Part shown: positions 1 through 64,000 of the stretch, piece after piece | How the letters are laid out: each line of letters opens with the position of its first letter | Position numbering within the stretch: position 1 is the stretch's first letter | Source of the DNA: an uncultured Chloroflexia bacterium | Lineage (GTDB): Bacteria; Chloroflexota; Anaerolineae; Anaerolineales; UBA4823 | Assembly (NCBI GenBank): GCA_963702535.1 | Contig: CAVPDG010000007.1 | Span: 4,949-68,948 of the forward strand | Direction of reading: 5' to 3' | DNA: 64,000 bases | Position numbers and translations under genes: made by a program | The notes under the pieces: generated by a model | What the model saw: only the letters and a program-made list of their open reading frames with translations | Told to the model about the DNA's origin: nothing | Databases searched by the model: none

Positions 1-603
1 GCGCATGAGCCGGTGGAAGAAATCCGGGTTGACCAGGGCGTCCACCAGCAGGTCGTCGACTTTGCGGTAGTAGTAGCCGATGAGGTTGAAGGCGCCCTGG
101 ATCCAGGGGGCGACCACGCCGTCCTCGCCGGTGGCTTCTTTGGCGCGGCGGATGTCGGAGACATCGACATGGGTGATTGGCGGCAGGTACTTGACCATCA
201 GGTCCAGGTCGGTCTCAGACTGGATGAAATATTTCGTGGGGGAGGTCTCAGCGTCGTACTCGTAGATCCAGCGCAGGGCTTCGGTGCAGTCCAGGTCGCC
301 CTCGGGGGTGCGGACGCTGGTGCGCTTGGTCTCGTCGCGACCTTCCGGCTGCGTCTCGATCGCCACCTGCCAGGCAGCGCCGGAGGGACCGTAAGCGTCG
401 TAGGCGGGGGTGCAGTTGCGGTGCATCACGTCGAAGCCGAAGTGCTTGTAAACCTCGGGGGTCTTTTCCACCCAGTCTACATCGTGCGTGCCGTAGAATT
501 CTTTGATGTAATTGACGTGGATGAAGGGCGAGACCGGGATGCGGTCGCCGGATTGCTGGTAGATGAGGCATAAGAGTAGCTGGCGAGGGGTTAGTGGGGT
601 CAT
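1..603 (-). CDS. URO-D (uroporphyrinogen decarboxylase / MtaA-like fold) family protein, 5' part only; the gene runs off the left window edge
   Basis: Not in the ORF track because no stop lies in the window. Hand translation of the minus strand from ATG 603..601 gives MTPLTPRQLLLCLIYQQSGDRIPVSPFIHVNYIKEFYGTHDVDWVEKTPEVYKHF...VAPWIQGAFNLIGYYYRKVDDLLVDALVNPDFFHRLMR. The GAFNLIGYY..VDDLLVDALVNPDF stretch parallels DAFSIPRYLRGTENILMDFVLNPGLL of the 33145..34173 product. Confidence 0.6.
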   Translation of the reverse strand, partial: MTPLTPRQLLLCLIYQQSGDRIPVSPFIHVNYIKEFYGTHDVDWVEKTPEVYKHFGFDVMHRNCTPAYDAYGPSGAAWQVAIETQPEGRDETKRTSVRTPEGDLDCTEALRWIYEYDAETSPTKYFIQSETDLDLMVKYLPPITHVDVSDIRRAKEATGEDGVVAPWIQGAFNLIGYYYRKVDDLLVDALVNPDFFHRLMR

Positions 604-720
604 AAGCTGCTCATCCTTGGTTCATTAGCGGTCTTATCCAAAGAGCTTTTATCCGCAGATTTCGCAGATTTGCGCAGATTATTTTTTATGATTCCTTGCT
701 GCGCGCAGAATGAGGAGTAA

Positions 721-1923
721 CTACCTGTTTCGACCATGCTGCCGGTAATAGTGTACGCCTTCGACCAACGTGCTGAGGTTCTCCCAGCTCACCTCGGGGG
801 TGATGGTGCTGGAGGCAGCCAGGAAGAGACCCGTGCGGGGACCTTTTTCGACCAGCCAGTCGATCTGTTGCTTGACATCTGCAGGCTTGCCGAAGGGCAG
901 GGTAACGCTGACAGAGACGCCGCCCATGATGACCAGGTCTTCGCCGTCTTTGGTCTTCATGGCGCAGATCTTCTCGTAATCCATGCCGAACTCGTACTGG
1001 AAGCCCTGGAAGCCCTTGAGACCCACCTCCAGCAGGCGGGGCACCATCTCCATCAGGTTGCCGTCGCAATGCCAGATGAGACGTAAATCCGTGTCCAGCA
1101 CAGGCTCCAGGCAGCGGGCAAAATGCGGCAGCCATATTTTATCCAGCGACTTGATGTTGACCAGCGTGCCGCGCCCATCCGCCATGTCGAAATCCAGGCG
1201 GTGGAGCGGGGGGAGGTTCCCTTCGCGGTAGGCGCGGGCGGCGGCGCGGTTGTTGAGCAGGGCGTACTCGGCTTGCAGGGCGAAGTGCTTCTCTGCCACT
1301 TCCGGGTAGAGGGCGTACGCCATGAAGTAGTTCTCATAGCCGTAAACGCCGTAGTAGAAATAGGGGAAGTAGATGAAGTTGAAGCCGGTTTTGAGGATAT
1401 CTGCGCCGAAGATATCCTGCACACGCTGCTCCTCGGCGAGGATCTCACGCACGCGGCGCTCTTCGTCGAAATTGGCGATGTCCTGCTCGATGTGGGGGAA
1501 GACGAAGCGCTCCAGGTGCTCGACGGTGGCTTCCGGGGAGTCGATGAGCATGCCATCCAGGATGATCTTTCCGGAGCCGGTGGTGGCGGCGTGGCTGGCG
1601 GCGCAATCCATGACCACCGGGTTGTAGGGGATGTAGTCGTTGGCGGGCGGGGGCTGACCGACCAATTCGTCATAGCCGGTGGCGCTCATGGTGAGCGGGT
1701 TATCGGCGATGAACTGGTCGAGCGAGCACACGCCGATGGCGCGTTGGGCGTCCAGGTAGACGCGCACGGGATCGCGGCGGTAATCGCCGGGATTGGCGCC
1801 CGCCAGGCGCTCGATGTGGCTGTGGTTCATCAGGTGCACCATCCAGCACGGGATGCCGTGGGTGGGCTTGAGGTGGATGGTATCCAGGGCGAGCTGGGCA
1901 GATTCGGAAAGATGCAGGGACAT
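721..1923 (-). CDS. URO-D family protein
   Basis: 400-aa ORF with a URO-D-like barrel end (LRLIWHCDGNLMEMVPRLLEVGLKGFQGFQYE...VIMGGVS). It lies 15 nt downstream of the isomerase gene on the same strand. Confidence 0.75.
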   Translation of the reverse strand: MSLHLSESAQLALDTIHLKPTHGIPCWMVHLMNHSHIERLAGANPGDYRRDPVRVYLDAQRAIGVCSLDQFIADNPLTMSATGYDELVGQPPPANDYIPYNPVVMDCAASHAATTGSGKIILDGMLIDSPEATVEHLERFVFPHIEQDIANFDEERRVREILAEEQRVQDIFGADILKTGFNFIYFPYFYYGVYGYENYFMAYALYPEVAEKHFALQAEYALLNNRAAARAYREGNLPPLHRLDFDMADGRGTLVNIKSLDKIWLPHFARCLEPVLDTDLRLIWHCDGNLMEMVPRLLEVGLKGFQGFQYEFGMDYEKICAMKTKDGEDLVIMGGVSVSVTLPFGKPADVKQQIDWLVEKGPRTGLFLAASSTITPEVSWENLSTLVEGVHYYRQHGRNR

Positions 1924-1938
1924 CAGGCGCTCCGTAGG

Positions 1939-3342
1939 CTAGATGCGGGCGTACTCAATGCCGGCAAGGTGGGCGACTTTCTCCAGGGTATCCGCCCAAC
2001 GCCCGTAAGCCAGCGCCTGGTGGTGCGAGCCGCCGGCGAGGCTGTAGCGGGTGAGGAAGTCAGAAAGGTCGCCATCCGGGCGGAACTTGTAATGTGGGCG
2101 AGCCAGGTCGGGGATGTAGGGGAAGTCGAGTACCTGCCCCTCGGTGACGATCATGCGCAGCCTGCCGTCCTGCACGGTGGTCAGGCTGAGCAGCGTGACA
2201 TCGCCGGGCTTGAGGCTGAAGGCAAGCAGGAGGGGATTATGTTTGACATCGAAGAGGCTGCCGATGGTGCTGCGCACGAGGTGGATGGGCTCATCCGGGC
2301 GCGCCATCTTCCAGTTGGCTTCGCCCATGTGCATCATCAGGGCGGCGTTGTTGGCGAAATCCATGGTGAACATCTCGGTGAAGTTGGCATCCCCCGCCAG
2401 GGCTTGCATCAGGCAGACGGCGGTGGCGCTGGTGACATCGCCCTCACCGCCGAAGCCGTAGCCCTCCGCCAGGAGCATCGAGGAGGCAAGGAAGGGCAGG
2501 GTTTCCAGGCGCCCCTCCTCGCCGACCGCCATGAAGTGCGAGGCAAAGCCCTGCATGCCGCGCTCATCCAGGAGCTGGCGCAACGCCCACTCCAGGCGGG
2601 CGCTGGCTGCGTACTCGTCTTCGGTGATCTCGGGATCAAACTGGAAGCGCTGGCGGTCTTCCTGCAGGCGAGCGGCGATGAGCCCGGCGGGTGCAGCCTG
2701 GGCGCGCTCAGCCAGGGTGCGCATCGAGAGGTGGTGGATCTCCACGCCGGTCTGGGTCAGGAAGGCGGTCTCATCCAAGCCAAAATCGCCCATGCCCTCC
2801 ATGGCGTAGCCGACCAGCCCAATGTGCGTGCGCTGAAGTTGGCGCACGAGGCGGGCGGCATCGCACCAGGCGCGCACCGCGGCGATCGTGCGCGGGTCGC
2901 GGGTGTGCCCGGTGACCACCTGGAAGGAGCGCCCGGCGCGCAGCAGGACATTGGCGAGGTCCTGGACGCCGTGCATGCCGTGGTTGCGGGTCGTGTCGTC
3001 GCCGGTCGTCCCGCTGGTGATTTCGTAGAGCTGTTGGGTGTTGAGGATCAGGATGGGCAGGCGGGTCTTGAGCAAGCCGCGCAGGGCGATATGGCTGGGG
3101 GCGTAGGTGAGCAGCACGACCAGCACCAGGTCTTTGCCCTCCGCTTCGAAGCGGCGCAGCGCCTCATCGACCTGCTCATGCGTGGTGCACACGCCGGGGA
3201 AATCGACCGCAGCGAAAGGGCTGAAAGCCTGCACAAGCTCGCCGGCGAACTGCGCCTCCTGGATCTTCAAATCGGGCCAGCGGTCGTACAGGTCGAACAT
3301 CAAGCCGATCATGCCCAGGCGGGCGCGGTTGGTTGCAGTCAT
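1939..3342 (-). CDS. L-arabinose isomerase (AraA) family protein
   Basis: 467 aa. GYGFGGEGDVTSA and GGSHHQALAYG resemble the AraA regions GYGFAGEGDWKTA and GGAHHTV, recalled from E. coli AraA. Confidence 0.75.
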   Translation of the reverse strand: MTATNRARLGMIGLMFDLYDRWPDLKIQEAQFAGELVQAFSPFAAVDFPGVCTTHEQVDEALRRFEAEGKDLVLVVLLTYAPSHIALRGLLKTRLPILILNTQQLYEITSGTTGDDTTRNHGMHGVQDLANVLLRAGRSFQVVTGHTRDPRTIAAVRAWCDAARLVRQLQRTHIGLVGYAMEGMGDFGLDETAFLTQTGVEIHHLSMRTLAERAQAAPAGLIAARLQEDRQRFQFDPEITEDEYAASARLEWALRQLLDERGMQGFASHFMAVGEEGRLETLPFLASSMLLAEGYGFGGEGDVTSATAVCLMQALAGDANFTEMFTMDFANNAALMMHMGEANWKMARPDEPIHLVRSTIGSLFDVKHNPLLLAFSLKPGDVTLLSLTTVQDGRLRMIVTEGQVLDFPYIPDLARPHYKFRPDGDLSDFLTRYSLAGGSHHQALAYGRWADTLEKVAHLAGIEYARI

Positions 3343-3354
3343 ATCTCATACCTC

Positions 3355-4854
3355 CTATGGCGCCGCCCCGGGGCGGGAGACCGCCGGGAGCAGCTCTTGA
3401 TAACGGTGATAAGCGCTTTCATAGGCCGCCTGTTGCTCGGGCAGCGGGGAATAGCGGCGCAGCTTGCCCTGCGGATGCGGGGCGTCGTCCAGCGAGGCGA
3501 AGGCGCCGCAGCCCACGCCGGCGATGACGGCTGCACCCCAGCCGGCAGCCTGCGTGACGGGCGGCACCTGCAGGTGGATTGCGCAGGCGCCGGCAACGAT
3601 CTGGGCCCAGATGCGGCTGCGGGCAGCCCCGCCGACCATGATCAGGTCATCCACGACAACACCATAGCGGCGGATGTCTTCAATCGCCCAACGCAGCTCG
3701 AAGGCGATGCCCTCCAGGGCGGCGCGCGCCAGGTCGTCACACGTGTGGTTAAGGTTCAAGCCGATAAAGCCGCCGCTGCCCATGCCGTAAGCCTCGGCGT
3801 GACCGCCCGCCAGGGGGAAGAAGAGCAAGCCGGATGCGCCGGGAGCGGCGCGGGTTGCGGCTTCATCCAGGTCACGGAAACCCAGGCGGCTGGCATCAGG
3901 CTGGCTCGGGGTGTTCCACAGGCGCTCGAGCAGCCATTCCAGCGACGAGCCCACGCCGCCCAGGCTGCGCAAGGCGCCCCAGCGCGCCGGGGCGGCGTGG
4001 CAGCTCACCGCCATGCCGCTCTTGAGTCCGGTCTCCAGGTCGGGTGGCGTGAGCAATAGCACCCATGCGGTGCCAGTGGAAAGCAGCATTGGTCCGGGGC
4101 GGGTGACTCCCAGCCCGACGGCGGCGCAGTACTGGTCGTGGGCGCCGTTGAAGAGCGGGGTGCCCTGGGGCAAGCCGGTGAGTCGGCTGGCTTCGGCGCT
4201 GAGCGCGCCGACCAGTCGCCCCGAGCGGCGCAAAGGCGATAACATTTCCGGGCGAATGCCCGCCAGGTCGAGCAGGCGCGGGTCCCAAGCGCCAGAGGCG
4301 ATCTCCAGGAGCTGGGTGATGCTGGCGTTTGAGGGATCCATGCACAGCTCGCCCACCAGGCGGTAACCGATGTAATCGTTGACGAAGGTGATATGGCGGG
4401 CGAGCGAGAAGACATCCGGCAGGTTGTTACGGAGCCAGCGGATGTGCATCAGCGGCAGGGCGGGCATGAGCGACCAGCCAGTGATGCGGTGGATCGCCTC
4501 TGCACCGAAGGATTCTTTGACCTGCAGGTATTCCTGCCGGGCGCGCTGGTCCATCCAGCTCATGGCGTTATACACCGGCTGCAGGGCAGCGTCGAGCGGG
4601 ATGGTGGTGCCGCCCTGGGAGGACAGCGAGATGCCCAAGACGGCGTCGCCAGGACCTAGGCTGTCTGCCACGGAGCGCAGCACAGCCACTACCGCCTGCC
4701 AGAGCGCCTGCGGGTCCTGCTCCACCCAGCCATCCTGCGGGGTGAGCAGGGTGTAAGACTGGCTGGCTTGCGCAAGCTGGCGCCCGTGCAGGTCGAAGAG
4801 CAGAGCTTTGGCGGCGGTGGTGCCGACATCCAGACCGATGAGGGTTTCCATCAC
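3355..4854 (-). CDS. FGGY-family carbohydrate kinase (xylulokinase/ribulokinase-like)
   Basis: 499 aa with N-terminal LIGLDVGTTAAKALLFD and C-terminal MVGGAARSRIWAQIVA, both typical FGGY motifs. Confidence 0.85.
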   Translation of the reverse strand: MMETLIGLDVGTTAAKALLFDLHGRQLAQASQSYTLLTPQDGWVEQDPQALWQAVVAVLRSVADSLGPGDAVLGISLSSQGGTTIPLDAALQPVYNAMSWMDQRARQEYLQVKESFGAEAIHRITGWSLMPALPLMHIRWLRNNLPDVFSLARHITFVNDYIGYRLVGELCMDPSNASITQLLEIASGAWDPRLLDLAGIRPEMLSPLRRSGRLVGALSAEASRLTGLPQGTPLFNGAHDQYCAAVGLGVTRPGPMLLSTGTAWVLLLTPPDLETGLKSGMAVSCHAAPARWGALRSLGGVGSSLEWLLERLWNTPSQPDASRLGFRDLDEAATRAAPGASGLLFFPLAGGHAEAYGMGSGGFIGLNLNHTCDDLARAALEGIAFELRWAIEDIRRYGVVVDDLIMVGGAARSRIWAQIVAGACAIHLQVPPVTQAAGWGAAVIAGVGCGAFASLDDAPHPQGKLRRYSPLPEQQAAYESAYHRYQELLPAVSRPGAAP

Positions 4855-4871
4855 GCATCCTGAAGCACAGG

Positions 4872-5739
4872 CTAGCCCTTGACGGCGCCAGCGGTGAGCC
4901 CCTGCACCAGGTATTTCTGGAAAAAGACGAACAAGATGACAACCGGGATGGTGACAAGGACGGAAGCCGCCATCACGTTAGGCCAGTTGAGGTAGAACTG
5001 CCCTACGAAGGACTGCAGGATGCCGGGCGGCAGGGTACGCATCTCCGGTTTGACCATCAGCGTGGCAGCGTACAGGTATTCGTCCCAGGCGATGAGGAAG
5101 GTATATACGCCTGCGGCAATCAGACCCGGGGCGATCATGGGCAGAACTACACGCGTCAGGGCGCCCATGCGGCTGCAGCCGTCGATCAGCGCTGCCTCTT
5201 CGATCTCTTTCGGGATGGTATCGAAGAAGCCCTTCAGAAATCCAGATGGCGAAGGGGATGGCAAAGGTGGTGTTCGCCAGGATGAGCGCCTCGTAGTGAT
5301 TGAGCATCTTGAGGCGCATGAAGGTCAGGTACAGGGAGATGAGCAGCATACCCTGTGGGAACATCTGGGTGCTGAGGATGCCGATCATGGTGCCGTTGCT
5401 GCCGCGGAAGGGGTAGCGCGAGAAGGCATAGGCTGCCAGCGTGGCAACCACCAGGCAGAGCATGGTGGTGCCGATGGTGACGATCAGGCTGTTCTTGAAA
5501 TAGACGGGGAAGAGGCTGCCACGCCCGTAGTCGCCGAAGATCACCGAGTTCATCGTGCTGAGCGTGGGGTTCTTGGGGATCCATTGTGGCGGGATGATAA
5601 ACAGGTCCTCGATGGGCTTGAAAGCAGACGAGATCATCCACAGGATGGGCAGGAAAGTGAAGATCAAAATTGCTACCAGGTATAGGTAGGAGAAGAACTT
5701 GGTCAGCCAACGCTTTTGATGAAGTGTAAGCATGATCAC
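4872..5739 (-). pseudogene. Carbohydrate ABC transporter permease (MalG/CUT1 type), frame broken once near 5238-5244
   Basis: ORF 4978..5739 is a good permease up to ...ANTTFAIPFAIW and then turns to nonsense. ORF 4872..5264 continues in another frame with FLKGFFDTIPKEIEEAALIDGCSR..., the EAA loop. Removing one base at TGGATTTCT restores IWFLKGFF. Confidence 0.85.
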
Positions 5740-6671
5740 AGCTCCAGTTTAGTGGTGCCGCCAATGATGCGCACGAAGACCACGCTGAAGATCAACATCG
5801 CCACCAGCCAGGTGGCGCCGATGGCAGCCCCCATGCCCATATCGAAAGCCTGGAAGGCGGTGCGGTAGATGCTGATTGCCAGGGTCGTTGTGGCGGTGAT
5901 GGGACCGCCCTCGGTCATCGTCCAGATGGTGGTGAAGCTCTGGAAGGTCCAGATGATGGAGATGAGCAGGTCGATCATGATGATGTAGCGCAGGTAGGGC
6001 AGGGTGATATAGCGGAAGCGTTGCAGGGCGGTAGCGCCGTCGATGACCGCCGCTTCGACGATATCGGTGGGGATGGTTTGCAGGGCAGCCAGTAGCACGA
6101 TCATATGGAAGGGAAAGCCCTTCCATATGTTCGCCAGGATGACGGAGAAGAGGGCGGTTTGGGGATTGCCGATCCAGGCGATGAAGTTGGGGATGATCCC
6201 CAGGCTGTTGAGGATGTAGTTGAACATGCCGTACTGCTGGTTGAAGATCCACTTCCACAATAGGGCGGAGACTACGGTCGGTACGACCCAGGGAGTGAGA
6301 AGCACGCCGCGGAACAGGTTGCGTGAGATGATGGACTGGTTGAGCACAATGGCTGTGATGAACCCCAACAGGAACTGCCCGGCAACCGAGCCAATGACGA
6401 AGATGATGGTGGTAACCCATACCTCCCAGTAAGCCGGGCTGGAGAGCAGCGTCTTGAAATTCTCCAAGCCGATCCACTGGACGCCCGCTCCCAGGTTTAC
6501 CAGGCTGTACGAGGTAAAGCTCAGGTAGATGCCGCGGATGAGCGGGTACAGCACCGTGAAAGTGAGGATGGCAAAGGTCGGAAGGAGGAGGAGGAGCGAA
6601 AATTGCGTATTGGTCAGGCGGAAGCCTTTGGAGCGCGGCCTGGAGGGTTCTACGGCTTGATCAACAGTCAT
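5736..6671 (-). CDS. Carbohydrate ABC transporter permease (MalF/UgpA type)
   Basis: 311 aa, polytopic, with an EAA-like TDIVEAAVIDGATALQRF. It overlaps the next permease gene by 4 nt. Confidence 0.85.
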   Translation of the reverse strand: MTVDQAVEPSRPRSKGFRLTNTQFSLLLLLPTFAILTFTVLYPLIRGIYLSFTSYSLVNLGAGVQWIGLENFKTLLSSPAYWEVWVTTIIFVIGSVAGQFLLGFITAIVLNQSIISRNLFRGVLLTPWVVPTVVSALLWKWIFNQQYGMFNYILNSLGIIPNFIAWIGNPQTALFSVILANIWKGFPFHMIVLLAALQTIPTDIVEAAVIDGATALQRFRYITLPYLRYIIMIDLLISIIWTFQSFTTIWTMTEGGPITATTTLAISIYRTAFQAFDMGMGAAIGATWLVAMLIFSVVFVRIIGGTTKLEL

Positions 6672-6768
6672 CTCGAGCGCACCTTTCCCGGGTGATTACC
6701 AGCAATGATGGACCCGGTGTTGGGATTGTAGGGATAACCTATTGGAAACCCCTACGCGTGGGCATTTC

Positions 6769-6825
6769 CAGGGGCGCGACATAGCGATGGTATGCGACGA
6801 TTAGGATGCAACTGCCGCGCCCCTG
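6769..6825 (-). other. Intercistronic GC-rich stem-loop between the SBP and permease genes
   Basis: CAGGGGCGCG (6769-6778) pairs perfectly with CGCGCCCCTG (6816-6825). Confidence 0.5.
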
Positions 6826-6888
6826 TTAGGGATGGCGCATGCCCTTACGGGAAGGAGCAGCGCCACCCCTGCACAACGGCGTAACTTT

Positions 6889-8319
6889 CTACTCAGACTG
6901 CTTGTAGAGCACTTTCAGGTTTGCAGCCGCCTCGTCCAAGGCTTCCTTCGGGTCGCCGCCGGAGAGCGCTTTGCTCACGGCGATGGCGATGAAGTCAACC
7001 GCCTGGGCATACTGCGGGGTCTTGCTGATGCCATACAGCTTGGCGCCTGCTAAGCCTTCCTGGAAGGTCTTGGCATAGGCATCCTGGCTGTAGTAGGGAT
7101 CTTCCAGGGCGGGTCCGTAGAGCGGGAAGAGGCTGGAGCCCTGGGCATAGTAGAGGGTGATGGCGGGATCGGTGCTCAGGAACTTGATGAAGTTGTAGGC
7201 TTCTTCAGGATACTCGCATTGGTTGAAGAGCACCAGGGTGTGGTGGTGGAAGATGGACTTGTGATCGGCAGGGTTCGCCGGGTCGCCAACTGCCACGGGG
7301 TGCAGAGCGACAGCCATATCCTTATCCCATTCCTCGCCCTTGCCGCTGGTGATGCGCAGCACGTCGCGGGCGTAAGAGCCGTCGGAGAAGCCGCCAGCCT
7401 GGTAGTTCGCCATCACGTTGTACTGGTCGCGGAAGGGGAAGCCGGCGGGCATAATGCCCTCGTCAACCAGCTTCTTCATGAAGGACAGGGCAGCCACACC
7501 GGCTTCGTTGTTGATGATGACCTTGCCGTCCGCATCCAGAACGTCGCCGCCAAAGTTGAACAGCCAGGCGTTGAAGATGTTGGCGGTCAGCTCGGAGCGG
7601 TCGGTGGAGGTGACATAACCCCAGATCTTGTTGCCATTGGCGTCGGTGCCCAATGCGGAGATCGCCTTGGCGGTCTCGTAGAACTCGTCCATGGTCTGCG
7701 GCAGCTTGGTGGGATCCAAACCGGCGTCGGTCATCAGTTTGGTGTTGTAGAACAGCACGTCATGCACGGCGACCCAGGGCAAGCCCCAGGTGTGTGTCTC
7801 GCCGCCCGCGCCGGGGAAGGTGTAGGAGTCGACAACGCCTTCTACGTAGTTGGGCAGAATGTCGGCGGCTTTTTCCTCGAGCGGAGCGATGGCGCCGGAG
7901 TAGGCAAACTGACCGATCCACGGCGCAGCAACCTGGGCGATGCAGGGCGGGTTACCGGAGGCAGCCTCCAGCAGGAGCTGCTGGCGGGTGTTCTCCCAGG
8001 CGATGCCTTCGTATTCGATCTTGACGCCGGGGTTCTGCTTCTGGAATTCTTCCACCATGTAGTTGAACTGCTTGGCGGTGGATTCTTCCATACCGATCCA
8101 GCCGGCAAAGCGGACGACCTTCTCCTCTTCGACGGGCGGCGGCGGTGTGGCGGTGATGACTTTCGTCTCACCTTCGACCTCGACAACGACGGTCTCAACG
8201 ACCTTTTCGCCGGGGACGACGACAGTCTGGACGACGGTTTGCGGAGCGCAGGCTGCGAGGACCAGCGAGAGGATGATCAGCAGTCCGGCAACGGCAAACA
8301 AGTTTTTACGTACGTTCAT
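6889..8319 (-). CDS. Extracellular solute-binding protein of a sugar ABC transporter (lipoprotein)
   Basis: Start chosen at MNVRKNLFAVAGLLIILSLVLAAC, a signal peptide with a lipobox Cys. The ORF track start at 8406 is upstream of the signal peptide. The rest is typical family-1 SBP sequence. Confidence 0.8.
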   Translation of the reverse strand: MNVRKNLFAVAGLLIILSLVLAACAPQTVVQTVVVPGEKVVETVVVEVEGETKVITATPPPPVEEEKVVRFAGWIGMEESTAKQFNYMVEEFQKQNPGVKIEYEGIAWENTRQQLLLEAASGNPPCIAQVAAPWIGQFAYSGAIAPLEEKAADILPNYVEGVVDSYTFPGAGGETHTWGLPWVAVHDVLFYNTKLMTDAGLDPTKLPQTMDEFYETAKAISALGTDANGNKIWGYVTSTDRSELTANIFNAWLFNFGGDVLDADGKVIINNEAGVAALSFMKKLVDEGIMPAGFPFRDQYNVMANYQAGGFSDGSYARDVLRITSGKGEEWDKDMAVALHPVAVGDPANPADHKSIFHHHTLVLFNQCEYPEEAYNFIKFLSTDPAITLYYAQGSSLFPLYGPALEDPYYSQDAYAKTFQEGLAGAKLYGISKTPQYAQAVDFIAIAVSKALSGGDPKEALDEAAANLKVLYKQSE

Positions 8320-8482
8320 TGTCATTCTCATCTTTAAAAGAATTTGACGATCGAATTGGGTTCCGTAGAACTGTGGGATTCTTGTAACCGTTTTTGCAGT
8401 ACTCACCTCCTTGTTTTCGGTTGCGGGTTACCGGCATCGATCCAGCAGAAAACATCCGGTCTCCCTCGGGTACCAGCATCAA

Positions 8483-9523
8483 TTATTTGCCGGCGGCATC
8501 GATCAGGCGGGCTCCATTGTTACAAAGAACATCTGCGACATCGGCGGGGCTCAAGCCGACCGCCTCGGCTGCGCGGCGGAAAGCCAGCAGCATCTCGTAG
8601 AGGAAAAAGGATAGCTGCTCGCCTTCTAACTGGCTCACATTACGCATGTGGGGATCGTCCGAGATATCACCGTACAAGCCGGGCGGCACAAGGTTGATGT
8701 ACGAGCCATTCTCGCAGATGCGGCGCATGCGCATGCGCACGATAGGCAGGTCGCTGCCGAAGAGCACGCGGCGGGCGCCGAAGGCGCGCAGGGCGCCTTC
8801 GATGACTACGGCGCTGGTGTTGGCGCTGAAGTCGAAGAGCATGCTCCGGCTGGCTTGCAGGACCTCGAAGGCGTCGCCGATGTCTTCGGGGCAGTCGGCG
8901 CGCCCGATGTGGGCGATCACCAACTGGATATTGGGGTAGCGCTGCTCGATCTCCAGCATCTGCTGCAGGTTGAGCGGGTCTTTCAGGCGGGCAGGGCGTG
9001 GGATGTGCAGGATGACGATCCAGCCATACCGGTCGGCGACCTCCAGGTGGGCAGGCGGCAGGAAATCGTAGATCTGGATATCTTGCGAGGGGATGTGCAG
9101 CGGCGCCCAGTTCAGGTAGGGCTTCAAGCCCAAGAAGCCGCCACTGAGCACACGCTGCTCCAGCTCTGCTGCCGTCCACTCGGGATTGGTCACCATCAGG
9201 CTGGGAAAGCCTGACTGGAGAGCGCTGTGGCTGGCGTAGGCGTTGGTCTTCTCCATATCGGCGTTCCGCTCAGGCCAGCCAAAGATAAGCGGGGTTACTT
9301 CCTGCTGCGGCAGGAGAAGGCGGTAGGTTTCCAGCAGGTCTTCGATGGCGTTGTCTTCTGCCACGAGGCGCGGCCAGTTCTGGCCACGCGTGCCAGCGGG
9401 CATGGGCACACGGAAAGCCTTGAGCCAGACGTGGGTGTGAATATCCACCATCTTGCTGGGCAAGAAGCCAGCCAGGTGCTCCTGGTAAAAACGGCGGTCG
9501 ACATCCTTGAGGGGAAATATCAA
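8483..9523 (-). CDS. Amidohydrolase-2 family metal-dependent hydrolase
   Basis: 346 aa with VDIHTHVW near the N-terminus and HIPRP / IAHIGR motifs of TIM-barrel amidohydrolases. It overlaps the upstream aldolase gene by 4 nt. Confidence 0.65.
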   Translation of the reverse strand: MIFPLKDVDRRFYQEHLAGFLPSKMVDIHTHVWLKAFRVPMPAGTRGQNWPRLVAEDNAIEDLLETYRLLLPQQEVTPLIFGWPERNADMEKTNAYASHSALQSGFPSLMVTNPEWTAAELEQRVLSGGFLGLKPYLNWAPLHIPSQDIQIYDFLPPAHLEVADRYGWIVILHIPRPARLKDPLNLQQMLEIEQRYPNIQLVIAHIGRADCPEDIGDAFEVLQASRSMLFDFSANTSAVVIEGALRAFGARRVLFGSDLPIVRMRMRRICENGSYINLVPPGLYGDISDDPHMRNVSQLEGEQLSFFLYEMLLAFRRAAEAVGLSPADVADVLCNNGARLIDAAGK

Positions 9524-10356
9524 GGAAACTCTCCTCTCGAAAAGTTATAAGACTTGTATTCTGCGGCTGCGTCGGCGGGCTTGGCAAGCCCCTGGACGAC
9601 AGCCTTGAGCCCGCGCAGGAAGGCGGTGGGATCGTCTGCCTGGATGACGTTGCGCCCAAAGACCACGCCACGCGCGCCGGCTTTCACGGCTTTGTACGCC
9701 AACTCGAGGGCGTCGATTGGGCGGGGGGTCTTTTCAGCCCCCAGGGCAAATATGGGGATGGGTGAGCCTTCCACCACCTCGGCAAAGCGCTCGCCAGTGT
9801 AGAAGGTTTTGATGGCGTCCGCCCCTAGCTCGCAGGTGATGCGGCACATCCTGCGGATGTAGTCGTGGAACTCGGCGGGGCGGGCGCGCAGCCCACCGAC
9901 GGGGAAGACCTCGCCCATCATGGGCACGCCCATGTGCGTGGCTTCTTCCGCAAGCGCGGAGAAGACGCTCACATTCTGGGCTTCATGGGCTTCATCGCCG
10001 GTCTGTAATACCAGGGATGCCATAACCACTTCGGCGCCGGCAGCAACGCCTGTGGCGACAGAGATGGCTTTCGTGGTGTACGCCTGGGTGTACTCCCAGG
10101 GCTCGCAGTGGATGGTGTTCCAGTTGAGACGGGTGATGAAGGTGGGGCTGCCTTTGCCGATGAAGAGGTTGCCGGTGAAGCGCACCATTTGCGAGGTGAG
10201 CAGTACGGCATCCGCTTCTTTGAGGCGCTCGGCAGCAACGGTGTATTTCTCCAGCCCTTCCATGGGACCAAAAGTCTGGCCGTGATCCATGGCGACGACG
10301 ACGGAGTTCTTGCCTTCTGGGAATAGCTTACTGAGTCGTATTTCTTTTCCGTTCAT
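9520..10356 (-). CDS. Class I aldolase of the DhnA/FbaB/LsrF family
   Basis: Start at MNGKEIRLSKLF, with an AGGAG motif 7 nt upstream. VVVAMDHG..., GADAIKTFYTG and ARGVVFGRNV are typical of DhnA-type aldolases. Paralog of 44052..44869. Confidence 0.75.
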   Translation of the reverse strand: MNGKEIRLSKLFPEGKNSVVVAMDHGQTFGPMEGLEKYTVAAERLKEADAVLLTSQMVRFTGNLFIGKGSPTFITRLNWNTIHCEPWEYTQAYTTKAISVATGVAAGAEVVMASLVLQTGDEAHEAQNVSVFSALAEEATHMGVPMMGEVFPVGGLRARPAEFHDYIRRMCRITCELGADAIKTFYTGERFAEVVEGSPIPIFALGAEKTPRPIDALELAYKAVKAGARGVVFGRNVIQADDPTAFLRGLKAVVQGLAKPADAAAEYKSYNFSRGEFP

Positions 10357-10457
10357 TGGATCTCCTGATGATTTATGTGCAGATTCTGCATAGCACCGCA
10401 TCCCTTACCCCCTGCCCTCGAGACTCGCTGGGGCAAGGGAGAAGGGAATGGGGTAGG

Positions 10458-11820
10458 CTACTTCGGTGAGAGCACCTGGACGATCTCTTCGAAGACTTCC
10501 ATGACCTTTTCTGCCTGGGCGTCGGTAATCACCAGGGGCGGCTTGATCTTGACCACGTTGCCCATGCCGGCGTACTTGGAGTTGCCGAAGAGCACGCCGC
10601 GCTGGATGCCCTCTTTCTCGAACTGGTAGGCTTCCTTGCGAGCGGGAGCTTTGGTCTTCTTATCGTAGACCAGCTCGATGCCGAGCATCAAGCCGGGACC
10701 GCGAATGTCGCCGATGAGCTCGTACTTATCCTTCATCTCGGTCAGCTTCTCGGTGAAGTAAGCGCCGACCTTCTGCGCTCGCTCCAACAAGCCCTCTTCC
10801 TGAAGGACTTTTATGGTGGCGATGGATGCGACCAGGGAGACGGGGAAGTGGGCGAAGGTGAAGGAGTGGTCGGCGGCTTTGAAGCCTTTCAGCCCGTCAC
10901 GCGAGAGGTGCCCGGCGATGGGGAAACCGCCGCCGAGGGCTTTGCCGAAGCACATGATATCTGGCACGGTATCATAGAGCTCGGAGGCAAACATGGTGCC
11001 CATGCGCCCGAAGCCGGTTTGCACCTCGTCCCAGATAAGCAGCATGTCGTACCGGTCGCACATCTCGCGGATCGCCTGGTGGTAAGCCTTGGGGAAGTTG
11101 ATCATACCGCCGCTGGCTTGCATCGAACTCCATGATCATGGCGATGGGCTGCCCGTCCATGGCGTTCTCGATGTGCTTGCCCATCATCTTGACGCAGAAG
11201 ACGTCGCATTCGGGGTAAGTGCGCTCGTAGGGGCAGCGGTAGCAGTAGCCCTGCGGGACGCGCACAACATTGCCGCTGTAATTCTGGAAGGGCCAGGGAT
11301 GGGGGTAGCTGAGGCTCATGCCCGCCAGCGTGCGCCCGGAGAAGGAATCCCAGGGTGCGACGAAGTACTTGCGCTCCGGGTACTCGCGCATGGCGAGCTT
11401 CATGGCGCCTTCGATGGCATTGGAGGCGTGCAGGCAGTAGTTGACGCGCTTGAGGTTGCCCGGGGGCGATCTCCGCCAACATGCGGGATAGCACCAGGCG
11501 GGGCATGGTCTCGAAGCTGGTGCGCACGTGGGTGAAGTAGTTGAGCTGCTCCTTGACGGCTGCCATCACCTTGGGGTGGCAGGCGCCAACGTTGAGGCTC
11601 CAGGCTTGCGAGGTGCAGTCGATGTACTCGCGGCCCTTCTGGTCCCAGAAGGAGGCGCCCGCGCCTTGGCGATCTGGATGGGCATCTCGCCGCCCACGGA
11701 GCCGCTGAGCAGGGCTTTCCGACCGGCTGCCATCTGCTCTTCGGAGGGGTTCTCGTACATGGCGCGCACCCAGGAAACATCTACATCTTTGGTAACGTCT
11801 TCGTACTCTAGCATGATCAC
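10458..11820 (-). pseudogene. Class-III (omega) aminotransferase, frame broken three times (about 11664, 11459-11466, 11123-11127)
   Basis: Four ORF fragments concatenate into one class-III aminotransferase: MIMLEYEDV...IQIAK | GAGASFWDQKGREYIDCTSQAWSLNVGACHPKVMAAVKEQLNYF...AEIAPG | NLKRVNYCLHASNAIEGAMKLAMREY...IAMIMEF | MQASGGMINFPKAYHQ...WDEVQTGFGRMG...FGKALGGG. The breaks at 11664 and 11459-11466 sit in G/C runs. Confidence 0.85.
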
Positions 11821-11845
11821 TTACTCCTTGATTGGATGGATATGA

Positions 11846-12868
11846 TTACGGTTCAACCACCACTTTGATGGCTTCGGGGTTGCGGGTAGCTAAGAAGCCC
11901 TGGGCGGTGTCCCCCAGGCTGAAGATATCCGAGACCAGGTCGCCCATGCGCAACTGGGGTAATAAGCTGACGGCGTTCTGGTAATCCTGGATGGTGCAGT
12001 CGATGGAGCCGTGGATGTGCAGCTCGCGGTAGTGCACGTCGTTGAGCTGCATGTTGAGCGTGGAGCCTTTGAGATAGCCGCTGAAGAAGAGCAGCGAGCC
12101 GCCGGCGCGCACCAGGTCGAAGGTCTGCTCGGTGGCAGGGACGCTGGCGGTGGCGACGATGACGCGGTCAAAGGCATAGCCGAAGCGGCTCTTGAGGTCG
12201 ACGACGGTGGGGTCCACAGCTTCGACGGCGCCCAGGTCGAGCGCCATCTCGCGCCGGCGGGGGAGCAGCTCGCTGCTGGTGACGCGCGCGCCCATCAGGC
12301 GGGCGAGCTGGATGAAGGTGGCGCCGATGGGTCCGCCGCCGACGACAAGCACCTGGTCGCCGATCTCGATGCCCACCTGGCGCAGGCCGTGCAGGCAGCA
12401 ACCCACAAGCTCCGCCAGGGCGGCGGCGCGGGGGCTGGCGCCGGCGGGCAGCTTGACGGCGCCGCCCACCTGCACCATCTGGGCAGGGATGTACATATAT
12501 TCAGCCATTGCGCCGTGCACGTTGCAGCCGATGACCTTGGCGGTGGCGCAGATGTTATCCTGCCCGTGCGAGCAGGGATAGCAGTGCATGCAGGGGATGA
12601 TGGGAGCGATGCCCACCAGGTCGCCGGGCTTGTAATCGCTGAGATCGGCGCCCACCGCCACCACCTCGCCGCAGACCTCGTGCCCCAGGATGACCGGGTT
12701 GATGTAGCGGGACGAGGGACCGTTGAAGTACATGCGCTGGTCCGAGCCGCAGATGCCGCAGGTGAGCACGCGGATCAGAAGCCCTTGCAATTCCATCTCC
12801 GGCAGAGCAAAGCGCTCGATGCGGATATCTTCCTTGCCGTACAGTAATGCTGCTTGCGTGTCTTTCAT
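11846..12868 (-). CDS. Zinc-dependent medium-chain alcohol/polyol dehydrogenase (sorbitol/threonine DH-like)
   Basis: 340 aa with CGICGSDQ, GHEVCGEV, a CMHCYPCSHGQDNIC structural-zinc motif and a GGGPIG Rossmann motif. Confidence 0.85.
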   Translation of the reverse strand: MKDTQAALLYGKEDIRIERFALPEMELQGLLIRVLTCGICGSDQRMYFNGPSSRYINPVILGHEVCGEVVAVGADLSDYKPGDLVGIAPIIPCMHCYPCSHGQDNICATAKVIGCNVHGAMAEYMYIPAQMVQVGGAVKLPAGASPRAAALAELVGCCLHGLRQVGIEIGDQVLVVGGGPIGATFIQLARLMGARVTSSELLPRRREMALDLGAVEAVDPTVVDLKSRFGYAFDRVIVATASVPATEQTFDLVRAGGSLLFFSGYLKGSTLNMQLNDVHYRELHIHGSIDCTIQDYQNAVSLLPQLRMGDLVSDIFSLGDTAQGFLATRNPEAIKVVVEP

Positions 12869-12949
12869 GTGCTGTCTCCTCGTAATTCGCAGTAAGCTGT
12901 CAGCGATCAGCGAACAGCTTCCAGATAAGATATAGGGTGAATACCCTTC

Positions 12950-13594
12950 TCAGGCGCCTGCCTGAGGTTTTTGACTGGTGAGCACTTCGCCAACGGCGCC
13001 GCCGGGGTGCGTGACGCCGAACTGCTTGGGGTCGAAGCCCTTCTCAGCGATGACCACGGCGCACAGGGCGTCGCACATGGCGGAGAAGGCGACGGTGCTG
13101 GTTGTGGCGAGGTAGCCGCCCAGCTCGTACTCCTGCAGGCTGGGGATGGGCAGGATATGCCCGCAGGCGCGCGCCAGGGTGGATGCGGTGTTGTTGACAA
13201 AAGCTACCGTGCTGGCGCCGCGCCCGTTGGCGATGATGACCATCTGGTTGACCTCTTTGCTCTCGCCGCCGCGCGACATGGCGACGAGCACATCGCCGGG
13301 CTGGATGACCAGCGTGTGCCCGTGCAGCCCGTCCTGGGTGGAGAGGAACATCGAGCGCCCGCCGGAGCAGGTGAGGATGTGGGCGAAGCGCTCCGCCACG
13401 GCAGCGGAGGTGCCTACCGCGGTGGTCCAAACCACGCCGGGGCAATCGCAAAGCAGGCGGGCAACCTGGGAGAACGGCTCGCCGAGCTGGTCTTGCAGCG
13501 CTTGCAGGGTCTCGACCTCTTGCTGGATGATCTGCTTGCCGGCGAGGATGGCTTGGGAGGGTGGCAAAGTTGGCATCAGGGTTCCTATTCTCAA
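12950..13594 (-). CDS. SIS-domain protein (phosphosugar isomerase / deglycase type)
   Basis: 214 aa with VWTTAVGTSAAVAERFA and VLVAMSRGGESKEV, which are SIS signatures. It overlaps the DeoR gene end by 4 nt. Confidence 0.7.
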   Translation of the reverse strand: MRIGTLMPTLPPSQAILAGKQIIQQEVETLQALQDQLGEPFSQVARLLCDCPGVVWTTAVGTSAAVAERFAHILTCSGGRSMFLSTQDGLHGHTLVIQPGDVLVAMSRGGESKEVNQMVIIANGRGASTVAFVNNTASTLARACGHILPIPSLQEYELGGYLATTSTVAFSAMCDALCAVVIAEKGFDPKQFGVTHPGGAVGEVLTSQKPQAGA

Positions 13595-14362
13595 ACCAGG
13601 ATCACTTCAATCCCCAGGTCGCGCAGGGCGGCGACGAAATCTGGGGGGGCATCGCTATCGGTGATGAGCTTGTCTATGCCGCTGACGGGCATGATGGTCG
13701 CCAGCCCGATGCCGCCGATCTTGCTCGAATCGGAGACGACGATGACCTCGGTAGCAGCCTGGACCATGGCGCGATCGACCTCGGCCTCCAGGACGTTGGC
13801 GGTAGTGAAGCCGTGGGAGAGGGTCATGCCGTCGGTGCCGAGGAACATCTTGTCGACATGCAGCCCTTTGAGCTGATCGACGGTTTGCGGACCGACCAGG
13901 ACTTCGTAGGCGTGGACGTAAATGCCGCCGAGCAGGATGAGGTGCACGCCAGGCCACTGACCGAACAGGCGCACGACGGGCAGGTGGGCGGTGACAACGG
14001 TGATGTTGCCGGAGGTGAGCAGCTCCTTATCCAGGAAGTGAGCGATCTGCAATGGCGTGGTGCCCGAGTTCGATGATCACCCTTTCGTCGCGGCGGATCA
14101 TCGCAGCGGCGGCGCGCCCGATGCGCTCCTTCTTCTCCCGCTCGGCGTCCAGGTACAGTGCCAGGGGGGTGGCGCTTTCCAGCGTGACCGCCCCACCATG
14201 CACGCGCTTCAGCAGCCCTTGCTCCTCCATGATCTGCAGATCACGGCGGATGGAGACTTCTGAAACACCCATATGCGTACTCAGGTCGGCAACGCGCACG
14301 GTGCGGTTGCGGCTCAGCTCATCCAGGATGGCAGAGCGGCGCTTATTGGTGAGGGCAGCCAT
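13591..14362 (-). pseudogene. DeoR-family transcriptional regulator, frame broken once at CCC 14063-14065
   Basis: The N-terminal HTH (ORF 14027..14362, ...RRDLQIMEEQGLLKRVHGGAV...VIIELG) joins the sugar-binding DeoR C-domain (ORF 13591..14052, TTPLQIAHFL...KMFLGTDG...VVSDSSKIG). Dropping one G restores LGTTPLQIA. Confidence 0.85.
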
Positions 14363-14573
14363 GGCTTGGGCGATTATCCTGAAAACCGATCGAATGCAAT
14401 TGAATATTTACGAATGAAACATTTTCAGGTTATTAATCTCGAAATATTGTACAATTATTCACCATTTCTGTCAATGCGGCTTTCATTAGAAACAAAAACT
14501 GTTTTCGTTTGGTGCGTTAAAAAAATTCAATTGAATGTGAGCGAGTAAGAGATGTTCTTGTTCGATTCGTTGA

Positions 14574-14775
14574 TTAAATTGGCTCGAATGGGTGGAAACC
14601 TGGCGCACGCTGCGCCTGTGGTACCGGGCGGGTCCGGGAGAGCCGTGGGCGATGCTCGGCGAGCCGCTGCAGCACCGCAATGGTGAGATCACCTTCAGCA
14701 CAGACCACTTTACCCAATTCGCCTTGTTCGGTGAGGCGGGCTACGAGATGAGACTTCCCGATGATTGTGCGCTAG
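14574..14775 (+). pseudogene. 3' remnant of a secreted-protein gene (C-terminal ~65 codons only)
   Basis: The open frame LNWLEWVETWRTLRLWYRAGPGEPWAMLGEPLQHRNGEITFSTDHFTQFALFGEAGYEMRLP... begins abruptly at an AT-rich/GC-rich boundary with no plausible N-terminus. Removing one C from CCC at 14757-14759 makes it end ...RLPMIVR-stop. Confidence 0.35.
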
Positions 14776-14947
14776 GGGGGCGAACAACTGCTGGCCCGGC
14801 GTTGAGCGCGCGCGACCATAACAGTTGACCGTCACAGATCCGGTGACTGCCGACTGGCAATCAGAAGAAGGTGGTTCAGGGGTTGTTACCCGTGAGCCAT
14901 CTTTTTTTGATCCCCTCGAATTGTTAAAACTTCGGTGAAAATGGCTG

Positions 14948-14976
14948 TTGACATACGACTGAAATTTCAGTATAAT
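14948..14976 (+). promoter_or_regulatory. Consensus sigma70-type promoter with an embedded 14-bp palindrome (candidate GntR operator)
   Basis: TTGACA (14948-14953), a 17-nt spacer, then TATAAT (14971-14976). The perfect palindrome ACTGAAATTTCAGT (14958-14971) fills the spacer and the first base of the -10. It lies 75-95 nt upstream of the GntR gene. Confidence 0.6.
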
Positions 14977-15050
14977 TTCAATAATATAGCACCAATGTTT
15001 TTGTTAGCCTGTACGTACGCCCGACCCGTAGAATAATGTGATCTTTATCC

Positions 15051-15752
15051 TTGAACGACTTGAATGGGTATATGCCAGAGCTGCTGCGGGACCAAATCTA
15101 CCAAAATATCAAGCGAGACATTTTGAGCGGCGTCTACCAGCCAGGCGAGCAACTGCTTGTCAGCCAGCTGGCGGAGCGTTACACCAGCAGCGTCACACCG
15201 GTGCGGGAAGCTCTGAGCTTGATGGAGCAGGAAGGCTTGGTGGATGTGCTGCCACGCGTGGGTTATTTCGTCTCGCATATCACGGTGCAGGATATTCGCG
15301 CCATGTACGACTACCGCATCATCCTGGAAGGGGCTTCGGCAGAGATGGCAGCCCGCTATATCACCCCAGAGGAGCTGGAAGCCCTGGCGAGAATACCGAG
15401 CGATTATATCCTGGGTGACAACGAGAGCTACCTGGAATATCTCAAGAACAACCGCGAGTTCCACCTTTCGATTGCCAGGGCATCCCACAACCATTTCCTT
15501 GCCCGAGCCGTTGCGATGATGTTAGACCAAACGCAGCGGCTCGTTTTTTTGGGGATTGGATCGCAGCAGCACACGGATGAGATCTTACAAGCCCATCCCC
15601 GGCTGGTCGAGGCGCTGCGGTACAGAGACGCTACATTCGCGCGTGAGATCATGATCGAAGGCATCAAGGCTGCGCGAGATGCAGCTATTGAGCAAATTAT
15701 TTACGGAAGCAACCTACCTGTTTACAAAACCGATTTGTCATCCATCGGTTGA
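15051..15752 (+). CDS. GntR-family transcriptional regulator (FadR/FCD subfamily)
   Basis: Winged HTH (LLVSQLAERYTSSVTPVREALSLMEQEGLVDVLPRVGYFV) followed by an all-helical FCD-like domain. The track start is TTG 15051; ATG 15072 (MPELLRD...) is an equally plausible start. Confidence 0.8.
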   Translation: MNDLNGYMPELLRDQIYQNIKRDILSGVYQPGEQLLVSQLAERYTSSVTPVREALSLMEQEGLVDVLPRVGYFVSHITVQDIRAMYDYRIILEGASAEMAARYITPEELEALARIPSDYILGDNESYLEYLKNNREFHLSIARASHNHFLARAVAMMLDQTQRLVFLGIGSQQHTDEILQAHPRLVEALRYRDATFAREIMIEGIKAARDAAIEQIIYGSNLPVYKTDLSSIG

Positions 15753-15915
15753 GTGAGAACCTTTCTGGCGGGGATGCTATCGGAAATAAAATCAAAGAGG
15801 AGGTCGTTATCGAGCTAACCACGATGCTTTACCCGAGTGCTGTCCAATGGATCGTAGGACAACAACCAATGTGTGTATCCTGTCACAGATATCGAAAAAC
15901 CTGGAGGAGTAAGCA

Positions 15916-17185
15916 ATGAAAGGAAAACTATTTACAATCGCCAGCATCTTGATGGTCATTTCCATGTTGCTGGCAGCCTGCGCCCAGACCCCCGCAGCCA
16001 CCACGGAAGCTGAAAAGGTTATCAAGATTGGATTGATCGCCCCTTACACCGGACCCAACTCGCGTGTAGGCGATGAGCTGAAAGCAATCCATGAGACGGC
16101 TTTCGGGGAAATCAACTGGGAAGTCTGCGGCTACAAGATCGAGCCGGTGTACATCGACGATGAGTCCGACCCGGAGAAAGCCGTGCGGGCGTTCAAGGAT
16201 GCCGTGCTCAAGGAGAACATCCAGGCGGCAACCGGCGGTTACCATAGCTCAGTCACCGTGGCGCTGATGGACCCGCTTGCCGAGAATAAGATCCCCTATT
16301 TCTTCCCACAGAACGAGTTCGAGCGTGATTGTTGAGAAGTGGAAGTCCGATCCTGTGAAATACGCCTACCACTCGTGGAAAGGTCGCCCGAGCCCCGTTA
16401 AGCTGATGGTGGGCTATGACCTGGCTTTGTTCAAGAAGGCGATTGCGAATGGCACCTGGGCGCCTGCCAACCAGAAGTTCTCCATCCTGTGCGAAGACAC
16501 CGATTTCGGTCGTGATATGTGCGCCGGCTTCAAGAATATGGCTGAAGGCAACGGCTGGGAGATGGTTACCGAGGACTATGTGCCTCTGGACGCCTCCGAT
16601 GTCTATCCTATCCTGACCAAGGTCCAGGCTGCAGACCCGTCCCTGTTCTTCATCTCCATGGGCGCCCCCGCAGTAGCCACGGGCATCATCAAGCAGACGC
16701 GTGAGGTTGGCTTAAACTCCTTGGTGATCAGCCACGGTTTGGGCTGGATCGGCGAGTGGTACGAGCTCACCGGCGATGCCGGCGATTACGTGCTGGATAT
16801 GATGCAGAAGTGGAGCTCACCCGAGCAAATCAAGTATCGTGACGCTTTCAAAGCGAAATACAACATGGACCCCAGCGCCAGCCTGTCGATCTCCTATGAC
16901 TACGATAAATTCTTCATCAAGATCATGGAGCGCGCTTGCGAGAAGTACGGCAAGCTGGACAAAGAGTCAATCTTCAACATCGGTAACGACGAAGTCAGCA
17001 AGGGCATTCTGACCTACAAGGATGGCTTGTGGTATGACGAGCTCAAGTGGGATGCCGACAGCCTGCCTGAGATGGTCGTAGGCGAAGGCTACTACCTCGA
17101 TCCTGTTGTCCAGTACTTCGGCGGCGAGGCCACGATCATCTGGCCCGAAAACAGAAAAGAAGCAGAGCTTCAGATTAAACAATAG
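15916..17185 (+). pseudogene. Periplasmic binding protein of a LIV/HAAT-type (branched-chain amino acid-like) ABC transporter, frame broken once around 16300-16325
   Basis: Lipoprotein signal MKGKLFTIASILMVISMLLAAC, then IKIGLIAPYTGPNS..., typical of LivJ-like type I binding proteins. The protein continues in a second frame (ORF 16277..17185: ...VIVEKWKSDP...FFISMGAPAVATGIIKQTREVGL...). Confidence 0.8.
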
Positions 17186-17204
17186 CTAGCCGGATGAAAC
17201 CAGT

Positions 17205-17232
17205 CCGGGGAGGCAAGCGATTGCCTCCCCGG
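17205..17232 (+). other. Perfect 12-bp stem-loop directly after the binding-protein gene
   Basis: CCGGGGAGGCAA, loop GCGA, then TTGCCTCCCCGG. It lies between the SBP stop (17185) and the ATPase start (17255). Confidence 0.55.
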
Positions 17233-17254
17233 CACTCATCTTGTCCTTAGGAAG

Positions 17255-18007
17255 GTGAGCATGTTACTACAAGTTGACGATGTAACGAAGCGTTTTGGTG
17301 GTTTGGTGGCATTGAGCCATGTCACGATGAACGTGGGTGAAGGCGAGATCTTTGGATTGATCGGACCCAACGGGGCAGGGAAGACCACCCTGCTCAATGC
17401 GATTGCCGGTGTGGGAAAACCCAACAGCGGTCATATTCGCTTTGATGGAAAAGACGTGACGGGCTGGACGCCTGAAAAAATGTGCCAGGCGGGCTTATCA
17501 CGGACCTTTCAGGTGCCGCGGAAATTTAAAAAGCTTACCGTACACGAAAATGTGCTCGTGGCGACGACATTCGGCTTGAAGAAGCCATCCAAGACCCTGG
17601 ATGAGCTTACCGATGAGGCATTGGAGTTTGTAAAGTTTCCACTGCCCTTCGACACGACTGCCAATAAATTGAACACATCGCAGCTCAAGCGGCTTGACCT
17701 GGCGCGCGCCCTGGCAAGCCAGCCGAAGCTGCTGTTGCTGGATGAGCCTGCTTCAGGTCTGACGCCGACGGAAGTGGAAAGCCTGATGGAGCTCATCCGC
17801 GAGGTCCGCAAGAGCGGTGTGACGATCATCCTGGTAGAGCACTTAATGAAAGTTATTATGAGCATTTGCGACCGCATGCTTGTGTTGGAGTACGGTTCGA
17901 TGATCGCCGAGGGTACTCCGAAAGAGATCTCCAGCAATCCCAAAGTGATCCAGGCTTACCTGGGTGAGGATTATCTTCAGGAGAAGGCAGCCGCTGCTGC
18001 CGGATAA
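17255..18007 (+). CDS. ABC transporter ATP-binding protein (LivG-like)
   Basis: Walker A GPNGAGKTT, signature-like LNTSQLKRLDLARAL and Walker B LLLLDEP. Confidence 0.85.
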   Translation: MSMLLQVDDVTKRFGGLVALSHVTMNVGEGEIFGLIGPNGAGKTTLLNAIAGVGKPNSGHIRFDGKDVTGWTPEKMCQAGLSRTFQVPRKFKKLTVHENVLVATTFGLKKPSKTLDELTDEALEFVKFPLPFDTTANKLNTSQLKRLDLARALASQPKLLLLDEPASGLTPTEVESLMELIREVRKSGVTIILVEHLMKVIMSICDRMLVLEYGSMIAEGTPKEISSNPKVIQAYLGEDYLQEKAAAAAG

Positions 18008-18018
18008 GGAGGGTAAGC

Positions 18019-18723
18019 GTGTTAGAAGTAAAAGGACTCCAGTCTGGGTACGGGGATTTGCAAATACTCTGGGAGGTTAACCTGGAGCTGGCGGAAGGCG
18101 AGCTCATCGTCCTGTTGGGTCCCAATGGGGCTGGCAAGACCACCACGCTGCGTACGATCTCCGGCTTGCTCAAACCGATAGCAGGTGAGATCAATTTCCT
18201 GGGCAAATCGATCCAGGGCATGCCTGCCAACGAAATCAGCAAGCTGGGGATCAGCTTTATCACCGAGGATCTCAACCTGTTCCCACAAATGTCCGTCAAG
18301 GATAATTTGCTGGTCGGCGCTTATGCGGTGAAAGACAAGCAAGGGATCAAGAAATCTATGGATTATGCCCTTGCACTCTTCCCCCGGTTGCAAGAGCGTT
18401 TCAGCCAGGAAGCGGGCACTTTGAGCGGCGGGGAGCGGAAGATGCTGGCGGTCGCGCGCGGCTTGATGGCGCAACCCAAGCTGATCCTGGTGGATGAGCC
18501 CTCCCTGGGACTCTCGCCGCTGATGACGAAGGCGACTTTTGACGCCCTGCAGACCTTAAAGAAGGATGGCACGACGATCCTGCTGGTAGAACAATTTCTG
18601 GGCAGAGCGCTGGAGATCGCCAGCCGGGGCTATATCCTGGAGCATGGCAAAATCGTGATGCATGCGCCAACCGTGGAGCTGGTAGAAAACGAGCGGGTAA
18701 AAGAAGTTTACCTGGGAATGTGA
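18019..18723 (+). CDS. ABC transporter ATP-binding protein (LivF-like)
   Basis: GTG start, Walker A GPNGAGKTT, signature LSGGERKML and Walker B LILVDEPS. Confidence 0.85.
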   Translation: MLEVKGLQSGYGDLQILWEVNLELAEGELIVLLGPNGAGKTTTLRTISGLLKPIAGEINFLGKSIQGMPANEISKLGISFITEDLNLFPQMSVKDNLLVGAYAVKDKQGIKKSMDYALALFPRLQERFSQEAGTLSGGERKMLAVARGLMAQPKLILVDEPSLGLSPLMTKATFDALQTLKKDGTTILLVEQFLGRALEIASRGYILEHGKIVMHAPTVELVENERVKEVYLGM

Positions 18724-18760
18724 TCCCATCTGGGCGAAGCCTCATAAAGGAGTGATATCA

Positions 18761-19657
18761 ATGGACATTGTTGCAGTGTGGAATGTTGTAGCGGTTGGGT
18801 TGGTGCGAGGTGGTTTATACGCTCAGATGGCGTTGATGCTTGCCCTCATCCTGGGTGTGATGAGCATCATCTCCATGATCAACGGCGAGATTTATATGAT
18901 CGGGGCGTACGTGGCTTACTTTGCTTTCACCAAGTATCACCTGAACCCCATCTTGGCGATCCTTTCCGCGGCGATTGTGACGTTTGTGGTGGGCGCGCTG
19001 ATCGAGCGCGGACCTCTGGCGGTGATGCGCAAACGCGCCGGTGAAGACTGGTACCTGAATACGTTTCTCATCACCGTGGGCTTGGCGTTTGTCATCCGCA
19101 ACCTGGCGGTGGTGCTCTGGACACCCGCGTACCGGGGCATTCAATGGTACTGGAAAGGCACGGTCAATATCGGCGGCATGGGCATATCCATCGACCGGCT
19201 GGTGGCTTTGACGATTGCAGCCATCTCGATTGTCGCACTACAGCTTTTCTTGCGGCGTACCCGCATGGGCCGGGCGATCCGCGCCGTGAGCCAGGATGAG
19301 CGTGGGGCAAAGCTGGCGGGAATCAACATTGCCAATATCTATACACTATCCTTCGGGATCGCCTGCATGTTGGGCGGTATTGCCGGAGCGAGCATGCTTT
19401 CCATCCTTCCAGCCTCACCCTACATGGGCATTGCTCCCAATAATTACGCCTGGCTGGTGGTTATGCTGGCTGGCTTGGGGAATATCGGTGGCGCGGTCGT
19501 CGGCGGGTTCTTGATCGGCATGGTGGAAGCCATATCCTATCAATTCTTTGGCGCTGGTTGGCCGTATGTGATCAGCATCTCCATCCTGATCCTCGTCATG
19601 GTGATCAAGCCGTCGGGTCTCTTCGGCACCTCTGTCAAGGGTGTTTGGGAAAGGTAG
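18761..19657 (+). CDS. LIV-type ABC transporter permease (LivH-like)
   Basis: Start moved to ATG 18761, with AAGGAG 9 nt upstream. Polytopic, with a typical LivH-like GNIGGAVVGGFLIG C-terminal motif. Confidence 0.8.
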   Translation: MDIVAVWNVVAVGLVRGGLYAQMALMLALILGVMSIISMINGEIYMIGAYVAYFAFTKYHLNPILAILSAAIVTFVVGALIERGPLAVMRKRAGEDWYLNTFLITVGLAFVIRNLAVVLWTPAYRGIQWYWKGTVNIGGMGISIDRLVALTIAAISIVALQLFLRRTRMGRAIRAVSQDERGAKLAGINIANIYTLSFGIACMLGGIAGASMLSILPASPYMGIAPNNYAWLVVMLAGLGNIGGAVVGGFLIGMVEAISYQFFGAGWPYVISISILILVMVIKPSGLFGTSVKGVWER

Positions 19658-19665
19658 GTCGAGCG

Positions 19666-20673
19666 ATGGCAATCGAACACGAGAGGGCTGTACCCATGCA
19701 CAATACCTTGAGCCGCTTTAACATCCGGGGCAACCTGCCGGTGATCCTGTTTTTTGTGCTGATTGGACTGGGACCGATATTCATCAAAGATGAATACTTG
19801 CGCCATCTGATGGTCGTATCGTTGCTCTTTGGCGCGCAGGGTATGGTATCTGACTTTACGGTTGGCTACATCAACATCTCCAACTTTGGTTTTGCTGCCT
19901 TCTTTGGATTGGGCGCATACACTGCCGGCATCCTGGTGGGCAATTACGATGTGAATCCATACCTCGGCATGGTGGCTGGGATGTTGATGGCGGGTTTACT
20001 GGGCTTATTCACCGGTGCGCTGACCATGCGCCTGCGCGGGCTGTATGTTGCCATCATGGCTTGGTTCATGGCGCTGGCGCTGCAGGCGTTAGCCCTGGCG
20101 ATGGTTGATCTCACGCGCGGTTCGAGGGGTTTGTTCGTGCCATCGCTCTTCGAGTCCGGGTCGATTATCCCGTATTTCTACGTGCTCTTCATCCTGGTGG
20201 TCATCATCTTCGTGGTGATCAAGCTGGTGATCGCCTCGCGGGTGGGCTTGGCGTTCAAAGCCATCGGCTATGATGTGGATTTTGCCCGGGCGTCTGGGGT
20301 GAATCCCACATATTACAAGATGGTCGCCTTCGTCCTTTCCTGCGGCTTCGCTGGTCTGCTGGGCTCGTTCTACGCCTACTTCGTTGGCATCCTGACGCCG
20401 GATGTGATGGGTACCCAGCACACCGTTGAGGTGATCGCGCTGAATGTGATCGGTGGGCGCGCCAGCCTGTGGGGTCCGCTCCTGGCTGGATTTGTGATCA
20501 TCCCGCCCTTCGAATACATGAAATCGCTGATGGAAGTGCGCTTGATCATCTACGGCAGCCTGCTGGTGCTGACGATGATCTTCTTCCCGCCGGGGTTGGC
20601 TGGCATCGTGTGGAGGATCGGTGGAAAGCTGGGTCTGGTGAAGCACAAGACTTACTTCGGGACGGATGACTAA
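19666..20673 (+). CDS. LIV-type ABC transporter permease (LivM-like)
   Basis: Start moved to ATG 19666 (MAIEHERAV...), 9 nt after the LivH-like stop. The 108 nt of track ORF upstream overlap the preceding gene. Polytopic. Confidence 0.8.
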   Translation: MAIEHERAVPMHNTLSRFNIRGNLPVILFFVLIGLGPIFIKDEYLRHLMVVSLLFGAQGMVSDFTVGYINISNFGFAAFFGLGAYTAGILVGNYDVNPYLGMVAGMLMAGLLGLFTGALTMRLRGLYVAIMAWFMALALQALALAMVDLTRGSRGLFVPSLFESGSIIPYFYVLFILVVIIFVVIKLVIASRVGLAFKAIGYDVDFARASGVNPTYYKMVAFVLSCGFAGLLGSFYAYFVGILTPDVMGTQHTVEVIALNVIGGRASLWGPLLAGFVIIPPFEYMKSLMEVRLIIYGSLLVLTMIFFPPGLAGIVWRIGGKLGLVKHKTYFGTDD

Positions 20674-20696
20674 CCGGGAGCCGGTGGGGAGCCAAG

Positions 20697-21713
20697 ATGC
20701 CAAGAAGAGCTTCAATCTCTGGGCTGGAACAGCAGATCGTCCAATACCTGGGGAAACTGCCAGGAAGCGTCCTGGGTGTTGACTCCACGCAACCGGTCGA
20801 GATTTTGGATATGACGCCGGGAGCGTACAACCTGAACTTCCATGTGGCGATCGACGGGAAGCGCTTCATCTTTCGGGTCAATATCCAGCAGCAGAGCGGG
20901 TTGGCGGAGCAGATCGATTACGAATTGGCAGTGATGCTGTACCTGTATCCCTATCACATCACACCGATGATTTACCACGTCGATAACACCAAGTCTTTCT
21001 TCGACTTCGACGTGCTGATCGAGGAATACCTGGAGGGTCCCTACATCTCCTTGACCGAGGAGGAGATGCCAGCCGTGGCAGCTTTGCTGGCAAAGCTGCA
21101 CTCCCTGGATCCGCACAAAGTGCCGCTGATCACCTGGTCGAAACCGCTGGAGGACACGCTGCAGCTCGTGCTGAGCGACTTGCAGGAATACAAAGCGAAG
21201 AAGAGCGCCGAGGCGCGGGTGATTGCCCTCACGGAGCGCTTCTTAGCCAAAGCGGAGCCGGTGGTCGCTGCCAAAGCCGGGCTGTTTACGCCAGACGGCA
21301 TCAATCACACGGATGTCGCTGTAGATAACTTCATCAAGACGCGAGATGGCTTGAAGCTGATCGATTGGGAGAAGCCGCGTTACGACGATTGCAGCTACGA
21401 CGTGTGCTGTTTCCTCTCCGAGCCATGCCAGCTCTGGTGCTTGCCGGAAGTACTGCCGCCGGCGGGTAGGGAAGTTTTCCTGCAGGAATATGTGCGCTTA
21501 TCGGGCAGGGATGAAGAGCTGTTCCGAGAGAAAGTGCGCGTGCGTGAGCCGCTGGTTTCCCTGCACTGGATCTTCTGGGGATTGAACCGGCTGTGCGATC
21601 TGAAAGACCAGACGACCGCCTCCGCTCTGCAAGAGGTGCACGGGGAGAAGGTCTCGCGCTGGGTGCGGATCGCTGAACCTTGTCTTATAGAGAAATTGAT
21701 CGACCAGGTTTGA
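20697..21713 (+). CDS. APH-fold small-molecule kinase (aminoglycoside phosphotransferase / choline kinase / fructosamine kinase superfamily)
   Basis: 338 aa. INHTDVAVDNFI...LKLIDWEKPRYDD matches the catalytic-loop HxDxxxxN plus the DWE metal-binding motif of this fold. Confidence 0.65.
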   Translation: MPRRASISGLEQQIVQYLGKLPGSVLGVDSTQPVEILDMTPGAYNLNFHVAIDGKRFIFRVNIQQQSGLAEQIDYELAVMLYLYPYHITPMIYHVDNTKSFFDFDVLIEEYLEGPYISLTEEEMPAVAALLAKLHSLDPHKVPLITWSKPLEDTLQLVLSDLQEYKAKKSAEARVIALTERFLAKAEPVVAAKAGLFTPDGINHTDVAVDNFIKTRDGLKLIDWEKPRYDDCSYDVCCFLSEPCQLWCLPEVLPPAGREVFLQEYVRLSGRDEELFREKVRVREPLVSLHWIFWGLNRLCDLKDQTTASALQEVHGEKVSRWVRIAEPCLIEKLIDQV

Positions 21714-21775
21714 TCAATTTCATAAGAATACTCGGCTGCTGGAAAGCAGCCTCCAACTAAAAAAGGAGATTTAGA

Positions 21776-22906
21776 ATGGCAAGAACTACTATCATGCTCG
21801 TCGGACTGGGAGAATTAGGTGGACACGTACTGGAAATGCTCGTGCGCGCTCCCGGGAACCGGCGCATCGTCACTGCAGATGTTGACGAAGACAGAGCGTA
21901 CCGCAAGACCCAAATTGCAATCTACGGCGCTTCCCAGATGGGTTACTACCCGGATGTGGAATTCACCAAGATCGACCTTAACAATAAAGAGCAATCCGCT
22001 GAGGTCATCAACCGCGTCAACCCCGACGTGATCTACAGCGCCGCCACATTGCAGTCGTGGTGGGTCATCACCACCCTGCCCAAGCCCGTCTTCGACGACC
22101 TGGACAAGGCGCGCTTCGGTCCCTGGCTGCCCATGCACCTGAGCGTGGTTTACAAGCTGATGCAGGCAGTCAAAGCCACCGGCAAGGATTACAAAGTCGT
22201 CAATTCAGCCTTCCCGGATGCCTGCGGGCCGATCCTGAAGACGCGTGGCTTGAACCCGACGGTAGGCATCGGCAACGTTGCCAACCCGGTCCCGGCGATC
22301 CGCCTGGGCATTGCCGACCAGCTGGGTGTAAAGCTGAGCGATGTGAAGATCTACCTCGCCTGCCAGCACTATGTCAGCCACTACATCCCGCGCTTCGGCA
22401 CAGCCGGCGGCGCGCCCTATTATCTCAGGGCGTATGTGGGCGGCAAGGATGTGACCAAGGAAGTGGATATCGACAAAGTATTTGCCGAAGCGCCTACGAA
22501 GTACCGCCGCACCGGCGGACTGGGCGGGCAGATCCTGACCGCTTCTTCTGCAGCCGCCATCACCCTGGCGATGGCAGACGACAAGCGCGAGTTCCTGCAC
22601 GCACCCGCTCCGGACGGCTTGCCCGGCGGTTACCCCGTGCGCGTGGATGCCAACGGCGCCACGCTCGACCTGCCCAACGACCTGTCTGTTGAAGAGGCCA
22701 TCCGCATCAACGAGGAAGGGCAAGCCATCGACGGCCTCGAGCGCATCGATAAGAATGGCACTGCCTATATCCCCGAGTGGTCTAACGACATCATGAAGCG
22801 CATGGTCGGCTTCGACTGCAAGGTGATGCCGCTGGACGACATTCACGAGATCGCAGCCGAGCTGGGCGCCAAGTTCAAGGCGTTTGCCGCTACGTACGCG
22901 AAATAG
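21776..22906 (+). CDS. Saccharopine dehydrogenase-like NAD(P)-binding oxidoreductase (function unknown)
   Basis: N-terminal Rossmann IMLVGLGELGGHVLEMLV...IVTADVDEDRA...VNPDVIYSAATL resembles the saccharopine-DH NADP-binding domain. The C-terminal half is not recognisable to me. Confidence 0.4.
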   Translation: MARTTIMLVGLGELGGHVLEMLVRAPGNRRIVTADVDEDRAYRKTQIAIYGASQMGYYPDVEFTKIDLNNKEQSAEVINRVNPDVIYSAATLQSWWVITTLPKPVFDDLDKARFGPWLPMHLSVVYKLMQAVKATGKDYKVVNSAFPDACGPILKTRGLNPTVGIGNVANPVPAIRLGIADQLGVKLSDVKIYLACQHYVSHYIPRFGTAGGAPYYLRAYVGGKDVTKEVDIDKVFAEAPTKYRRTGGLGGQILTASSAAAITLAMADDKREFLHAPAPDGLPGGYPVRVDANGATLDLPNDLSVEEAIRINEEGQAIDGLERIDKNGTAYIPEWSNDIMKRMVGFDCKVMPLDDIHEIAAELGAKFKAFAATYAK

Positions 22907-22925
22907 CAACACCCGCAACGATTTG

Positions 22926-23044
22926 GGAGATTGTCCCGTGCAATCCTGATGAGGGGCAATCTCCGTGCTGGAGGGGCGGCGCATCCCCAACATCCTCGAA
23001 CGACCATCATCGTACACGGGGAAGCAGCGCCGCCCTTCTTTTTC
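22926..23044 (+). promoter_or_regulatory. Two consecutive stem-loops, the second followed by a T-run (terminator/attenuator-like)
   Basis: GGAGATTG (22926-22933) pairs with CAATCTCC (22957-22964). GGGCGGCGC (22974-22982) pairs with GCGCCGCCC (23027-23035), followed by TTCTTTTTC. Confidence 0.4.
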
Positions 23045-23056
23045 AAAGAGGACCAA

Positions 23057-24058
23057 GTGAGCGCATTCAGCAAAGTTGAGTTCATTTACCTCTCGCAGGA
23101 GGATGTCATCCGAGTCGGGTTGACGATGCGTGAGGTAATTGCTGCTGTGGAAGCGGTGTTCGGCGAGCACGGCATGAAGCGCGTGGAAAACCCGCCCAAA
23201 CCCGGCATCCATCCCATACCGAGCGCATTCTTGCATGCCATGCCGGCTTTCCTGCCGGGGCTGGATGCGGCAGGGATGAAGTGGGTGAGCAGCTACCCCA
23301 CCAACGCGCAGCACAACCTGCCGGCGGTGATGGGGGTGATGATCCTGAACGAGGTGCAGACGGGCAGACCGCTGGCGATCATGGACTGTCGCTGGATCAC
23401 GGCGGCGCGCACCGGCGCAGCCTCAGCCGTGGCGGCGAAGTACCTGGCGCGGCAGGGGGCAGAGGTGGTAGGTATTGTGGGGGCGGGCGTGCAGGGACGC
23501 TTCAACCTGCTGGCGCTGCGGGAAACGCTGCCCGGGCTCAGGCTGGTGAAGTATTACGATCTCTACCCCGAGACGCTCAATGCAAGCGTGGAGGCGATGG
23601 GGGCAGGCGTCCATTACCAGGTGAAAGCTTGCGCATCTGCCAGGGAGGCGATTGAGGGTTCGGACGTGATCGTCACCTGCACCGGAAAGCTGGAGCAAGT
23701 GGTCTATTATGATGCCTGGGTCAAGCCGGGTGCCCTGGTGCTGCCGGTTCACCACCGCGGCTGGGAGAATAAGACCCTCCACAACGCCGATAAGTTCGTC
23801 ACCGATGATTGGGAGCAGCTCTCCAAGTCTGCGGCGGCGGTGGGCGGGTTCGACGGCGCGCTGCCGCTGCCGTACGCCGAGCTGGGCGAGATCGTCACGG
23901 GTCAGAAGCCCGGGCGCCAGCGGGATGATGAACGCATCATCGATTTCAATTACGGTCTGGCGATGGAGGATATCGCCGTCGCCAAGCAAATTTACGCCAA
24001 GGCGCTCGAGCGCGGCATGGGGCAACGCCTGACATTGATGGAGAAAGATTTCAGTTGA
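23057..24058 (+). CDS. Ornithine cyclodeaminase / mu-crystallin family protein
   Basis: Start chosen at GTG 23057 (VSAFSKVEFIYLSQEDV...), with AGAGGA upstream. ITAARTGAASAVAAKYLAR and VGIVGAGVQGRFNL are typical OCD-family motifs. Confidence 0.8.
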   Translation: MSAFSKVEFIYLSQEDVIRVGLTMREVIAAVEAVFGEHGMKRVENPPKPGIHPIPSAFLHAMPAFLPGLDAAGMKWVSSYPTNAQHNLPAVMGVMILNEVQTGRPLAIMDCRWITAARTGAASAVAAKYLARQGAEVVGIVGAGVQGRFNLLALRETLPGLRLVKYYDLYPETLNASVEAMGAGVHYQVKACASAREAIEGSDVIVTCTGKLEQVVYYDAWVKPGALVLPVHHRGWENKTLHNADKFVTDDWEQLSKSAAAVGGFDGALPLPYAELGEIVTGQKPGRQRDDERIIDFNYGLAMEDIAVAKQIYAKALERGMGQRLTLMEKDFS

Positions 24059-24099
24059 CCATCAGCGGCAAAACCTGGCGGATGGCAAATTCTTCTGGA

Positions 24100-24126
24100 C
24101 ACGGATAACCACGGATACCACGGATA
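24100..24126 (+). repeat. Three direct copies of CACGGATA at 10- and 9-bp spacing
   Basis: CACGGATA at 24100-24107, 24110-24117 and 24119-24126, about 30 nt upstream of the opine-DH-family gene start. Confidence 0.7.
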
Positions 24127-24156
24127 AAAAGAAGAAAACATTGCACGGAGGTTGAA

Positions 24157-25242
24157 ATGACAGTAAGCAAAATAGCTGTGTTGGGGGGCGGGAACGCCTC
24201 GCACACGATTTCCGCCGATCTGACCCTGAAGGGGCTATCGGTGAACTTGTTCGAGATGGAGCGCTTTGCCGACTCGATGCGCACCGTTTTTGAGACGGGC
24301 GAGATCGAGATGTCCGGCGTGGCGGGCTCGGGCAAAGCCAGGCTCAACATGGTGACGAGCGACATCGCACAAGCGGTGGCGGGGGTGGAGGTGATCTTCA
24401 TGCCGCTGCCTGGCTTTACGGTGGGACCCTACGCTGAGCTGCTGGCGCCGCACCTGGTGGACGGGCAGGCGGTAGTGATGCTGCCCGGCAGCCTTTCGGC
24501 GCTGGAGTTCCTCACCGCCATCCGCCGCCTGGGCTGCAAGAGCGATGTCATTGCCGCGGAGACGGGCGGGTTGCCCTTTGCCACGCGCCTGGTGGCGCCG
24601 GGCAAGGTTAAGACCTTCCACATCCGGGCGATCTGCACCCTGGCGACCGTACCGGGCAACCGCTGCCAGGAGCTGTACAAGAAGATCGAGGGGCTGTACC
24701 CGTTTGCGCCGCGCAAGACGGTGGTGGAGACGGGGCTGGCGCACCTGACGCCGCTGCTGCACCCCGTGGGCACGCTGCTCAACGCCGGGCGCATCGAGCG
24801 CTCGCACGGCGACTTTTACATGTACGAGGAAGGTATGACACCCGGCGTTGTGCGCGTAGCCGAGCGGGTGGACCAGGAGCGCCTGGCGATCGGTGAGAAG
24901 ATGGGCATCAAGCTGCCGACCGGCGTGGATATGATGGTCGAATTGGCTTATGGGCCGCGCGGCACGCTGTGGGAATTGGTCAACGGCAGCGCCGGGCTGA
25001 CGCCGGTGAGAGGACCCGATTCGCTGAGCAGTCGCTACCTCACCGAGGATGTGCCCTTCGGTTTGGTGCCGTGGGCGAGCCTGGGGCATGCCGTGGGCGT
25101 GGCAACGCCGATCATGGATGCGCTGGTCGCCATCGGCGGCGCGATCATGGGCGTAGATCCCTGGGAGCACGGGCGCAACTTGAAGAAGATGGGGCTGGAC
25201 GGCAAAGACTTGCAGGAGATCAAGGCATACCTCGAGGGGTAG
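24157..25242 (+). CDS. NAD/NADP octopine/nopaline (opine) dehydrogenase family protein
   Basis: 361 aa with N-terminal IAVLGGGNASHT Rossmann and C-terminal SRYLTEDVPFGLVPWASLG, typical of the octopine-DH domain. Confidence 0.75.
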   Translation: MTVSKIAVLGGGNASHTISADLTLKGLSVNLFEMERFADSMRTVFETGEIEMSGVAGSGKARLNMVTSDIAQAVAGVEVIFMPLPGFTVGPYAELLAPHLVDGQAVVMLPGSLSALEFLTAIRRLGCKSDVIAAETGGLPFATRLVAPGKVKTFHIRAICTLATVPGNRCQELYKKIEGLYPFAPRKTVVETGLAHLTPLLHPVGTLLNAGRIERSHGDFYMYEEGMTPGVVRVAERVDQERLAIGEKMGIKLPTGVDMMVELAYGPRGTLWELVNGSAGLTPVRGPDSLSSRYLTEDVPFGLVPWASLGHAVGVATPIMDALVAIGGAIMGVDPWEHGRNLKKMGLDGKDLQEIKAYLEG

Positions 25243-25263
25243 CCTGATTGAACCGAAAAATCT

Positions 25264-25301
25264 GACCGGATGCGGGCGCAATTCCGCATCCGGTCTTTTT
25301 A
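25264..25301. terminator. Bidirectional rho-independent terminator
   Basis: GACCGGATGCGG, an 8-nt loop, then CCGCATCCGGTC followed by TTTTTATTTTA. An A-run (GAAAAATCT) lies on the other side. It sits between convergent genes. Confidence 0.8.
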
Positions 25302-25303
25302 TT

Positions 25304-26179
25304 TTAATCGGCAAGATTGCGGAAGTAGCGCACGCTCAGCCACAGGGCGGCCAGGCTTAGGATGACAAAAGAGCCGACCATGCCGATCATCTGCCCGGGA
25401 TTGAGGAAAATGCCCACTATGCGCTGGAAAATCGTCTGCCCGATGACCACCAGCCCGATCAGCATACATAGCGTGAGCATGGAGGCTGAGAGCACCAGGG
25501 AAACCGGCAGGCGGCGGCGCAGCAGTAAGCCGGTGAGGATGAGCACGGGGGTGATGATGCCCAGGTCGAGAACATAGGTGACCTCGGTGGTGTAGCTTTC
25601 CAGGGTGGGAATGGGCTGACCGGAGAAAAGAGCGCCGAGCAAGCCGGACATCCACACCAGGAGCAGGATGGCGCCCGAGACGAGCATGAAGATCGATAGT
25701 CCACGGTAGGGCATGCCGGGCAGAACGTGGGAAGGTAAGACAACCAGGTCGACGGCGCAAAAAGCCAGGATGAAGGCAAACAGGCTAAGCGAGAATGTGA
25801 CGATGTAGAGCAGGAGCAGAGGGTTATAAGCCGCGCCTAATGCGAGGGAGGCGGCGTTATACAACGCATAGGTCAGGGCGCCCACCAGGAGCAGCAAACC
25901 GCGCAGCTTACCCCGGCGATAGAGCAAGAACGCCACTGACAGCAGGGGAACGCCCACCAGCAGGGTGATGGCGTCCGAGCCGCGCAGCGTGGCGCCTTTC
26001 ATCAGCGAATCGAAATGGTAGAGGCCGGAGCCGTACATCTGGATTGTCTGGCCATGCAGCGTGGTGAAGGTGAATGGTCCTCCGCCGCCGGCGGGCCAGA
26101 ATAGCCCGGCAGCCGCGGCAAGCAGGGTGAAGAGAGCGATGGGAGGGACGAGCCAATTGAGAGCAGGCTGGGGTTTCAT
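25304..26179 (-). CDS. Polytopic membrane protein, function unknown
   Basis: 291 aa with about 8 hydrophobic segments. I recognise no family motif. Confidence 0.6.
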   Translation of the reverse strand: MKPQPALNWLVPPIALFTLLAAAAGLFWPAGGGGPFTFTTLHGQTIQMYGSGLYHFDSLMKGATLRGSDAITLLVGVPLLSVAFLLYRRGKLRGLLLLVGALTYALYNAASLALGAAYNPLLLLYIVTFSLSLFAFILAFCAVDLVVLPSHVLPGMPYRGLSIFMLVSGAILLLVWMSGLLGALFSGQPIPTLESYTTEVTYVLDLGIITPVLILTGLLLRRRLPVSLVLSASMLTLCMLIGLVVIGQTIFQRIVGIFLNPGQMIGMVGSFVILSLAALWLSVRYFRNLAD

Positions 26180-26305
26180 GGGGAGTTCCTCGGTAGGAGT
26201 GGGATGGAGTTGCGGTGCTGAGGTTGATCTGATTATATAGTAAAAAACAGCCTTCCCTCGAGCCGAACTCGATGAAAGGCTGCGGGAAAGACAGGCTTTC
26301 GGTTT

Positions 26306-26885
26306 TCAGAGCTTCTGTTCTGCAGGTGTAAAGAGCCTGCCTGGCTTCCAGGGGGTGCCGAGGAGCGGCAGTAGCCAGCGGTCCAGGCCCCACCAGCCGG
26401 CGGTCTTCCAGGCGAGACGAGCAGCACCGCCAGGAAGAACAGCATCGGGTTGATGCTGGCTGAGCCTGCCATCATGAAGTTCCAGTTCATGAAGCCGCCA
26501 AAGAGGGCGGCGATGCCGGTGAACATGCCCAGGATGAGCGCCAGTCCGATGAGCAGCTCCCCGGCGACGACCAGCTTGGCAAACCAGGTGTAGCTGCCGC
26601 TTTCGAGAAGCGTCTCCAGGAAAGTGCGGTACCAACCGAAGGCGATCAGCGGGCGGGCGGGGGCTTCGGGAATGGCAACCGCCCGCTCCCAGAAGCCCTT
26701 CAGCGCTTCACCGCTCTGCACCCAGGCGGGATTGCTGAGCTTGCCCCAGCCGGATGTCAGCCAGGTATAACCAACGTACAGACGGAAATGAGCCAGATCC
26801 ATGCCCAGCGCGTGTTGCTGAAGAGCGCCTGCGCCACGGGCGGGTCTGTGATGGTGACGTTTTTATTCCAGGTTTGGGTAGCCAT
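26306..26885 (-). pseudogene. DoxX-family membrane protein, frame broken twice (about 26786-26788 and 26413-26420)
   Basis: Hand translation from ATG 26885 gives MATQTWNKNVTITDPPVAQALFSNTRWAWIWLI. This continues in the frame of ORF 26233..26802 (FRLYVGYTWLTSGWGKL...INPMLFFLAVLL), then in the frame of ORF 26306..26635 (LAWKTAGWWGLDRWLLPLLGTPW...). Confidence 0.7.
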
Positions 26886-27129
26886 AGTTCCTTCCTTGTT
26901 TGTTGGAAAATACCCACTGCCTGCCATCCCTTTAATCTAGGACTAGTTTACTCCAATTAGAAATCAGAGGGGATTAGCAATTACTCATCATCGCCAGCGG
27001 TGTTTGCGCCAGCAATTTTTTCCAGGTGCAGAAAAAAACCGTGTTATACTCCAGCGAACACTATGGCGACGACTATTTTCCACAACGACTAATTTCCCTA
27101 AAAATGCAGGGTTAATTTAGCGGTAGCCT

Positions 27130-27798
27130 ATGCCTCCCCCGATGAAGGAAGCCTACTTCACCCCAGATAACCTGGCGAGCCAGACCCAAGAGTTGTTGCA
27201 GGCGCCTGGCATCGTGCTCCGTCCGTCCACGCCCAAATTCAACCCGCAGGGAGCAGCCTTACTGGTGCTGGACATGCAGCTCTACTTCCTGGAGCCAGAA
27301 TCGCACGCATATATCCCCAGCGCGGCCGCTATCCTGCCGGGTATCGCGGAACTGACGCGCAGTTTTTATGCCCACGAGCTGCCGGTGGTATTCTCCCGGC
27401 ACACCAACACGCCCCAGGATGCAGGATGGATGGCAACCTGGTGGAAGGACTTGATCGCGCCGGATGAGAGGCGCAGCGCCATCACACCCCAGCTAGACAC
27501 CTCTCGGGCAAGGGTGATCGAGAAGAAGCGCTACGACGCATTCCTGGATACGCCACTGGAAGCGTACCTGCACAGCTTGCAGGTGGAGCAGGTGGTGATC
27601 ACAGGCGTGATGACGCACCTGTGCTGTGAAACCACTGCCCGCTCGGCATTCATGCGCGGTTTTTTGCCCTTCTTCCTGGTGGACGGCACCGCCACCTACA
27701 ACCGCTATTTCCATATCGCCACGCTCACCAACCTGGCGCACGGCTTCGCCCACCTGGCGCGGGTGCAGGATATCCTTGCCGCGCTGGAGGGCGAGTGA
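27130..27798 (+). CDS. Isochorismatase-family (cysteine hydrolase) protein
   Basis: AALLVLDMQLYF, KKRYDAF and VVITGVMTHLCCETTARSA give the D-K-C catalytic-triad context of isochorismatase/nicotinamidase-like hydrolases. Confidence 0.8.
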   Translation: MPPPMKEAYFTPDNLASQTQELLQAPGIVLRPSTPKFNPQGAALLVLDMQLYFLEPESHAYIPSAAAILPGIAELTRSFYAHELPVVFSRHTNTPQDAGWMATWWKDLIAPDERRSAITPQLDTSRARVIEKKRYDAFLDTPLEAYLHSLQVEQVVITGVMTHLCCETTARSAFMRGFLPFFLVDGTATYNRYFHIATLTNLAHGFAHLARVQDILAALEGE

Positions 27799-28702
27799 GC
27801 GTTTACGGCGTGGCAATCATCGGAGCGGGTCCAGCCGGGCTGGCAGCCGCCATCCAGCTTCAGCGCTACGGCATTGATGCGTTGCTGCTGGAGGCGGAAG
27901 CGGTCGGCGGGTTGCTGCGCAACGCCAACCTGGTGGAGAACTACCCCGGCTTCCCGCAGGGTATCCCTGGGATGCGAGCTGGCGCGCTTGTTCGCCGGGC
28001 AGCTCGACCAGCAGGGAGTGACCGTCACCTACGCTCGGGTGAGCGCAGTGAAGGACGAAGGCGATGCTTTCTGCCTGCAGAGCGACCGGGGCGCTTTTTC
28101 TGCCCGCATCCTGGTGATCGCCACGGGCAGCCAGGCGCTGACCTTGCAGGATTTCCCCATCCCCGAGGCGGCGAAGAGCAGGGTGCTGTACGAGATCCTG
28201 CCCGTGCTGGGTGTGGAGGGGCGGCGCTTCGCCATCGTGGGGGCGGGCGACCTGGCTTTCGATTACGCCCTCAACCTGGGCAAACGCAACGCCGTCACGA
28301 TCCTCAACCGGGGCAGCGAGACGCGCTGCCTGCCGCTGCTGCGCCAGCGAGCCGCAGACAACCCGCGAATTTCGTATAGGGAAAATACCTGGGTCGAAGG
28401 CGTGCGCCAGGCGCCGCAGGGCGAGCTGGAGCTCGCCTGCCGCAGCCCGCAGGGGGAGATTTCCATCGCCTGCGATTACCTGGTGGGGGCGATCGGGCGC
28501 AAGCCGCAGCTCGATTTTCTTTCAGAAGACTTCCTGCGTCACGCCGCCGGTTGGCAGCGGGAGGGCAGGCTTGTATCTCATTGGGGACGTGAAGAACCAG
28601 CAGTACCGCCAGGCATCCATCGCCATTGGGGATGGCGTGATGGCAGCCATGCAAATCCACCAGAGGAGCCATGAGCATGAACATCATCGCATCAACCGGT
28701 AA
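27795..28702 (+). pseudogene. FAD/NAD(P)-dependent pyridine-nucleotide oxidoreductase (thioredoxin-reductase-like), frame broken twice (GGG 27969-27971 and about 28555-28570)
   Basis: VAIIGAGPAGLAAAIQL...NYPGFPQGIPG | CELARLFAGQL...RFAIVGAGDLAFDYALNL... | GLYLIGDVKNQQYRQASIAIGDGVMAA. The GTG start overlaps the isochorismatase stop (GTGA). Confidence 0.8.
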
Positions 28703-29621
28703 GGAAGAGGTCGCTATCGTCTACATCGCCGAGTTTGGGGAGGGCAAGCGCATCGAGCTGGTCGAATCGCTGCAGCCGCCCATCCCACGCGAAGAGAAGT
28801 GGGTGCTGCTGGTCTCCTCCATGTTCGGCTGCCCGGTGGAGTGCATCATGTGCGATGCCGGCGGCTACTACCACGGCAAGCTGAGCAAAGACGAGCTCTT
28901 GGCGCAGATCGATTACCTGGTGTACAAGCGCTTCCCGGATGGGAACATCCCCTCCCGCCAGTTCAAGATCCAGTTCGCCCGCATGGGGGAGCCTTCGCTC
29001 AACCCGGCGGTGCTGGATGTGCTGGAGGAGCTGCCGCAGCGCTACCAGGCGCCCGGCTTGAAACCCTCCGTCTCCACCGTTGCGCCGTGCGGCACGAACC
29101 GCTTCTTCCGGCGGCTGCTCGATATAAAAAATGCGCTGTATTCCGGCGGCAATTTCCAGTTCCAGTTCTCGTTGCACACCACCGATCCCGCCCTGCGCGA
29201 CCAGATCATCCCGGTCAAGAAGTGGAGCTTCGACGAGATGGCGGAGTACGGCGAGCAGTTCTACGCCCCGGGCGACCTCAAGATCACGCTCAACTTCGCC
29301 CTGGCGGAGAGCTACCCGCTTGACCCGCAGGTGCTGCTGCGCACCTTCAACCCGCAGAAGTACCTGGTGAAGATCACGCCGCTCAACCCCACCTACAAAG
29401 CCTCGCGCAACAACTTGAATACCTATATCGACCCGCATGCCCAAGGCGCCGTTTACCCCAAGGTGCAGGCGCTGCAGGAGGCGGGCTATGATGTCATCGT
29501 CAGCATCGGCGAGGTGGAGGAGAATTACATCGGCAGCAACTGCGGGCAGTACCTGCGCAAGCACATGGAGTCCGCCGAGCCGCTGGGCAGCGGGTATACC
29601 TACCCGGTGCGGGAGATGTGA
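28671..29621 (+). CDS. Radical SAM protein with an RlmN/Cfr-like core
   Basis: CPVECIMC is a CxxxCxxC cluster motif. The order of blocks (LLVSSMFGCPVECIMC, FARMGEPSLNP, SVSTVAP, FQFSLHTTDP, KITPLNPT, IGSNCGQY) mirrors RlmN as I recall it (SSQVGC..C.FC, MGMGEPL, TVST.G, LAISLHA, NLIP.NP, AACGQL). Confidence 0.65.
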   Translation: MSMNIIASTGKEEVAIVYIAEFGEGKRIELVESLQPPIPREEKWVLLVSSMFGCPVECIMCDAGGYYHGKLSKDELLAQIDYLVYKRFPDGNIPSRQFKIQFARMGEPSLNPAVLDVLEELPQRYQAPGLKPSVSTVAPCGTNRFFRRLLDIKNALYSGGNFQFQFSLHTTDPALRDQIIPVKKWSFDEMAEYGEQFYAPGDLKITLNFALAESYPLDPQVLLRTFNPQKYLVKITPLNPTYKASRNNLNTYIDPHAQGAVYPKVQALQEAGYDVIVSIGEVEENYIGSNCGQYLRKHMESAEPLGSGYTYPVREM

Positions 29622-29642
29622 ACCCGATAAATCACAGGATTT

Positions 29643-30709
29643 GTGTCAGCGCTGCTGGCGTTGAGCCTGTCAGCCTGCGTGCTGCTCAGTGGCTGCTCTG
29701 CTCAACCAGCCACCCAACCGGTTGAGGTGACAGCAGTGTTCCAGACGACCAGCCCGCCCGAGACTGAGCAACCGGCGGCGACCAGCGCGCAGGATGTGCT
29801 TAACGATGTGATTAGCCTCCAGGTACCGGATAGCAGCCTGTTGGAGGGTTACGTCCTGGAAAGCACGAAGCTGGATGATGCGACGCAAAGCGCCTGCCTG
29901 GAGTACCGCCACCGTGGGGCGAACGGGGATAGCGTGCTGCTCATCGCCCAGGGACCCATCGCATCGGCGCCGCCGCTGGAGAAGATCCCGGACCTGCCGG
30001 AATACCTGTCCCTGCAAGAAGCGGTGACGATCGGTGGCGCTGAGAAAAGCAGCCGTGTAGCCGGCTGGAAGCGCAGTGCATGGGCGTGCAGCGAGCTCGC
30101 CGCGCAGGAGAATACCCCGTATTCCTACGCCCTGGCGCCCTGGCTCACCTGGCAGTCTGAAGGTCGCCAGTTCGACCTGTATTCCGCCAGCGGCGGCTGC
30201 GCCACGCCGGGCGGCATGACCCACCTGGACCTGCTGCGCGTGGCGGAGAGCATCACCGGGCAGTCGACGCACCCGGCGGATGAGCTGGACCCGGATTGCC
30301 TGCTGTCCGTCGCGGATGCGGAGAAGCTGGCGGGCTTCGACGTGCTGGAGCCTGGCGACCCTGCCGGAGAAGGCGCGCTTTTACTATGCCACATTCGCAA
30401 AGGCGCCCGAGCCCAGCGTGACCCTGCTGTTTTTACACGAAGACCATCCGGACATGGGCAGGTTTTTCCAGATCAGCCAGTTCACAAAAGCCCCCCCGTA
30501 CTTTTTAGCCTCTTGCGAGCAGGCGGGAAGCAACCCCTGCGAGACGCTACAGGTTGGGGATACGCTGGTAGTTTACCAATCCAGCGGACCGAGCGAGCAG
30601 CTCGACTGGCAGAAGGATGGCGTGTATTTTTCCCTGTTCAGGAGCGCCGGCGAGCCGGGTAAAAGCTACAAAGATCGAATTGTTGAAAGTGGTTGCAAGC
30701 ATGCGCTGA
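29643..30709 (+). pseudogene. Lipoprotein of unknown function (DUF4367-like C-terminal domain), frame broken at CCC 30360-30362 and probably at AAAA 30661-30664
   Basis: GTG start with lipobox LLSGC. The frame switches after ...KLAGFDVLEPGD to LPEKARFYYATFAKAPEPSVTLLFLHED...DWQKDGVYFSLFRSAGEPGK. A third frame gives ATKIELLKVVASMR-stop at 30709, just before the terminator. Without the second shift the ORF ends at 30753. Confidence 0.5.
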
Positions 30710-30724
30710 GAAAGTTCGCAAAAA

Positions 30725-30767
30725 AGGGGGTCAGGAGGGGATCTGACGCTTGACCTGACCCCCTTTC
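30725..30767. terminator. Bidirectional terminator hairpin between convergent genes
   Basis: AGGGGGTCAGG (30725-30735) pairs perfectly with CCTGACCCCCT (30754-30764). It is flanked by AAAA on the left and TTTCGG on the right. Confidence 0.65.
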
Positions 30768-30775
30768 GGATCGCG

Positions 30776-32110
30776 CTAGGTGACGATCACCTCCACGCCC
30801 AGCATCTGCCCGACCTGCTTCAATTCAGGGATGACGTTGCCGTAGGTGATGGCGTAGTGCTGGCTGGAGATGTTCTGCATGAAGGCTTCCACATCGCCAT
30901 CCATGGCGACATCCACAAACGGGTAGGTGGGGCAGCCGACCTCGTGGAAGGGAGGGGGCAGCTCTGCCATCCCGCTGGCGACGTGCAGCTTGAAGCCGCC
31001 TTTGCGGCTTCCCAGGCGCGCCAGTGTGACCGGACCCGTCTTGTAGGGCGAGCTGTTGAGCAATCCCTCATAAAGCGCCGTATGCTTGTTGATCAGCGGC
31101 TTGCCGTGGGCGTAGCTCAGCGGGGCGAAGCCGCAGGCGCCCCACAGGGTGTGGGTGGGCGTGGCGTTATGCAGGTCGCCGTAGCTGGTGGGCTCGCCGG
31201 TCAGGTAGTGCAGCAGGAGCTGCGAGACCACCAGGGGCACATCGCCCTCGCAGCTCGTCACGAATTCATCGCCCAGGATGGAGAGCGCCAGGCAGGGCGC
31301 CATGCCGAAGGTGCGCGATAGCTCGTACTGGCATTTGACCGTCAGGGCGTCCCAACGGTGCTCGCCGGCCAGCTCGCGGATGGCTTGCAGCATGCGCAGC
31401 GAGCGGCGGATATCCTTCTCAGCTACGTTTTCCCCTAACTGCCAGTTTGCGACCTGCGGCAGCGACTCCAGCGGCGGGTCTTCCGCTAGCTTGTTGAAAC
31501 GCGCCACGATCTCATACTGGTCCACCTGGTCGATCTCCGGACCGAGCTGGCTGCGCAATTGGGTGTGGTCGATGGTGCCGGTGTACATACCCATCGCAGC
31601 GTAGCCCAGCAGCCCGACGCGGGCGGTGGAGAGCGCCTGCACGGCGGCGGCCGAGCGCGCCAGGCGCTGCGTGCAGAGGCACACAGCCGGGTCGCCAGGC
31701 ATGCCGTAGGTGAACCAGAAGGTTGCGCCCATCTCTTCCAGTGTCTCGCGCAGCACGCCGGCGGCGGGCAGGGCGCCCAGGGTCAAGCCCACGCCGTCCT
31801 CGCTGTAAATTGTGTGGCTCCACAGCAGGATGGGGCGGTTAAAGAAAGGCTTCAACGTGGCGGTGAAGAGCGGCGCTTCGACCCAGCTCACCAGCAGGGC
31901 TACCAGCAAGTCGAAATCGGCTGTACGCAGGGAAGCCAGGGCTTTGGGAACATCCTCTGGGATGATGACGGGGGGCGTCGCGCTGACCTGCAAGCCGCAC
32001 TCGGCAAGGAAGGCAAGCGAGCTATCGATCTGGCGCTGGATATCGGCAGGAGGATAATCCGGATAAGCGAAGGGCACCACCTGCAGGCGCGGCAGAGACT
32101 GGCTTTTCAT
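30776..32110 (-). CDS. Short L-fucose/L-arabinose isomerase-family protein (FucI-like, paralog 1)
   Basis: 444 aa, clearly paralogous to 36666..38018 and 44893..46239. Shared blocks are VGLLGY/IGLFGY, LTVKCQYELS / LNVKCHYELS, SCEGD, YGD(L/I)H and HYA(I/V)(T/V)YG. Confidence 0.7.
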   Translation of the reverse strand: MKSQSLPRLQVVPFAYPDYPPADIQRQIDSSLAFLAECGLQVSATPPVIIPEDVPKALASLRTADFDLLVALLVSWVEAPLFTATLKPFFNRPILLWSHTIYSEDGVGLTLGALPAAGVLRETLEEMGATFWFTYGMPGDPAVCLCTQRLARSAAAVQALSTARVGLLGYAAMGMYTGTIDHTQLRSQLGPEIDQVDQYEIVARFNKLAEDPPLESLPQVANWQLGENVAEKDIRRSLRMLQAIRELAGEHRWDALTVKCQYELSRTFGMAPCLALSILGDEFVTSCEGDVPLVVSQLLLHYLTGEPTSYGDLHNATPTHTLWGACGFAPLSYAHGKPLINKHTALYEGLLNSSPYKTGPVTLARLGSRKGGFKLHVASGMAELPPPFHEVGCPTYPFVDVAMDGDVEAFMQNISSQHYAITYGNVIPELKQVGQMLGVEVIVT

Positions 32111-32196
32111 AGGGGACCTCCGGGGTCAGTTGATAGACTTGTGAATTTCAGGATGGGAATCACGGGTGATTAATCCCTGGCTGGGCGGATTGCTTA

Positions 32197-32225
32197 TTGA
32201 CAAGGGAAAGTGTTAATTCTATAAT
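32197..32225 (+). promoter_or_regulatory. Perfect consensus sigma70-type promoter upstream of the DeoR gene
   Basis: TTGACA (32197-32202), a 17-nt spacer, then TATAAT (32220-32225), inside an AT-rich divergent intergenic region. Further TTGACA/TTGACG hexamers lie at about 32248 and 32309. Confidence 0.55.
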
Positions 32226-32325
32226 CATTATACATTTCATTCGTAAACTTGACAACAATATTAAAACAAAAACAAGTACGAACAGGCGCCTGGGAAGCGC
32301 TTGCAAGTCTTGACGTGCTCAGTAG

Positions 32326-33154
32326 ATGACAATCACGGCAGAATCCCGGCGATCGGACATCCTGGAAGCGCTCATGGAAGAACGCTACCTGAAAGTAGCG
32401 GAGCTGAGCCAGCGCTTCGGCGTCTCCCAAATGTCCATCCGGCGGGATGTCTGCCAGCTCGAAGGGCAGGGGCTGGTGCGGCGCGTGCACGGCGGGCTGG
32501 TCGCCACGCCGCTCAGCCGCCTGGGGCTTGAGATCCCTGCCGGTTTCATTAGCACAGCTTCAAGAAGACAATCTGATCAAGGAAGAGATCGCGCGAGCCG
32601 CAGCCAGCCTGGTCGCGCCAGGCGACCACCTCATTTTCGATAGCGGAGAACTTTCCTATCTGGCTGCTTGCGCCCTATCCGGTGATCTGCTGGTGCGGGG
32701 CGACCTGGCTGCCATCACCAATTCGATACCGGTGGCGCTCGAGCTGGCGCCCTGGCAGGGGGTAGAGACCATCCTGCTGGGCGGCAAGTACCAGGCGACC
32801 AGCACGATGAGCCTGGTTGGGATGGATGCGCAGCGCGGGCTGGATGGTCTGCACGCCGATAAGATGTTCCTGACGCCGGCGGGGATTGCCTTCCAAGAGG
32901 GCATCCAGGTCTGGCCGAGAGCAGGTGAGGGTGAGCTGGCGCAGCACATGGTGGCGACATGCTCGCAAGTCATCCTGATGGCGACCGGCAATGTGATCGG
33001 ACCGGCGCTGCAGGGTAAAGGTCTGCAGCTCGGTGCAGGGCACATCCTGATAACGGGTGAAGATTGCCCACAGGAAGCCCTGGCTGCCCTCTCGGATGCC
33101 GATATGTATGTGATCCTGGTAAAACAAGCCTCAAGGAAGGAATTATGCCTGTAG
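32326..33154 (+). pseudogene. DeoR-family transcriptional regulator, frame broken once at CCC 32535-32537
   Basis: HTH part YLKVAELSQRFGVSQMSIRRDVCQLEGQGLVRRVHGG (ORF 32326..32643) joins the DeoR C-domain LQEDNLIKEEIARAAASLVAPGDHLIFDSG...KMFLTPAG (ORF 32447..33154). Confidence 0.8.
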
Positions 33155-34173
33155 GAGAGCACCTCGCCCGCGTGATGACCGCCCTGCATAGGGGACAGCC
33201 GGATCGCATCCCCTCCTTCGAGTGGGAGATCGACGAAAAGATCATCCAGGCGCTGACGCCTGGCGGTGATATCTACGATTTCATCGAGTGGGCAGACCTG
33301 GATGGGATTGCCATCTTTGCCGATAGCCGCAAGCGTTACCTCGACGAGGTGACCTACCTGGACGAGTGGGGGGTGACCCTGCGCAAGACGGAGGAGTACT
33401 ACCCCATCCCCATCGATGAGCCGATCAAGGACCCTGCCGACCTGGCTACGCTAAAGCCGCCCGACCCGTGCTCCGAGTGGCATTTCAAATCTCTGGCGGA
33501 AGCGGTGGAGCGCTTCAAGGGCAAGCGGGCGATCATCTTCCGCGTGCAGGATGCCTTCTCGATCCCACGCTACCTGCGCGGCACGGAGAACATTTTGATG
33601 GATTTTGTGCTCAACCCCGGGCTGCTGCGCGACCTGGTGGAGATTGGCGTGGAGTACAACTCGCGGTTGGCGCGCTGCGCCGTAGATCTGGGGGCAGACG
33701 CCATCTTCACCTCGGACGATTACGCCGACAACCGCGGCCCGATGATGTCGCCGCGCCACTTCCGCGAATTCTTGCTGCCCGGATTGCAACAGGTGGTCAA
33801 GGCGGTGCATGCCGCCGGGGTGCCGATGATCAAACACACGGACGGCAACATCATGCCCATCCTGGACGACATCATCCAGGCGGGGGTGGATTGCATCGAC
33901 CCCCTCGACCCGCTGGGTGGGATGAGCGTGCCGCTGGTGAAGGAGAAGTACGGCACGCGGGTGTGCCTGAAGGGCAATATCAACATCGGCGGGGCGCTCT
34001 CGCTCGGCACGCCGGACGAGGTGCGCCTCGAAACCCTGGCTTGCATCCAGGCGGGCAAGCCGGGCGGCGCATTCATCCTGTCGACATCGAACAGCATCAT
34101 GTCCTGCATTTTGCCTGAAAACTATGCAGCCATGATCGAGACATTACGGCAGTATGGGAGTTATGAGGGATGA
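33145..34173 (+). CDS. URO-D family protein (MT2/MtaA-like fold)
   Basis: Start at ATG 33145 (MPVGEHLARVMTAL...), with AAGGAAGG upstream. Typical URO-D blocks are RIPSFEW, AFSIPRYLRGTENILMDFVLNP, IFTSDDYADNRGPMMSP and MIKHTDGNI. The stop overlaps the MttB-like start (ATGA at 34170-34173). Confidence 0.75.
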   Translation: MPVGEHLARVMTALHRGQPDRIPSFEWEIDEKIIQALTPGGDIYDFIEWADLDGIAIFADSRKRYLDEVTYLDEWGVTLRKTEEYYPIPIDEPIKDPADLATLKPPDPCSEWHFKSLAEAVERFKGKRAIIFRVQDAFSIPRYLRGTENILMDFVLNPGLLRDLVEIGVEYNSRLARCAVDLGADAIFTSDDYADNRGPMMSPRHFREFLLPGLQQVVKAVHAAGVPMIKHTDGNIMPILDDIIQAGVDCIDPLDPLGGMSVPLVKEKYGTRVCLKGNINIGGALSLGTPDEVRLETLACIQAGKPGGAFILSTSNSIMSCILPENYAAMIETLRQYGSYEG

Positions 34174-35627
34174 TCGATTTTGAGCACAAGATCCAGCTTT
34201 TCACCAGCGCGGAGCGGGCGCAGATCCACGCCGCCTCGCTGGATATCCTTGCCGAGCCGGGCATGCGCATCGAGTCGCAAAGCCTGCGCCACGCGCTGCG
34301 CCTCGCCGGCGCGGCGGTGGATGACGAGCGCCGCCAGGTGCGCTTCCCCGCCAGCCTGGTGGAGGCGACCCTGGAGCAGATGAAAGCCAGCATTGCCGCC
34401 GGCAGGAAGCAGATCGTGCTGAACGGCGTGGTCGCATCGCTGACGCCGCGCTCGATGTGCCTCAAGTTCGGCGGGGCGTGCATCGAATACATGGACTGGA
34501 AGACCGGCGAGGTGCGCCTCCCCGCCCGCCAGGACCTGGTGGAGATGGTGCAGCTCGGCGAGGCGCTGCCGGAGGTGACCTTCGTCGGCAACCCGGTGGT
34601 GTACCTGAGCGAGGACGATGGCACGAAGATCGAACCGCGCATGCAGCGCGTCAAGACGGCGGCGCTGATCGCCCGCTACACCACCAAGGCAGGCTCGACG
34701 GAAGTATGGAACGCCGCCGAGCTGAAGTACCTCATGGAGCTGGGTGAGATCGTGCGCGGATCCCGGGCGGCTTACCTGGAGCGCCCGTGCTTCGTCACCG
34801 CCAAGGAAACGATCACCCCCTTGATCCTGGACGAGGCGGCTGGCGATGTGCTGCTGCTCCTGGCGCAGAACGACCTGCCGTGCGTCATCATCCCGATGCC
34901 CATCACGGGCACCTCCAGCCCGCTCAGCCTGGCGGCGAACGTCGCCCTGGGCAATGCCGAGATCATCGGCGCCTTCACCGCCATTCACGCCGCCTGCCCC
35001 GGCGCTAACCTGGTGGGCGGGGTGATCAGCGGCACGTTCAACATGCGCACCACCCAGGCGGTGTTTGCTTCGCCCGAATCCGTGCTGCAGGACCTGGGGC
35101 TGGCGGAGATCCACGAGCGCCTGTATGGCTTCGACTTCGGCGCCGGCGGCTATATCGACGCCAAGTACCCGGGGGCGCAGATCATGCTGGAGGTCTTCGC
35201 CCGCTTCTCGCTGCTGGCGCGCTCCGGGCGCTACAACGTGCCTGCCGGGCTGCTCAACAGCGGCAAGCGCTTCTCGCCGGTGCAAGCCATGCTGGATATC
35301 GAGGTCGAGCGCTGGATCGTGGAAGCCGGCAAGGGCATCCAGGTCTCGCCGGACAGCCTGCTGTTGGAACAGATCCGGCGGGTGGGCATCGGCGGGCACT
35401 CGCTGGCGGAGGATCACACGCTGGAGAACATGCGCAAGAACATCTGGTACCCACAGCTTATGGATCACACCAGCCCGGGTCTGGATCAGGAGCATGTTGG
35501 CGATATGGTCGCTGCGGCGGGTCGGCGGGTTGAGAAGGCGCTTTCACAGAGCGGGTTGTACGAAGCCGATTCTGCGAAGATCAAAGCCATCGACGCGGTG
35601 GTGCGCGCCGCGGAGAAGGAGCTGTAG
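34170..35627 (+). CDS. MttB-superfamily (trimethylamine methyltransferase-like, non-pyrrolysine) protein
   Basis: 485 aa. Length and blocks (FTSAERAQIHAASLDILAEPGMRIES..., PMPITGTSSPLSLAANVALGNAEII, MLDIEV) fit COG5598/MttB-type proteins such as quaternary-amine methyltransferases. There is no in-frame TAG. Confidence 0.7.
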   Translation: MIDFEHKIQLFTSAERAQIHAASLDILAEPGMRIESQSLRHALRLAGAAVDDERRQVRFPASLVEATLEQMKASIAAGRKQIVLNGVVASLTPRSMCLKFGGACIEYMDWKTGEVRLPARQDLVEMVQLGEALPEVTFVGNPVVYLSEDDGTKIEPRMQRVKTAALIARYTTKAGSTEVWNAAELKYLMELGEIVRGSRAAYLERPCFVTAKETITPLILDEAAGDVLLLLAQNDLPCVIIPMPITGTSSPLSLAANVALGNAEIIGAFTAIHAACPGANLVGGVISGTFNMRTTQAVFASPESVLQDLGLAEIHERLYGFDFGAGGYIDAKYPGAQIMLEVFARFSLLARSGRYNVPAGLLNSGKRFSPVQAMLDIEVERWIVEAGKGIQVSPDSLLLEQIRRVGIGGHSLAEDHTLENMRKNIWYPQLMDHTSPGLDQEHVGDMVAAAGRRVEKALSQSGLYEADSAKIKAIDAVVRAAEKEL

Positions 35628-35641
35628 AGAGGAGGTATTCT

Positions 35642-36646
35642 ATGAAAGATTGCCGCATCTCTGACCGCTGGACGCTCAACGGTCTGCAAACGATCGTCAT
35701 GGAGAACGAGCTGCTGCGCAGCAGCGTGCTGGTGGACCTGGGAGCGCGCATCCACGAGTTCATTTACAAGCCGCTCGACCGGGATTTCTTCTGGCATAAC
35801 CCGCGCATCGAGCCGCGCCCGCCGGTATTCCAGGCGGATATCGACGCCTGGCTGTCGGGCGGCATGGATGAAGCCATCCCCACCGGTCACCCATCTACCT
35901 ATAAGAACGAGCAGTACCCGTACATTGGCGAGGTGTGGTCCTTGCGCTGGGATTACGACATCTTGCAGCGCGGTCCGCAAGAGGTGGAGGTGCACCTTTG
36001 GCGCTACACACCCATCTCGCCGCTGCGCGTCGACCGCTGGATGCTGCTGCGCCGCGACGAGCCGCTGCTGCACATGCGCCATCGCGTGACGAACCTCTCC
36101 AGCGAAACTTTCGACTTCCTGTGGGGTTTACATCCTTGCTGGGATGTGCGCGAGACGACGCGCTTCGACATCCCCGCAGGCGAGATGCTGATCGAAAATT
36201 CAGCTCCCAACGATCGCCTTGGCGCCAAAGGCACGCGCTACCCGTGGCCCTTCGCAACGGAAGCCGCCACGGGTCGCCCCGTAGATGTGCGCCGGATGCC
36301 CCCCGCAAACGCCGGCACGGGAGAGTTCCAATTCGCCACCCAGCTCAACGCCGGCTGGCTGGCAGTGACCGATACCAGCATCAAGGCAGGCGCAGGGCTG
36401 GTTTTCCCCCATGAGATCTTCAAAGCTGCCTGGCTGTGGACCTGCGCCGGCAACTGGCGCGGCTATTACGTCGGCGCGCTGGAAGCCTGGACGGGCTACC
36501 CGCAGAAGCTGCATGACGCCGTGGATCACGGCGTGTTTTATTCGCTGCCCGGCAACCAGGTGGTGGAGTGTGAGACCGCCCTGCTGGCTTATCAAGGCGT
36601 CGGGAGTGTTAGCTATCTCGGCTTGGATGGGACCGTAAAAGAATAA
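35642..36646 (+). CDS. Galactose-mutarotase-like (aldose 1-epimerase superfamily) protein
   Basis: 334 aa, beta-rich. The LWGLHPCW and GALEAWTGYP blocks resemble mutarotase-like domains. The assignment is tentative. Confidence 0.45.
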   Translation: MKDCRISDRWTLNGLQTIVMENELLRSSVLVDLGARIHEFIYKPLDRDFFWHNPRIEPRPPVFQADIDAWLSGGMDEAIPTGHPSTYKNEQYPYIGEVWSLRWDYDILQRGPQEVEVHLWRYTPISPLRVDRWMLLRRDEPLLHMRHRVTNLSSETFDFLWGLHPCWDVRETTRFDIPAGEMLIENSAPNDRLGAKGTRYPWPFATEAATGRPVDVRRMPPANAGTGEFQFATQLNAGWLAVTDTSIKAGAGLVFPHEIFKAAWLWTCAGNWRGYYVGALEAWTGYPQKLHDAVDHGVFYSLPGNQVVECETALLAYQGVGSVSYLGLDGTVKE

Positions 36647-36665
36647 TCTACATGGAGGCATAAAG

Positions 36666-38018
36666 ATGAAACCCAAAGTCGTAATGGTGCCATTTGGCGA
36701 TCGCTTTTACCCGCAGGACCTGCTGGATTCGCTGATCGAGCGCAGCGTAGACATGCTCGCCGGGCTGGATTTCGACCTGGTGGTAACGCAGAAGGTCAAC
36801 AGCATCCCAGACGCCCAGGCGGTCGCCCGGCAGCTCGAGGAGACGCCCAGCGACCTGATCCTCGGCTTCATCTCCTGCTGGATGGAGCCGGTCAATTTCA
36901 TCACTGCATTGAAGAACATGTTTCACAAGCCGGTCATGCTGTGGAGCCTGGTGATGTTTCCCGCCGAAGAGGGCAGCGATGAGATGATCACCACCGGCGC
37001 TTTCGTGGCGGCAGCCGTGTTGCGCGAGACGATGGATGAGATGGGCGTGCAGCACAAGTTCACCTGGGGCATGCCGGAGAAGAAGGAAGTGCAGAAGGAG
37101 ATCGCCGACTACGCCCGCGTTGCCATGGCGAAACGCCGCCTCTCGGAGACGCGCATCGGGCTGTTCGGCTACCCGGCGCTGGGCATCTACACCGCCACCG
37201 CCGACCACGTCTCCCTGTGCCAGAAGATCGGTCCCGAGATCCACCACATGGACCAGTGGCTGATCATCAAGGGCATGGAAGAGGTGAGCGAGGCGGAAGC
37301 CGCGGAATTTGCCGACGATGTGCGCCGCCACTGCCGCATCGCCCCGGATGTGACCCAGGAGCTGCTGCTCAAGGGTGGGCGCATGGCGGCGACGCTGCGC
37401 AAGCTGGGGCGGGAGAACCAGTGCGACGCGCTGAATGTCAAGTGCCACTACGAGCTGTCCGAGATGTTCCAATTCACTGCCTGCGTGCCGCTCTCCTTCC
37501 TGAGCCGCGAGTTCGTGTGTAGCTGCGAAGGCGACCTGATGGCATCCGCCACACAGCTCATGCTGCACTACCTGACCGATAACCAGACCGTTTACGGCGA
37601 CATCCACGAGGTCTTCAGCGACCGGCTGACCTTCTCCTGCTGCGGGTTGAACCCCATCGGCATGTGCGACCCGTCGCGCTGCCTGATCTCGCGCTACAAC
37701 GCCGATTTCCAGGGCATCAGCAACTCCAGCCCCTACGTGTCCGGGCAGCGCGTCACCGTGGCGCGCCTGGCGGCGAAGGGCGATGACTACAAGATGCACA
37801 TCACCAGCGGTGTGACCACCGATACCTTCAACTGGCACGAAGTTAACTGCCCGCCGCCGCCGGCTACGGACGTGATCCTGGACGACGATGCGATGTGGTT
37901 TGCAAAGAACATCGCTTCCAACCACTACGGCATGGTGTACGGCGACGTGCGCAGCCAGCTCATCGACCTGTGCGAGATGCTGGGCGTGCGCGTGGTGACA
38001 TATCCGGGTAAAGGATAG
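36666..38018 (+). CDS. Short FucI-like isomerase-family protein (paralog 2)
   Basis: 450 aa. See the paralog blocks listed for 30776..32110. Confidence 0.7.
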   Translation: MKPKVVMVPFGDRFYPQDLLDSLIERSVDMLAGLDFDLVVTQKVNSIPDAQAVARQLEETPSDLILGFISCWMEPVNFITALKNMFHKPVMLWSLVMFPAEEGSDEMITTGAFVAAAVLRETMDEMGVQHKFTWGMPEKKEVQKEIADYARVAMAKRRLSETRIGLFGYPALGIYTATADHVSLCQKIGPEIHHMDQWLIIKGMEEVSEAEAAEFADDVRRHCRIAPDVTQELLLKGGRMAATLRKLGRENQCDALNVKCHYELSEMFQFTACVPLSFLSREFVCSCEGDLMASATQLMLHYLTDNQTVYGDIHEVFSDRLTFSCCGLNPIGMCDPSRCLISRYNADFQGISNSSPYVSGQRVTVARLAAKGDDYKMHITSGVTTDTFNWHEVNCPPPPATDVILDDDAMWFAKNIASNHYGMVYGDVRSQLIDLCEMLGVRVVTYPGKG

Positions 38019-38030
38019 GAGATCTGCTGC

Positions 38031-39569
38031 ATGGGCGATGAACTATTCCTCGGGTTGGATATCGGCATCTCTACGGTCAAGGTAGCCCTGTTCACCGGGC
38101 AGGGCGAGCTGGTGGCGCTGGAATCCGACGAGTACATGGTGATGCCGGAAGGCGAAGTGGTGGAGGCTGACCCGGAGATCTACTGGGCGCCCATGGCACG
38201 TTCCATCCGCAAGCTGCTGCAAAATTGGGGCGGCGATCCGCAGCGCATCGCCGCGGTTTCCATCTCCAGCCACGGGGAGACGATCTTCCCCATGCGGGCG
38301 GATGGCAAGCCGGTGCGCAAAGCCATCAACTGGATGGACAACCGCTCGCAGCTCGAATCGGACGAGCTGCTGGAGAGCCTGGGTAGCCAGAAGGTGCTGG
38401 AGATCACCGGGCAGCCGGAGGTGGGTCCCATCTGGCCCGTGACCAAATACCGCTGGATGAGCAAGCACGAGCCGGAGCTGGTAAAAGAGACCGCCAGCTT
38501 CCTGCTGCCGGAGGATTACATCCTCTTCCGCCTGAGCGGGCAGTTTGCCGGCGAATACACGCTGTGGTCTTCATCGCTGGTCTTCGACATCCGCCAGAAG
38601 CGCCTGTCGGACGAGCTGCTGGCGTTCGCCGGCATCTCGCCGGCGCAGATCCCCGCCATTTACCCGGCGGGCACGGCTTTTGGCAATATTTCAGCAGCTT
38701 GTGCGGCTGAAACCGGTCTGAGCGTGAAAACCCGCGTGGTGACCGGCGCCCTGGACCAGGTGTGCGCCGCCATCGGCGCCGGCAACGTGGCGCCGGGGAT
38801 GATCACCGAGAGCACCGGGTCGGTGCTGGCGCTGGTGGCTTCGATCCGCGAGCCGATCTTCGATAACGTGACCCGCCTGCCCTGCCACATCCACGCCGTG
38901 CCGGACACGTACTGCATGCTGCCCTGGAACCCGACGGGCGGCATGACCTTGAAGTGGTTCAAGGACACTTTTGCGCCCGACCTGACCCGCCAGGCGCAGG
39001 AGGAAGGCAAGGATGTTTACGACCTGCTGAGCATCCCGGCAGAGGGCGTCAAGCCGGGCAGCGATGGGCTGATCATGCTGCCGCACCTGGAAGGCGCCTT
39101 CTTCCCGGAGTTCGATACACAGGTGCGGGCAGTGTTCTTCGGCTTCACTCTCAGCCACACGCGGGCGCACTTTACCCGGGCGATCATGGAAGCCATCGCC
39201 TACATGCTGCGCCGCGACCTGGAAGGGCTGCAAAAGCTGGGCGTGGGGTCCAGCGAGCTGCGCGTGCTGGGCGGCGGAGCGAAGAGCCGCCTGTGGTCGC
39301 AGATCAAGGCGGACGTGTGCAATACACCGGTGATTATGCCCAGCCATCGCGAGGCGGCTGTGATGGGCGCCGCCATGCTGGCAGCCGTGGGCGTGGGCTA
39401 TTACCCGGATATCCCCTCGGCAGCCAGGGTGATGGCTCGCCCGGGCACGCGCCTGGAGCCGGACCCCGCCAACCGCCGCCTGTACGACGCGACGTTTGAC
39501 CTGTATGTCTCGATCTACGATGCGCTCAAGCCGCTCTTCCCCAGGCGCAGCGAAATCCTAAAAATGTAA
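38031..39569 (+). CDS. FGGY-family carbohydrate kinase (xylulokinase-like)
   Basis: 512 aa with LGLDIGISTVKVALF, VLGGGAKSRLWSQIKADV and GAAMLAAVGVG. Confidence 0.85.
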   Translation: MGDELFLGLDIGISTVKVALFTGQGELVALESDEYMVMPEGEVVEADPEIYWAPMARSIRKLLQNWGGDPQRIAAVSISSHGETIFPMRADGKPVRKAINWMDNRSQLESDELLESLGSQKVLEITGQPEVGPIWPVTKYRWMSKHEPELVKETASFLLPEDYILFRLSGQFAGEYTLWSSSLVFDIRQKRLSDELLAFAGISPAQIPAIYPAGTAFGNISAACAAETGLSVKTRVVTGALDQVCAAIGAGNVAPGMITESTGSVLALVASIREPIFDNVTRLPCHIHAVPDTYCMLPWNPTGGMTLKWFKDTFAPDLTRQAQEEGKDVYDLLSIPAEGVKPGSDGLIMLPHLEGAFFPEFDTQVRAVFFGFTLSHTRAHFTRAIMEAIAYMLRRDLEGLQKLGVGSSELRVLGGGAKSRLWSQIKADVCNTPVIMPSHREAAVMGAAMLAAVGVGYYPDIPSAARVMARPGTRLEPDPANRRLYDATFDLYVSIYDALKPLFPRRSEILKM

Positions 39570-39585
39570 AGGTGAGAAATCCGTT

Positions 39586-40344
39586 GTGACCGACCCATCC
39601 AAGCCGTTAGCAGAAATACACGATGAAGCCCTGCGGGTAGCCGAGGCGCTGGATCAAACCCACGCCCCGCTGCGCCTGCTCGGCGGGGCAGCCATCTGGC
39701 TGCGCTGCCCGAGCGCCGAGCACCCCCTGCTGCGCCGCAACTACGCCGACCTGGATTTCATCTGCCTGCGCTCTGCTGGACCGGATACCAAGCGCTTCCT
39801 CGTCGGGCTGGGCTACGAGGCGGATAAGTATTTCAATTCCCTGCACGGGCGCAGCCGCTTGCTGTTCCACGACCCGCTAAACCAGCGCCAGGTGGACGTC
39901 CTGTTCGACGAGATGCTGATGTGCCACCGGCTGGACTTCCGCAAGCGCATCAGCGTCGACCCGCGCACGCTGTCCCTGGCAGACCTGCTGCTCACCAAGT
40001 TGCAGATCGTCGAGACCAACCCCAAGGACATGTCCGACATGGCGACGATCCTCTTCGACCATGCCATCGGCGAACGGGACGGCGACGATATCAACGCGGC
40101 TTATATCGCCGGTCTGACTGCCAACGATTGGGGGCTGTACCGCACCATCCAGCTCAACCTGGAGGCTGTGCGCCAGCATGCCGGTTCCCTGCCGCAGGTG
40201 GGTCCGTTTGCAATCAATGACCAGGTTGAGGCGCTGTGGGCGATGATCGAAGCGGCGCCGAAATCATTGAAGTGGAAGATGCGCGCCCAGGTGGGCGACC
40301 GGGTGAAATGGTACGAATTACCGGAAGAGGTACGCAGGAGCTGA
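39586..40344 (+). CDS. Nucleotidyltransferase-fold protein, function unknown
   Basis: GTG start. LRLLGGAAIWL...YADLDFIC fits the minimal NTase G[GS]...DxD pattern. The rest is helical and not recognisable to me. Confidence 0.45.
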   Translation: MTDPSKPLAEIHDEALRVAEALDQTHAPLRLLGGAAIWLRCPSAEHPLLRRNYADLDFICLRSAGPDTKRFLVGLGYEADKYFNSLHGRSRLLFHDPLNQRQVDVLFDEMLMCHRLDFRKRISVDPRTLSLADLLLTKLQIVETNPKDMSDMATILFDHAIGERDGDDINAAYIAGLTANDWGLYRTIQLNLEAVRQHAGSLPQVGPFAINDQVEALWAMIEAAPKSLKWKMRAQVGDRVKWYELPEEVRRS

Positions 40345-40358
40345 GAAAGGGACGCATC

Positions 40359-41323
40359 ATGATCTTTAAGAAACAAAACGTTACCCGTTTATTTTTCGCT
40401 ACAGATATTCACGGATCGGAGCGTTTGTTCCGTAAGTTTATCAACGGCGCCAAGGTCTATGGCGTCCAGGTGCTCGTGCTGGGCGGCGATATCACCGGTA
40501 AGGCGCTGGTGCCGTGCATACACCAGGGCGGAAAATACACCTGCCAGTTAATGGGCAGGGAGTACAGCGCCAGCACCCAGGCGGAACTGGACGAGGTGTT
40601 CCGGCTGATCAACTACAACGGTTTTTACCCGCGCGTGATGGAGCCGGATGAGGTGATGCGCATGCAAAGCGATCACGCCTACCATGAAGAGGTTTTCCAG
40701 GATACGCTGCTTTCCTCGGTGAGGAGCTGGCTGGATGTGGCGCAGGAGAAGCTCAAGGGTACCCGATTGCCCTGTACATGATGCCCGGCAATGACGACCC
40801 GCCGCAAGTGGTCCAGCTCATCAACGAATCGCAGGTAGCGGTCTGCGCGGAAGGGCGCTGCGTGCAGCTCGACGAGACGCACGAGATGATCTCCATGGGC
40901 TATTCCAACCCCACGCCCTGGCACACCGAGCGCGAGCTTCCCGAGGAAGAGCTATTGGAGAAGCTGGAGGCGATGGCGCCGCTGGTCAAAGCGCCGCAGA
41001 ACCTGGTGGTCAACTTCCACGCCCCACCCTACGATAGCCGCCTGGACACCGCACCAGAGCTCAAGGGAGATTTTCAGATCAACACCCAGATGGGGCAGCC
41101 GGTTCTGGTGCCGGTGGGCAGCAAATCGGTGCGGGCTTATATCGAGAAACACCAGCCCTTGTTAGGGCTGCACGGGCACGTTCATGAATCCGATGGCATG
41201 GCCCGCATTGGCCGTACGTTGTGCATCAATCCTGGCAGCGCATACACGGACGGGATGCTGTGCGGAGCAATCGTTGGACTCAAGAAGGACGGATTGGATA
41301 CTTACCAGATGGTGCGCGGATAG
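40359..41323 (+). pseudogene. Calcineurin-like metallophosphoesterase, frame broken once at CCC 40762-40764
   Basis: Start at MIFKKQNVTRLFFATDIHGSE. The motifs are D-x-H, GGDITGK, then (second frame) LYMMPGNDD, FHAPPY and LHGHVHES. Adding one C restores KGTPIALYMMPGNDD. Confidence 0.8.
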
Positions 41324-41450
41324 GGAGATGCCTGCCGGGGGGAAGGAGGTCGCTTGCCGGAAAAATACTTGACTTCGTATCAGCACTGTAACTGCACGCA
41401 GTAAAGAATTCTGAATTCGATGGAGTAGGTCAATCAAGAGGAGATTTGCA

Positions 41451-43091
41451 ATGGCTACTACGTCAACTGATCAACCTCCCAGCGCACCCGGCGGGCTTTA
41501 CCTACGCAAAGCCACCGGTCTGGTGCGCGAGATCACGATGAGCAATATCATCGTGTACAACATGCTGCCGGCGGTCCCTGGCTTGATCCTGGCGTTCTCG
41601 CTGTTCTGGATTCTGGGCGCCTTCCCCGGCGTAAATATGATCCTGGGCATGGTGATCGCGTTCGTGCTGGGGGCGTTCATCGCCACGGCTTTCGGTCTGC
41701 TGGCGGTGGCGATGCCGCGCACGGGCGGCGATTACATCCTGGTCAGCCGCACCCTGCACCCTGCGCTGGGCATGGTTAGCAGCATCAGCCTGATGTTCTC
41801 CGGCTTCCTGTCTATCGGCTACTGGGGCTGGGCGTGGACTGTCTTCGGCCTGGTGCCAGCCTTTATGGTGGTCGGCTCGATCACCGGCAACGCCACGTTG
41901 CTGGCGATCGGAACAGCCCTGGGTGGCAAGGGCGCAATGCTGATCGTCGGTCTGATCGCCATCGGCATCTGCGTGGCGATGCTCTCGGTGGGCATGCGCA
42001 CAACCATGAAAGTGCAGATGGTGTTGTGGTGGGTCGCCTTCGGCGGTCTGGCGCTGATGGCGATCATCCTGCTCTTCAACAGCCAGGCAAGCTTTGTCCA
42101 AGCATTTAACGCTTACGCCCAGCCATATACGGGGGCGGCAAACTCATACCAGTACATGATTGATCAAGCGGCTGCCGCCGGCATGTCCTGGCCCGGGACT
42201 TATTCGCTGGGTCCCACCCTGGCTGCCGTCGGCGCTTTGCTGACTTTCGGCATGTGGTCCTGGTGGTCGGTACATATGTCCGGCGAGATCAAGGGCGGCG
42301 CCACCCGCAAGCAGTGGTACGCTATCCTGTGGGCAACCGTGATCCAGTACACGATCTTCATCGTCATGACCCTGCTGCTCTACAAGACGGTCGGACAGCA
42401 GTTCATTGCTTCTTTGAACTACCTGAGCGCTGCTAATCCTGCCGCGTACGCCCTGCCGTCGCCGCCCTACCTGGTGCTTTTGACCAGCGTTATGCCGAGC
42501 GGCTTTATACTGCCGTTCCTCATCTCTTTCTCGTTCATTTGTTGGCTGCCGCTGGTGCACTATATCCAGTTCGTCCAGCCGATCCGCGCCTTCTTTGCTA
42601 TGGCGTTCGACCGCGTTGCCCCGGCAAAGCTGGCGGATGTGAACGAGCGCACCCATGCCCCGATCACGGGCTTGGTTGTCTGCACGGTCATCGGCATCGT
42701 ATGCCTGATCTGGGCTATCTTCTCGCCCAGCTTCATGACCGTGATCGTCATTGCCGGTCTGTTCGGCATCCCGCCCATCACGCTGGTTGGTATCTCAGCC
42801 ATCGTGTTCCCATACCGTCTCAAGGATCTGTACAAGACTTCCGCCGCCAAGCTGGAGGTGTTGGGCATCCCGCTCTTGGTGATTGCCGGTGTTGTCTCGG
42901 TGCTGGCTGAGGTTCTCTACGGCTATATCGCGTACAAATACTTGCTGCCTCAATCCCAGTGGGTAAACGCCACCATCATCACAGTGGGTGTCATCGTCAT
43001 TTCCGCGGTGCTGTATTTTGTGGCTTACGCGGTGCGCAAGCGTGAAGGGATCGACCTGGGCTTGGTCTTCAAAGAGCTGCCGCCCGAATAG
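41451..43091 (+). CDS. APC-superfamily (amino acid/polyamine/organocation) permease
   Basis: 546 aa with about 12-14 TM segments. AVAMPRTGGDYILVSR is the typical APC signature context. Confidence 0.8.
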   Translation: MATTSTDQPPSAPGGLYLRKATGLVREITMSNIIVYNMLPAVPGLILAFSLFWILGAFPGVNMILGMVIAFVLGAFIATAFGLLAVAMPRTGGDYILVSRTLHPALGMVSSISLMFSGFLSIGYWGWAWTVFGLVPAFMVVGSITGNATLLAIGTALGGKGAMLIVGLIAIGICVAMLSVGMRTTMKVQMVLWWVAFGGLALMAIILLFNSQASFVQAFNAYAQPYTGAANSYQYMIDQAAAAGMSWPGTYSLGPTLAAVGALLTFGMWSWWSVHMSGEIKGGATRKQWYAILWATVIQYTIFIVMTLLLYKTVGQQFIASLNYLSAANPAAYALPSPPYLVLLTSVMPSGFILPFLISFSFICWLPLVHYIQFVQPIRAFFAMAFDRVAPAKLADVNERTHAPITGLVVCTVIGIVCLIWAIFSPSFMTVIVIAGLFGIPPITLVGISAIVFPYRLKDLYKTSAAKLEVLGIPLLVIAGVVSVLAEVLYGYIAYKYLLPQSQWVNATIITVGVIVISAVLYFVAYAVRKREGIDLGLVFKELPPE

Positions 43092-43112
43092 ACCTTTCCT
43101 TATTCCATGACT

Positions 43113-43155
43113 GGAGGATCCCTTGCGGGAATATTTACCCCACAAGGGACCCTCC
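43113..43155 (+). other. Stem-loop after the APC permease gene
   Basis: GGAGGATCCCTTG pairs with CAAGGGACCCTCC (13 bp, one mismatch). There is no clear T-run. Confidence 0.35.
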
Positions 43156-43169
43156 CCCGAGGGTGATGT

Positions 43170-43949
43170 ATGGGCACCCTGGCAGACCGCAGGCGGACGG
43201 AAATACTGGCGCTGCTGGACAGCCAGCGCAGCCTGAGCCTGGGCGAGCTGAGCGTACAGCTCGGCGTGCCCGAAGCGACGCTGCGCAAAGACCTGCCGCT
43301 GCTGGCTGAGCTGGGGCTGCTCAAACTGCTGAGCGACGGGGCGGCAGCCATCCCACACTACCGCATCTCCCGCGAGCGCCAGGAGCGCATGCAGCTGAAC
43401 CGGGAGAAGAAGGAGCGCATCGGGGAGGCGGCTGCCGGCTTGATCCACCCCGGCGAGAGTGTCATCCTGGATGCCGGCACCACCCCGCTGCAGGTAGCCA
43501 GCCACATTTGTTCCGACCTGCGCCTTGCGGGTGGGCTGACCATGGTTACATCCTCTTTAAGAATTTTCCGTGAGATCGGCGCCTGCCCCGGCATCCGCAC
43601 GCACCTGCTAGGGGGCATCTACCTGCCCGAATACGAATCGCTGGCAGGTCCGCAGACTGTGGAGACTCTGAAAGGCATCCGCGCCGATAAAGTCTTCCTC
43701 GGGTCGGATGGTATCACGCTCTCGAACGGCGTCACCACCTCCGACATCCTGGAAGCGGACGTGGACCGTTACATCATCCAGGCTTCCCGGCAGGTGATCG
43801 TCGTCGCCGATTCGAGCAAGATCGGCGTGATCGGGCTGGTGACCCTGCTGCAGATCGAGCAGGTGGACACCCTGGTCACCGACCGGGACGCCTCGCCCGA
43901 GTTCGTCGACCTGGTTGAGAGCCTGGGTGTGCAAGTGATCCTGGCTTGA
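43170..43949 (+). CDS. DeoR-family transcriptional regulator
   Basis: 259 aa with an HTH plus DeoR C-domain (ILDAGTTPLQVA, KVFLGSDG, VVADSSKIG). Confidence 0.85.
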   Translation: MGTLADRRRTEILALLDSQRSLSLGELSVQLGVPEATLRKDLPLLAELGLLKLLSDGAAAIPHYRISRERQERMQLNREKKERIGEAAAGLIHPGESVILDAGTTPLQVASHICSDLRLAGGLTMVTSSLRIFREIGACPGIRTHLLGGIYLPEYESLAGPQTVETLKGIRADKVFLGSDGITLSNGVTTSDILEADVDRYIIQASRQVIVVADSSKIGVIGLVTLLQIEQVDTLVTDRDASPEFVDLVESLGVQVILA

Positions 43950-43969
43950 ACAGACGAATAAACCGAAAA

Positions 43970-44015
43970 ACAGGGCGCAGGGTGGGCTGCGCTTACGCTG
44001 CGCCCTGTCTTTCGG
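43970..44015 (+). terminator. Terminator-like hairpin after the DeoR gene
   Basis: ACAGGGCGCAG (43970-43980) pairs with CTGCGCCCTGT (43998-44008), followed by CTTTCGGATTTATT. An outer AT-rich arm also pairs partly. Confidence 0.6.
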
Positions 44016-44051
44016 ATTTATTCCAATATATTGCTCTGAAAGGAAAATGAT

Positions 44052-44869
44052 ATGCCAACAACCGGAGAAAAAATCAGATTGAGCCGCCTGTTCTCAGGCG
44101 GGCAGAACGCCGTCGTCGTCGCCATTGACCACGGTCTGTACTTTGGACCGCTGCCGGGGATGATCAACCTGCCGCAGGTGGTCAAATCACTGGGCGGGGC
44201 GGACGCCGTGCTGATGGCGCCTGGGGCTGCGGCGCACTGCTCCAGCATCTTCGAGCAGCGCGGCGCGCCGCCGCTGGTGCTGCGCCTGAATTTTGCATCG
44301 AATTATCTCTCGCCCTGGAAATACACACACTCGCACAGCGTGCCCATGCTCTCGGTGGCCGAGGCCGTAGCGCAGGGAGCGGATATCGTTCTGGCGAGCA
44401 TGACGTTACAGAATCCGGACGAGAAAGAAGACGCTAAAAATGTGGAGCTATTGGCGCATTTCATCAACGAAAAGCGCCTGCTGGGCATCCCGTTGATCGG
44501 CGAGGTTTTCCCCACCGGTGGTGATGACGCTAATCCTGCCGACCTGCACGAGCAGGTGCTCACCGGCTGCCGCATGATGGCGGAGCTGGGCGCCGATGCG
44601 GTCAAGACCTTCTACACCGGCGAGAAGTTCGAAGAAGTGACCGCCGGCACGCCGATCCCCATCCTGGCGCTGGGCGCCAAGAAGACCCCGCTGGAGAGGG
44701 ACGCCCTGCGCCTGGCGGCGACGGCGGTGCGCGCCGGGCGCGCGGCGTGGTCTTCGGCAGGAACGTGGTCCAGGCGAAGGAGCCGGAGCGCTTCCTGGAA
44801 GCGCTCAAGGAAGTGGTCAAGGTCCACGCCGACCCGGATAAGACGGCAGCCAAGTTCGGATTACAATGA
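44052..44869 (+). pseudogene. DhnA/FbaB-family class I aldolase (paralog of 9520..10356), frame broken once at GGG 44736-44738
   Basis: IRLSRLFSGGQNAVVVAIDHG...GADAVKTFYTGEKF...AVRAG, then in a second frame ARGVVFGRNVVQAKEPERFLEALKEVVKVHADPDKTAAKFGLQ-stop (TGA 44867-44869). Compare ARGVVFGRNVIQADDP in the paralog. Confidence 0.85.
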
Positions 44870-44892
44870 GAATAACCCTGGAGGGTATCTGC

Positions 44893-46239
44893 ATGCTTGA
44901 AAATATTCGTGTAGCTTTTTCGCCTTTTGGTTTTTACGGTTATCCCATTGAAGTGGTCTCCCGGCTGGGGCACGAAGCCGCCGAAGCGCTGCGCGGCATG
45001 GGCATCCAGGTCACCGAGACCGACCCGATGACCGGCTTCGATGACGTGCCGCGCGGCTTGCAACAGCTCGCCGGCAAGGAGTACGACGCCATCATCGCCT
45101 GCGTGGTAGCCTGGACGGAGACGCCGGTGATCACCGGCATCCTGCGCGATTACCTGCACCTGCCCATCTTGCTCTGGGGCAGGGGCGGCTACACGGTGAA
45201 CGGGCGCCTGGTATCGCCCGCCGCCCAGGCAGGCACATCCGCCGTGCTGGACACGCTCAAGTTCCTCGGGGCGAAGTTCAAGTACATCTACGATTACCCC
45301 GACAGCCCAATGAGCCTGGATAAAGTAGCCGATTTCTGCACGGCGGCAAAAGCGGTGAGCACACTGGCGCACGCCCGCATCGGCATGATGGGCTATGCGG
45401 ATATGGGTCTCTACTCGCTCATGTTCGACGGCTTGCAGGTGCGCAAAAAGCTGGGCGTGGAGGTGGAGAGCTACGATATGCTCGAGATCGAGCAGGCGAT
45501 GCAGGCGCTGCCCGCGGAAACCGTGCAGGCGCAGATCGCCGAGTGGAAGCAGGATTGGGTCTTCGAGCAACCGGTATTGCCGCCCATCCTGGAGCGGGTG
45601 GCGCGCCTGACGCTGGCGCTCAACGCCAAGATCGAGGCGAGGGGTTACCTGGCTTGCTCCACCAAGTGCGTTTATGGGGTGACCAAGTACATGGGCTGCA
45701 CGGCTTGCATGGCGCAGTCCATGCTGGGCGATAAAGCGCACTTCGTGTGCGAAAACGACGTGCCCGGCATGATCACGCAGACCATGCTGGGGCTGCTCAC
45801 GGGGCAGTCCACCACCTTCCTGGAAATGTACGAGTATTACCCGGACCGCATGTTGGCCGGCGTTTGCGGCTTTACGCCCACTTCCTTTGTCGATGGCGGC
45901 AAGGTGAGCGTGCGCGGCCACACCTGGGGCGGCTCGTCCGGCGGCATCGTCAACACCGCCCAAATGAAGACCGGCAGGGTGACCCTGGCGCGCATCTCGC
46001 TGCATGGGGAGCGCTACCGCATGCACGTCCTCACCGGCGAGGGCGTGAAGCCGCGCGATTGGGAAGAGCTGGGCTGGGCGCCGCCTGCGCCTTACTTCCC
46101 CTCGCTGGAGGTCATCCCGGATGGCGGCATGGAAGAATTCGCTCACAAGGCGCTGGCGCAGCACTATGCGGTGGTCTACGGCGACCACCGCCAGCGGCTG
46201 GTGGATCTGTGTGATTTGCTGGATATCGATGTGATTTAG
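44893..46239 (+). CDS. Short FucI-like isomerase-family protein (paralog 3)
   Basis: Start moved to ATG 44893 (MLENIRVAF...), with GGAGGG upstream. Paralog blocks as for 30776..32110. Confidence 0.7.
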   Translation: MLENIRVAFSPFGFYGYPIEVVSRLGHEAAEALRGMGIQVTETDPMTGFDDVPRGLQQLAGKEYDAIIACVVAWTETPVITGILRDYLHLPILLWGRGGYTVNGRLVSPAAQAGTSAVLDTLKFLGAKFKYIYDYPDSPMSLDKVADFCTAAKAVSTLAHARIGMMGYADMGLYSLMFDGLQVRKKLGVEVESYDMLEIEQAMQALPAETVQAQIAEWKQDWVFEQPVLPPILERVARLTLALNAKIEARGYLACSTKCVYGVTKYMGCTACMAQSMLGDKAHFVCENDVPGMITQTMLGLLTGQSTTFLEMYEYYPDRMLAGVCGFTPTSFVDGGKVSVRGHTWGGSSGGIVNTAQMKTGRVTLARISLHGERYRMHVLTGEGVKPRDWEELGWAPPAPYFPSLEVIPDGGMEEFAHKALAQHYAVVYGDHRQRLVDLCDLLDIDVI

Positions 46240-46272
46240 TCAACCTCGGTTTGGTTCCACAATCGCGAGGGT

Positions 46273-46323
46273 GAAAATTTGAAGACTGCGTGCGGCGGAG
46301 CCGGACGCAGTCTTCAAATTTTC
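46273..46323. terminator. 19-bp perfect inverted repeat at the high-GC / low-GC boundary
   Basis: GAAAATTTGAAGACTGCGT (46273-46291), a 13-nt loop, then ACGCAGTCTTCAAATTTTC (46305-46323). It begins 34 nt after the isomerase stop. Confidence 0.5.
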
Positions 46324-46344
46324 GTAACTACTCAGTCCCCTATG

Positions 46345-46530
46345 CAGCAAAAAAGGTGGAACGTAAGGCTTACCAACCACTGCCTTGTAAAGCACATCCA
46401 ATACGGGCTGACCATTTTTTACGAGCCGTGGAGATGTAACTGCGAATATGGCAGAAAACCTTTCCCCCTCCTCAGTCTGAAAACCACCTGACACCTTTTG
46501 CTCCACCTTTGAGACTGCCAGCAAAAAGTG
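46345..46530 (-). mobile_element. Degraded C-terminal remnant of an IS66-family-like transposase
   Basis: ...KVEQKVSGGFQTEEGERFSAIFAVTSPRLVKNGQPVLDVLYKAVVGKPYVPPFL resembles, from memory, the IS66-type C-terminus (...K(V/I)SGCFRS.EGA..F..IRSY(I/L)ST.RK.G........L..G.P). No catalytic domain is present upstream. Confidence 0.4.
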
Positions 46531-46622
46531 GTCGAAAAACGAGGTGGCAGCAATTCGGCTGCAACCGCTTGTTAAGTATGATTTATGGCTATAAGACCCA
46601 CAAACGGGATAATATAATGTGG

Positions 46623-48131
46623 TTAAGCCTGCGATGTCCCGCAGTATGGGCAAAAAGCACAATTAATTGGGATTGGTTTACTGCAAGAGATACAGCTTTT
46701 TTCGGTAGCCGTTGGTTGCCCACAAACCGGACAATATTTATACTCAGATGGAACTTCATCACCACATTTTGAGCAAGTTATGGTTGACTTTCCCAAAACA
46801 GCAGGTTTGCTTTCATCATCTTTCTTACGAGTAAAGACCTTACCAAACGAACCTTTAACTTTCACACCTGCTCCCGCGGCTGTACCTTTGACACTATCGG
46901 CCGCTTGCCCAGCTGCACCTACGGCCTTAACGGCTACCCCTCCGGCGATGCCAGCTGTTTTTTCAAACACGTTCTTCTGAATGATGATTTGATAATCTTG
47001 AGTTCGTCGCTCAATTTCAGCCATATCCAAAGATACTTGCAAACACTCGGCGATGCCCTCTAAAAATGCACGCTCCTTGTCGGCCAGTTCGCCATCATAG
47101 ATCGCCATCAAGATCAATGTTTCCATTAAACCGTGCTTTACTTCCACATCCTCAATATCAGCAATAGCGGGAAGAATATTATCCTCACTGGCGATCATCT
47201 TTTGAAATTCTGCTTGAGAATGTTCATCAAAGGACATCCGTGATAGCATCGCCTTGTAAAATTCTTTTTCTTTTGAGGAGAACTGACCATCTGCTTGGGC
47301 CACATACATCACTGCGGCTGGAAATGCTAAATCGTAGGTATTTTGACGTGATACCAAAACCCGTAACTCATCCGTAACTTTACCTCTATTTTTTAGATGC
47401 GCTTTGGCAATTCTACCGACTGATTTGGTCGTGACATAATTGTAACTGCTGCCTACAGCTGCCGAAGCCAGAGGAACGGCATATTTCAGAATGGTTTTCT
47501 GTAAAATCCTGATACCCAATCGACGGGCAAAATCCTGGACAGCTTTAAGTGTGCCCTTACTGATGTATTGTTTGACTGCACCTTTTGCACCAGCTCCCGC
47601 TGCCACCTGAAGCCCCCTGCCCAGCATTGCTGTAGGCGTCACTCCTAATGCATACCCAAAAATCATCATCACATCTTCGGGGTCTTCTGGATCAAGTTGG
47701 AGATCATAAACAACGGAAAGATCGAGAACAAGGCGCATTTGAATTTGAGCCAGATAAAGCATCTCGGCTCCAATTGCACCGACGAAGATTGCTGCTGTCA
47801 TTCCCGCAGAAGCTAATGCACTAATTTGATTTGCAGAAGCTACAACCCCGGTAACGGCTCCGGCAATGGTCGCATATCTAACCGTAACGGAGGTCAAGAT
47901 CTCAGCAATTTCATCCGGAGGTAATCCAGGATACTTTTTTTGAAAATATGCCGCTGTAGCATTACGATCATATGCTCGAATAACTTTTTGTAATAATTGA
48001 GTGAACCATTCTCCGCTTTTGACGTCTTCAATATTAAACGATTTGGCGAGTTGTTTGGCTTGATCAAGCTCGGAAGCGACTTGGGTTTTGAGAGCCTCAT
48101 CTTCTGGAATGGTGGTTTCTGATGTTGACAT
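46623..48131 (-). CDS. EcsC-like / TerB-like / double zinc-ribbon fusion protein
   Basis: 502 aa in an AT-rich gene. The N-terminal two thirds are EcsC-like (EWFTQLLQKVIRAY..., MRLVLDLSVVYDLQLDPEDPEDVMMIFGYALGV). The middle is TerB-like (AQADGQFSSKEKEFY...MAIYDGELADKERAFLEGIA). The C-terminus reads CSKCGDEV...YCPVCG...CISCSKPI...FCPYCG. Confidence 0.6.
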   Translation of the reverse strand: MSTSETTIPEDEALKTQVASELDQAKQLAKSFNIEDVKSGEWFTQLLQKVIRAYDRNATAAYFQKKYPGLPPDEIAEILTSVTVRYATIAGAVTGVVASANQISALASAGMTAAIFVGAIGAEMLYLAQIQMRLVLDLSVVYDLQLDPEDPEDVMMIFGYALGVTPTAMLGRGLQVAAGAGAKGAVKQYISKGTLKAVQDFARRLGIRILQKTILKYAVPLASAAVGSSYNYVTTKSVGRIAKAHLKNRGKVTDELRVLVSRQNTYDLAFPAAVMYVAQADGQFSSKEKEFYKAMLSRMSFDEHSQAEFQKMIASEDNILPAIADIEDVEVKHGLMETLILMAIYDGELADKERAFLEGIAECLQVSLDMAEIERRTQDYQIIIQKNVFEKTAGIAGGVAVKAVGAAGQAADSVKGTAAGAGVKVKGSFGKVFTRKKDDESKPAVLGKSTITCSKCGDEVPSEYKYCPVCGQPTATEKSCISCSKPIPINCAFCPYCGTSQA

Positions 48132-48477
48132 AATTACCTCGTGTGCCTTTTTAAATCATTTATTAGGTGCCTGATATTGAAGGTAAATTCGATCTATATG
48201 CGGCTAACAATTTATTATATTGTATTTTTAATGAATCCTGTAATTAGCTTTGCCAAATAATGTGATTTTCTTCACCCAATCTGTTGTCGCCCTCCATGAA
48301 AAAGATATTTGCGTGACCAACACTATTATTTACTTTGGTCTTAATGTCCGAATTACGTCCGAACAATTCGGACTCCTACATCCTGCATCAAGCTCTTACT
48401 GCGACCGATTGAACGCTTACGATCTTCTTTAGATTTTTATCTTTTCTCTGTTAGAAGGCTGAGTAGTTACAAATTTT

Positions 48478-49467
48478 CTATACAACAGACCAGCTGCCAC
48501 TGCGGGCGCTGGCGAAGAGGGCGTCGATGGCAGCCATGTTAGCGATGGCGTCCTCAAGCGGCGTTGGCACGGGGGTATTGTCCAGGATGGCTTTGGAGAA
48601 CAGGTCGCCCTGGATCGTGTACTGGTCGCAAACCCCCAGCTCGTGAGTCTGTTTCCCGTTGGCGGTGTAAACGTTGAGATAAGTGGGGCGGTCGATGGGG
48701 GGGTTGAAGGGGAGCTCGATCTCCAGCCTGCCGTCTGTGCCCAGGATATTCACCTGCTGGAAGTCGGATAGCTGCGTGGCGCAGGTAAACGTGGCGATGC
48801 CCTGTGCGAACTCCATGATGCCGCTGGCAATGCGGTCGGTCTTGAAGCGCGGGTCGAGATCCAGGATAGCGAAAGCGCGAGACGGCTCGCCGGCGAAGAC
48901 CAGGCGCGAGAGGGATACGGCGTAGCAGCCCACATCCAGCAAGCCGCCGCCGCCGATGTCGGCCATGTTGCGCACGTTAGCAGGATCATCCAGGTAATAG
49001 TTGAAGAAAGCGTGGACGGCGCGCACCTGCCCCAACTCCCCGCTCTGGACGATCTGCTGCGCCAGCTTCCACTGCGGGTGGTGGCGGTACATGAATGCCT
49101 CCATCACCTTCAGCTCAGGATGCCGTTTTGCCGCATCCAGCAAGCGGCGCGCGTCCGCCACGTCCAGCCCGAGCGGTTTCTCGCACAGCACATGCTTGCC
49201 GGCTTCCAGCGCCTTGAGCGACCAGGGCACATGCAGGTGGTTGGGCAGCGGGTTGTAGATCGCTTCGATGGCAGGGTCAGCCAGCAGCTCCTCATAGGAT
49301 CCGTAGGCTTTGGAGATGCCGAGCTGCTGCGCGGCAGCCTGCGCCTTTTCCAGGCTGCGCGAGGCAATGGCGGTCACCTGGCTGTATTGCCCTTTCTGCA
49401 TGGCGGGCAGGACTTCGCTCAAAGCGATATTGGCGGTGCTGATCACGCCCCAATTGATTTTTCTCAT
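48478..49467 (-). CDS. Gfo/Idh/MocA-family NAD(P)-dependent oxidoreductase
   Basis: INWGVISTANIA..., the EKPL motif (VLCEKPLGL), and a dimerisation-domain C-terminal half. Confidence 0.85.
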   Translation of the reverse strand: MRKINWGVISTANIALSEVLPAMQKGQYSQVTAIASRSLEKAQAAAQQLGISKAYGSYEELLADPAIEAIYNPLPNHLHVPWSLKALEAGKHVLCEKPLGLDVADARRLLDAAKRHPELKVMEAFMYRHHPQWKLAQQIVQSGELGQVRAVHAFFNYYLDDPANVRNMADIGGGGLLDVGCYAVSLSRLVFAGEPSRAFAILDLDPRFKTDRIASGIMEFAQGIATFTCATQLSDFQQVNILGTDGRLEIELPFNPPIDRPTYLNVYTANGKQTHELGVCDQYTIQGDLFSKAILDNTPVPTPLEDAIANMAAIDALFASARSGSWSVV

Positions 49468-49512
49468 AGGTCACCTCGGAATAATCTCGCGATCCTGCAT
49501 CCACCTGAAAGT

Positions 49513-50241
49513 TTATTCCTCGGGGGTTGCATGGATCTCCTGTACCAGTATGATGGGAAACGGCAATTTTTCAGATTCGAGAACGGCTGCTAAATTATTG
49601 GCAGATTGTTGGGAAAAATCTCCAGTGATTACTACTGACCCATCTGATATTGGGGCGTTAATTACCGGTTCTGAGATAATCACTTTATCCAGGACAATTG
49701 CAAGAATGGATCCAATATTTGCTCGGGTATGTTCTTCCAGGATACTTGCAGCCTCTGGCTTAAGTGTGAATGCAATCTCGTAACCGCCGTTTTCCGTTTT
49801 CAAGACATTTGCACTCTGAAAATCTTCGTTTATTAGGATCGTATGCCATGCATCTCCCTGCGCCTGAGGTAGATAACCAATTTCTTGGTCGGTCTTGATG
49901 ACGCTACTCAATGGCAGCCTATTTTTCCCCAGGTCTACTAATTCGAGAAATCCGATTGAGCTAAGGCGATCAAGCAAAGCCTGCCTGTCAATATGTTTTG
50001 GAATTTTGCCAACGATTTGTCCCTTGTTATTCACGGAAAAATTTACACCGGAAAACCCTGCGTCGGAAGCCCGATTGGTAAGAATGGTTGCGGTTTTCAT
50101 AAGTAGCGCAGCGTCTGGAGCTGTCACTCTGGAAGTATCGGGCTCATAGATGATTCTTTCAGTATTTATTCGCTGATCAAGCAAGCGAATATACCTGCTT
50201 CCTAAGGTCACGAGTGCACTAACCGCTAGTAGGCAAATCAT
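49513..50241 (-). CDS. SecD periplasmic-head (P1)-like domain protein with an N-terminal TM anchor
   Basis: ILAIVLDKVIISEPVINAPISDGSVVITGDFSQQSANNLAAVLESEKLPFPI matches the SecD P1 block (lAivLDg.visaP.i...I.gG.a.I.G.f...eA..La..L..G.LP) as I recall it. The open frame extends upstream of the ATG without a start codon. Confidence 0.55.
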   Translation of the reverse strand: MICLLAVSALVTLGSRYIRLLDQRINTERIIYEPDTSRVTAPDAALLMKTATILTNRASDAGFSGVNFSVNNKGQIVGKIPKHIDRQALLDRLSSIGFLELVDLGKNRLPLSSVIKTDQEIGYLPQAQGDAWHTILINEDFQSANVLKTENGGYEIAFTLKPEAASILEEHTRANIGSILAIVLDKVIISEPVINAPISDGSVVITGDFSQQSANNLAAVLESEKLPFPIILVQEIHATPEE

Positions 50242-50297
50242 GCCCGCCAGGAATGCCAGGCAGGGGAATGAGCCAGGCAGGCTTTCTTCTGGCGTCT

Positions 50298-50699
50298 CTA
50301 CTTCCTGTTTGACTCTGCACCGCGCCCTGTGTATTGGCGAGCCGCAGATTTTCGTTCGGCTTCTTTATACTCGGGATCGAGCCTCAGGGCTTCTTGATAA
50401 TCGTTAATTGCTTCGTTTATTTGACCCAATTCTTCCAAAAGAAGCCCACGCAGGTTATGCGCTTCTGCAGAATTGGGTTCATATTGAATGGCTTGATCGA
50501 TATTTTTCAGGGCGTTCTTGATATTGCCTTGATCAATATCTTTCTGCGTCCGGTCTAAATAGAATTGGAACAACTCCAGGCGCTTCGTGTTATCAAGGGG
50601 AGCATCTAGATCAGTGCCGCAATGGGGGCATATGCTATCTGCTTCGCTGATCTTGTTTCCACAATCTGGACATCGTAATGGAAAGAGATATCTGCTCAT
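50298..50699 (-). CDS. Zinc-ribbon + TPR-repeat protein
   Basis: CPDCGNKI...CPHCG followed by TPR-like repeats (AEAHNLRGLLLEELGQINEAINDYQEALRLDP). Confidence 0.6.
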   Translation of the reverse strand: MSRYLFPLRCPDCGNKISEADSICPHCGTDLDAPLDNTKRLELFQFYLDRTQKDIDQGNIKNALKNIDQAIQYEPNSAEAHNLRGLLLEELGQINEAINDYQEALRLDPEYKEAERKSAARQYTGRGAESNRK

Positions 50700-50873
50700 C
50701 TGGTGCTCACCATAAGCCGGCGATATTCTAATCCAACCAGTCCATTTGTTTTGTCACGGCTGTGCTCATAGCCGTTACCAGGGAAATTTGCGTGTCCGAT
50801 AGGTGTCTCCGGACTTCGAATTATAATTTTATCATTTCATACGTGGTTGAGTACCCTGGCTGCCGCATCAATG

Positions 50874-52181
50874 ATGGCTTTCTCAAGAAAGGGAATTACT
50901 TGCAATCAGCAAGGCGAAAGCTTCCTGAAGATGTCCGGCAAACCACCTTCGGGCATGAGCGGCATTCGTGAAACCGGCCATCTTGAGCAAGCCCAGAACC
51001 AGATTATGTACGATCGCAAGAATCCGTCCTGCCGCACCTTTGGTCATGCGAGTCGCATCTTCATGGAAAGTGACATCCCGCCGATAATGCAAGCCTGTTT
51101 CGATCAACGAATGTTTTCGTCTCACCGCAAGCACTTTTTCAGGCGAAGCTTTCTCCCTGGTGAGGCTGGTAATGCCGAACTCCACTTCACAACTGGTTTT
51201 GTAGACCTTCCCTGGCGTATCCAGGTGAACTTGCGCTCCAGGCGATACACTTGTCCTATCCCAGGCCAACCGAGATAGTCATTGAGCATGGCGCTCGTTT
51301 GGAGGGTGCGTTTTTCGATCCGTCCGTGTCCGCAGTTGACCTTTTCGGTGCCTTGAAAGTCGGTTGCGATCTTACCAAATCCAGGTTTGGGCTGGTCGGG
51401 GGCAAACAGGCGCTGAATATCTTCATACAGGCGTTCCTGGTTCTCCTTGACCGGCCACAGATAGTCGCCGCCTCGCTCAACAATGTGCGCCGAAATGGCT
51501 CGCTGCGTATGCATGGCATCGCCCGTGACGATTTTTCCCGCTATCGACACGTGCCCCAATGCTTTCGGCGCTGCAACAATCTCGTTTTCCTTGATATCTA
51601 CCACCTCCTGAGCTATCACGTGTTGGCTTTGTCCATCGTACACGCTCAAAACATGGTCGCCGCGTTCTTGATCAGCAACCCGTGTACCCCGCAACGTTTT
51701 GCCATCCATTGCCAGTGTTTCTCCGGTTTCATCAGCTTGCGGTTGGTGATACTCCTGCATCAGTTGCTCAAATTCGGCTTCGCTAATAATATCCTGGAAC
51801 ATCCGCCGGTAGGTGTTATGATGCGGCATCCAGCTACGGCGCAACTTCAACAACTTGGCCAATTCTTCCGCATGATTCTTGGCCCAATCGGCAATCGCTA
51901 CGGGTGTGTCCTGGTTGCACAGCTTTGCCAGAAAGATCAACACCATCAATGTCACCAGACTGTAACGTTTCCCTTTAGCCTTGCGCGGATCGCTAATCCG
52001 CTGAAAACGGTCATACAAGCTGCCAAGCGAATATACAATCCCTGTCTCACTGATCTCTTGCCAAAACTCAAGCGTGCTATACTCCATAAGATCCTCTCGG
52101 TGATTCGGCTGTTTAGACGCAACCAATTTTACCGAAGAGGATCATTTTGTCTACCTGTCAAGGTTTCTTGAGAAAGCCATT
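50874..52181 (-). mobile_element. ISAs1-family insertion sequence with 17-bp terminal inverted repeats and an 11-bp target duplication
   Basis: Left repeat ATGGCTTTCTCAAGAAA (50874-50890) and right repeat TTTCTTGAGAAAGCCAT (52164-52180). CCGCATCAATG flanks both ends (50863-50873 and 52182-52192). Confidence 0.8.
50883..52087 (-). pseudogene. ISAs1-family (H-repeat-associated, IS4-like DDE) transposase, frame broken once at 51210-51212
   Basis: MEYSTLEFWQEIS...DPRKAKGKRYSLVTLMVLIFLAKL...LAMDGKTLRG...IVTGDAMHTQR...YRLERKFTWIR, then in a second frame GKVYKTSCEVEFGITSL...HSLIETGLHYRRDVTFHEDATRM.... Adding one G (GGG to GGGG) rejoins the frames. Confidence 0.8.
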
Positions 52182-52208
52182 CCGCATCAATGCCAGCCCT
52201 CAAAACCG

Positions 52209-54224
52209 CTACTCACTGCATAAGATCGAAACGACCGTCTCATAGGCATAACCGGCGGGAGCATCCGGCTTCTTCTCGAGCTGGGCGCAGATGAAATCCT
52301 GGACGGTGAGGTCAGCCTTGAGCGCCTCAGCAAGCTGGCGGGCTTTCTCAACCTGACCGGCGCTGGCGTAGCCTTCCAGGAAGGGCATCCATTCCGATAC
52401 ATCGGATGGCGCCAGCCCTTTTTGCTCCGCCTCAGCGCCCAGCCTGGCAATGCCTGCCCAATCGCCGACCTGGCGGGCGAACCCCGCTTTTTGGTAATAG
52501 TAGCACCAGGTGTGCTGCGGCTCGCTGCCGAAGATCGCCTGTGGCGGGGTGGTAAAAGGTACGTCCGTCTTGATCAGGTCCGTCCTGGAGTATGGCGCGA
52601 ACGCCTGCACCAGCGGGTCTTCGGAGCTGGAAAGTTCGTATTGCTGCCTGTCGATCACGTGCAGGCAGGCGGCGCTATCCGGCATGCTCAGCACCAGCGG
52701 GCGGGCAAAATTGCGGTTGATCCAGATCTCGCGGTGCGTCTTGGGCTTGCGGATGCCGCCTCGCAGATAGGGCAAGAAGGAGCGGTCCAGGATCTCCCCA
52801 CTGAGGGTGGGGAACTCGGAATCGGGGTAATAGATCAGGTTCGCCGGCGCCCACGCCTGGTAGCCTTCGGCAAAATCGAGCAAGGAGGGTGGCTTCAAGA
52901 AGAGCAGCGTGGCTTTCTCCAGGCTCGGGGCGCGCCAGCTCAGCTGCCACCACACTTGTTTCTGGATGGTCCAGTCGTGCGCGCTTCATCAATGCCGCGT
53001 TGTAGTGCGCCAGCACCCCCATGCCGACCAGGATGGCGATCGCCCACGGGCGTAGCCGCGGTTTGATTGCCAGGAAAACCAGTCCGCCCAGCAGCAGGCT
53101 GGCGCCGATCATCGCCGGGAGGGTATAGCGGGCATCGCGCGCCTGGAAGACCACGTTGCGGTTGGAGAAGAGCACCGGGAGCAAGCCAAAGACAACGGAT
53201 AGCGCTCCGATCCAGACCCAGCTCAGGCTTACCCGGCGCTCCTCAGCGTTGGCTTGGGCTGTAGGTTTGCCGTAGCGGAAATACAGCCAGGGAGCCGCGC
53301 CCGCCAGCAAAGCGATGACCAGACCCGCCAGGAGCTGCTGGTAGCTGGGGTAGTACCAGTCGCGGTACAGCGGCACCACCCACGCCATGAATGCGCTCTC
53401 GATGAAGTCTCGCCCCATCTCGAGCGCCAGGCGGAGTAGCATACCGGCTTTATCGCTGGAGTAGGCAAGCAGCAGCCGGTCCACGTCGGTGGTGGGACGG
53501 GTGCTGTTGAAGAAGAAAAAGCGCCAGATGATAAATAATCCGCTCAGCAGGACGAACGGCGCCCACCAGAGCAGCAAGCGCAGCAGGGCTCGCTTGGGCG
53601 GGAGCTTCTCCCGGTTTTCCAGGGCGACCCAAAGCAGCATCAGGCGCAGCGCTTCGAGCCCCACGGCGTACTCCACCAGAAGCTGGTAGAGGAACATCAG
53701 CGTCAGGGAGGCGGCGTAGAGCAAGAGGATGACCGGCAGGCTCTTCAGCCGCGCGGCGTAGACCATCAGCCCGATGGAGAGGGTTGCCAGCAGCATGACC
53801 GTCAGCGAGACCTGGAAGGTGAGCGCCTGGGTCTGCTCCAGGAAGCCGGGATACACGGCGTAAAGCAGGGTCGCTGCGGTGGTCATTAACGTATGCTGGG
53901 GCCAGAGCATGCGCAGCAGCCAGAAGAGCGAAAAAACCATCAGCAGGCGCAAGAGCAGGGCGTAGAGGTGCCAGTGCAGCGGGCTCTCGCCAAGCAGGGG
54001 GTAGATCAGGGAGAACAGGTAGCCGATCGCCGGGCGGTCCTCGGCGAACATGGGGATGAAGTCTGCGCGCCCCGGGCGACGCCCGACCAGACGACGTACA
54101 GGTCTTCGAGGTAAAACCCGAGCTGGTGGATAAACGGTAGGTAAGCCAGCAGGGTGACGAACCCGACCAGCAGCGCAGAAAGCATGCCTTCATGCCGTGC
54201 GGGCTGCTCCAACCAACGTTTCAT
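52209..54224 (-). pseudogene. Large polytopic membrane protein, GT-C (ArnT/PMT-like) glycosyltransferase candidate with a soluble C-terminal domain, frame broken twice (about 54062-54070 and 52976-52984)
   Basis: Start at MKRWLEQPARHEGMLSALLVGFVTLLAYLP. Three frames concatenate: ...YVVWSGVARGA | DFIPMFAEDRPAIGYLFSLIYPLLG...(about 12 TM)...LAHYNAALMKRA | HDWTIQKQVWWQLSW...QHTWCYYYQKAGFARQVGDWAGIARLGAEAEQKGL.... Confidence 0.55.
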
Positions 54225-54293
54225 AGAGATTAAATTTATCCTATCTGACGGGATTTTATCCCTGGAAACCCAGGTTGAGGGAATCGCCGCGGA

Positions 54294-54333
54294 CCCCAAA
54301 ATCCGGGAATCATCACGGTAAATCCCAATCAGC
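54294..54333. repeat. Repeat-family module X, copy 1
   Basis: CCCCAAAATCCGGGAATCATCACGGTAAATCCCAATCAG is nearly identical to 59462-59500 and to the reverse complement of 58245-58283. Confidence 0.75.
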
Positions 54334-54354
54334 TAAAACCCAAAGCGGGGCGGT

Positions 54355-55626
54355 TCAAACCATAGCGAAGGATGCGTAGGTTGCGTATAGATAAGACGGT
54401 TTGCTGGGGAACAACGCCTCGATCAGATTGAGCAATTGCGGCTTGACAATGATGTCAGGCCAGGCATCCATCAGCTCGTCCAGTGTCCGGTGAGCCAACA
54501 GCAGGCGAACGAACGCCTCCGGCGGGATGCACAGTTCGCCGCCATCAGCACCCATCGAGGAGTCCACGAACCCCAGCGGTTCCACGCTCACCAACCTTCC
54601 CGCTAGAAAAGACAGCCGGTATGCCTGGCGGAACAGGTTGAGGGTGAGCTCTTGGGTCAGCCCGGAAAAGCCCGCTTCGAAAGCTCGTTTCTCGAATACG
54701 GGCGCCAGTTTCATCAGGAATTTTGGCAGATCGTGGAAATGGAACAGCCATTGTCCCACCAGGGTAGCATGGCTGCCGAGGCTGCGCGCCATGCGCGCCA
54801 GCGCAGACTCGTTCGGCCAAAACACCTGGATATCTCCGGTTGTGCGCAATTTGAGATGCTGCAGGATGGGCAGCGCTGCCTGGGCATCGAGCGTGGCGCT
54901 CTCTACCACGCTGAAACCGGGGATATCGGGGTGGGCGCAAGCCCCAAAATAGCCGCACGCCTCCCCGTTGTGGGCATTGATCACCAGTTCTACCGGGAAG
55001 CGCGCCTGTTCCAGCAGGTAGCGCCAGTGTTCGGGTGTGCGGGTAAGCGTTAGAGCGTAAGGCTGCATAGCCTGCCGGTACAGGTCCGTTAGCAGTTGGC
55101 AATCCGCAGCCGTCGCATTGCGGAACGAGTAAGCGCTGCCATTGGGTGGTTGGGCGTCCGGGATACGGCTGCTGGGCAGCGATTCATAACAATTGCCTTC
55201 GATGGCGTAGGCATACCCGTATTGCCGGTAGTAGTAGGGGATGCCCCAGATAAAGCTCAAATCATAGCCGCCTTCCTGCACGGCTTGCATGAACCTCCGG
55301 ACCAGGATTTTAATCAGCCCCTGGCGGCGGTAATCGGGGTGCGAGAGCACCTGCTCCATCTGGGCGGCGCGCAGGGGCACGCCTTCGAAGCCCATCTCCC
55401 AGGGGATCAGGCAGGTGGTGGCGACGATCTGACCGGTTGTTGCCTCTTCGATCAGCCAGAAGTTCTCGTAGCTCCCTCCGGGATAATTGCGCAACAGGAT
55501 GCCGGTATTCAACCCTTCATTAGGGTTGTTGTAGGTTGTATTGAATGCGACGTACTTTTGGATATCCGTCTCATCCCGCACCGTGCGTAGCAGTAAATCT
55601 TTTTCCAGCATCGTCACAGAACTCAT
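54355..55626 (-). CDS. Eis-like GNAT N-acetyltransferase with a C-terminal SCP2-like domain
   Basis: 423 aa. The GNAT core reads QMEQVLSHPDYRRQGLIKILVRRFM. Overall length and tripartite layout resemble Eis-type acetyltransferases. Confidence 0.6.
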   Translation of the reverse strand: MSSVTMLEKDLLLRTVRDETDIQKYVAFNTTYNNPNEGLNTGILLRNYPGGSYENFWLIEEATTGQIVATTCLIPWEMGFEGVPLRAAQMEQVLSHPDYRRQGLIKILVRRFMQAVQEGGYDLSFIWGIPYYYRQYGYAYAIEGNCYESLPSSRIPDAQPPNGSAYSFRNATAADCQLLTDLYRQAMQPYALTLTRTPEHWRYLLEQARFPVELVINAHNGEACGYFGACAHPDIPGFSVVESATLDAQAALPILQHLKLRTTGDIQVFWPNESALARMARSLGSHATLVGQWLFHFHDLPKFLMKLAPVFEKRAFEAGFSGLTQELTLNLFRQAYRLSFLAGRLVSVEPLGFVDSSMGADGGELCIPPEAFVRLLLAHRTLDELMDAWPDIIVKPQLLNLIEALFPSKPSYLYATYASFAMV

Positions 55627-55697
55627 CCCAGCACCTCCCCAGGAAGATCAGAAGGATCAGTCATATTTTTGAACTTGTCCGAAAATTCGTGGGGTTC

Positions 55698-55742
55698 CGA
55701 TTTTGAGGTGTGTGCAGCGAAGCCGCACACACCTCAAAATCG
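55698..55742. repeat. Perfect 18-bp-stem palindrome (repeat-family hairpin)
   Basis: CGATTTTGAGGTGTGTGC, loop AGCGAAGCC, then GCACACACCTCAAAATCG. It shares GGTGTGTGCAGCGAAGCC with 58275-58295. Confidence 0.8.
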
Positions 55743-55769
55743 TTTCTCCCATCCGTTTTTGGTAGATAC

Positions 55770-56831
55770 TTAGAGCGTATCCAGGTCTACCAGAGGCAGG
55801 CTCACAAGGCGATGTTCCGCGCTGGAGATGACTGCCGCCCAGCATGCCTCAGCCACGCGGATGGCGTCGATCGCTTTGCACAGTACCTTCCCCTCGCTTT
55901 TGCCCAATACCCAGTCCACAAATTCGCACACCTCCACATCCCAGGGTTCGGTGATCCCGGCGGTGTTATTCGGCATCCAGTTGGGGTACACGATTTCATT
56001 ATCCTGGTTGGTCGGATCGTTATATTGGGGTATGCTATCCAGGATCAGGCGGTTGTTGCGCATGGTGCCTTTGGTGCCATACACCTCGATATTGAAGTTG
56101 AAAGATGCGACTGGCTTGAGAACCAGCGACATTACCTTGCCGATCTGCCCGCTACGGAAACGATATAGAGCAACCGTCTCGGCTTCTGTCTCGCAGGTTG
56201 GGTAATTGAAATTGCTGACGAATGCGCAGCATTCCACGATCTCATCGTTCATCAGGTAACGGATGGTATCTACGCAATGCCCGCCGCCGGCGTGGTAAAG
56301 CGAGGGATTGAACTCTTTTTTGCCGATCCAATCCCAGATGGGGAGCTCATCTGGCAGGTTATGGATGTAATCGGATTGGGCAAAATAGATCTGCCCCAGC
56401 TTGCCATCCTCTCTCAACCGTACGATCTCTTTACAAATCGGGTTGAAGCGGCGGTGATAACCCACGGCGCATTTCACCCCAGACCTGGTTAATGCCGCAT
56501 AGGATGCCCGGGCTTCATCCGGGTTGGTGACGAAGGGTTTCTCGGCGAGGATATGCTTTCCGGCGTTGGCCGCGGCGATAGTAATCTCGCTGTGGAATTT
56601 ATTGGGGGCGCAGATCGAGACGGATTGCACAGTCGGATCGGCCAGGAGATCACGATAATCCGGGTAATATTTGCAATCCAGGCCGTTGGTCTGGATGAAA
56701 TCCGAGGCTGATTTTTGATTTGGGTCGGCGACAGCCACAACCTGCGCTTTTCCGCTGCGGCGGTACCCGCGCAGATGATGCCCGGCAATCCAGCCCGCCC
56801 CGATGATGCCAACACGAAGTCTGTCTTCCAT
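55770..56831 (-). CDS. Gfo/Idh/MocA-family oxidoreductase
   Basis: LRVGIIGAGWIAGHH..., the ILAEKPF motif, 353 aa. Confidence 0.85.
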   Translation of the reverse strand: MEDRLRVGIIGAGWIAGHHLRGYRRSGKAQVVAVADPNQKSASDFIQTNGLDCKYYPDYRDLLADPTVQSVSICAPNKFHSEITIAAANAGKHILAEKPFVTNPDEARASYAALTRSGVKCAVGYHRRFNPICKEIVRLREDGKLGQIYFAQSDYIHNLPDELPIWDWIGKKEFNPSLYHAGGGHCVDTIRYLMNDEIVECCAFVSNFNYPTCETEAETVALYRFRSGQIGKVMSLVLKPVASFNFNIEVYGTKGTMRNNRLILDSIPQYNDPTNQDNEIVYPNWMPNNTAGITEPWDVEVCEFVDWVLGKSEGKVLCKAIDAIRVAEACWAAVISSAEHRLVSLPLVDLDTL

Positions 56832-56888
56832 CTACGGCCTCCTGAAATTTGGAAAAACTCCCTTGGATCGGTAAATTTCTAGCCGGGC

Positions 56889-58220
56889 TCAATGACTCAG
56901 ATCGTGATAAATGAATTTGCGTGGGCCGGCGTGCGATAACTTGTACGGTGTGCGACCGCGCAGATCTTCCATCATCATGAACATGGTGTGCTCATCGAGG
57001 TGTTCCCAGCCTCTTTCATCGAAATAGTGTATCACTTCGATCGGCTCGGATGGGCCGAGCTGTTTGATCGTATCGAGGATTTTCTTATCCAGGTCCGTAT
57101 ATGACAGGGGTTGGACTTCCCCGCTTTCCACAAGTTGGATCGCTTCCTTTATGGTTGCTGCAACTTTGCGCGCCTTATCCGGCCAGATCATGTTATTGGT
57201 GTGCACGATGCGCGGGATTACATCCTCTGCCACCGGGCACAGGCCAACCGGGTAGTCCGTTATGCCGGAATAGATGCGGAACAAGTCGTATAGATAAGCA
57301 GGCACCTGCAGGAAACCGGTGCCGAAGGGTGCTTTTACCTGGCGGAGTGCAGCTTTAAAAGAATTGATCTCGATGCCCTTTCGTTCGCCATGGAAGAGGC
57401 AGCTCCAGAAATATGGCGCAATCACGTTGCCGGAGATCGGGAGGCGTGGATCGAGCCAGGCACAACCCGAAATAGCTTCATCCAAGATATCTGCAGAGGT
57501 TCGATATTCTTCCAGGTAGCCGGGGAGTTTCTTGAGCTGTGGCACGGCTACGGCTGCCGCAAATTCCGTCATGCGGTAGTTCGAGCTGAGAACTTCAGGG
57601 CTTTCGCCGAAGATGATACGGCGGTTGAGCTCGAAGAACAGCTTGTCGTCATTCATGATTGCCACGCCGCCCTCGCCGGTGGCGAGCTGCTTTACCCATG
57701 TTGAAGGAGAAATGTGCCGATATGCCCCCAGGTGCCTAACTTTCTTGCCTTTGTACTCGCCCAGGCAGGTGTGGGCGCAGTCTTCCAGCAGGTAAATACC
57801 GTGCCGGTCGCAGATCGCTCGCAGTTTATCCACCTCGGCGGCGTAGCCCCATAGATGTGTGACCCAAATTGCCCTGGTGCGGGGGGTGATGAGTGCCTCG
57901 ACCTTATTGGCGTCCATCAGGAAATTGTCCGGGCGGACGTCCGCCCATACCGGAGTCAGGCGGGTGTGCATGCATGCGATGCCGTGGAACTGCACCACCG
58001 GATCGCAGATGATCTCGTCGCCATCTTTCGCTCCGATGGCGCCCGGAATGGCTTGCATGAGCAGCATGGCGGTGGCAGCGGTGATGGCGTACTTTGCACC
58101 ATGGGCTGCGGCAAAGTCCTGGCGTAACTGGTCCATGAAACCCCCAGCATGATCGGCAAAGTCATTGCTTTCAATGACTTTCGTGAGATTTCTGATCTCT
58201 TCAAGCCCATATTTTTCCAT
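56889..58220 (-). CDS. DegT/DnrJ/EryC1/StrS-family PLP-dependent sugar aminotransferase with a ~70-aa C-terminal extension
   Basis: Start moved to MEKYGLEEIRN (ATG 58220), with AGGAGG upstream. It has DegT-like blocks. The region 57691-57729 is locally scrambled; see the finding on the three insertions. Confidence 0.8.
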   Translation of the reverse strand: MEKYGLEEIRNLTKVIESNDFADHAGGFMDQLRQDFAAAHGAKYAITAATAMLLMQAIPGAIGAKDGDEIICDPVVQFHGIACMHTRLTPVWADVRPDNFLMDANKVEALITPRTRAIWVTHLWGYAAEVDKLRAICDRHGIYLLEDCAHTCLGEYKGKKVRHLGAYRHISPSTWVKQLATGEGGVAIMNDDKLFFELNRRIIFGESPEVLSSNYRMTEFAAAVAVPQLKKLPGYLEEYRTSADILDEAISGCAWLDPRLPISGNVIAPYFWSCLFHGERKGIEINSFKAALRQVKAPFGTGFLQVPAYLYDLFRIYSGITDYPVGLCPVAEDVIPRIVHTNNMIWPDKARKVAATIKEAIQLVESGEVQPLSYTDLDKKILDTIKQLGPSEPIEVIHYFDERGWEHLDEHTMFMMMEDLRGRTPYKLSHAGPRKFIYHDLSH

Positions 58221-58244
58221 CGCAGACCTCCTGAATAATTTGGC

Positions 58245-58305
58245 CCATTGGGATTTACCTTGATGATTTCCGGATTTGGGGGTGTGTGCAGCGAAGCCCT
58301 CACAC
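58245..58305. repeat. Repeat-family module X (inverted orientation) plus a truncated hairpin, copy 2
   Basis: CATTGGGATTTACCTTGATGATTTCCGGATTTGGGGGTGTGTGCAGCGAAGCCCTCACACC, starting 25 nt upstream of the DegT start codon. Confidence 0.75.
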
Positions 58306-58508
58306 CAACAAGACACTCTTTTCCTGGACTCTCGTTGTTTATTATAGGTAATTGGCAAAGAATTGTCGTTAAAGTAAAGAGCATCAATCTCGTGTAGTTT
58401 GTTAAATATTCGGACATTTCGGATTTCTGGCAGGATATAATGGTCAAAATACTGAGAAAAGGGATCAGGCTTTACAGAGCAGCAGCCTGTGAAGTCCAAC
58501 CGGACAAG

Positions 58509-59414
58509 ATGAACAGCGAAGATGAACTCCTCTCCAAGTTGATATCGGCGTCTATTCTGCCTCCGCCAGCCTCAACAGCAAGCATCCACGTATCCCAGCC
58601 CGGATTCCAATTCAAATATCATTCCTATAACAATGAAGTGGAAATTGTGCGGGTACTGCATGGGACGAGTTTTGTGGGTATCAATAACCAATTTATCCGC
58701 ATCCAGAAAAACGAATGCCTGATCATTTTTCCCGGGGTCACGCATAACTACTTTCTCAGGGAAAATGAAAGCTGCAGGATGATCGACCTGGTATTTACAC
58801 CCGGTGATCTCTCGAGTTTTCACCCAGGCGAGCTGAAAAATCACCTGCCATTTCTACATGAGCTGCTGAACCCGAGGATTGAATTTACGCGGTTTGTGGA
58901 TGATGGTGGTGTCAGGATAGTTCTGGAGCATATCCTTGCCCAGTATGATCACCCTATCCAGCAATCCCGCATGCTCCTGAAAACACATTATCTGGAGCTT
59001 TACATCATCCTCTCAAAAGTCGTGGCGGAATCGCTCAGTGAGGCTGGTAGAGCACAAAATCAGTACATTAAGACTGGGCTGGAATTGATGGTGAATTTTT
59101 TCTCCACGAACCTGACGGTTGCGCAAATTGCAGGAGAAGCGGGGATTTCCACCAGGCATTTCTCCCGATTGTTTGTAAAGGAGGTGGGTATGTCTGTGCC
59201 CGATTACCTTAACCTATTGCGGATCAAGAAGGCAAAAGAGCTGCTGCTCAACACGGATATGGACATCACCCGCATCGCATTTGCCGTTGGCTATAACTCC
59301 AGCCAATACTTTACAACCCGTTTCAAACGGTTGGAGCATGTAAGCCCTAAAGTTTTTCGTGAAAAAATGGCTTTAATGATACCCGTCAGGTTAGATGATT
59401 CCACAGAGTATTAA
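58509..59414 (+). CDS. AraC-family transcriptional regulator (cupin sensor + HTH)
   Basis: The C-terminal tandem HTH reads VAQIAGEAGISTRHFSRLFVKEVGMSVPDYLNLLRIKKAKELLLNTDMDITRIAFAVGYNSSQYFTTRFKR. An alternative start at ATG 58440 is possible. Confidence 0.85.
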   Translation: MNSEDELLSKLISASILPPPASTASIHVSQPGFQFKYHSYNNEVEIVRVLHGTSFVGINNQFIRIQKNECLIIFPGVTHNYFLRENESCRMIDLVFTPGDLSSFHPGELKNHLPFLHELLNPRIEFTRFVDDGGVRIVLEHILAQYDHPIQQSRMLLKTHYLELYIILSKVVAESLSEAGRAQNQYIKTGLELMVNFFSTNLTVAQIAGEAGISTRHFSRLFVKEVGMSVPDYLNLLRIKKAKELLLNTDMDITRIAFAVGYNSSQYFTTRFKRLEHVSPKVFREKMALMIPVRLDDSTEY

Positions 59415-59421
59415 CAAGTAC

Positions 59422-59503
59422 CCGGATTTGGGGGTGTGAAGGCGGCGTAGCCGCCTTCACACCCCCAAATCCGGAAATCATCACGGTAAATCCCAATGAG
59501 CCT
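59422..59503. repeat. Perfect 25-bp-stem palindrome plus module X, copy 3
   Basis: CCGGATTTGGGGGTGTGAAGGCGGC (59422-59446), loop GTA, then GCCGCCTTCACACCCCCAAATCCGG (59450-59474), followed by AAATCATCACGGTAAATCCCAATGAG. Confidence 0.85.
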
Positions 59504-59544
59504 ATTAATGATGTTGATTATTGTTGTTTTTTGTAAAATAGTAG

Positions 59545-59574
59545 TTGACAATCCCCAATATTAGTGATTAAATT
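59545..59574 (+). promoter_or_regulatory. Sigma70-like promoter upstream of the DeoR gene
   Basis: TTGACA (59545-59550), a 17-18 nt spacer, then TTAAAT/TAAATT (59568-59574), about 60 nt before ATG 59632. Confidence 0.5.
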
Positions 59575-59631
59575 AACAAGTAAACGGTCGTAAATCTCAT
59601 AAATTTGTGCATTTGTCCAACCTGGTACTGA

Positions 59632-60477
59632 ATGCTCGCAGAGCTGAGAAGATTACGCATCGCTGAGTATGTGCGGCAGCATGAGAGCGGCGTCGTCACC
59701 GTTGCCGAGCTGGGCCAGTTGCTTGCCGTATCGGATATGACCATTCGCCGCGACCTGGCATTGCTGGAGCGCCAGTCGTTCTTGCGCCGGGTGCATGGCG
59801 GGGCGGTTGCCTACCTGCAAAACAACGGCGATAAATCATTCCTCTACCGCACCCGGCGCGCCGACCCGCAAAAGCAGATCATCGGCTGGCTGGCGGCGCA
59901 GCTTGTCAACGACGGCGACCGCATCATCCTGGACGCCGGCACCACCACCCTACAACTGGCGAACAACCTTACCTGTAAGAACCAGCTCACCGTTATCACC
60001 AACAACATCCCCGTCGCCAATGAGTTGGCGCAGTGCGGCAATATCCTCATCATCCTGCTTGGCGGCATCGTCAAGCATAACGAGTCCTGCACCGTGGGCA
60101 ACATGGTGCGCCAATCACTCTCCCTGCTCTCTGCGGATAAGTATTTTTTGAGCGCCACCAATTTCTCCCTGCGCATGGGCGCCATGGAGACCGATATGGC
60201 GGAGACGGAGGTCAAGCAAGCCATGCTGCGCTCTGCCAGCCAGACCATCCTGCTCGCCGACAGCACCAAGTTCGATGTCTCCGCCCTCATCCAGGTGGCG
60301 CCTCTCCAGCAGATCCACAAGATCGTCTGCGACGATGGCTTGCCGCCAGAGGCGATGCGGGCGATCGAAGCCGAAGGCGTGCAGGTCATCACCCCCAGCC
60401 GGCAGCCCTTCGGCGCGCTGCCCGAGCATATCCGTCTCCTGCTGGATTGCACCACGCCGTTGAAGGCGCTGGCATGA
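59632..60477 (+). CDS. DeoR-family transcriptional regulator
   Basis: 281 aa with VTVAELGQLLAVSDMTIRRDLALLERQSFLRRVHGGA, ILDAGTTTLQLA and LLADSTKF. Confidence 0.85.
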   Translation: MLAELRRLRIAEYVRQHESGVVTVAELGQLLAVSDMTIRRDLALLERQSFLRRVHGGAVAYLQNNGDKSFLYRTRRADPQKQIIGWLAAQLVNDGDRIILDAGTTTLQLANNLTCKNQLTVITNNIPVANELAQCGNILIILLGGIVKHNESCTVGNMVRQSLSLLSADKYFLSATNFSLRMGAMETDMAETEVKQAMLRSASQTILLADSTKFDVSALIQVAPLQQIHKIVCDDGLPPEAMRAIEAEGVQVITPSRQPFGALPEHIRLLLDCTTPLKALA

Positions 60478-60505
60478 GTGGCTGCGTGGAAATGGAGATA
60501 TCATC

Positions 60506-62034
60506 TTGACTGAATTACTGCTTGGCTTGGACGCAGGCACCACCTCGGTGAAAGCCGCGCTATTCGATCGCCGGGGGAGATGCCTGGGGTTCAGCCGAGA
60601 AGAGTACCAGCTCATCACCCCGTCTGCCGAGCAAGCCGAGCTAGATGCTGAGATTTACTGGCATGCGAGCCTCCAAGCCATGCGCGCCGCGCTGGCGACG
60701 GCTGGCGTCGACCCGGCAAGCGTGCGGGCGATCTCCGTCTCCAGCCAGGGCGAGACGACCATCACCCTGGATGCCGGCGGCAAACCTTTGCGCCCGGCGC
60801 TGGTCTGGCTGGACAACCGCTCGGCGCCGCAGGCGCAGCGCCTTGCAGCTCAATTCGACAGCCAGACAGTCTACGAGACGACCGGCATCACCGAGATCCT
60901 GCCCACCTGGACGGCGTGCAAGATCCTGTGGATCAAGGAGAACGAGCCGGAGATCTTCGCCCGGGCGCGCAAGTTCCTGCTGGTCAAGGATTACCTGGTT
61001 TATCGCCTTTCCGGCGAGTACACCACTGAAGGCTCCATCGCCTGCACCACGCTGCTCTACGACATCTGCCGCCACCGCTGGTGGGACGAGATGCTGGCAG
61101 CGGTGGGCATTTCCAGCGACCACCTGCCCGCGATCACAGCCCCGGGCGGGATCGCCGGCACGCTCTCTGCTGAGACGGCAGCCCTGCTGGGCATGGGCGC
61201 GGATACCCTGGTGGTCAACGGCGGCATGGACCAGGCTACCGGCGCCATCGGCGCGGGCAGCGTCTCCAGCGATATCATCTCCGAGACAACCGGCGCTGCT
61301 ATGGCGGTGCAGGTGACAACGCCCCTGCCGGATCTGCGCTCCGGCGAGCGCATCGCCCTTTACGCGCACAGCTTGCCGGGGTTGTACCTGTACGTGCCCA
61401 CCCTGCCCACCGGCGGCATGTCTTTCAAATGGTTCCGCGATGCTTTTGGCGTTGCCGAGATGCAAGCCGCCGCGGCAAGCGGGCAGGACGCTTACGACTT
61501 GCTCACCGCACTGGCAGCCACAGCGCCACCGGGCAGCGACGGGCTGGTGATGCTGCCCTACCTGATGGGCTCGCTCAGCCCGGAGGAGAACCCGGCAGCG
61601 CGCGGCGTCTTCAGCGGCTTCACCCTGCGGCATACGCGCGCTCACTTCGTGCGCGCCATACTGGAGGGCGTGGCTTTCAACCTGCGCCATAACATGGATG
61701 TGCTGGGCAAAGCCGGGCTGCACTTTAGCGAGCTGCGCAGCAGCGGCGGCGGCGCCCGCAGCCGGTTGTGGAGCCAGATCAAGGCGGATGTGTGCGGCTT
61801 GCCGGTGGTCACGCTGGCGAACGCCGAAGCCGCCCTGCTCGGCGACGCCATCCTGGCGGCGGCAGCTTGCGGCATGTACAGCTCAGCAGCCGAAGCCTGC
61901 GCCCAAATGGTTGCTATCGAGACGCGCATCCTGCCCGGCGAGGCGCAGCGCGGAGTATGAAAAAGCTTACCGGAAGCTACATCGAGCTCAACGCCTGCCT
62001 GGGACCTTACTTCCGGGCGAATTATCTGGGCTGA
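60506..62034 (+). pseudogene. FGGY-family carbohydrate kinase, C-terminal ~30 codons frame-broken twice (about 61946-61953 and 61971-61978)
   Basis: TTG start (MTELLLGLDAGTTSVKAALFD). The main ORF stops at 61960 after ...ILPGEAQRGV. The other two frames continue AEYEKAYRK and then YIELNACLGPYFRANYLG-stop (62032-62034), the usual FGGY C-terminal helix. Confidence 0.8.
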
Positions 62035-62269
62035 TGCGTCGGCTGGGCGAGCCAGCGTGTCAGCTCGCCGCAACATGCAAGGATTTACAGAGTAGACGAA
62101 GAGGAGGCGCACAGGCGAAATCATCAACTTGTAAAGGATCGTCCTTCACAAATCGAAGCCCTGTGTAGATTTTTATCATGAAAGGAGAAGCAGCAAAAAC
62201 AGAGAAGGAAGAGAAGTCTTGTGAAATCAGGCAAAGAGAATCCAATCTGACTAGAAAAAGGACAAAAAA

Positions 62270-63586
62270 ATGAACAAAAAGTTTCGCATACTGGTCTACA
62301 TGCTCATCGTCCTGTCAGTCGTACTATCGGCTGCAGGGTGCGCCCAAAAACCCGAAGAACAGAAGCTGACCTTGTGGGTCAACGGGCGTGACAGCTTCAT
62401 CGGTCCGAACGAGCAGCAGCTCCCCCAGGAGGAGTGGTACATCTCCCAGGCGATCAAGCGCTTCGAAGAAGCCAATCCAGGGGTAAAGATTGAGCTGGTC
62501 GTCCAGGCGGATGCTTATGGAGCCCTTCAAACCTACGGAACTGCCGGGTTGGCTGGCAATGCGCCTGATATTGCCAACTTATGGTCAGGACAGTTCGTCT
62601 TCCCGAACGCCGAGGTCATCGTTGACATCAAAGACAAGATCCCTGCGGAAGACAAGGAAAAAATCCTGGGCTGGAATACCATCACACTCGACTTCAAAGA
62701 AGGCAATCCAATCCTCGGTTACCCGACTCCGGATAACCAGATGACCATGTTCATCTACAATAAGAAGATCGTGGAAGAGGTAGGTCTGGATTGGGAGGCC
62801 GATCCACCGCGCACCATGGAGCGCTTCTTTGCCGACATGGAGAAGCTCAAGAACGCCGGCTACATCCCCATCGGAGCCGACGAAGCCATCGATGGCTACG
62901 CCTATTACTTCTTCCAGATCGCCGCCTACTGGTGGGTCCAGCAGAACGGTTTTGATCCGATCCTGGCTGCCGACCGGGGCGAGGGCAACTTCGCCGATGA
63001 CCAGGCGCTGCTCACCGCCTTGCGAGCCTACCAGGAGATCTGGTCCAAGGGCTACATCAACCAGGATGCCGCTACCTCCAGCGATTCATGGCAGAAGTTC
63101 CTGCAGGGCAAAGTGGTCATGAGCCCGCGGGTTAACTCCTTTGTGAAAGATGCCCAGGACGCGCTAGGTGTGGAAAATGTCGGTGTGATCATCCCTCCCA
63201 ACATCTCTGACAGCGCCGTGATCAAGGATGCCACCATCGGCGGACCTGGGCAAGCCCTGGTTCTTGCGAAAAATTCCAAGTACCCTGATACTGCGCTTAA
63301 GTTCATGTCCTTCATGAATTCCAAGGCAGAGGTACTGGAGTTGAATAAGTTCCAGACCAAAGTGCCCGTGCGCACGGATGTCACCCCTGAGGATCTGGGT
63401 TTGGAGCCTGGCTCTGTGGCTGAAAAAATCAATGGATGGGCATCAAACTATGTCTTCTGGGTGGATAACTCGCTCTCGGCGAATGTTGTCAACGAGTTCA
63501 ATAAGCAGCTGCCCCTGGTGCTGACCGGCAAGATGACCCCCGAGGAGCTTGTCGCCTCGCTCGATAAGGTCAAAGGACAGCAATAA
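62270..63586 (+). CDS. Extracellular solute-binding protein of a sugar ABC transporter (lipoprotein)
   Basis: Signal/lipobox LSVVLSAAGC, 438 aa, family-1 SBP style. Confidence 0.8.
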   Translation: MNKKFRILVYMLIVLSVVLSAAGCAQKPEEQKLTLWVNGRDSFIGPNEQQLPQEEWYISQAIKRFEEANPGVKIELVVQADAYGALQTYGTAGLAGNAPDIANLWSGQFVFPNAEVIVDIKDKIPAEDKEKILGWNTITLDFKEGNPILGYPTPDNQMTMFIYNKKIVEEVGLDWEADPPRTMERFFADMEKLKNAGYIPIGADEAIDGYAYYFFQIAAYWWVQQNGFDPILAADRGEGNFADDQALLTALRAYQEIWSKGYINQDAATSSDSWQKFLQGKVVMSPRVNSFVKDAQDALGVENVGVIIPPNISDSAVIKDATIGGPGQALVLAKNSKYPDTALKFMSFMNSKAEVLELNKFQTKVPVRTDVTPEDLGLEPGSVAEKINGWASNYVFWVDNSLSANVVNEFNKQLPLVLTGKMTPEELVASLDKVKGQQ

Positions 63587-63655
63587 GATTTTGTTCAAGC
63601 TGCACGGTCAACCGGGGTAGCTTAACAAAATCACACATTGAATTACCAAAGCAGC

Positions 63656-63710
63656 GTAGGGGCGACCTGCCCTGGCCAAGAGCTGCCAGGACTCGCCAGG
63701 TCGCCCCTAC
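63656..63710 (+). other. Intercistronic nested stem-loop between the SBP and permease genes
   Basis: GTAGGGGCGACCTG (63656-63669) pairs perfectly with CAGGTCGCCCCTAC (63697-63710). There is an inner CCTGGC/GCCAGG pair. Confidence 0.55.
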
Positions 63711-63746
63711 AGTTGGATTATTATTACAGATAATTTGCTGGATATC

Positions 63747-64000
63747 ATGAGGGTTATGAGCTCAAATGTAACAGTTGGTAGACGCAAGTTCAAGATCTCC
63801 GAGGGGTGGCTATCCATCCTGCCGGTGATATTCGTATTAATATTTATCCGTTTCTACCCAATGGTCATGGCATTCTACCGCAGCTTCACTAACTGGGATG
63901 GGATGTATCGCAGCGACTGGGTCGGTTTAAAGAATTACATCCAGATTTTTACAGACAGCCCCTTCTGGACGCTGTTCAGGAATAGCCTGGTGCTGTTGTT
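63747..64000 (+). CDS. Sugar ABC transporter permease (MalF/UgpA type), 5' part; it runs off the right window edge
   Basis: Hand translation from ATG 63747 gives MRVMSSNVTVGRRKFKISEGWLSILPVIFVLIFIRFYPMVMAFYRSFTNWDGMYRSDWVGLKNYIQIFTDSPFWTLFRNSLVLL, a typical N-terminus of CUT1 permeases. Confidence 0.75.
   Translation, partial: MRVMSSNVTVGRRKFKISEGWLSILPVIFVLIFIRFYPMVMAFYRSFTNWDGMYRSDWVGLKNYIQIFTDSPFWTLFRNSLVLL

Follow-up and report, generated by a model that had tools for sequence, protein, structure and literature searches.

Several known systems have parts in common with the operon described here. The L-fucose, L-rhamnose and L-arabinose routes (FucI/FucK/FucA, RhaA/RhaB/RhaD and AraA/AraB) follow one logic, in which an aldose is isomerised to a ketose, phosphorylated, and cleaved by an aldol reaction to DHAP and an aldehyde; FucA and RhaD are class II aldolases. 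The nag and aga/gam systems consist of a deacetylase (Amidohydro_1), a SIS-type deaminase-isomerase (AgaS/NagB-II), a kinase (ROK/PfkB), a tagatose-bisphosphate aldolase (LacD/AgaY) and the regulator AgaR. In lsr, the FGGY kinase LsrK acts with the DhnA-type thiolase LsrF, and the partner genes of lsr and of the archaeal ADH synthase (MJ0400) pathway are LsrG, LsrACDB, LsrR and DHQ synthase II, with a CUT2 transporter and a SorC regulator. The frlBONMD operon has an ABC importer, a SIS protein and a kinase, FrlD, of the PfkB family. In the kanosamine pathway NtdC, NtdA and NtdB are a sugar-phosphate dehydrogenase, an aminotransferase and a phosphatase, respectively. Finally, bacterial azasugars such as DNJ and DAB-1 are made by the three-gene cluster GabT1 - YktC1 - GutB1, in which the substrate of the aminotransferase is a sugar phosphate (PMC8382821, PMC8466323, PMC11844564).

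The locus studied here comes from the metagenome-assembled genome (MAG) of an uncultured Chloroflexota bacterium and lies in a stretch of 64,000 nucleotides, the window, in which its minus-strand genes run from position 14362 down to 1 (Table 1). It is a real operon with a repressor gene at its head. A preliminary description of this DNA had named the gene families and their common direction over the same interval, and Pfam searches found all of them on the minus strand. The tiny gaps or 4-nt overlaps that it reported were also seen, with 4-nt overlaps at DeoR/SIS, aldolase/amidohydrolase and permease 1/permease 2 and gaps of 12-217 nt elsewhere. Its gene families and gene order stand, but it overlooked frameshifts: the aminotransferase, DeoR and permease 2 genes do not have a single open frame here. 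The second URO-D-like gene has homologues, 39-61% identical, at the same distal position in four related loci (L021, L025, L047 and L049).

Table 1. Features of the operon, in order of transcription.
Feature	Position	Strand	Basis and remarks
Promoter-like site TTGACA-17-TACAAT, 11/12	14446..14474	-	5' of DeoR gene; near-consensus match only; candidate operon promoter
DeoR-family repressor, HTH_DeoR + DeoRC	13594..14362	-	Pfam
SIS phosphosugar isomerase, single-domain, KpsF/GutQ-like, without CBS domains	12950..13594	-	Pfam SIS
Zn-dependent medium-chain dehydrogenase (Zn-ADH), polyol/threonine dehydrogenase type	11846..12868	-	Pfam ADH_N + ADH_zinc_N
Class-III PLP enzyme (Aminotran_3), distinct 'GNVVKIKPP' subfamily	10458..11814	-	Pfam on fragments
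DhnA-type class I aldolase, DeoC/LacD family	9520..10401	-	Pfam; likely true start 10356
Divergent Amidohydro_2 metal hydrolase	8483..9523	-	Pfam; 4-nt overlap with aldolase stop
CUT1 (SBP_bac_1) substrate-binding lipoprotein	6889..8406	-	Pfam; likely start near 8319
ABC permease 1	5736..6671	-	Pfam BPD_transp_1
ABC permease 2	4872..5739	-	Pfam; two ORFs through 1-bp insertion near 5238-5250
FGGY sugar kinase, nearest XylB	3355..4854	-	Pfam; NCBIfam 303 bits, cut-off 380
AraA/FucI-like aldose-ketose isomerase	1939..3342	-	Pfam, NCBIfam
URO-D-like protein	721..1923	-	Pfam; recurs in related operons
Second URO-D-like gene	1..603	-	Fragment without Pfam match; continues past window edge

With the fuc, rha and ara systems the operon shares an AraA/FucI-fold isomerase, an FGGY kinase and, as in the fuc regulon, a DeoR-family regulator at the head. 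It differs in that its aldolase is of the class I DhnA type and not class II, in that none of its enzymes has an equivalog score, and in carrying the PLP enzyme, Zn-ADH, SIS, Amidohydro_2 and URO-D-like genes as extras. The operon resembles nag and aga/gam in having a metal amidohydrolase, a SIS protein and a kinase, a DeoR regulator that scores best with AgaR, and an aldolase of the DeoC/LacD superfamily, which those systems also use in some organisms, but all components differ in family: Amidohydro_2 replaces Amidohydro_1, a single KpsF-like SIS domain replaces AgaS, FGGY replaces ROK/PfkB, DhnA replaces LacD/AgaY, and nitrogen removal here would use the PLP enzyme and the dehydrogenase rather than an isomerising deaminase. 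LsrF and MJ0400 are the aldolase's closest solved structures and HMMs, and the Lys of GADxxKT is kept in the alignment, but the lsr and archaeal partner genes are absent from the window operon. The kanosamine pathway takes a sugar phosphate from CH-OH through C=O to CH-NH2, a sequence that the SIS, Zn-ADH and PLP enzymes could run in reverse, although its enzymes are of Gfo/Idh/MocA and DegT types, against MDR Zn-ADH and class III here, and it has no SIS protein. The azasugar cluster resembles the window operon in combining a Zn-type dehydrogenase (PF00107) with an aminotransferase of class III. It differs in that the window operon has a SIS isomerase and no phosphatase, and in that the window genes are embedded in an uptake and catabolic operon under a DeoR repressor. 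Azasugar production is known from genera such as Bacillus, Paenibacillus, Streptomyces and Chitinophaga, and is not known from Chloroflexota.

Because no operon enzyme reached an NCBIfam equivalog cut-off, every activity is assigned here at the level of its family. Literature searches found no characterised pathway with a matching gene set, in keeping with the preliminary statement that the combination fits no textbook pathway. The DeoR protein, scored on an intact orthologue, was nearest to AgaR (195 bits, cut-off 260). The SIS protein scored best with KdsD (93 bits) and GutQ (90 bits), both far below cut-off, and its best PDB matches were 3fxa, 5uqi and 2xhz. It appears to keep most of the presumed KdsD catalytic residues: the columns that we take to be E. 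coli KdsD His88, Glu111, Glu152 and His193 (HPGG) are conserved, and Thr is found, as in 3fxa, where the 2xhz chain has the Ala of GMGASG, presumably Lys59 in the wild type. For the Zn-ADH, the Tdh, IolM and idonate 5-DH models gave 147, 146 and 127 bits, all below cut-off, and 4ej6 and 1e3j, a ketose reductase, were PDB matches; its motifs GHE, C-x2-C-x2-C-x7-C and GGGPIG probably mark where zinc and NAD bind. The aldolase had been called DhnA/LsrF-type and a comparison with LsrF/ADH-synthase-type clusters had been proposed, but with 150 bits for ADH synthase (cut-off 241) and 139 for LsrF (cut-off 297) equivalence to either is unsupported. When it is aligned to MJ0400 and LsrF, the Lys of GADAIKT, the MDHG motif and the GRN loop are conserved, the Lys probably forming the Schiff base and the GRN loop probably binding phosphate. 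The Amidohydro_2 protein gave no sequence match in the PDB; D27, H29, H31, K134, H173, H205, D231 and D258 are invariant across 24 sequences, and the folds closest to its AlphaFold model (pLDDT 94.8), those of decarboxylases and lactonases of the Amidohydro_2 family, reach a TM of only about 0.5. The nearest PDB matches of the binding protein were 7x0i, 4qrz and 5ysb, which we take to be oligosaccharide binders.

The conservation of the operon, a check that the preliminary description had proposed, was examined in about 130 related loci, and the operon is conserved. The gene set had been taken as one unit; the co-directional operon stands, but it consists of a conserved core and a mobile trio. 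The core, comprising DeoR, the DhnA aldolase, Amidohydro_2, the FGGY kinase, the AraA-like isomerase and the URO-D-like genes, with or without the transporter, occurs widely across Chloroflexota, Planctomycetota and Armatimonadota, and aldolase orthologues were found in 80 loci. Anaerolineae MAGs repeatedly show the order DeoR-ALD-FGGY-AH2-(SBP-perm-perm)-UROD-ISO, and the same core enzymes are rearranged in Planctomycetota, Armatimonadota and others. The SIS, Zn-dehydrogenase and class-III PLP genes form a separate module of patchy distribution, which here sits between DeoR and the aldolase and elsewhere stands alone or with other transporters, hydrolases and aldolases. The string DeoR-SIS-ZnADH-PLP is kept in about 20 metagenome and 5 genome loci, with PLP enzymes 68-100% identical, and one locus (L107) has the same full architecture as the window operon. 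A DeoR orthologue, 61-62% identical, heads operons both with and without the trio. In L034, an orthologous operon, another class-III aminotransferase, 32% identical and with the Arg discussed below kept, takes the slot next to DeoR, and SDR, AKR and M20 genes are also present; this looks as if an "amine plus redox plus amide hydrolase" function had been replaced by non-orthologous genes. In other phyla, many loci have a second type of aminotransferase beside the aldolase. The trio or a paralogue of it is found with four kinds of uptake system (CUT1, Dpp/Opp type, MFS and ECF) and three kinds of metal amidohydrolase or peptidase (AH2, M24 and M20).

The reading that we prefer, though with confidence that is about evenly balanced, is that the locus is a two-layered operon, repressed by DeoR, which serves the catabolism of an amine-bearing sugar or polyol, probably an N-substituted one. 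Counted in its favour are the anatomy and gene families of the operon, the recurrence of the core, the conserved DeoR-SIS-ZnADH-PLP string, the shared DeoR orthologue, the L034 replacement, the second aminotransferase type in other phyla, the varied uptake and hydrolase partners, the kept SIS and aldolase residues and the purifying selection described below. The preliminary argument that a class-III PLP enzyme implies an amine-bearing substrate or intermediate is upheld, as a primary amine, from the class of the enzyme. Other points count against this reading. The window binding protein shares 75-78% identity with its counterpart in core-only operons, so the trio has no obvious link to the import of a new substrate. 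Further, two trio contexts look biosynthetic rather than catabolic: in L141 the trio is alone with a regulator only, without transporter or kinase, and L144 is exactly DeoR-ZnADH-PLP-HAD phosphatase.

These last contexts bear on a biosynthetic alternative, unlikely but far from negligible, in which the trio is an azasugar- or aminopolyol-type branch off a sugar-pathway intermediate, under the same DeoR control. SIS would supply a ketose phosphate, the PLP enzyme would aminate it, and oxidation of a hydroxyl by the Zn dehydrogenase would let the amine cyclise, giving an iminosugar or aminopolyol. The L141 and L144 arrangements, the latter including, like the azasugar cluster, a phosphatase (of HAD type), an MFS gene adjoining the module in L140, and a binding protein common to trio-less operons are all consistent with such a branch. 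Comparison through the published azasugar aminotransferase consensus cuts both ways: its C-terminal half, [FW]P-x8-[LV]xVPxxYCxRC, is present with identical spacing, but the full consensus SGNxFRxxxFPNx7LxVPxPYCxRC agrees at 7/16 positions with no regex match, and the matched half is largely present in the unrelated type-2 aminotransferase too. Of the routes first suggested, "aminopolyol" has the closest known chemical precedent, but the aminotransferase consensus of that family is poorly kept. Also against the branch, the window operon lacks a phosphatase, the window Zn-ADH shares only 36% identity with the enzyme of the L141/L144 subgroup, the trio lies inside a catabolic-type operon, and in L034 its slot is taken by another aminotransferase with reductases.

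A second alternative concerns the PLP enzyme. At the column of the carboxylate-binding Arg it has Lys in 35/35 loci and in 114/115 scorable database homologues, and these Lys-for-Arg enzymes are a distinct subfamily. In the alignment the same column is Arg in DGD, 7vno and 9wqz and Glu in ACL racemase, a non-transaminase; phospho-lyases may carry Lys there. Class-III transaminases bind the carboxylate of glutamate/2-oxoglutarate through this Arg, and the window enzyme, lacking it, may not be a conventional transaminase. It could instead be a phospho-lyase or ammonia-lyase whose step follows that of the FGGY kinase, or an epimerase or racemase of an amino compound, needing no amino acceptor, but on balance we find this rather improbable. 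Besides the column itself, it is favoured by closest solved relatives that include Ile 2-epimerase and amino-acid racemases, by a PbfA ammonia-lyase model that scores level with GABA-transaminase models in NCBIfam, by a PLP paralogue directly 3' of an FGGY kinase gene on contig C16, and by the documented existence of class-III PLP lyases (PMC8154272). However, transamination to a keto intermediate would be the simplest reason for the constant dehydrogenase partner, a carboxylate or phosphate could still be bound by Lys, and 6tor was absent among the 20 matches listed for a short motif query.

It is very unlikely that the operon is decaying, with the aminotransferase, DeoR and one permease genuine pseudogenes and the combination without present function here. 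There are five frame-breaking indels inside the operon: beside that in permease 2, the aminotransferase frame has three of 1 bp, near 11659 (-1), 11455 (+1) and 11126 (+1), mapped against C20, L014 and L104, and a 1-bp insertion near 14069 splits DeoR into ORFs 14362-14027 and 14052-13591. The MAG has a second copy of the operon, 93-97% identical, on contig C20, and while the indel near 11455 is common to both copies, it sits in a C5G3 run, and the other indels mostly differ and hit different genes: in C20, DeoR is intact and SIS, ADH, aldolase, AH2 and FGGY are broken. The indels lie in short repeat or homopolymer contexts. Codon differences between the copies are 297 synonymous to 71 non-synonymous, about 4:1 (20:7 for the aminotransferase alone), and all the genes are under purifying selection. 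Frame splitting is genome-wide, affecting 7/17 FGGY paralogues across the MAG, and in a short-read MAG (L014) all five genes are intact at 80-86% identity, including an unbroken PLP-enzyme orthologue of 451 aa and, as in C20, an unbroken DeoR; further loci also have unbroken orthologues. Given the different indels in C20, the synonymous excess, the intact L014 genes and the split FGGY genes, the evidence points to assembly errors rather than gene decay. The three frameshifted genes of the assembly, the Lys for Arg in the PLP enzyme and the sub-threshold equivalog scores of all the enzymes were also weighed against the catabolic reading.

An Amadori or fructosamine route with SIS as an FrlB-like deglycase, one of the routes first suggested, is extremely unlikely. 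The general frl pattern of importer, kinase and SIS, Dpp/Opp-type binding proteins in some loci and a GntR/UTRA regulator in a paralogous module would suit it, but the SIS protein is one KpsF/GutQ-type domain of 204-214 aa, with no FrlB, AgaS or GlmS-type family among its NCBIfam and PDB matches at E<=1e-5, the operon kinase is FGGY and not PfkB, and the aminotransferase and Zn-ADH would be left without a role. That the aldolase and kinase are an LsrF/LsrK-type autoinducer-2 pair, or the aldolase an archaeal-type aromatic amino-acid ADH synthase, is scarcely credible: ADH synthase and LsrF are the aldolase's nearest families and the kinase has a secondary LsrK match, but scores fall well short of the equivalog thresholds (150 against 241, 139 against 297, 208 against 528), Pfam finds no LsrG, CUT2 transporter, SorC regulator or DHQ synthase II in the operon, and the aldolase is accompanied by an isomerase, a kinase and importers.

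In sum, the operon is best read as a route that breaks down an amine-bearing sugar or polyol by interconverting amine, keto and hydroxyl groups. We infer its catabolic direction, the order of its steps and the class of its substrate from the gene families and their arrangement, and the presence of SIS and a DeoR-family regulator suggests that it acts on phosphorylated intermediates. In the first layer, a substrate taken up by the CUT1 ABC system would be converted from aldose to ketose by the AraA-like isomerase, phosphorylated by the FGGY kinase and cleaved by the DhnA-type class I aldolase to DHAP and an aldehyde, with the divergent binuclear-type amidohydrolase and the URO-D-like proteins belonging to the same layer. 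In the second, the PLP enzyme would remove or relocate a primary amine by way of a carbonyl intermediate, the polyol-type Zn dehydrogenase would interconvert carbonyl and hydroxyl, and the KpsF-like SIS would shift the carbonyl of the sugar phosphate toward the aldolase branch or central metabolism. The portable trio probably processes an amine-bearing sugar or polyol.

The ORF listing and Pfam scans resolve one minus-strand gene array running from position 14362 to the window edge, the co-directional arrangement described earlier from the sequence. Adjacent genes overlap by 4 nt at three junctions, and the remaining intergenic gaps are 12-217 nt. Spacing, strand, a promoter-like site ahead of the DeoR gene and synteny with related loci make the array a candidate single operon. 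An Rfam search of the operon found no RNA family or riboswitch.

Features of the minus-strand array and the promoter candidate ahead of it
Feature	Position	Strand	Basis or location
Sigma-70-like promoter candidate, near-consensus TTGACA-17-TACAAT	14474-14446	-	upstream of DeoR
DeoR regulator	14362-13594	-	ORF listing + Pfam
SIS protein	13594-12950	-	ORF listing + Pfam
Zn-dependent medium-chain dehydrogenase (Zn-ADH)	12868-11846	-	ORF listing + Pfam
Class-III (Aminotran_3) PLP enzyme	11814-10458	-	ORF listing + Pfam
DeoC/DhnA-type class I aldolase	10401-9520	-	ORF listing + Pfam
Amidohydro_2 protein	9523-8483	-	ORF listing + Pfam
CUT1 binding protein	8406-6889	-	ORF listing + Pfam
Permease 1	6671-5736	-	ORF listing + Pfam
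Permease 2	5739-4872	-	ORF listing + Pfam
FGGY kinase	4854-3355	-	ORF listing + Pfam
AraA/FucI-like isomerase	3342-1939	-	ORF listing + Pfam
URO-D-like gene 1	1923-721	-	ORF listing + Pfam
URO-D-like gene 2	603-<1 (runs past window edge)	-	ORF listing

With NCBIfam matches considered at E<=1e-5 and the equivalog cut-offs as threshold, no enzyme of the operon reaches an equivalog cut-off. The SIS protein (214 aa, one SIS domain, no CBS domains) is of the KpsF/GutQ type and scores 93 and 90 bits for KdsD and GutQ against cut-offs of 505 and 481, KpsF/GutQ arabinose-5-phosphate isomerases having tandem CBS domains beside the SIS domain. Aligned with 2xhz (E. coli KdsD) and 3fxa, it conserves four of the five columns assigned as catalytic, which we take to be Lys59, His88, Glu111, Glu152 and His193 in E. 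coli KdsD numbering; the column assigned to Lys59 holds Thr, as it does in 3fxa, a Listeria protein. SIS proteins of the FrlB/GlmS type have two SIS domains and about 330 aa. No FrlB-, AgaS- or GlmS-like family was among the SIS matches at E<=1e-5, and NagB-II gave only 27.5 bits. The Amadori route offered in the preliminary description, with an FrlB-like deglycase, is rejected as most improbable on the single KpsF/GutQ-type domain. The dehydrogenase has the ADH_N and ADH_zinc_N domains and the medium-chain dehydrogenase motifs GICGSD, GHE, CMHCYPCSHGQDNIC and GGGPIG, which we take to be the zinc ligands and Rossmann elements of the family. It falls in the polyol/threonine-dehydrogenase branch, nearest to Tdh, IolM, idonate 5-DH and ketose reductase.

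The aldolase (PF01791, 63.7 bits) has the features of the DhnA-type class I enzymes of the DeoC/LacD superfamily. Its GADAIKT aligns with GADIVKT of MJ0400 and GAQIIKT of LsrF, and MDHG and FGRNV are conserved; the Lys of GADAIKT would form the Schiff base, and the GRN loop would bind phosphate. Its nearest families are ADH synthase (MJ0400) and LsrF, with which comparison had been proposed, but its scores lie far under their cut-offs (LsrF 138.7 vs 297, TIGR01949 118.4 vs 299, PRK07226 149.9 vs 241). On those scores, and for want of the partner genes, the LsrF/AI-2 and ADH-synthase readings are rejected. In the Amidohydro_2 protein (PF04909, 60.6 bits) the metal-ligand pattern HxH...K...H...H...D is present, with H29, H31, K134, H173, H205 and D258 invariant. 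A PDB search with its sequence gave no match. Its structural model is confident (pLDDT 94.8) and matches Amidohydro_2 proteins distantly; naming a function by fold proved uninformative, the decarboxylase and lactonase matches reaching only TM about 0.5. The isomerase scores 148 vs 622 for AraA, and the kinase 303 vs 380 for XylB and 157 vs 471 for FucK. Substrate inference from the CUT1 binding protein was abandoned, as its PDB matches, which we take to be oligosaccharide binders, are only weak.

Conservation in related genomes had been suggested as a check on the cluster, and the operon does recur. A genome scan with the aldolase gave 80 loci, all from uncultured bacteria, in Anaerolineae and other Chloroflexota, Armatimonadota, Planctomycetota, Christensenellaceae, Spirochaetota, Lentisphaerota and Kiritimatiellia. 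With the window proteins as queries, these loci show a recurrent core, DeoR - aldolase - FGGY - Amidohydro_2 - (CUT1 binding protein - permeases) - URO-D-like - isomerase - URO-D-like, found in Anaerolineae at 55-87% identity and in other phyla as rearranged aldolase/isomerase/kinase/amidohydrolase sets. The trio of SIS, Zn-ADH and PLP enzyme is present in a minority of the aldolase loci (L014, L027, L028, L029 and L033), where, as in the window, it lies between DeoR and aldolase. Scanning metagenomes with the PLP enzyme added about 30 orthologous loci at 68-100% identity, and the DeoR-SIS-ZnADH-PLP string is retained wherever upstream sequence is present.

Downstream of this string the loci vary. 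One metagenome locus (L107) has the complete gene order of the window. In L116, L137, L028 and L029 a Dpp/Opp-type (SBP_bac_5) importer replaces CUT1 after the aldolase and amidohydrolase; in L103 and L104 FGGY, two isomerases and an M24 peptidase then follow; and in L098-L102 the trio is last in its operon, facing another isomerase-kinase operon. Database neighbours supplied further variants: SIS-ZnADH-PLP-Gfo/Idh/MocA-MFS-DHDPS (L140), DeoR-ZnADH'-PLP-SIS alone (L141, ZnADH' being a divergent dehydrogenase), GntR/UTRA-SIS-PLP (L143), DeoR-ZnADH'-PLP-HAD phosphatase (L144) and DhnA-DeoR-ZnADH-PLP (L145). The same MAG carries a paralogous set on another contig (C16:376000-385600; locus L139 5282-14574) with GntR/UTRA, an ECF-type transporter (an unknown 281-aa gene, a double ATPase and a CbiQ-like T component), FGGY, a PLP enzyme, M20 and SIS. 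That PLP enzyme is 50-59% identical and is frame-split as well. Among 40 relatives of the same family and order, one has the PLP enzyme and one an aldolase orthologue; the module is therefore accessory and patchily distributed.

Several other genes were seen near these loci. On the window's contig (C7), the region from about 30000 to 64000 of the window and beyond holds more paralogous FucI/AraA-like isomerase, FGGY, DeoR and DhnA sets, for example C7:41608-51175 and C7:64595-74457, together forming an extensive island of such operons. In the closest relative (L014 791-3279 and L094), the trio operon is immediately preceded by an MttB-like gene and a URO-D-like gene that have a DeoR regulator of their own. 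A conserved 614-aa protein without a Pfam domain (L026 of genome G015, 5227-7068; also L024 and L087) sits next to the aldolase, between a FucI-like isomerase and a type-2 aminotransferase (the second class-III type, which neighbours the aldolase in other phyla). BNR_2 (sialidase-like) genes occur near the aldolase-aminotransferase pair in L040, L046 and L058 (Armatimonadota, Phycisphaerae), and DegT-type aminotransferases in L027, L033, L038 and L078; both suggest that those lineages may use complex amino sugars or nonulosonic sugars.

Class-III PLP enzymes require a primary amine, so the operon can safely be inferred to have a substrate or intermediate that bears one, as the preliminary description argued. 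The amine step appears tied to the catabolic core for three reasons. Operons that carry the trio and operons that lack it are headed by one and the same DeoR orthologue (61-62% identity). In L034, an orthologous operon, a type-2 aminotransferase occupies the slot after DeoR, with SDR, AKR and M20 further down, apparently substituting non-orthologous genes for the amine, redox and amide-hydrolase functions. Finally, four kinds of importer accompany the trio or its paralogue, as do three metal-dependent amidohydrolases or peptidases of unrelated families (AH2, M24 and M20). The simplest reading is a five-part catabolic mechanism, whose step order, phosphorylation state and compound we infer and to which we give roughly even chances. 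An N-substituted amino sugar or polyol would be taken up and its N-substituent hydrolysed; the PLP enzyme would exchange C-NH2 for C=O, and Zn-ADH would exchange C=O for CH-OH. Isomerisation, by SIS on a phosphate and by the AraA-like enzyme on a free sugar, would lead to phosphorylation and then class I aldol cleavage to DHAP and an aldehyde.

The strongest rival, which we consider unlikely, makes the trio a biosynthetic, azasugar-like branch. The azasugar literature holds the nearest chemical precedent for the trio, and the reading draws on L144, with its ZnADH'-PLP-HAD phosphatase composition, on L141, which is without any transporter or kinase, and on the window's binding protein, which is common to trio-less operons. 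Against it, the operon context is catabolic, and the dehydrogenase of L141 and L144 is only 36% identical to the window Zn-ADH. Azasugar clusters are recognized by a mutually adjacent aminotransferase, phosphatase and PF00107 dehydrogenase; of these three the window operon lacks the phosphatase, a HAD phosphatase being confined to the distant variant L144. Further, the best gapless match of the PLP enzyme to the GabT1-type azasugar aminotransferase consensus, SGNxFRxxxFPNx7LxVPxPYCxRC (PMC8382821), agrees at 7 of 16 specified positions, and a regular-expression search gave no match.

A second rival keeps the catabolic setting and questions the PLP enzyme's chemistry. The enzyme has the PF00202 fold (Pfam 191.7 bits for the C-terminal fragment; 451 aa in an intact orthologue), and its translation shows WDEVQTGFGRMG and FGKALGGG, so that the class-III signatures DEVQTGxGRxG and GK are both present; we take the GK motif to be the site of the PLP lysine. 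Where class-III enzymes normally have Arg before a PPL motif, it has Lys, in GNVVKIKPP, a residue found at all 35 orthologous loci and kept in 114 of 115 scorable database homologues. The replaced Arg is presumably the alpha-carboxylate-binding residue (Arg398 of E. coli GabT). Type-2 aminotransferases (GHILRMSPP) retain Arg, as do the relatives of solved structure, 7vno, DGD and 9wqz; ACL racemase, a non-transaminase, has Glu at that column. Class-III phospho-lyases may carry Lys at the Arg position; 6tor was not among the 20 matches listed for a short-motif PDB query. The best 120 database homologues are all metagenome or MAG proteins with generic names. By sequence, the GNVVKIKPP enzymes form a distinct class-III subfamily, and Lys-for-Arg would be the signature of this new subfamily, currently annotated "4-aminobutyrate aminotransferase". 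That the enzyme is a lyase or epimerase, not a transaminase, seems to us quite improbable, and would be compatible with catabolism.

The families and gene order of the preliminary description stand, but it missed frameshifts. Three window genes are broken out of a single open frame: the PLP enzyme, scattered across three frames, DeoR, split between its HTH and sensor domains (at about 14069), and permease 2 (at about 5240). The source MAG is 85% complete in 32 contigs, one of which, C20 (23.2 kb), duplicates window 1888-15000 at 93-97% identity and is probably a co-binned strain variant. Many 1-bp indels separate the two copies and break different genes in each: C20 has an intact DeoR but frame breaks in SIS, Zn-ADH, aldolase, AH2 and FGGY, and in the window the reverse is seen. 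Alignment with intact orthologues mapped the window PLP-enzyme indels to a 1-bp loss in GCGCGCGG (about 11659), a 1-bp gain in CCCCCGGG (about 11455), which C20 shares, and a 1-bp gain within TT (about 11126). Substitutions between the copies are mostly at third positions, with 297 synonymous vs 71 non-synonymous codons overall and 20 vs 7 in the PLP-enzyme gene. Genome-wide, 7 of 17 FGGY paralogues are frame-split, and in L014, from a short-read Anaerolineales MAG, DeoR, SIS, Zn-ADH, PLP enzyme and aldolase are all intact at 80-86% identity to the window. Because the indels are mostly copy-specific, the substitutions fall at third positions, frame splits are genome-wide and L014 has intact orthologues, we conclude that the breaks, as judged from these alignments, are assembly consensus errors, not gene decay. 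True decay into pseudogenes is most improbable in view of the C20 comparison, of L014 and L104 (a further intact-orthologue reference) and of the codon-position statistics.

Single-base indel errors occur MAG-wide: a DhnA paralogue (window 44040-44857) and a Peripla_BP_6 gene around 15916-17185 are likewise split across frames. At window 14600-14603 C20 has about 1.2 kb extra, which codes for the signal peptide and the rest of the N-terminal portion of a secreted repeat protein. In the window just a C-terminal stub of this protein is left, so there is a deletion or mis-assembly there. Pseudogene calls in this MAG are thus unreliable, which matters for any metabolic reconstruction from it; C20 serves as an internal control for assembly errors, yet inflates the apparent gene copy number.

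In sum, the locus is a probable operon of the sugar isomerase-kinase-aldolase kind, fronted by genes predicted to handle an amine, for which we found no characterised counterpart in the literature; the earlier remark that the combination matches no textbook pathway holds, no characterised operon with this gene set having been found. On a bolder proposal, which we regard as doubtful, the GNVVKIKPP enzymes with Zn-ADH and SIS would be an unrecognised amine-handling module for sugar phosphates or aminopolyols, running azasugar-type chemistry in the catabolic direction; this mobile module would join various uptake and aldolase genes in uncultured Chloroflexota and in other phyla. To our knowledge, NagB and AgaS, the isomerising deaminases commonly used, act only where the amine is adjacent to a carbonyl, which excludes 3- and 4-amino sugars, aminopolyols and perhaps iminosugars. 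Three enzymes and a repressor, intact in many metagenomes, make a compact and experimentally tractable unit. If the bolder proposal is true, the module would represent the first degradation pathway for aminopolyols or iminosugars, or for amino sugars in which amine and carbonyl are not on neighbouring carbons. If the catabolic reading is right, uncultured abundant heterotrophs, among them Anaerolineae, Planctomycetota and Armatimonadota, would strip nitrogen from modified sugars or polyols by an undescribed transaminase- or PLP-based route.

Follow-up and report, generated by a model that had tools for sequence, protein, structure and literature searches.

Gene organization of the locus

The window, that is, the whole 64 kb stretch of DNA analyzed here, contains ten genes running in the same direction on the + strand, with intergenic gaps of 12–164 bp (open reading frame list and Pfam). 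The genes and their control elements are as follows.

14948..14976, + strand: sigma-70-type promoter TTGACA-17-TATAAT, 12 of 12 consensus matches, 75 bp 5' of the GntR start codon
14958..14971, no strand assigned: perfect 14-bp palindrome ACTGAAATTTCAGT within the promoter spacer, candidate operator for the GntR/FCD regulator
15051..15752, + strand: GntR-family regulator with FCD effector domain (Pfam GntR 64.7 bits, FCD 74.4 bits)
15916..17185, + strand: LIV-type Peripla_BP_6 lipoprotein solute-binding protein, with a +1 frameshift near 16317
17255..18007, + strand: LivG-like ABC ATPase (Pfam ABC_tran and BCA_ABC_TP_C)
18019..18723, + strand: LivF-like ABC ATPase (Pfam ABC_tran)
18752..19657, + strand: LivH-like ABC permease (Pfam BPD_transp_2, 101 bits)
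19666..20673, + strand: LivM-like ABC permease (Pfam BPD_transp_2, 108 bits), starting at an internal ATG
20697..21713, + strand: KIN, small-molecule kinase of the choline/ethanolamine-kinase fold (Pfam APH 66.9 bits; Choline_kinase 37.1 bits, cut-off 29)
21776..22906, + strand: LDHl, Rossmann enzyme of the NAD type whose predicted fold resembles L-LDH/MDH (AF2/Foldseek), from a family of uncharacterized function
23058..24058, + strand: OCD, OCD/mu-crystallin-family NAD(P) enzyme (Pfam OCD_Mu_crystall 226.8 bits)
24157..25242, + strand: ODH, opine-dehydrogenase-family enzyme (Pfam Octopine_DH 139 bits)
25264..25295, + strand: intrinsic-terminator-like hairpin and T-run, 22 bp past the ODH stop codon; 9 of the 13 bp of the stem are GC pairs, and TTTTTATTTT comes next

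The promoter and the strong terminator bracket all ten genes. The sequence-only reading had described ten co-directional genes for a regulator, a five-component importer, and four enzymes, a content that the strand and Pfam support; it had also raised the question of co-conservation in related genomes. The identical ten-gene order was found in L005 and L034 (59–84% amino-acid identity) and in L022 + L015 (Anaerolineales MAG STC_77; likewise 59–84%), while Spirochaetota loci contain the same four enzyme genes but with a TRAP transporter. Since the same order recurs in these loci and the four enzymes recur in Spirochaetota, the arrangement is not due to chance. The ten-gene nutrient-uptake operon is real and conserved in relatives. 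It is strongly supported that a consensus promoter with a conserved palindrome drives the GntR/FCD regulator gene, and that the five-component LIV-type ABC importer is followed by four cytoplasmic enzymes.

The palindrome ACTGAAATTTCAGT has no second match in the whole window at two or fewer mismatches. Three other loci keep its core, CTGAAATTTCAG, unchanged between diverged flanks: L005 and L022, 5' of GntR, and L076, 5' of LDHl. The operator-like palindrome is kept in four independent loci. We infer that it may serve as the operator of the GntR/FCD regulator.

The gene of the binding protein is split into two open reading frames, 15916–16335 and 16277–17185, both matched by Peripla_BP_6, owing to one extra T near 16317, where the window reads 'gagttcgag'. 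With one T removed, the translation reads ...PQNESSVIVEKW..., in agreement with ...PQNESSVIVEKY... of the intact L005 homologue of 447 aa; in relatives, the protein is encoded by one open reading frame of 447 aa. The extra T could mark a pseudogene or could be an indel of the assembly, and the operon may be decaying at this locus. The LivM-like reading frame spans 19558–20673, and its internal ATG at 19666 comes after the LivH stop codon. OCD starts at GTG 23058, with the ribosome-binding site AAGAGGA and in agreement with the L005 N-terminus.

Properties of the four enzymes

The earlier assignment of KIN to the APH fold agrees with both Pfam matches. KIN carries the Brenner motif HTDVAVDN and the ChoK-type motif LIDWE...YDVCCFLSE, and the best Foldseek matches of its AF2 model (pLDDT 92) were ethanolamine and choline kinases, followed by homoserine kinase and LicA. 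Weak similarity to type-II homoserine kinase was seen with both NCBIfam and Foldseek. The invariant residues K226-P227-R228 and D230-D231 are located in the ChoK substrate-loop motif and would be consistent with a zwitterionic substrate.

LDHl showed no Pfam match above cut-off, no NCBIfam match, and no PDB sequence match, and every one of its more than 1100 homologues is annotated 'hypothetical'. The label 'saccharopine-DH-like', given in the sequence-only reading, corresponds to a sub-threshold match in the Rossmann domain only (17.3 bits, cut-off 25.1) and gives way to an LDH/MDH-like fold: the best 50 Foldseek matches of the AF2 model (pLDDT 88.6) were all LDH/MDH, with TM 0.5–0.7. The predicted fold agrees element by element with the L-lactate/malate dehydrogenase superfamily, H198 aligns with the catalytic His195, and a low-confidence loop with an invariant Arg takes the place of the LDH mobile loop. 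In contrast to the superfamily, LDHl (~16% identity) lacks an Ldh_1 Pfam match, has ~60 additional C-terminal residues, and has an N-terminal Rossmann sequence nearer to Sacchrp_dh_NADP. The equivalents of Asp168 and of Arg171, the substrate-binding residue of LDH, are lost, with Asn170 and Ala174 in their places. D35 ends beta-2, so NAD is favored as the cofactor. Arginines R43, R113, R176, R206, R244, and R245 are invariant. LDHl proteins of Anaerolineales and Desulfobacterales share 61–65% identity irrespective of their neighbors, suggesting one function throughout.

The OCD/mu-crystallin assignment proved solid (227 bits). The type range of OCD covers imine reductase, secondary-amine dehydrogenase, or cyclodeaminase. 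It scores under all NCBIfam equivalog cut-offs, with SbnB among the best scores. Its closest PDB matches are the Pyr2C reductase 6t3e, archaeal AlaDH, and SbnB, the best solved relative being delta-1-pyrroline-2-carboxylate reductase.

ODH is a genuine member of the opine dehydrogenase family, as first proposed, and is neither G3PDH-like nor ketopantoate-reductase-like. It is alignable in full length with Arthrobacter N-(1-D-carboxyethyl)-L-norvaline dehydrogenase (CENDH, PDB 1bg6; E=1e-52, residues 6–356), and the positions of His202, Arg292, and Asp297 are kept. However, the two are only distantly related in sequence, and the context of kinase, LDHl, and OCD genes is not described for CENDH.

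Conserved core and variable neighbors

We collected 79 LDHl loci, ~54 of them non-redundant (from Anaerolineales, Desulfobacterales, NC10, and Spirochaetota); the de-duplicated set of at least 6 kb comprised 32. KIN lies immediately 5' of LDHl in 44 of the 79 loci, and another 17 end at a contig edge; by clustering, KIN is present in 24 of the 32. The pair occurs in all four lineages, and in many relatives the GntR gene is immediately 5' of the kinase. OCD and ODH were each found in about a third of the longer loci (~11/32). These counts strongly support KIN and LDHl as the constant unit, with OCD and ODH frequent yet optional and lineage-variable. The transporter class differs among loci (LIV, TRAP, SBP_bac_5, PotD-like, OpuAC).

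L016 has PutA immediately 3' of LDHl, whereas in L012 it follows MTTB and OCD. The Pro_racemase family occurs in L012, L018, L063, and L064; in L063, P5C reductase precedes GntR-KIN-LDHl-OCD-ODH. L002 and L011 combine DAO with an OoxA-like flavoprotein, and L035 and L064 also have DAO; ODH and DAO never share a locus, although the numbers are small. Other neighbors are MR_MLE (L002, L016), MttB-family genes (eight or nine de-duplicated locus groups), the OpuAC betaine transporter (L054), DHDPS, and Aldedh. The recurrence of PutA, Pro_racemase, P5C reductase, DAO, MR_MLE, MttB, and OpuAC indicates metabolism of proline, hydroxyproline, and betaine and not of classical opines. In this genome PutA would be encoded away from the operon, and no homologue of PutA, Pro_racemase, DAO, or P5C reductase was found within the window.

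Proposed function

We consider it likely that the locus is an inducible catabolic operon in which KIN and LDHl work as a pair on a hydroxylated amine. Our best overall explanation, put forward tentatively, is that a hydroxylated proline-type amine is catabolized into proline metabolism. The imported compound would combine an N-C-C-OH motif (the choline/ethanolamine pattern) with a carboxylate, as in hydroxyproline or N-alkylated (hydroxy)proline. KIN would phosphorylate the hydroxyl, and LDHl would use NAD to oxidize the adjacent C-N or C-OH of the phosphoester, with loss of phosphate to give a pyrroline-carboxylate. The invariant arginines of LDHl could hold anionic groups, beside an NAD-type Rossmann site and a His at the LDH catalytic position. 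The OCD homologue would reduce the imine to L-proline, and the ODH homologue would oxidize a D-configured or N-carboxyalkyl secondary amine to the same imine, as an NAD-linked substitute for the DAO flavoproteins of other loci. Proline would then be converted to glutamate via PutA. A hydroxyproline-type substrate with elimination chemistry, the substrate being suggested solely by neighbors in other genomes, is possible but somewhat doubtful.

Several observations run against this explanation. The chemistry proposed for LDHl is without direct precedent in the LDH fold, and Arg171 and Asp168 are lost. Hydroxyproline dehydration by known enzymes needs no ATP, which leaves the kinase requirement unexplained. 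Some loci contain neighbors of other kinds: a choline-sulfatase-like gene immediately 5' of KIN (L079), an aldo-keto reductase after LDHl (L003), hydantoinase/oxoprolinase in one lineage, and transaldolase/transketolase (L067). The transporter classes are mixed, and the window lacks the proline-related genes named above.

Opine catabolism, proposed earlier, is retained only in part: the operon of regulator, importer, and enzymes stands, whereas opine-DH and OCD are not the core. ODH, possibly with OCD, would oxidatively split an imported N-(1-carboxyalkyl) amino acid into a 2-oxoacid and an amino acid such as ornithine or arginine; OCD would cyclodeaminate ornithine to proline, and KIN and LDHl would handle a released hydroxylated moiety. 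The full-length relationship of ODH to CENDH, with retained catalytic positions, agrees with this. The OCD family includes both opine dehydrogenases and ornithine cyclodeaminase, and SbnB, which cleaves an N-carboxyalkyl amine, is among the best NCBIfam scores. ODH, OCD, and the importer parallel the Agrobacterium ooxAB-ocd logic, with PutA 3' in relatives. TRAP transporters need a carboxylate, and every TRAP-type locus has ODH and/or OCD; L045 has a peptide/opine-type SBP_bac_5 transporter. Nevertheless, since ODH and OCD are optional beside the constant KIN and LDHl, an opine step cannot define the pathway. Neither an arginase gene nor a second 2-oxoacid-handling gene is recurrent, the MttB, MR_MLE, and OpuAC neighbors are unaccounted for, and we know of no natural hydroxylated opine that requires a ChoK-like kinase. 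We therefore regard opine catabolism as unlikely.

Quite unlikely is an amino-alcohol route akin to MthK/MthB, in which KIN would be a choline/ethanolamine-type kinase and LDHl, standing in functionally for PLP phospho-lyases but dependent on NAD, would process the phospho-amino-alcohol, with MttB, ODH, and OCD stripping N-methyl or N-carboxyalkyl groups from precursors. The closest folds and the Choline_kinase match of KIN favor it, as do MttB genes adjoining KIN-LDHl in L002, L012, L053/54, and L067, the L079, L003, and OpuAC neighbors, and the published co-localization of MthK and MthB, delta-proteobacteria included (PMC12155760). Distant Pseudomonas LDHl homologues also adjoin phospholipid head-group genes (PLD/cardiolipin-synthase-like, Exo_endo_phos, LPG_synthase_TM). 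However, the TRAP/LIV importers and FCD regulator suggest a substrate with a carboxylate, and the invariant basic K226 and R228 suggest an anionic group. PutA, Pro_racemase, P5C reductase, and OCD are left unaccounted for; the operon in the window has no MttB gene, and the MttB at 34170–35627 is only 20–27% identical to those adjacent to KIN.

A hydroxy-amino-acid funnel, comparable to the Thermococcus serine-kinase route, is improbable. KIN would phosphorylate serine, threonine, homoserine, or a related compound, LDHl would carry the resulting phospho-amino acid by oxidation in the direction of a central phospho-oxoacid, and OCD and ODH would yield the amino acid from N-substituted forms. Three minimal loci (L011, L016, L071), with only transporter, regulator, KIN, and LDHl, would imply that two steps alone lead to a central metabolite; the weak similarity of KIN to homoserine kinase and the amino-acid-type LIV importer also fit. 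Against this, the LDH-like fold is, to our knowledge, no scaffold for amino-acid dehydrogenases, the partners SerC, SerA, and ThrC are not recurrent, and the proline-ring theme of the neighbors is unaccounted for. The earlier alternative, that an opine-type metallophore or a compatible solute is made in a staphylopine-like way, is hardly credible: ODH, which would act as terminal reductive condensing enzyme, shares the Octopine_DH family with CntM-type enzymes, but CntL (nicotianamine-synthase-like) and CntK (racemase) are absent from the locus and the recurrent neighbors of relatives, a transporter with a solute-binding protein is an importer, GntR/FCD regulators are typical of catabolic operons, and ODH is optional.

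Comparison with known systems

Our search of the literature found no published description of such a pathway or operon. The kinase had earlier been taken as a sign of a potentially new pathway, and this suggestion holds with added support; if the proline-type reading is true, the chemistry of the KIN and LDHl route is not yet described.

Agrobacterium octopine/nopaline catabolism (occ/noc) comprises a polar-amino-acid-type ABC importer, OoxAB/NoxAB, arginase, and ornithine cyclodeaminase. The combination of an importer, a secondary-amine oxidoreductase, and an OCD-family enzyme leading to proline is shared. In contrast, the window has an NAD-type opine dehydrogenase instead of a flavoprotein opine oxidase, a LIV-type ABC system, no arginase, and the extra kinase and LDH-fold pair, which is the conserved core.

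In MthK/MthB choline demethylation of Eubacterium limosum, a ChoK-like kinase activates a hydroxylated amine ahead of catabolism (PMC12155760). KIN, compared with MthK by description, resembles it as a ChoK-like kinase whose gene is linked to MttB-family genes in anaerobes, delta-proteobacteria among them. However, the LDH-fold partner constant beside KIN is not named in the component list of that report, the operon in the window has no MttB or corrinoid protein, and the transporters and regulator of KIN loci suggest a carboxylated substrate.

The proline-betaine and hydroxyproline-betaine pathway uses HpbD, demethylases, HpbA, and PutA (PMC3950512), and such clusters also include D-Hyp dehydrogenase and Pyr2C reductase (PMC3950512, PMC4113996). 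The described pathways have neither a kinase nor an LDH-fold enzyme, and their demethylases are Rieske enzymes, whereas KIN-LDHl relatives have MttB-family methyltransferases; the window lacks the accessory genes and has an NAD-type opine-DH homologue in place of the flavoprotein. Nevertheless, the loci of relatives share with these clusters MR_MLE, DAO-type flavoproteins, Pro_racemase, OCD-family enzymes, DHDPS, Aldedh, PutA, and an OpuAC-type binding protein.

Organization of the operon

Ten co-directional genes, as the sequence-only reading had proposed, fill the region 14948–25295 on the + strand, with intergenic gaps of 12–164 bp. The features are as follows.

14948–14976, +, perfect promoter TTGACA-17-TATAAT (consensus match)
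15051–15752, +, regulator with GntR and FCD domains (Pfam)
15916–17185, +, Peripla_BP_6 binding protein (Pfam)
+, LivG-like ATPase and LivF-like ATPase, one with BCA_ABC_TP_C (Pfam)
+, two BPD_transp_2 permeases (Pfam)
20697–21713, +, KIN, kinase of the APH/Choline_kinase family (Pfam)
21776–22906, +, LDHl, Rossmann protein with no Pfam family above cut-off
23058–24058, +, OCD, OCD/mu-crystallin protein (Pfam)
24157–25242, +, ODH, Octopine_DH protein (Pfam)
25264–25295, +, terminator with a 13-bp stem, 3' of the last stop codon

The -35 box of the promoter coincides with position 14948, where the sequence-only reading had started the locus. All parts of the five-component LIV-type (HAAT) importer recognized in that reading were recovered with Pfam: Peripla_BP_6, two BPD_transp_2 and two ATPases. 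The OCD gene most likely starts with the GTG at 23058, which is preceded by an AAGAGGA site. An Rfam scan of 14300–25500 found no riboswitch or other RNA family.

A single additional T near 16317 (window sequence ‘gagttcgag’, 16310–16325) divides the binding-protein gene between two frames. The two ORFs overlap in the window, and relatives carry a single intact 447-aa ORF encoding ...PQNESSVIVEK.... Either the gene has recently become a pseudogene or the frameshift is an indel of the assembly. Among solved structures, the LIV binding proteins of these loci gave distant matches only, to aromatic-acid binders, and the matches of the TRAP binding proteins were likewise all distant, being generically annotated DctP-family or sialic-acid binders.

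The promoter spacer contains a perfect palindrome, ACTGAAATTTCAGT (14958–14971). The 12-bp core of the palindrome is invariant 5' of the GntR gene in two compared loci (L005 and L022) and 5' of the LDHl gene in a third (L076), with flanks that have diverged. Judged from sequence, the palindrome is a plausible candidate operator for the GntR/FCD protein, and its location in the promoter would fit a repressor-controlled, substrate-induced operon. A second, near-consensus promoter (TTGACA-17-TACAAT, 11/12; 14446–14474, - strand) sits in the AT-rich spacer 5' of the GntR gene and is directed away from the operon.

Identity of the encoded enzymes

ODH is a genuine member of the opine dehydrogenase family. 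Its C-terminal helical domain matches Octopine_DH (PF02317) with 139.3 bits against a Pfam cut-off of 30, and the protein aligns at full length (residues 6–356, E=1.1e-52) with CENDH, the Arthrobacter N-(1-D-carboxyethyl)-L-norvaline dehydrogenase (PDB 1bg6). In this alignment, HPvgtllNagR and RYlteDV of ODH correspond to HPLPTLLNAAR and RYFFEDV of CENDH, and the residues at CENDH positions H202, R292 and D297, which we take to be the catalytic His-Arg-Asp positions, are retained. Because of this full-length match with the catalytic positions kept, the identities that would have overturned the assignment, namely a glycerol-3-phosphate dehydrogenase-like or ketopantoate reductase-like enzyme, do not apply.

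The OCD/mu-crystallin assignment was also clear (PF02423, 226.8 bits; cut-off 24). OCD falls into no named isofunctional subgroup: it is below every NCBIfam equivalog cut-off in the comparison with ornithine cyclodeaminase, archaeal AlaDH, SbnB, EutC, LhpI and BhcD, the best scores being those for AlaDH (203, cut-off 409) and SbnB (200, cut-off 327). Its best solved relatives are the delta-1-pyrroline-2-carboxylate reductase 6t3e, archaeal alanine dehydrogenase and SbnB.

The small-molecule kinase anticipated from the sequence proved to belong to the choline/ethanolamine kinases by family model, motif and fold. KIN matches Choline_kinase (PF01633) with 37.1 bits (cut-off 29), and carries the Brenner phosphotransferase motif HTDVAVDN and the ChoK-type motif LIDWE...YDVCCFLSE. 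In a Foldseek search with its AlphaFold model (pLDDT 92), the top matches were Plasmodium ethanolamine kinase and several choline kinases, ahead of type-II homoserine kinase and LicA. The substrate loop contains invariant K226 and R228 beside D230 and D231; the two basic residues hint at a substrate other than choline or ethanolamine, with an anionic group.

LDHl had been labelled saccharopine dehydrogenase-like. It is not a saccharopine dehydrogenase: it reached only 17.3 bits against Sacchrp_dh_NADP (PF03435; cut-off 25.1), over the N-terminal 80 residues, and Pfam detected no Sacchrp_dh_C domain (PF16653). The label has a partial sequence basis in the Rossmann part, since 18 of 26 distant members of the LDHl family reach the Sacchrp_dh_NADP model (best E=6e-9). 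Sequence searches gave no NCBIfam or PDB match, the Ldh_1_N and Ldh_1_C models did not match at E<=0.01, and only a profile search returned a marginal MDH match. With the predicted structure (pLDDT 88.6), the top 50 Foldseek matches were all L-lactate/malate dehydrogenases (probability 1.0, TM 0.5–0.7, 340–357 aligned columns, approximately 16% identity). In the profile alignment to MDH, the invariant His198 aligns to the catalytic His195, and Asp168 and Arg171 of LDH/MDH are not kept, Asn170 and Ala174 being found there in LDHl. An invariant D35 after beta-2 suggests NAD as the cofactor, and six invariant arginines (R43, R113, R176, R206, R244 and R245) would suit a substrate that is anionic and perhaps phosphorylated. 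GH4 enzymes, which use NAD and Mn, have a metal-binding Cys motif; a GH4-like identity was rejected, as inspection of the LDHl sequence by eye found no such motif.

The LDHl family comprises 1107 clusters at 50% identity (E<=1e-3), nearly all of single-domain proteins of approximately 375 aa. All source-given names are ‘hypothetical’, and the family has no domain model or solved structure. In some metagenome or MAG loci, LDHl is found in two ORFs (L024/L087, 10275–11121; L080; L081), which may reflect decay or assembly errors; no kinase was found 5' of the split gene in the L024/L087 lineage.

Conservation of the kinase–LDHl pair

We collected 23 genome and 60 metagenome loci encoding LDHl homologues, clustered their ORFs and counted direct neighbours over 79 loci; removal of near-duplicates left 32 locus groups with 6 kb or more of sequence. 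Recurrent neighbour-ORF clusters representing antisense or low-complexity products of simple ORF picking (c86, c90, c91, c65 and c24) were set aside.

KIN lies directly 5' of LDHl in 44 of the 79 loci, and another 17 are cut off there by a contig edge. The genes directly 3' of LDHl are OCD (10), a binding protein (7), ODH (5) and an MttB-family gene (3). By clustering, KIN is present in 24 of the 32 groups, a transporter in at least 18, OCD and ODH in 11 each, and MttB in 8. Thus the genes do travel together, with the kinase and LDHl as the constant members and OCD and ODH as frequent options.

The closest genome is the Anaerolineales MAG STC_77 (LDHl 85–86% identical, other gene products 59–82%), and the window thus probably derives from Anaerolineales. 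All ten genes recur in this order in L005, in L034, and in L022 plus L015, and in Spirochaetota (L017, L078 and L080) OCD-KIN-LDHl-ODH lies 3' of a TRAP transporter and an HTH-cupin regulator. Since LDHl is 61–65% identical between Anaerolineales and Desulfobacterales whatever its neighbours, the comparison argues for a single LDHl function fed by different upstream steps.

More distant homologues (35–46% identical) in Pseudomonas, Erwinia and Streptomyces occur without the kinase. Those of Pseudomonas spp. (L023, L026, L027 and L028, approximately 10000–15300; 35–39% identical) are followed by DUF72, Exo_endo_phos, PLD-type (cardiolipin synthase-like) and LPG_synthase_TM genes, an arrangement that presumably resembles the E. 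coli ybhP-clsB-ybhN operon. These neighbours hint that the wider LDHl family handles phospho-head-group chemistry.

Neighbouring genes

MttB-family methyltransferase genes recur beside the pair (L002, L003, L012, L053/54, L060, L067 and L083), as do Pro_racemase-family genes (L012, L018, L063 and L064), DAO together with OoxA-like flavoproteins (L002 and L011), DAO alone (L035 and L064) and MR_MLE genes (L002 and L016). A P5C reductase gene lies immediately 5' of GntR-KIN-LDHl-OCD-ODH in L063, bifunctional PutA is encoded directly 3' of LDHl in L016 and 3' of MttB and OCD in L012, and L054 contains an OpuAC betaine-type ABC system. Hydantoinase/oxoprolinase genes occur near the pair in one Desulfobacterales lineage. 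In a Pfam census of 115 non-core neighbours, DAO, Pro_racemase, Pro_dh, Aldedh, DHDPS and MR_MLE were among the few families matching more than one protein. DAO, Pro_racemase, DHDPS, Aldedh and OCD-family proteins are known from hydroxyproline catabolic clusters. Off-theme neighbours were also found, namely an aldo-keto reductase (L003), transaldolase plus transketolase (L067) and a choline-sulfatase-like gene (Sulfatase and Choline_sulf_C). The last lies directly 5' of KIN on the short contig L079 (3–908), and is the strongest single hint of a choline-type substrate. In two unrelated loci (L002, 11200–11982; L063, 6697–7482), a conserved protein of approximately 260 aa with Cys-rich motifs (CLKCV..C and DVCGKC) and no Pfam family is encoded just 3' of kinase-LDHl(-OCD-ODH); from its sequence, it may be an iron-sulfur accessory protein.

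The 64-kb window contains no homologue of PutA, Pro_racemase, DAO, P5C reductase, MR_MLE, OpuAC or choline sulfatase. At 32447–35627, 7–10 kb 3' of the operon, genes for a DeoR-type regulator, a URO-D-family (MtaA/MtbA-like) methyltransferase and an MttB-family methyltransferase stand in a row. This MttB (34170–35627), 9 kb from the operon, is 20–27% identical to the KIN-adjacent MttBs elsewhere, and the MttB/URO-D genes (33–36 kb) were rejected as linked partners for lack of resemblance to them. At 27130–28674, an isochorismatase-family gene precedes a Pyr_redox_2/3 ORF that covers only profile positions 100–278; this ORF apparently lacks its N-terminus, which may be another frameshift or a truncation. 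Two segments (46000–52000 and 58000–60000) with a G+C content of 0.48–0.51, compared with approximately 0.60–0.65 elsewhere, may be acquired or mobile.

Proposed function of the pair

What the analysis shows is the structure of the operon, its gene families, their folds and their linkage; the function proposed here is an inference from these. We consider it probable that this is an inducible catabolic operon in which the kinase and LDHl form a functional pair acting on a hydroxylated amine. A hydroxyproline-type substrate combined with elimination chemistry is a tentative possibility. The imported compound would carry the N-C-C-OH pattern recognized by choline/ethanolamine-type kinases and also a carboxylate, the latter because of the TRAP/LIV importers, the FCD regulator and K226/R228 of KIN next to D230/D231; hydroxyproline and its N-alkylated forms would fit this description and the neighbours. 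KIN would phosphorylate the hydroxyl, by analogy with MthK/MthB (PMC12155760). LDHl with NAD would oxidize the adjacent C-N or C-OH, whereupon the phosphate would leave to give a pyrroline-carboxylate, and the OCD homologue would reduce this imine to L-proline. The ODH homologue, of a family that acts on D-configured N-substituted amino-acid centres, would give the same imine by oxidizing D-imino-acid or N-carboxyalkyl forms. It would thereby stand in for the DAO flavoproteins; ODH and DAO never occur in the same locus, though the numbers are small. PutA would take proline to glutamate.

Classical opine catabolism, the function first suggested for the locus, is unlikely: ODH is genuine, but it is optional among the LDHl loci. 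A route for choline- or ethanolamine-type amino alcohols would account for the kinase fold, MttB, OpuAC and the choline sulfatase; being at odds with PutA, Pro_racemase, OCD and the carboxylate-type transport and regulation, it seems improbable. A funnel for serine, threonine or homoserine is highly doubtful. Metallophore biosynthesis is essentially excluded because Pfam found no CntL-like nicotianamine synthase in the window locus, no such family is among those matching at least two of the 115 neighbour proteins in relatives, and the transporter is an importer. A role in synthesis of the B12 aminopropanol linker was rejected on the consistent linkage to a transporter and regulator.

The operon type, a regulator with an importer and catabolic enzymes, is ordinary. 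The core enzyme pair and the LDHl family are undescribed in the literature found: full-text searches returned the MthK/MthB precedent but no published description of the kinase and LDH-fold pair or of the whole operon, nor of the system under opine DH+OCD+kinase, amino-alcohol kinase/phospho-lyase, hydroxyproline betaine+MttB or phosphohydroxyproline. If the proposed reading holds, it would give a function to a family of more than 1100 clusters (50% identity), now all ‘hypothetical’. It would also add a phosphorylation-dependent step to the anaerobic catabolism of proline-, hydroxyproline- and betaine-type osmolytes and of collagen and plant-wall breakdown products, which sediments offer in abundance as sources of nitrogen and carbon, and a catabolic role for bacterial opine dehydrogenase homologues beyond Agrobacterium and metallophore biosynthesis. 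Even with a substrate other than the one guessed, the tight kinase–LDHl linkage offers a clean, testable way into an unknown pathway.

In its boldest form, which we regard as rather unlikely, the proposal is that the pair, with LDHl as a new enzyme family, combines ATP-dependent phosphorylation with NAD-assisted phosphate elimination to transform or remove the hydroxyl of hydroxyproline-type beta-hydroxy amines, independently of oxygen and radicals, and is widespread in sediment anaerobes. If true, the pair would be a counterpart of glycyl-radical hydroxyproline dehydratase that needs neither oxygen nor a radical, spread among sediment Desulfobacterales, Anaerolineales, NC10 and Spirochaetota.

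Comparison with known systems

The window locus differs from the staphylopine-type CntKLM system in having no nicotianamine synthase-like CntL next to ODH. In the MthK/MthB system, MttB-type demethylation of choline is preceded by phosphorylation through a choline-kinase-like enzyme, and the genes for the two steps lie together in Firmicutes and delta-proteobacteria (PMC12155760). In contrast, the window operon has no MttB, and no corrinoid-protein homologue was detected in the 64-kb window; a kinase gene beside MttB, absent from this operon, is present in L002, L012, L053/54 and L067. The proposed reading, if right, would widen the MthK idea, in that anaerobes would ‘activate’ hydroxylated amines through a choline-kinase-like enzyme. 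The proline-betaine/hydroxyproline-betaine pathway consists of the epimerase HpbD, demethylases, the flavoprotein HpbA and PutA (PMC3950512). The neighbour families of the kinase–LDHl pair are those of this pathway, with the MttB enzymes of these anaerobes taking the place of its oxygenases.

What the first reader, a model, noticed from the sequence alone, without database searches (positions are those of the whole stretch)
27130..29621. Translationally coupled isochorismatase / FAD-oxidoreductase / RlmN-like radical SAM operon
The three genes overlap: GTGA at 27795-27798, and about 30 nt at 28671-28702. They sit between unrelated membrane and lipoprotein genes.

I know of no characterised pathway that uses this trio. 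The hydrolase and flavoprotein could prepare or recycle a small-molecule substrate or redox partner for the radical SAM enzyme.
Basis: inference. Interest (0 to 1): 0.6.

Follow-up and report, generated by a model that had tools for sequence, protein, structure and literature searches.

The report
Conserved hydrolase–flavoprotein–radical SAM gene cassette
Three adjacent genes (a cysteine hydrolase, a flavoprotein and a short RlmN-like radical SAM enzyme) form a cassette conserved in hundreds of mostly Chloroflexota genomes; I found no report of its function, and in this window the middle gene is broken by two extra bases that are probably assembly errors.

Summary
The three genes are real and co-directional: hydrolase 27130-27798, flavoprotein 27795-28702, radical SAM (rSAM) 28677-29621.

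Relatives carry an intact 304-aa gene. Illumina contigs of related strains lack both bases. Similar extra bases break other genes in the window, so assembly error is the likeliest cause.

- In 82 distinct related loci the flavoprotein gene sits directly upstream of the rSAM gene every time.
- The hydrolase gene is present in 67 of the 76 loci with enough upstream DNA.
- No fourth gene is conserved.
- Flavoprotein-rSAM and rSAM-hydrolase fusion proteins exist.

The rSAM protein has the RlmN/Cfr fold and keeps the cluster cysteines and the C355-like cysteine in all 83 sequences. It never has the C118-like cysteine, and it lacks RlmN's N-terminal domain. The flavoprotein resembles thioredoxin reductase (TrxR) but has no CxxC. 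The hydrolase keeps its nucleophile cysteine.

Best reading (about 0.4): a small-molecule pathway in which the NAD(P)H flavoprotein serves a class-A-type radical SAM enzyme and the hydrolase acts before or after it. The substrate is unknown, and I found no description in the searchable literature.

The parts
27042..27050 (+). Possible extended -10 promoter element TGTTATACT, about 80 nt upstream of the first gene
   Evidence: Read directly. Near-identical TGTTATACT or TGTTATGAT elements lie upstream of the first gene in L001, L002, L014, L019, L033 and L036. The consensus scan found no full -35/-10 promoter, so this part is weak.
27130..27798 (+). Isochorismatase-family cysteine hydrolase, 222 aa
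   Evidence: PF00857 at E 2.3e-36 and 125.9 bits. The closest solved structure is EntB 2fq1, E 2e-20. Lys (KxYDAF) and the nucleophile Cys in THLCCETTAR are at least 93% conserved in 67 homologues; the Asp of LDMQ is about 85% conserved.
27795..28702 (+). TrxR-like FAD/NAD(P)H flavoprotein without CxxC. In this window it is split over three frames by 1-nt insertions near 27975 and 28571
   Evidence: TIGR01292 and Pyr_redox_2 matches are spread over three ORFs. tblastn with the intact L001 protein covers residues 3-74, 59-259 and 259-290 in three frames. Alignment A1 shows the two extra bases. Illumina contigs lack one letter at 27974-6 and at 28570-3.
27975..27975 (+). Extra base 1 (context gatgCgag), shifting the flavoprotein frame by +1
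28571..28571 (+). Extra base 2 (context aggcTtgt), shifting the flavoprotein frame by +1 again
28677..29621 (+). Short RlmN/Cfr-like radical SAM enzyme, 314 aa. It has the cluster motif CPVECIMC and the C-terminal motif SNCGQ, and lacks both the C118-like Cys and RlmN's N-terminal domain
   Evidence: 6213 homologues. RlmN profile 39.7 bits, starting at model position 81. AF2 model pLDDT 88. Foldseek top hits are RlmN at E 3e-14 and Cfr at 2e-7. hhalign to E. coli RlmN gives probability 95%.

Best explanation
The locus is a self-contained three-gene operon. It probably has its own promoter and has start/stop overlaps. Its products work together on a small molecule rather than on RNA.

Proposed roles, all inferred:
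- The rSAM enzyme is a class-A-type (RlmN/Cfr-like) enzyme. It most likely uses its [4Fe-4S] cluster, SAM and the conserved C-terminal cysteine (C289, the counterpart of RlmN C355) to transfer a one-carbon unit to, or otherwise radically modify, an sp2 carbon of a heteroaromatic, probably nucleobase-like, metabolite.
- The CxxC-less TrxR-like flavoprotein is its private NAD(P)H-driven redox partner. It either reduces the cluster, as the FMN domain of eukaryotic TYW1 does, or supplies the reducing step that completes the reaction.
- The cysteine hydrolase is accessory. It cleaves an amide or ester bond before or after the radical step.

Shown here:
- gene order and its conservation;
- the fusion proteins;
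- the fold and the conserved residues.

In this window the flavoprotein frameshifts are most likely assembly errors (about 0.85), so the operon is probably intact in the organism.
For: Conservation and linkage:
- The flavoprotein gene lies directly upstream of the rSAM gene in all 82 distinct loci. The hydrolase gene is present in 67 of 76 assessable loci. Flanking genes vary and there is no fourth conserved gene.
- Fusion proteins exist: flavoprotein-rSAM (P0128, P0146, P0180) and rSAM-isochorismatase (P0157, P0169, P0179, P0187, P0189). P0146 lies in a contig with no separate partner genes.

The rSAM enzyme:
- RlmN/Cfr fold and profile match.
- SNCGQ or TNCGQ in 83 of 83 sequences.
- No N-terminal RNA-recognition domain. 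Family median pI is 5.6.

The partners:
- The flavoprotein keeps both dinucleotide-binding motifs and has no invariant Cys.
- Precedent for a flavin module feeding an rSAM enzyme from NAD(P)H: ScTYW1 (PMC8941971).

Small-molecule context of distant relatives:
- Fusion to a vitamin-type transporter domain and to an MTA/SAH nucleosidase.
- Phage-like NAD-salvage and nucleotide-kinase neighbourhoods.

Assembly error:
- Contigs 99.4-99.9% identical to the window lack the extra bases at other frame breaks.
- Contigs 95-98% identical lack them in the flavoprotein gene.
Against: - No substrate is identified: no riboswitch, no transporter and no pathway gene is conserved beside the trio.
- Distant relatives also lack the C118-like Cys and work without a linked flavoprotein. 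The flavoprotein is therefore not a general substitute for that residue.
- TrxR-like reductases normally pass electrons to ferredoxin or flavodoxin, not directly to an rSAM cluster (established knowledge).
- The rSAM protein is 58-69% identical across phyla. Conservation that high would also fit a conserved macromolecular target.
- E. coli RlmN is itself mildly acidic (pI 6.6), so pI does not exclude RNA.
- No Illumina contig identical to the window covers the trio, so a real pseudogene in this strain is not excluded.
Confidence: 0.4

Rival explanations
1. The rSAM enzyme does not methylate. It is a radical lyase, isomerase or reductase of a salvage or catabolic route. C289 acts as a hydrogen-atom donor, as the cysteine of spore photoproduct lyase does. 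The flavoprotein restores the redox state or reduces an intermediate, and the hydrolase finishes the cleavage, for example of an imine or amide.
For: The resolving Cys needed for RlmN/Cfr turnover is absent in 83 of 83 members and in the distant relatives checked. Spore photoproduct lyase and other non-methylase rSAM enzymes are weaker fold matches. Distant relatives are fused to an uptake-type membrane domain and to a nucleosidase, which has the look of salvage. The hydrolase's nearest solved relatives cleave vinyl ethers or amides.
Against: The CGQ cysteine sits exactly where RlmN carries its methyl group, and the whole RlmN core aligns block for block. MTA/SAH nucleosidase fusion fits a two-SAM methylase at least as well, since it would remove both SAH and 5'-deoxyadenosine (inference).
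Confidence: 0.25
2. The rSAM enzyme is an RNA (tRNA or rRNA) adenine methyltransferase, a minimal RlmN paralogue. The two partner proteins replace the missing N-terminal domain and the missing C118 function.
For: RlmN and Cfr are the only characterised relatives by sequence and fold. Identity of 58-69% across phyla is very high. JGI automatic annotation names the protein a 23S rRNA (adenine2503-C2)-methyltransferase.
Against: Its score is far below the RlmN cut-off, 39.7 against 290 bits. It has no RNA-recognition domain and no C118, and the family is acidic. Its partners are metabolic-type enzymes, and no RNA-binding domain appears in any fusion. The distribution is patchy and looks transfer-prone rather than housekeeping.
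Confidence: 0.15
3. In this organism the operon is decaying: the flavoprotein gene is a true pseudogene with two frameshifts.
For: Two independent 1-nt insertions lie in a 908-nt gene. The Illumina contigs covering the trio are only 95-98% identical, so they come from related strains.
Against: The hydrolase and rSAM genes are intact. At least ten further 1-nt indels in window positions 3000-20000 separate the window from contigs that are 99.4-99.9% identical, and they coincide with frame breaks in unrelated genes. Two of the sites share the context CGAG[T]TCG. This pattern points to consensus error.
Confidence: 0.13

Closest known systems
RlmN / Cfr (class A radical SAM RNA methyltransferases)
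   Same: CX3CX2C cluster motif, MGEP, SLH..D..RD, NP and C-terminal CGQ blocks, and the overall fold. hhalign probability is 95%. Foldseek gives E 3e-14 and TM about 0.65.
   Different: There is no N-terminal domain. Leu, Met or Ile stands where RlmN has C118. The profile score is 39.7 against a 290-bit cut-off. The enzyme is always linked to a flavoprotein, usually to a hydrolase, and no RNA link is seen.
PHROG 24834 (phage radical SAM proteins of unknown function) and the QueT-like-rSAM-MTA/SAH nucleosidase fusions
   Same: The closest named family by sequence, at 97.5 bits and E 1.6e-27. It has the same short architecture, the same conserved C-terminal Cys and the same missing C118-like Cys.
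   Different: Identity is only 30-36%. There is no linked flavoprotein or isochorismatase. The contexts are phage-like NAD or nucleotide salvage, or transporter fusion.
[quoted passage not shown]
   Same: A flavin module is genetically joined to an rSAM enzyme, on the N-terminal side in the fusions.
   Different: TYW1 has a flavodoxin-like FMN domain and a different rSAM family, and acts on tRNA. Here the partner is a two-domain TrxR-like FAD protein, usually encoded as a separate gene.
Low-Mr thioredoxin reductase and TrxR-like ferredoxin-NADP+ reductases / YpdA
   Same: About 30% identity over the full length to TrxR 4zn0, E 4e-26. Both Rossmann motifs and the C-terminal GD..RQ motif are present.
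   Different: YEILP stands in place of CATCDG and there is no invariant cysteine. Scores are far below the TIGR01292 and TIGR04018 cut-offs.
Isochorismatase-like hydrolases (EntB/PhzD and cysteine amidohydrolases such as RutB and BiuH)
   Same: PF00857 domain. Nearest structure is EntB. Lys and the nucleophile Cys are at least 93% conserved and the Asp about 85%.
   Different: By my reading of the alignment and from memory of PhzD, EntB/PhzD have Gly where this protein has the nucleophile Cys. No equivalog model is matched; RutB scores 47.7 against 378 bits.

Membership tests
RlmN/Cfr class A radical SAM methyltransferases | CX3CX2C [4Fe-4S]/SAM motif and the partial TIM-barrel rSAM fold most similar to RlmN | tested here: met
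   CPVECIMC is invariant. The top Foldseek hits are RlmN 3rfa and 5hr6 at E 1e-13 to 3e-14.
RlmN/Cfr class A radical SAM methyltransferases | C-terminal methyl-carrying cysteine (E. coli RlmN C355, motif ACGQL) | tested here: met
   hhalign pairs SNCGQY with AACGQL. SNCGQ or TNCGQ occurs in 83 of 83 family members. Methylation of this Cys was not tested.
RlmN/Cfr class A radical SAM methyltransferases | Second, resolving cysteine 7 residues before the cluster motif (RlmN C118) | tested here: not met
   Leu in the window. Across 83 members the position is L 48, M 22, I 11, Q 2 and never Cys.
RlmN/Cfr class A radical SAM methyltransferases | N-terminal accessory (RNA-recognition) domain | tested here: not met
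   The TIGR00048 match starts at model position 81 of 355. The hhalign match starts at RlmN residue 109.
RlmN/Cfr class A radical SAM methyltransferases | Score above the curated family cut-off | tested here: not met
   TIGR00048 scores 39.7 bits against 290. The Cfr models score 23-27 bits against 468-550.
RlmN/Cfr class A radical SAM methyltransferases | Methylates A2503 of 23S rRNA or A37 of tRNA | not testable with these tools
   This needs biochemistry or RNA mass spectrometry.
Isochorismatase-like cysteine hydrolases (PF00857) | Pfam domain above the gathering score | tested here: met
   125.9 bits against 27.
Isochorismatase-like cysteine hydrolases (PF00857) | Asp-Lys-Cys catalytic triad | tested here: met
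   K132 and C165 are at least 93% conserved. The Asp of LDMQ is about 85% conserved, with some ORFs cut at the N-terminus. Positions were assigned from the alignment to EntB and RutB.
Thioredoxin reductase (TIGR01292) | Redox-active CxxC in the NADPH domain | tested here: not met
   YEILP aligns where TrxR has CAxC. No Cys column is conserved above 78%.
Thioredoxin reductase (TIGR01292) | Two dinucleotide-binding (FAD and NAD(P)H) motifs | tested here: met
   GAGPAG, GAGDxAxDYA and GD..RQ are conserved in 83 homologues.
QueL (queuine lyase) of queuosine salvage | Homology to C. difficile QueL, and a setting with QueK/QueT behind a preQ1 riboswitch | tested here: inconclusive
   Only distant relatives (30-32% identity) are fused to a QueT-like domain. 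No preQ1 riboswitch was found. Earlier unchecked notes place QueL in the unrelated RaSEA-like family. No QueL sequence was available to compare.
Known anti-phage defence systems (PADLOC) | Match of any of the three proteins to a defence-system model | tested here: not met
   The hydrolase and rSAM protein have no hits. The flavoprotein has only an 18-bit Rossmann-motif match.

The most novel reading that the evidence does not exclude
The flavoprotein-rSAM pair is a third functional branch of class A radical SAM enzymes, one that acts on a free metabolite. C289 carries a SAM-derived methyl group. Its methylene radical adds to the substrate. Because no resolving cysteine exists, the Cys-CH2-substrate adduct is released reductively by the NAD(P)H-reduced flavin. 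This would be a radical counterpart of the methylene-transfer-plus-flavin-hydride logic of ThyX and TrmFO. Without the flavoprotein, the substrate should remain covalently trapped on C289.
Probability: 0.15. Interest if true: 0.85.

Novelty: new variant of a known kind. Interest (0 to 1): 0.6.

Why it matters
RlmN and Cfr are, as far as I know, the only characterised class A radical SAM methylases, and both act on RNA. This family keeps their methyl-carrier cysteine but never has the resolving cysteine. It has more than 6000 sequences in public data and occurs in at least 577 species-level genomes. It is always partnered with a dedicated flavoprotein.

Working out its reaction would give:
- a new substrate class, and possibly a new way of completing class-A radical methylation;
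- an example of a private NAD(P)H-linked redox partner for a bacterial radical SAM enzyme;
- a function for a cassette common in Anaerolineae of wastewater, sediments and groundwater.

The missing resolving cysteine also suggests a practical way to find the substrate, by covalent trapping on C289.

Separately, gene calls from this assembly should be treated with care because of its frequent 1-nt indels.

Tried and rejected
- Riboswitch or RNA leader: Rfam found nothing relevant in the window or in eight related loci. Upstream regions of 61 loci share no motif beyond promoter-like TGnTATAAT elements.
- Fourth conserved gene: clustering of all flank ORFs from 83 loci found none. The clusters present in 16-65 loci are antisense shadow ORFs inside the trio.
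- A replacement hydrolase where the isochorismatase gene is absent: none was evident in nine loci.
- QueL (queuine lyase) as the nearest characterised relative: suggested by the QueT-like fusions. No preQ1 riboswitch was found. The Yuan 2019 paper is not held. Earlier notes place QueL in another rSAM family. Dropped as a lead.
- Iron link (DtxR, FeoAB and FTR1 near the trio in L001 and L002): not general.
- Programmed frameshifting in the flavoprotein gene: rejected. Neither site is shared with relatives, and the same kind of indel is scattered over unrelated genes.
- Defence system: no PADLOC match.
- Literature: five searches found nothing on the trio.
- The genome search and the fetch from genomes were shut. 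I therefore could not check for a canonical rlmN in the same genome or run phylogenetic profiles.
- The window's own rSAM protein is not on record in the contig index.
Full report
**What is in the sequence**

Between a minus-strand DoxX-like gene and a downstream lipoprotein gene lie three plus-strand genes.

- Gene 1 (27130-27798, 222 aa) is an isochorismatase-family protein: PF00857 at 125.9 bits.
- Gene 3 is a 314-aa radical SAM (rSAM) protein with the motif CPVECIMC. Its only curated matches are weak ones to RlmN and Cfr. TIGR00048 scores 39.7 bits against a 290-bit cut-off, and the match starts at model position 81.
- The stretch between them encodes a flavoprotein resembling thioredoxin reductase (TrxR), but not in one frame. 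The N-terminal FAD motif is in the frame of 27795. The central part is in the +1 frame. The C-terminal GD..RQ part is in the +2 frame, ending at 28702.

The rSAM start is most likely the ATG at 28677. Homologues begin MK(I/V)IAS, and GAGGAG lies 8 nt upstream. That gives a 26-nt overlap with the flavoprotein tail.

**The frameshifts**

Relatives at 85% and 78% rSAM identity (L001, L002) carry an intact 304-aa flavoprotein gene in the same place. A DNA alignment shows that the window has one extra base near 27975 and another near 28571.

Illumina wastewater contigs 95-98% identical to the trio lack one letter at each site, and a third at 29646-8.

Elsewhere in the window, contigs 99.4-99.9% identical to it differ by at least ten single-base indels within window positions 3000-20000. 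Most are extra bases in the window: 5238, 11126, 11458/9, 14069, 14519, 14755, 15044 and 16318. Some fall exactly where other genes break frame:

- a Peripla_BP_6 gene at 16318;
- a BPD_transp_1 permease at 5238;
- overlapping ORFs at 14069.

Two of the sites share the context CGAG[T]TCG.

I read this as consensus error in the assembly (about 0.85), not gene decay or programmed frameshifting.

**Is the trio a unit?**

The rSAM family is large. The word-indexed search returned 6213 proteins, and at least 577 loci were found in one-genome-per-species contigs. Counts below are over 82 distinct related loci:

| Feature | Result |
|---|---|
| Flavoprotein gene directly upstream of the rSAM gene | 82 of 82 |
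| Hydrolase gene present upstream of the flavoprotein gene | 67 |
| Hydrolase not assessable (contig end) | 6 |
| Hydrolase absent | 9 |
| Other gene families shared by more than 9 loci | none |

Flanking genes differ even between close relatives.

The library of 50%-identity representatives holds two kinds of fusion protein:

- flavoprotein-rSAM (P0128, P0146, P0180);
- rSAM-isochorismatase (P0157, P0169, P0179, P0187, P0189).

The second order differs from the operon order, so it cannot come from read-through between neighbouring genes. P0146 lies in a contig without separate partner genes.

Carriers are mostly Chloroflexota (Anaerolineae). Acetothermia, Fraserbacteria, Eisenbacteria, Zixibacteria, Fermentibacteria and others are nested among them in the tree. 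That suggests horizontal transfer, or in some cases bin contamination.

The flavoprotein-rSAM pair is therefore the core, and the hydrolase a frequent accessory.

**The proteins**

*Radical SAM enzyme.* An AlphaFold model (pLDDT 88) is closest to RlmN (Foldseek E 3e-14 to 2e-12, TM about 0.65), then to Cfr at 2e-7. Other rSAM families are far weaker. Profile alignment to E. coli RlmN (fetched; hhalign probability 95%) pairs the blocks as follows:

| Window protein | E. coli RlmN |
|---|---|
| GCPVECIMC | GCALECKFC |
| MGEPSLN | MGEPLLN |
| SLHTTDPALRDQIIPV | SLHAPNDEIRDEIVPI |
| KITPLNP | NLIPWNP |
| SNCGQY | AACGQL (C355) |
| Leu | C118 |

Among 83 members the C355-like Cys is always present. 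The C118 position is L, M, I or Q and never Cys. The match starts at RlmN residue 109, so the N-terminal domain is missing. The family is acidic, with a median pI of 5.6.

*Flavoprotein.* It is about 30% identical to low-Mr TrxR (4zn0, E 4e-26). It reads YEILP where TrxR has CATCDG and has no invariant Cys. Both dinucleotide-binding motifs are conserved.

*Hydrolase.* It is nearest to EntB (2fq1, E 2e-20). It keeps the nucleophile Cys in an almost invariant THLCCETTAR, plus the Lys and the Asp.

**Hints from distant relatives**

Proteins 30-38% identical to the rSAM enzyme share the short architecture, the C-terminal Cys and the missing C118-like Cys. They comprise:

- PHROG 24834, 'unknown function'. 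The window protein scores 97.5 bits here, better than against RlmN. One member lies in a phage-like contig among NAPRTase, NUDIX, NAD kinase and PRPP synthetase genes.
- Fusions to a QueT-like membrane domain, one of them also to a full MTA/SAH nucleosidase.
- A member behind a TIR-like protein and a P-loop kinase.

These settings point to free nucleobase, nucleoside or cofactor-like substrates rather than RNA. None of these relatives has a linked flavoprotein. That argues against the flavoprotein being a general replacement for C118.

**Mechanism**

The proposed mechanism is given under best explanation (confidence about 0.4). The points to stress here are:

- Only the anatomy and its conservation are shown; every catalytic step is inferred.

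Rivals:

- a non-methylating radical lyase or isomerase of a salvage route (0.25);
- a minimal RNA methyltransferase with helper proteins (0.15);
- for this genome only, a truly decayed operon (0.13).

**Novelty**

The following checks give no functional name to the trio or to the rSAM family:

- NCBIfam: only sub-threshold matches for all three proteins.
- Pfam: only superfamily-level domain matches, with the rSAM protein itself below the gathering score.
- PADLOC: no match for the hydrolase or rSAM protein and only an 18-bit Rossmann-motif match for the flavoprotein.
- PHROGs: the rSAM protein matches only a family of unknown function.
- Literature: five full-text searches found no description.

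Earlier first-stage notes from this scan flagged the same trio in other genomes. Those notes are unchecked and are not independent evidence.

I class the system as a new variant of a known kind: a class-A-like radical SAM enzyme in an undescribed three-component arrangement. Interest is 0.6.

Noticed in passing
window 3000-20000 and 27900-29700: The window carries frequent single-base indels, mostly extra bases, against Illumina contigs that are 95-98% identical in the trio region and 99.4-99.9% identical elsewhere. Extra bases are at 5238, 11126, 11458/9, 14069, 14519, 14755, 15044, 16318, ~27975, ~28571 and ~29647. The window lacks a base at 11659 and 14930. Sites 14069 and 16318 share the context CGAG[T]TCG. 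This suggests systematic consensus error in the assembly.
   Followed up: partly
window 15913-17185 (+), 4872-5748 (-), 13591-14407 (-): Other genes are split across frames at the indel sites. A Peripla_BP_6 binding protein has profile positions 2-99 and 137-303 in two ORFs. A BPD_transp_1 permease and a third ORF pair are split in the same way.
   Followed up: partly
window 29643-30753 (+): The downstream lipoprotein gene (lipobox LSGC) has an indel at 29646-8 relative to related contigs. Two overlapping ORFs (29643-30662 and 30280-30753) suggest a further frameshift.
   Followed up: no
window 26233-26802 (-): The DoxX-like gene has an odd, low-complexity C-terminal tail and an overlapping same-strand ORF (26306-26635). 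It may be another frameshifted gene.
   Followed up: no
L087 (802-1842), L085, L090-92: Relatives of the rSAM enzyme in PHROG 24834 sit in phage-like contigs. One lies among NAPRTase, NUDIX, NAD kinase, PRPP synthetase and T4-type RNA ligase genes, a neighbourhood that looks like NAD salvage.
   Followed up: partly
L089 5001-7445; L088 641-2401: Single ORFs fuse a QueT-like polytopic membrane domain to a short RlmN-like rSAM domain. In L089 a complete MTA/SAH nucleosidase is also fused (NF004079, 223.9 bits). No preQ1 riboswitch lies upstream.
   Followed up: partly
L096 1012-4399; L097; L098: A 38%-identical rSAM relative follows a SpbK/ThsB-like TIR protein and a P-loop kinase, and lies next to a PRK-family kinase. 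This may be a defence-type context.
   Followed up: no
L057, L063, L069, L072, L075, L077, L079, L083 (just upstream of the trio); L002 834-1472 (-): A conserved gene lies directly upstream of the trio in one Chloroflexota clade. It resembles DUF3786 by eye; Pfam confirmed DUF3786 only for the L002 gene. Its product ends ...HYLPTDVCAILGS.LTRK.
   Followed up: no
window 46000-52000 and 58000-60000: GC content drops to 0.48-0.51 against about 0.60-0.64 elsewhere. These may be foreign islands.
   Followed up: no
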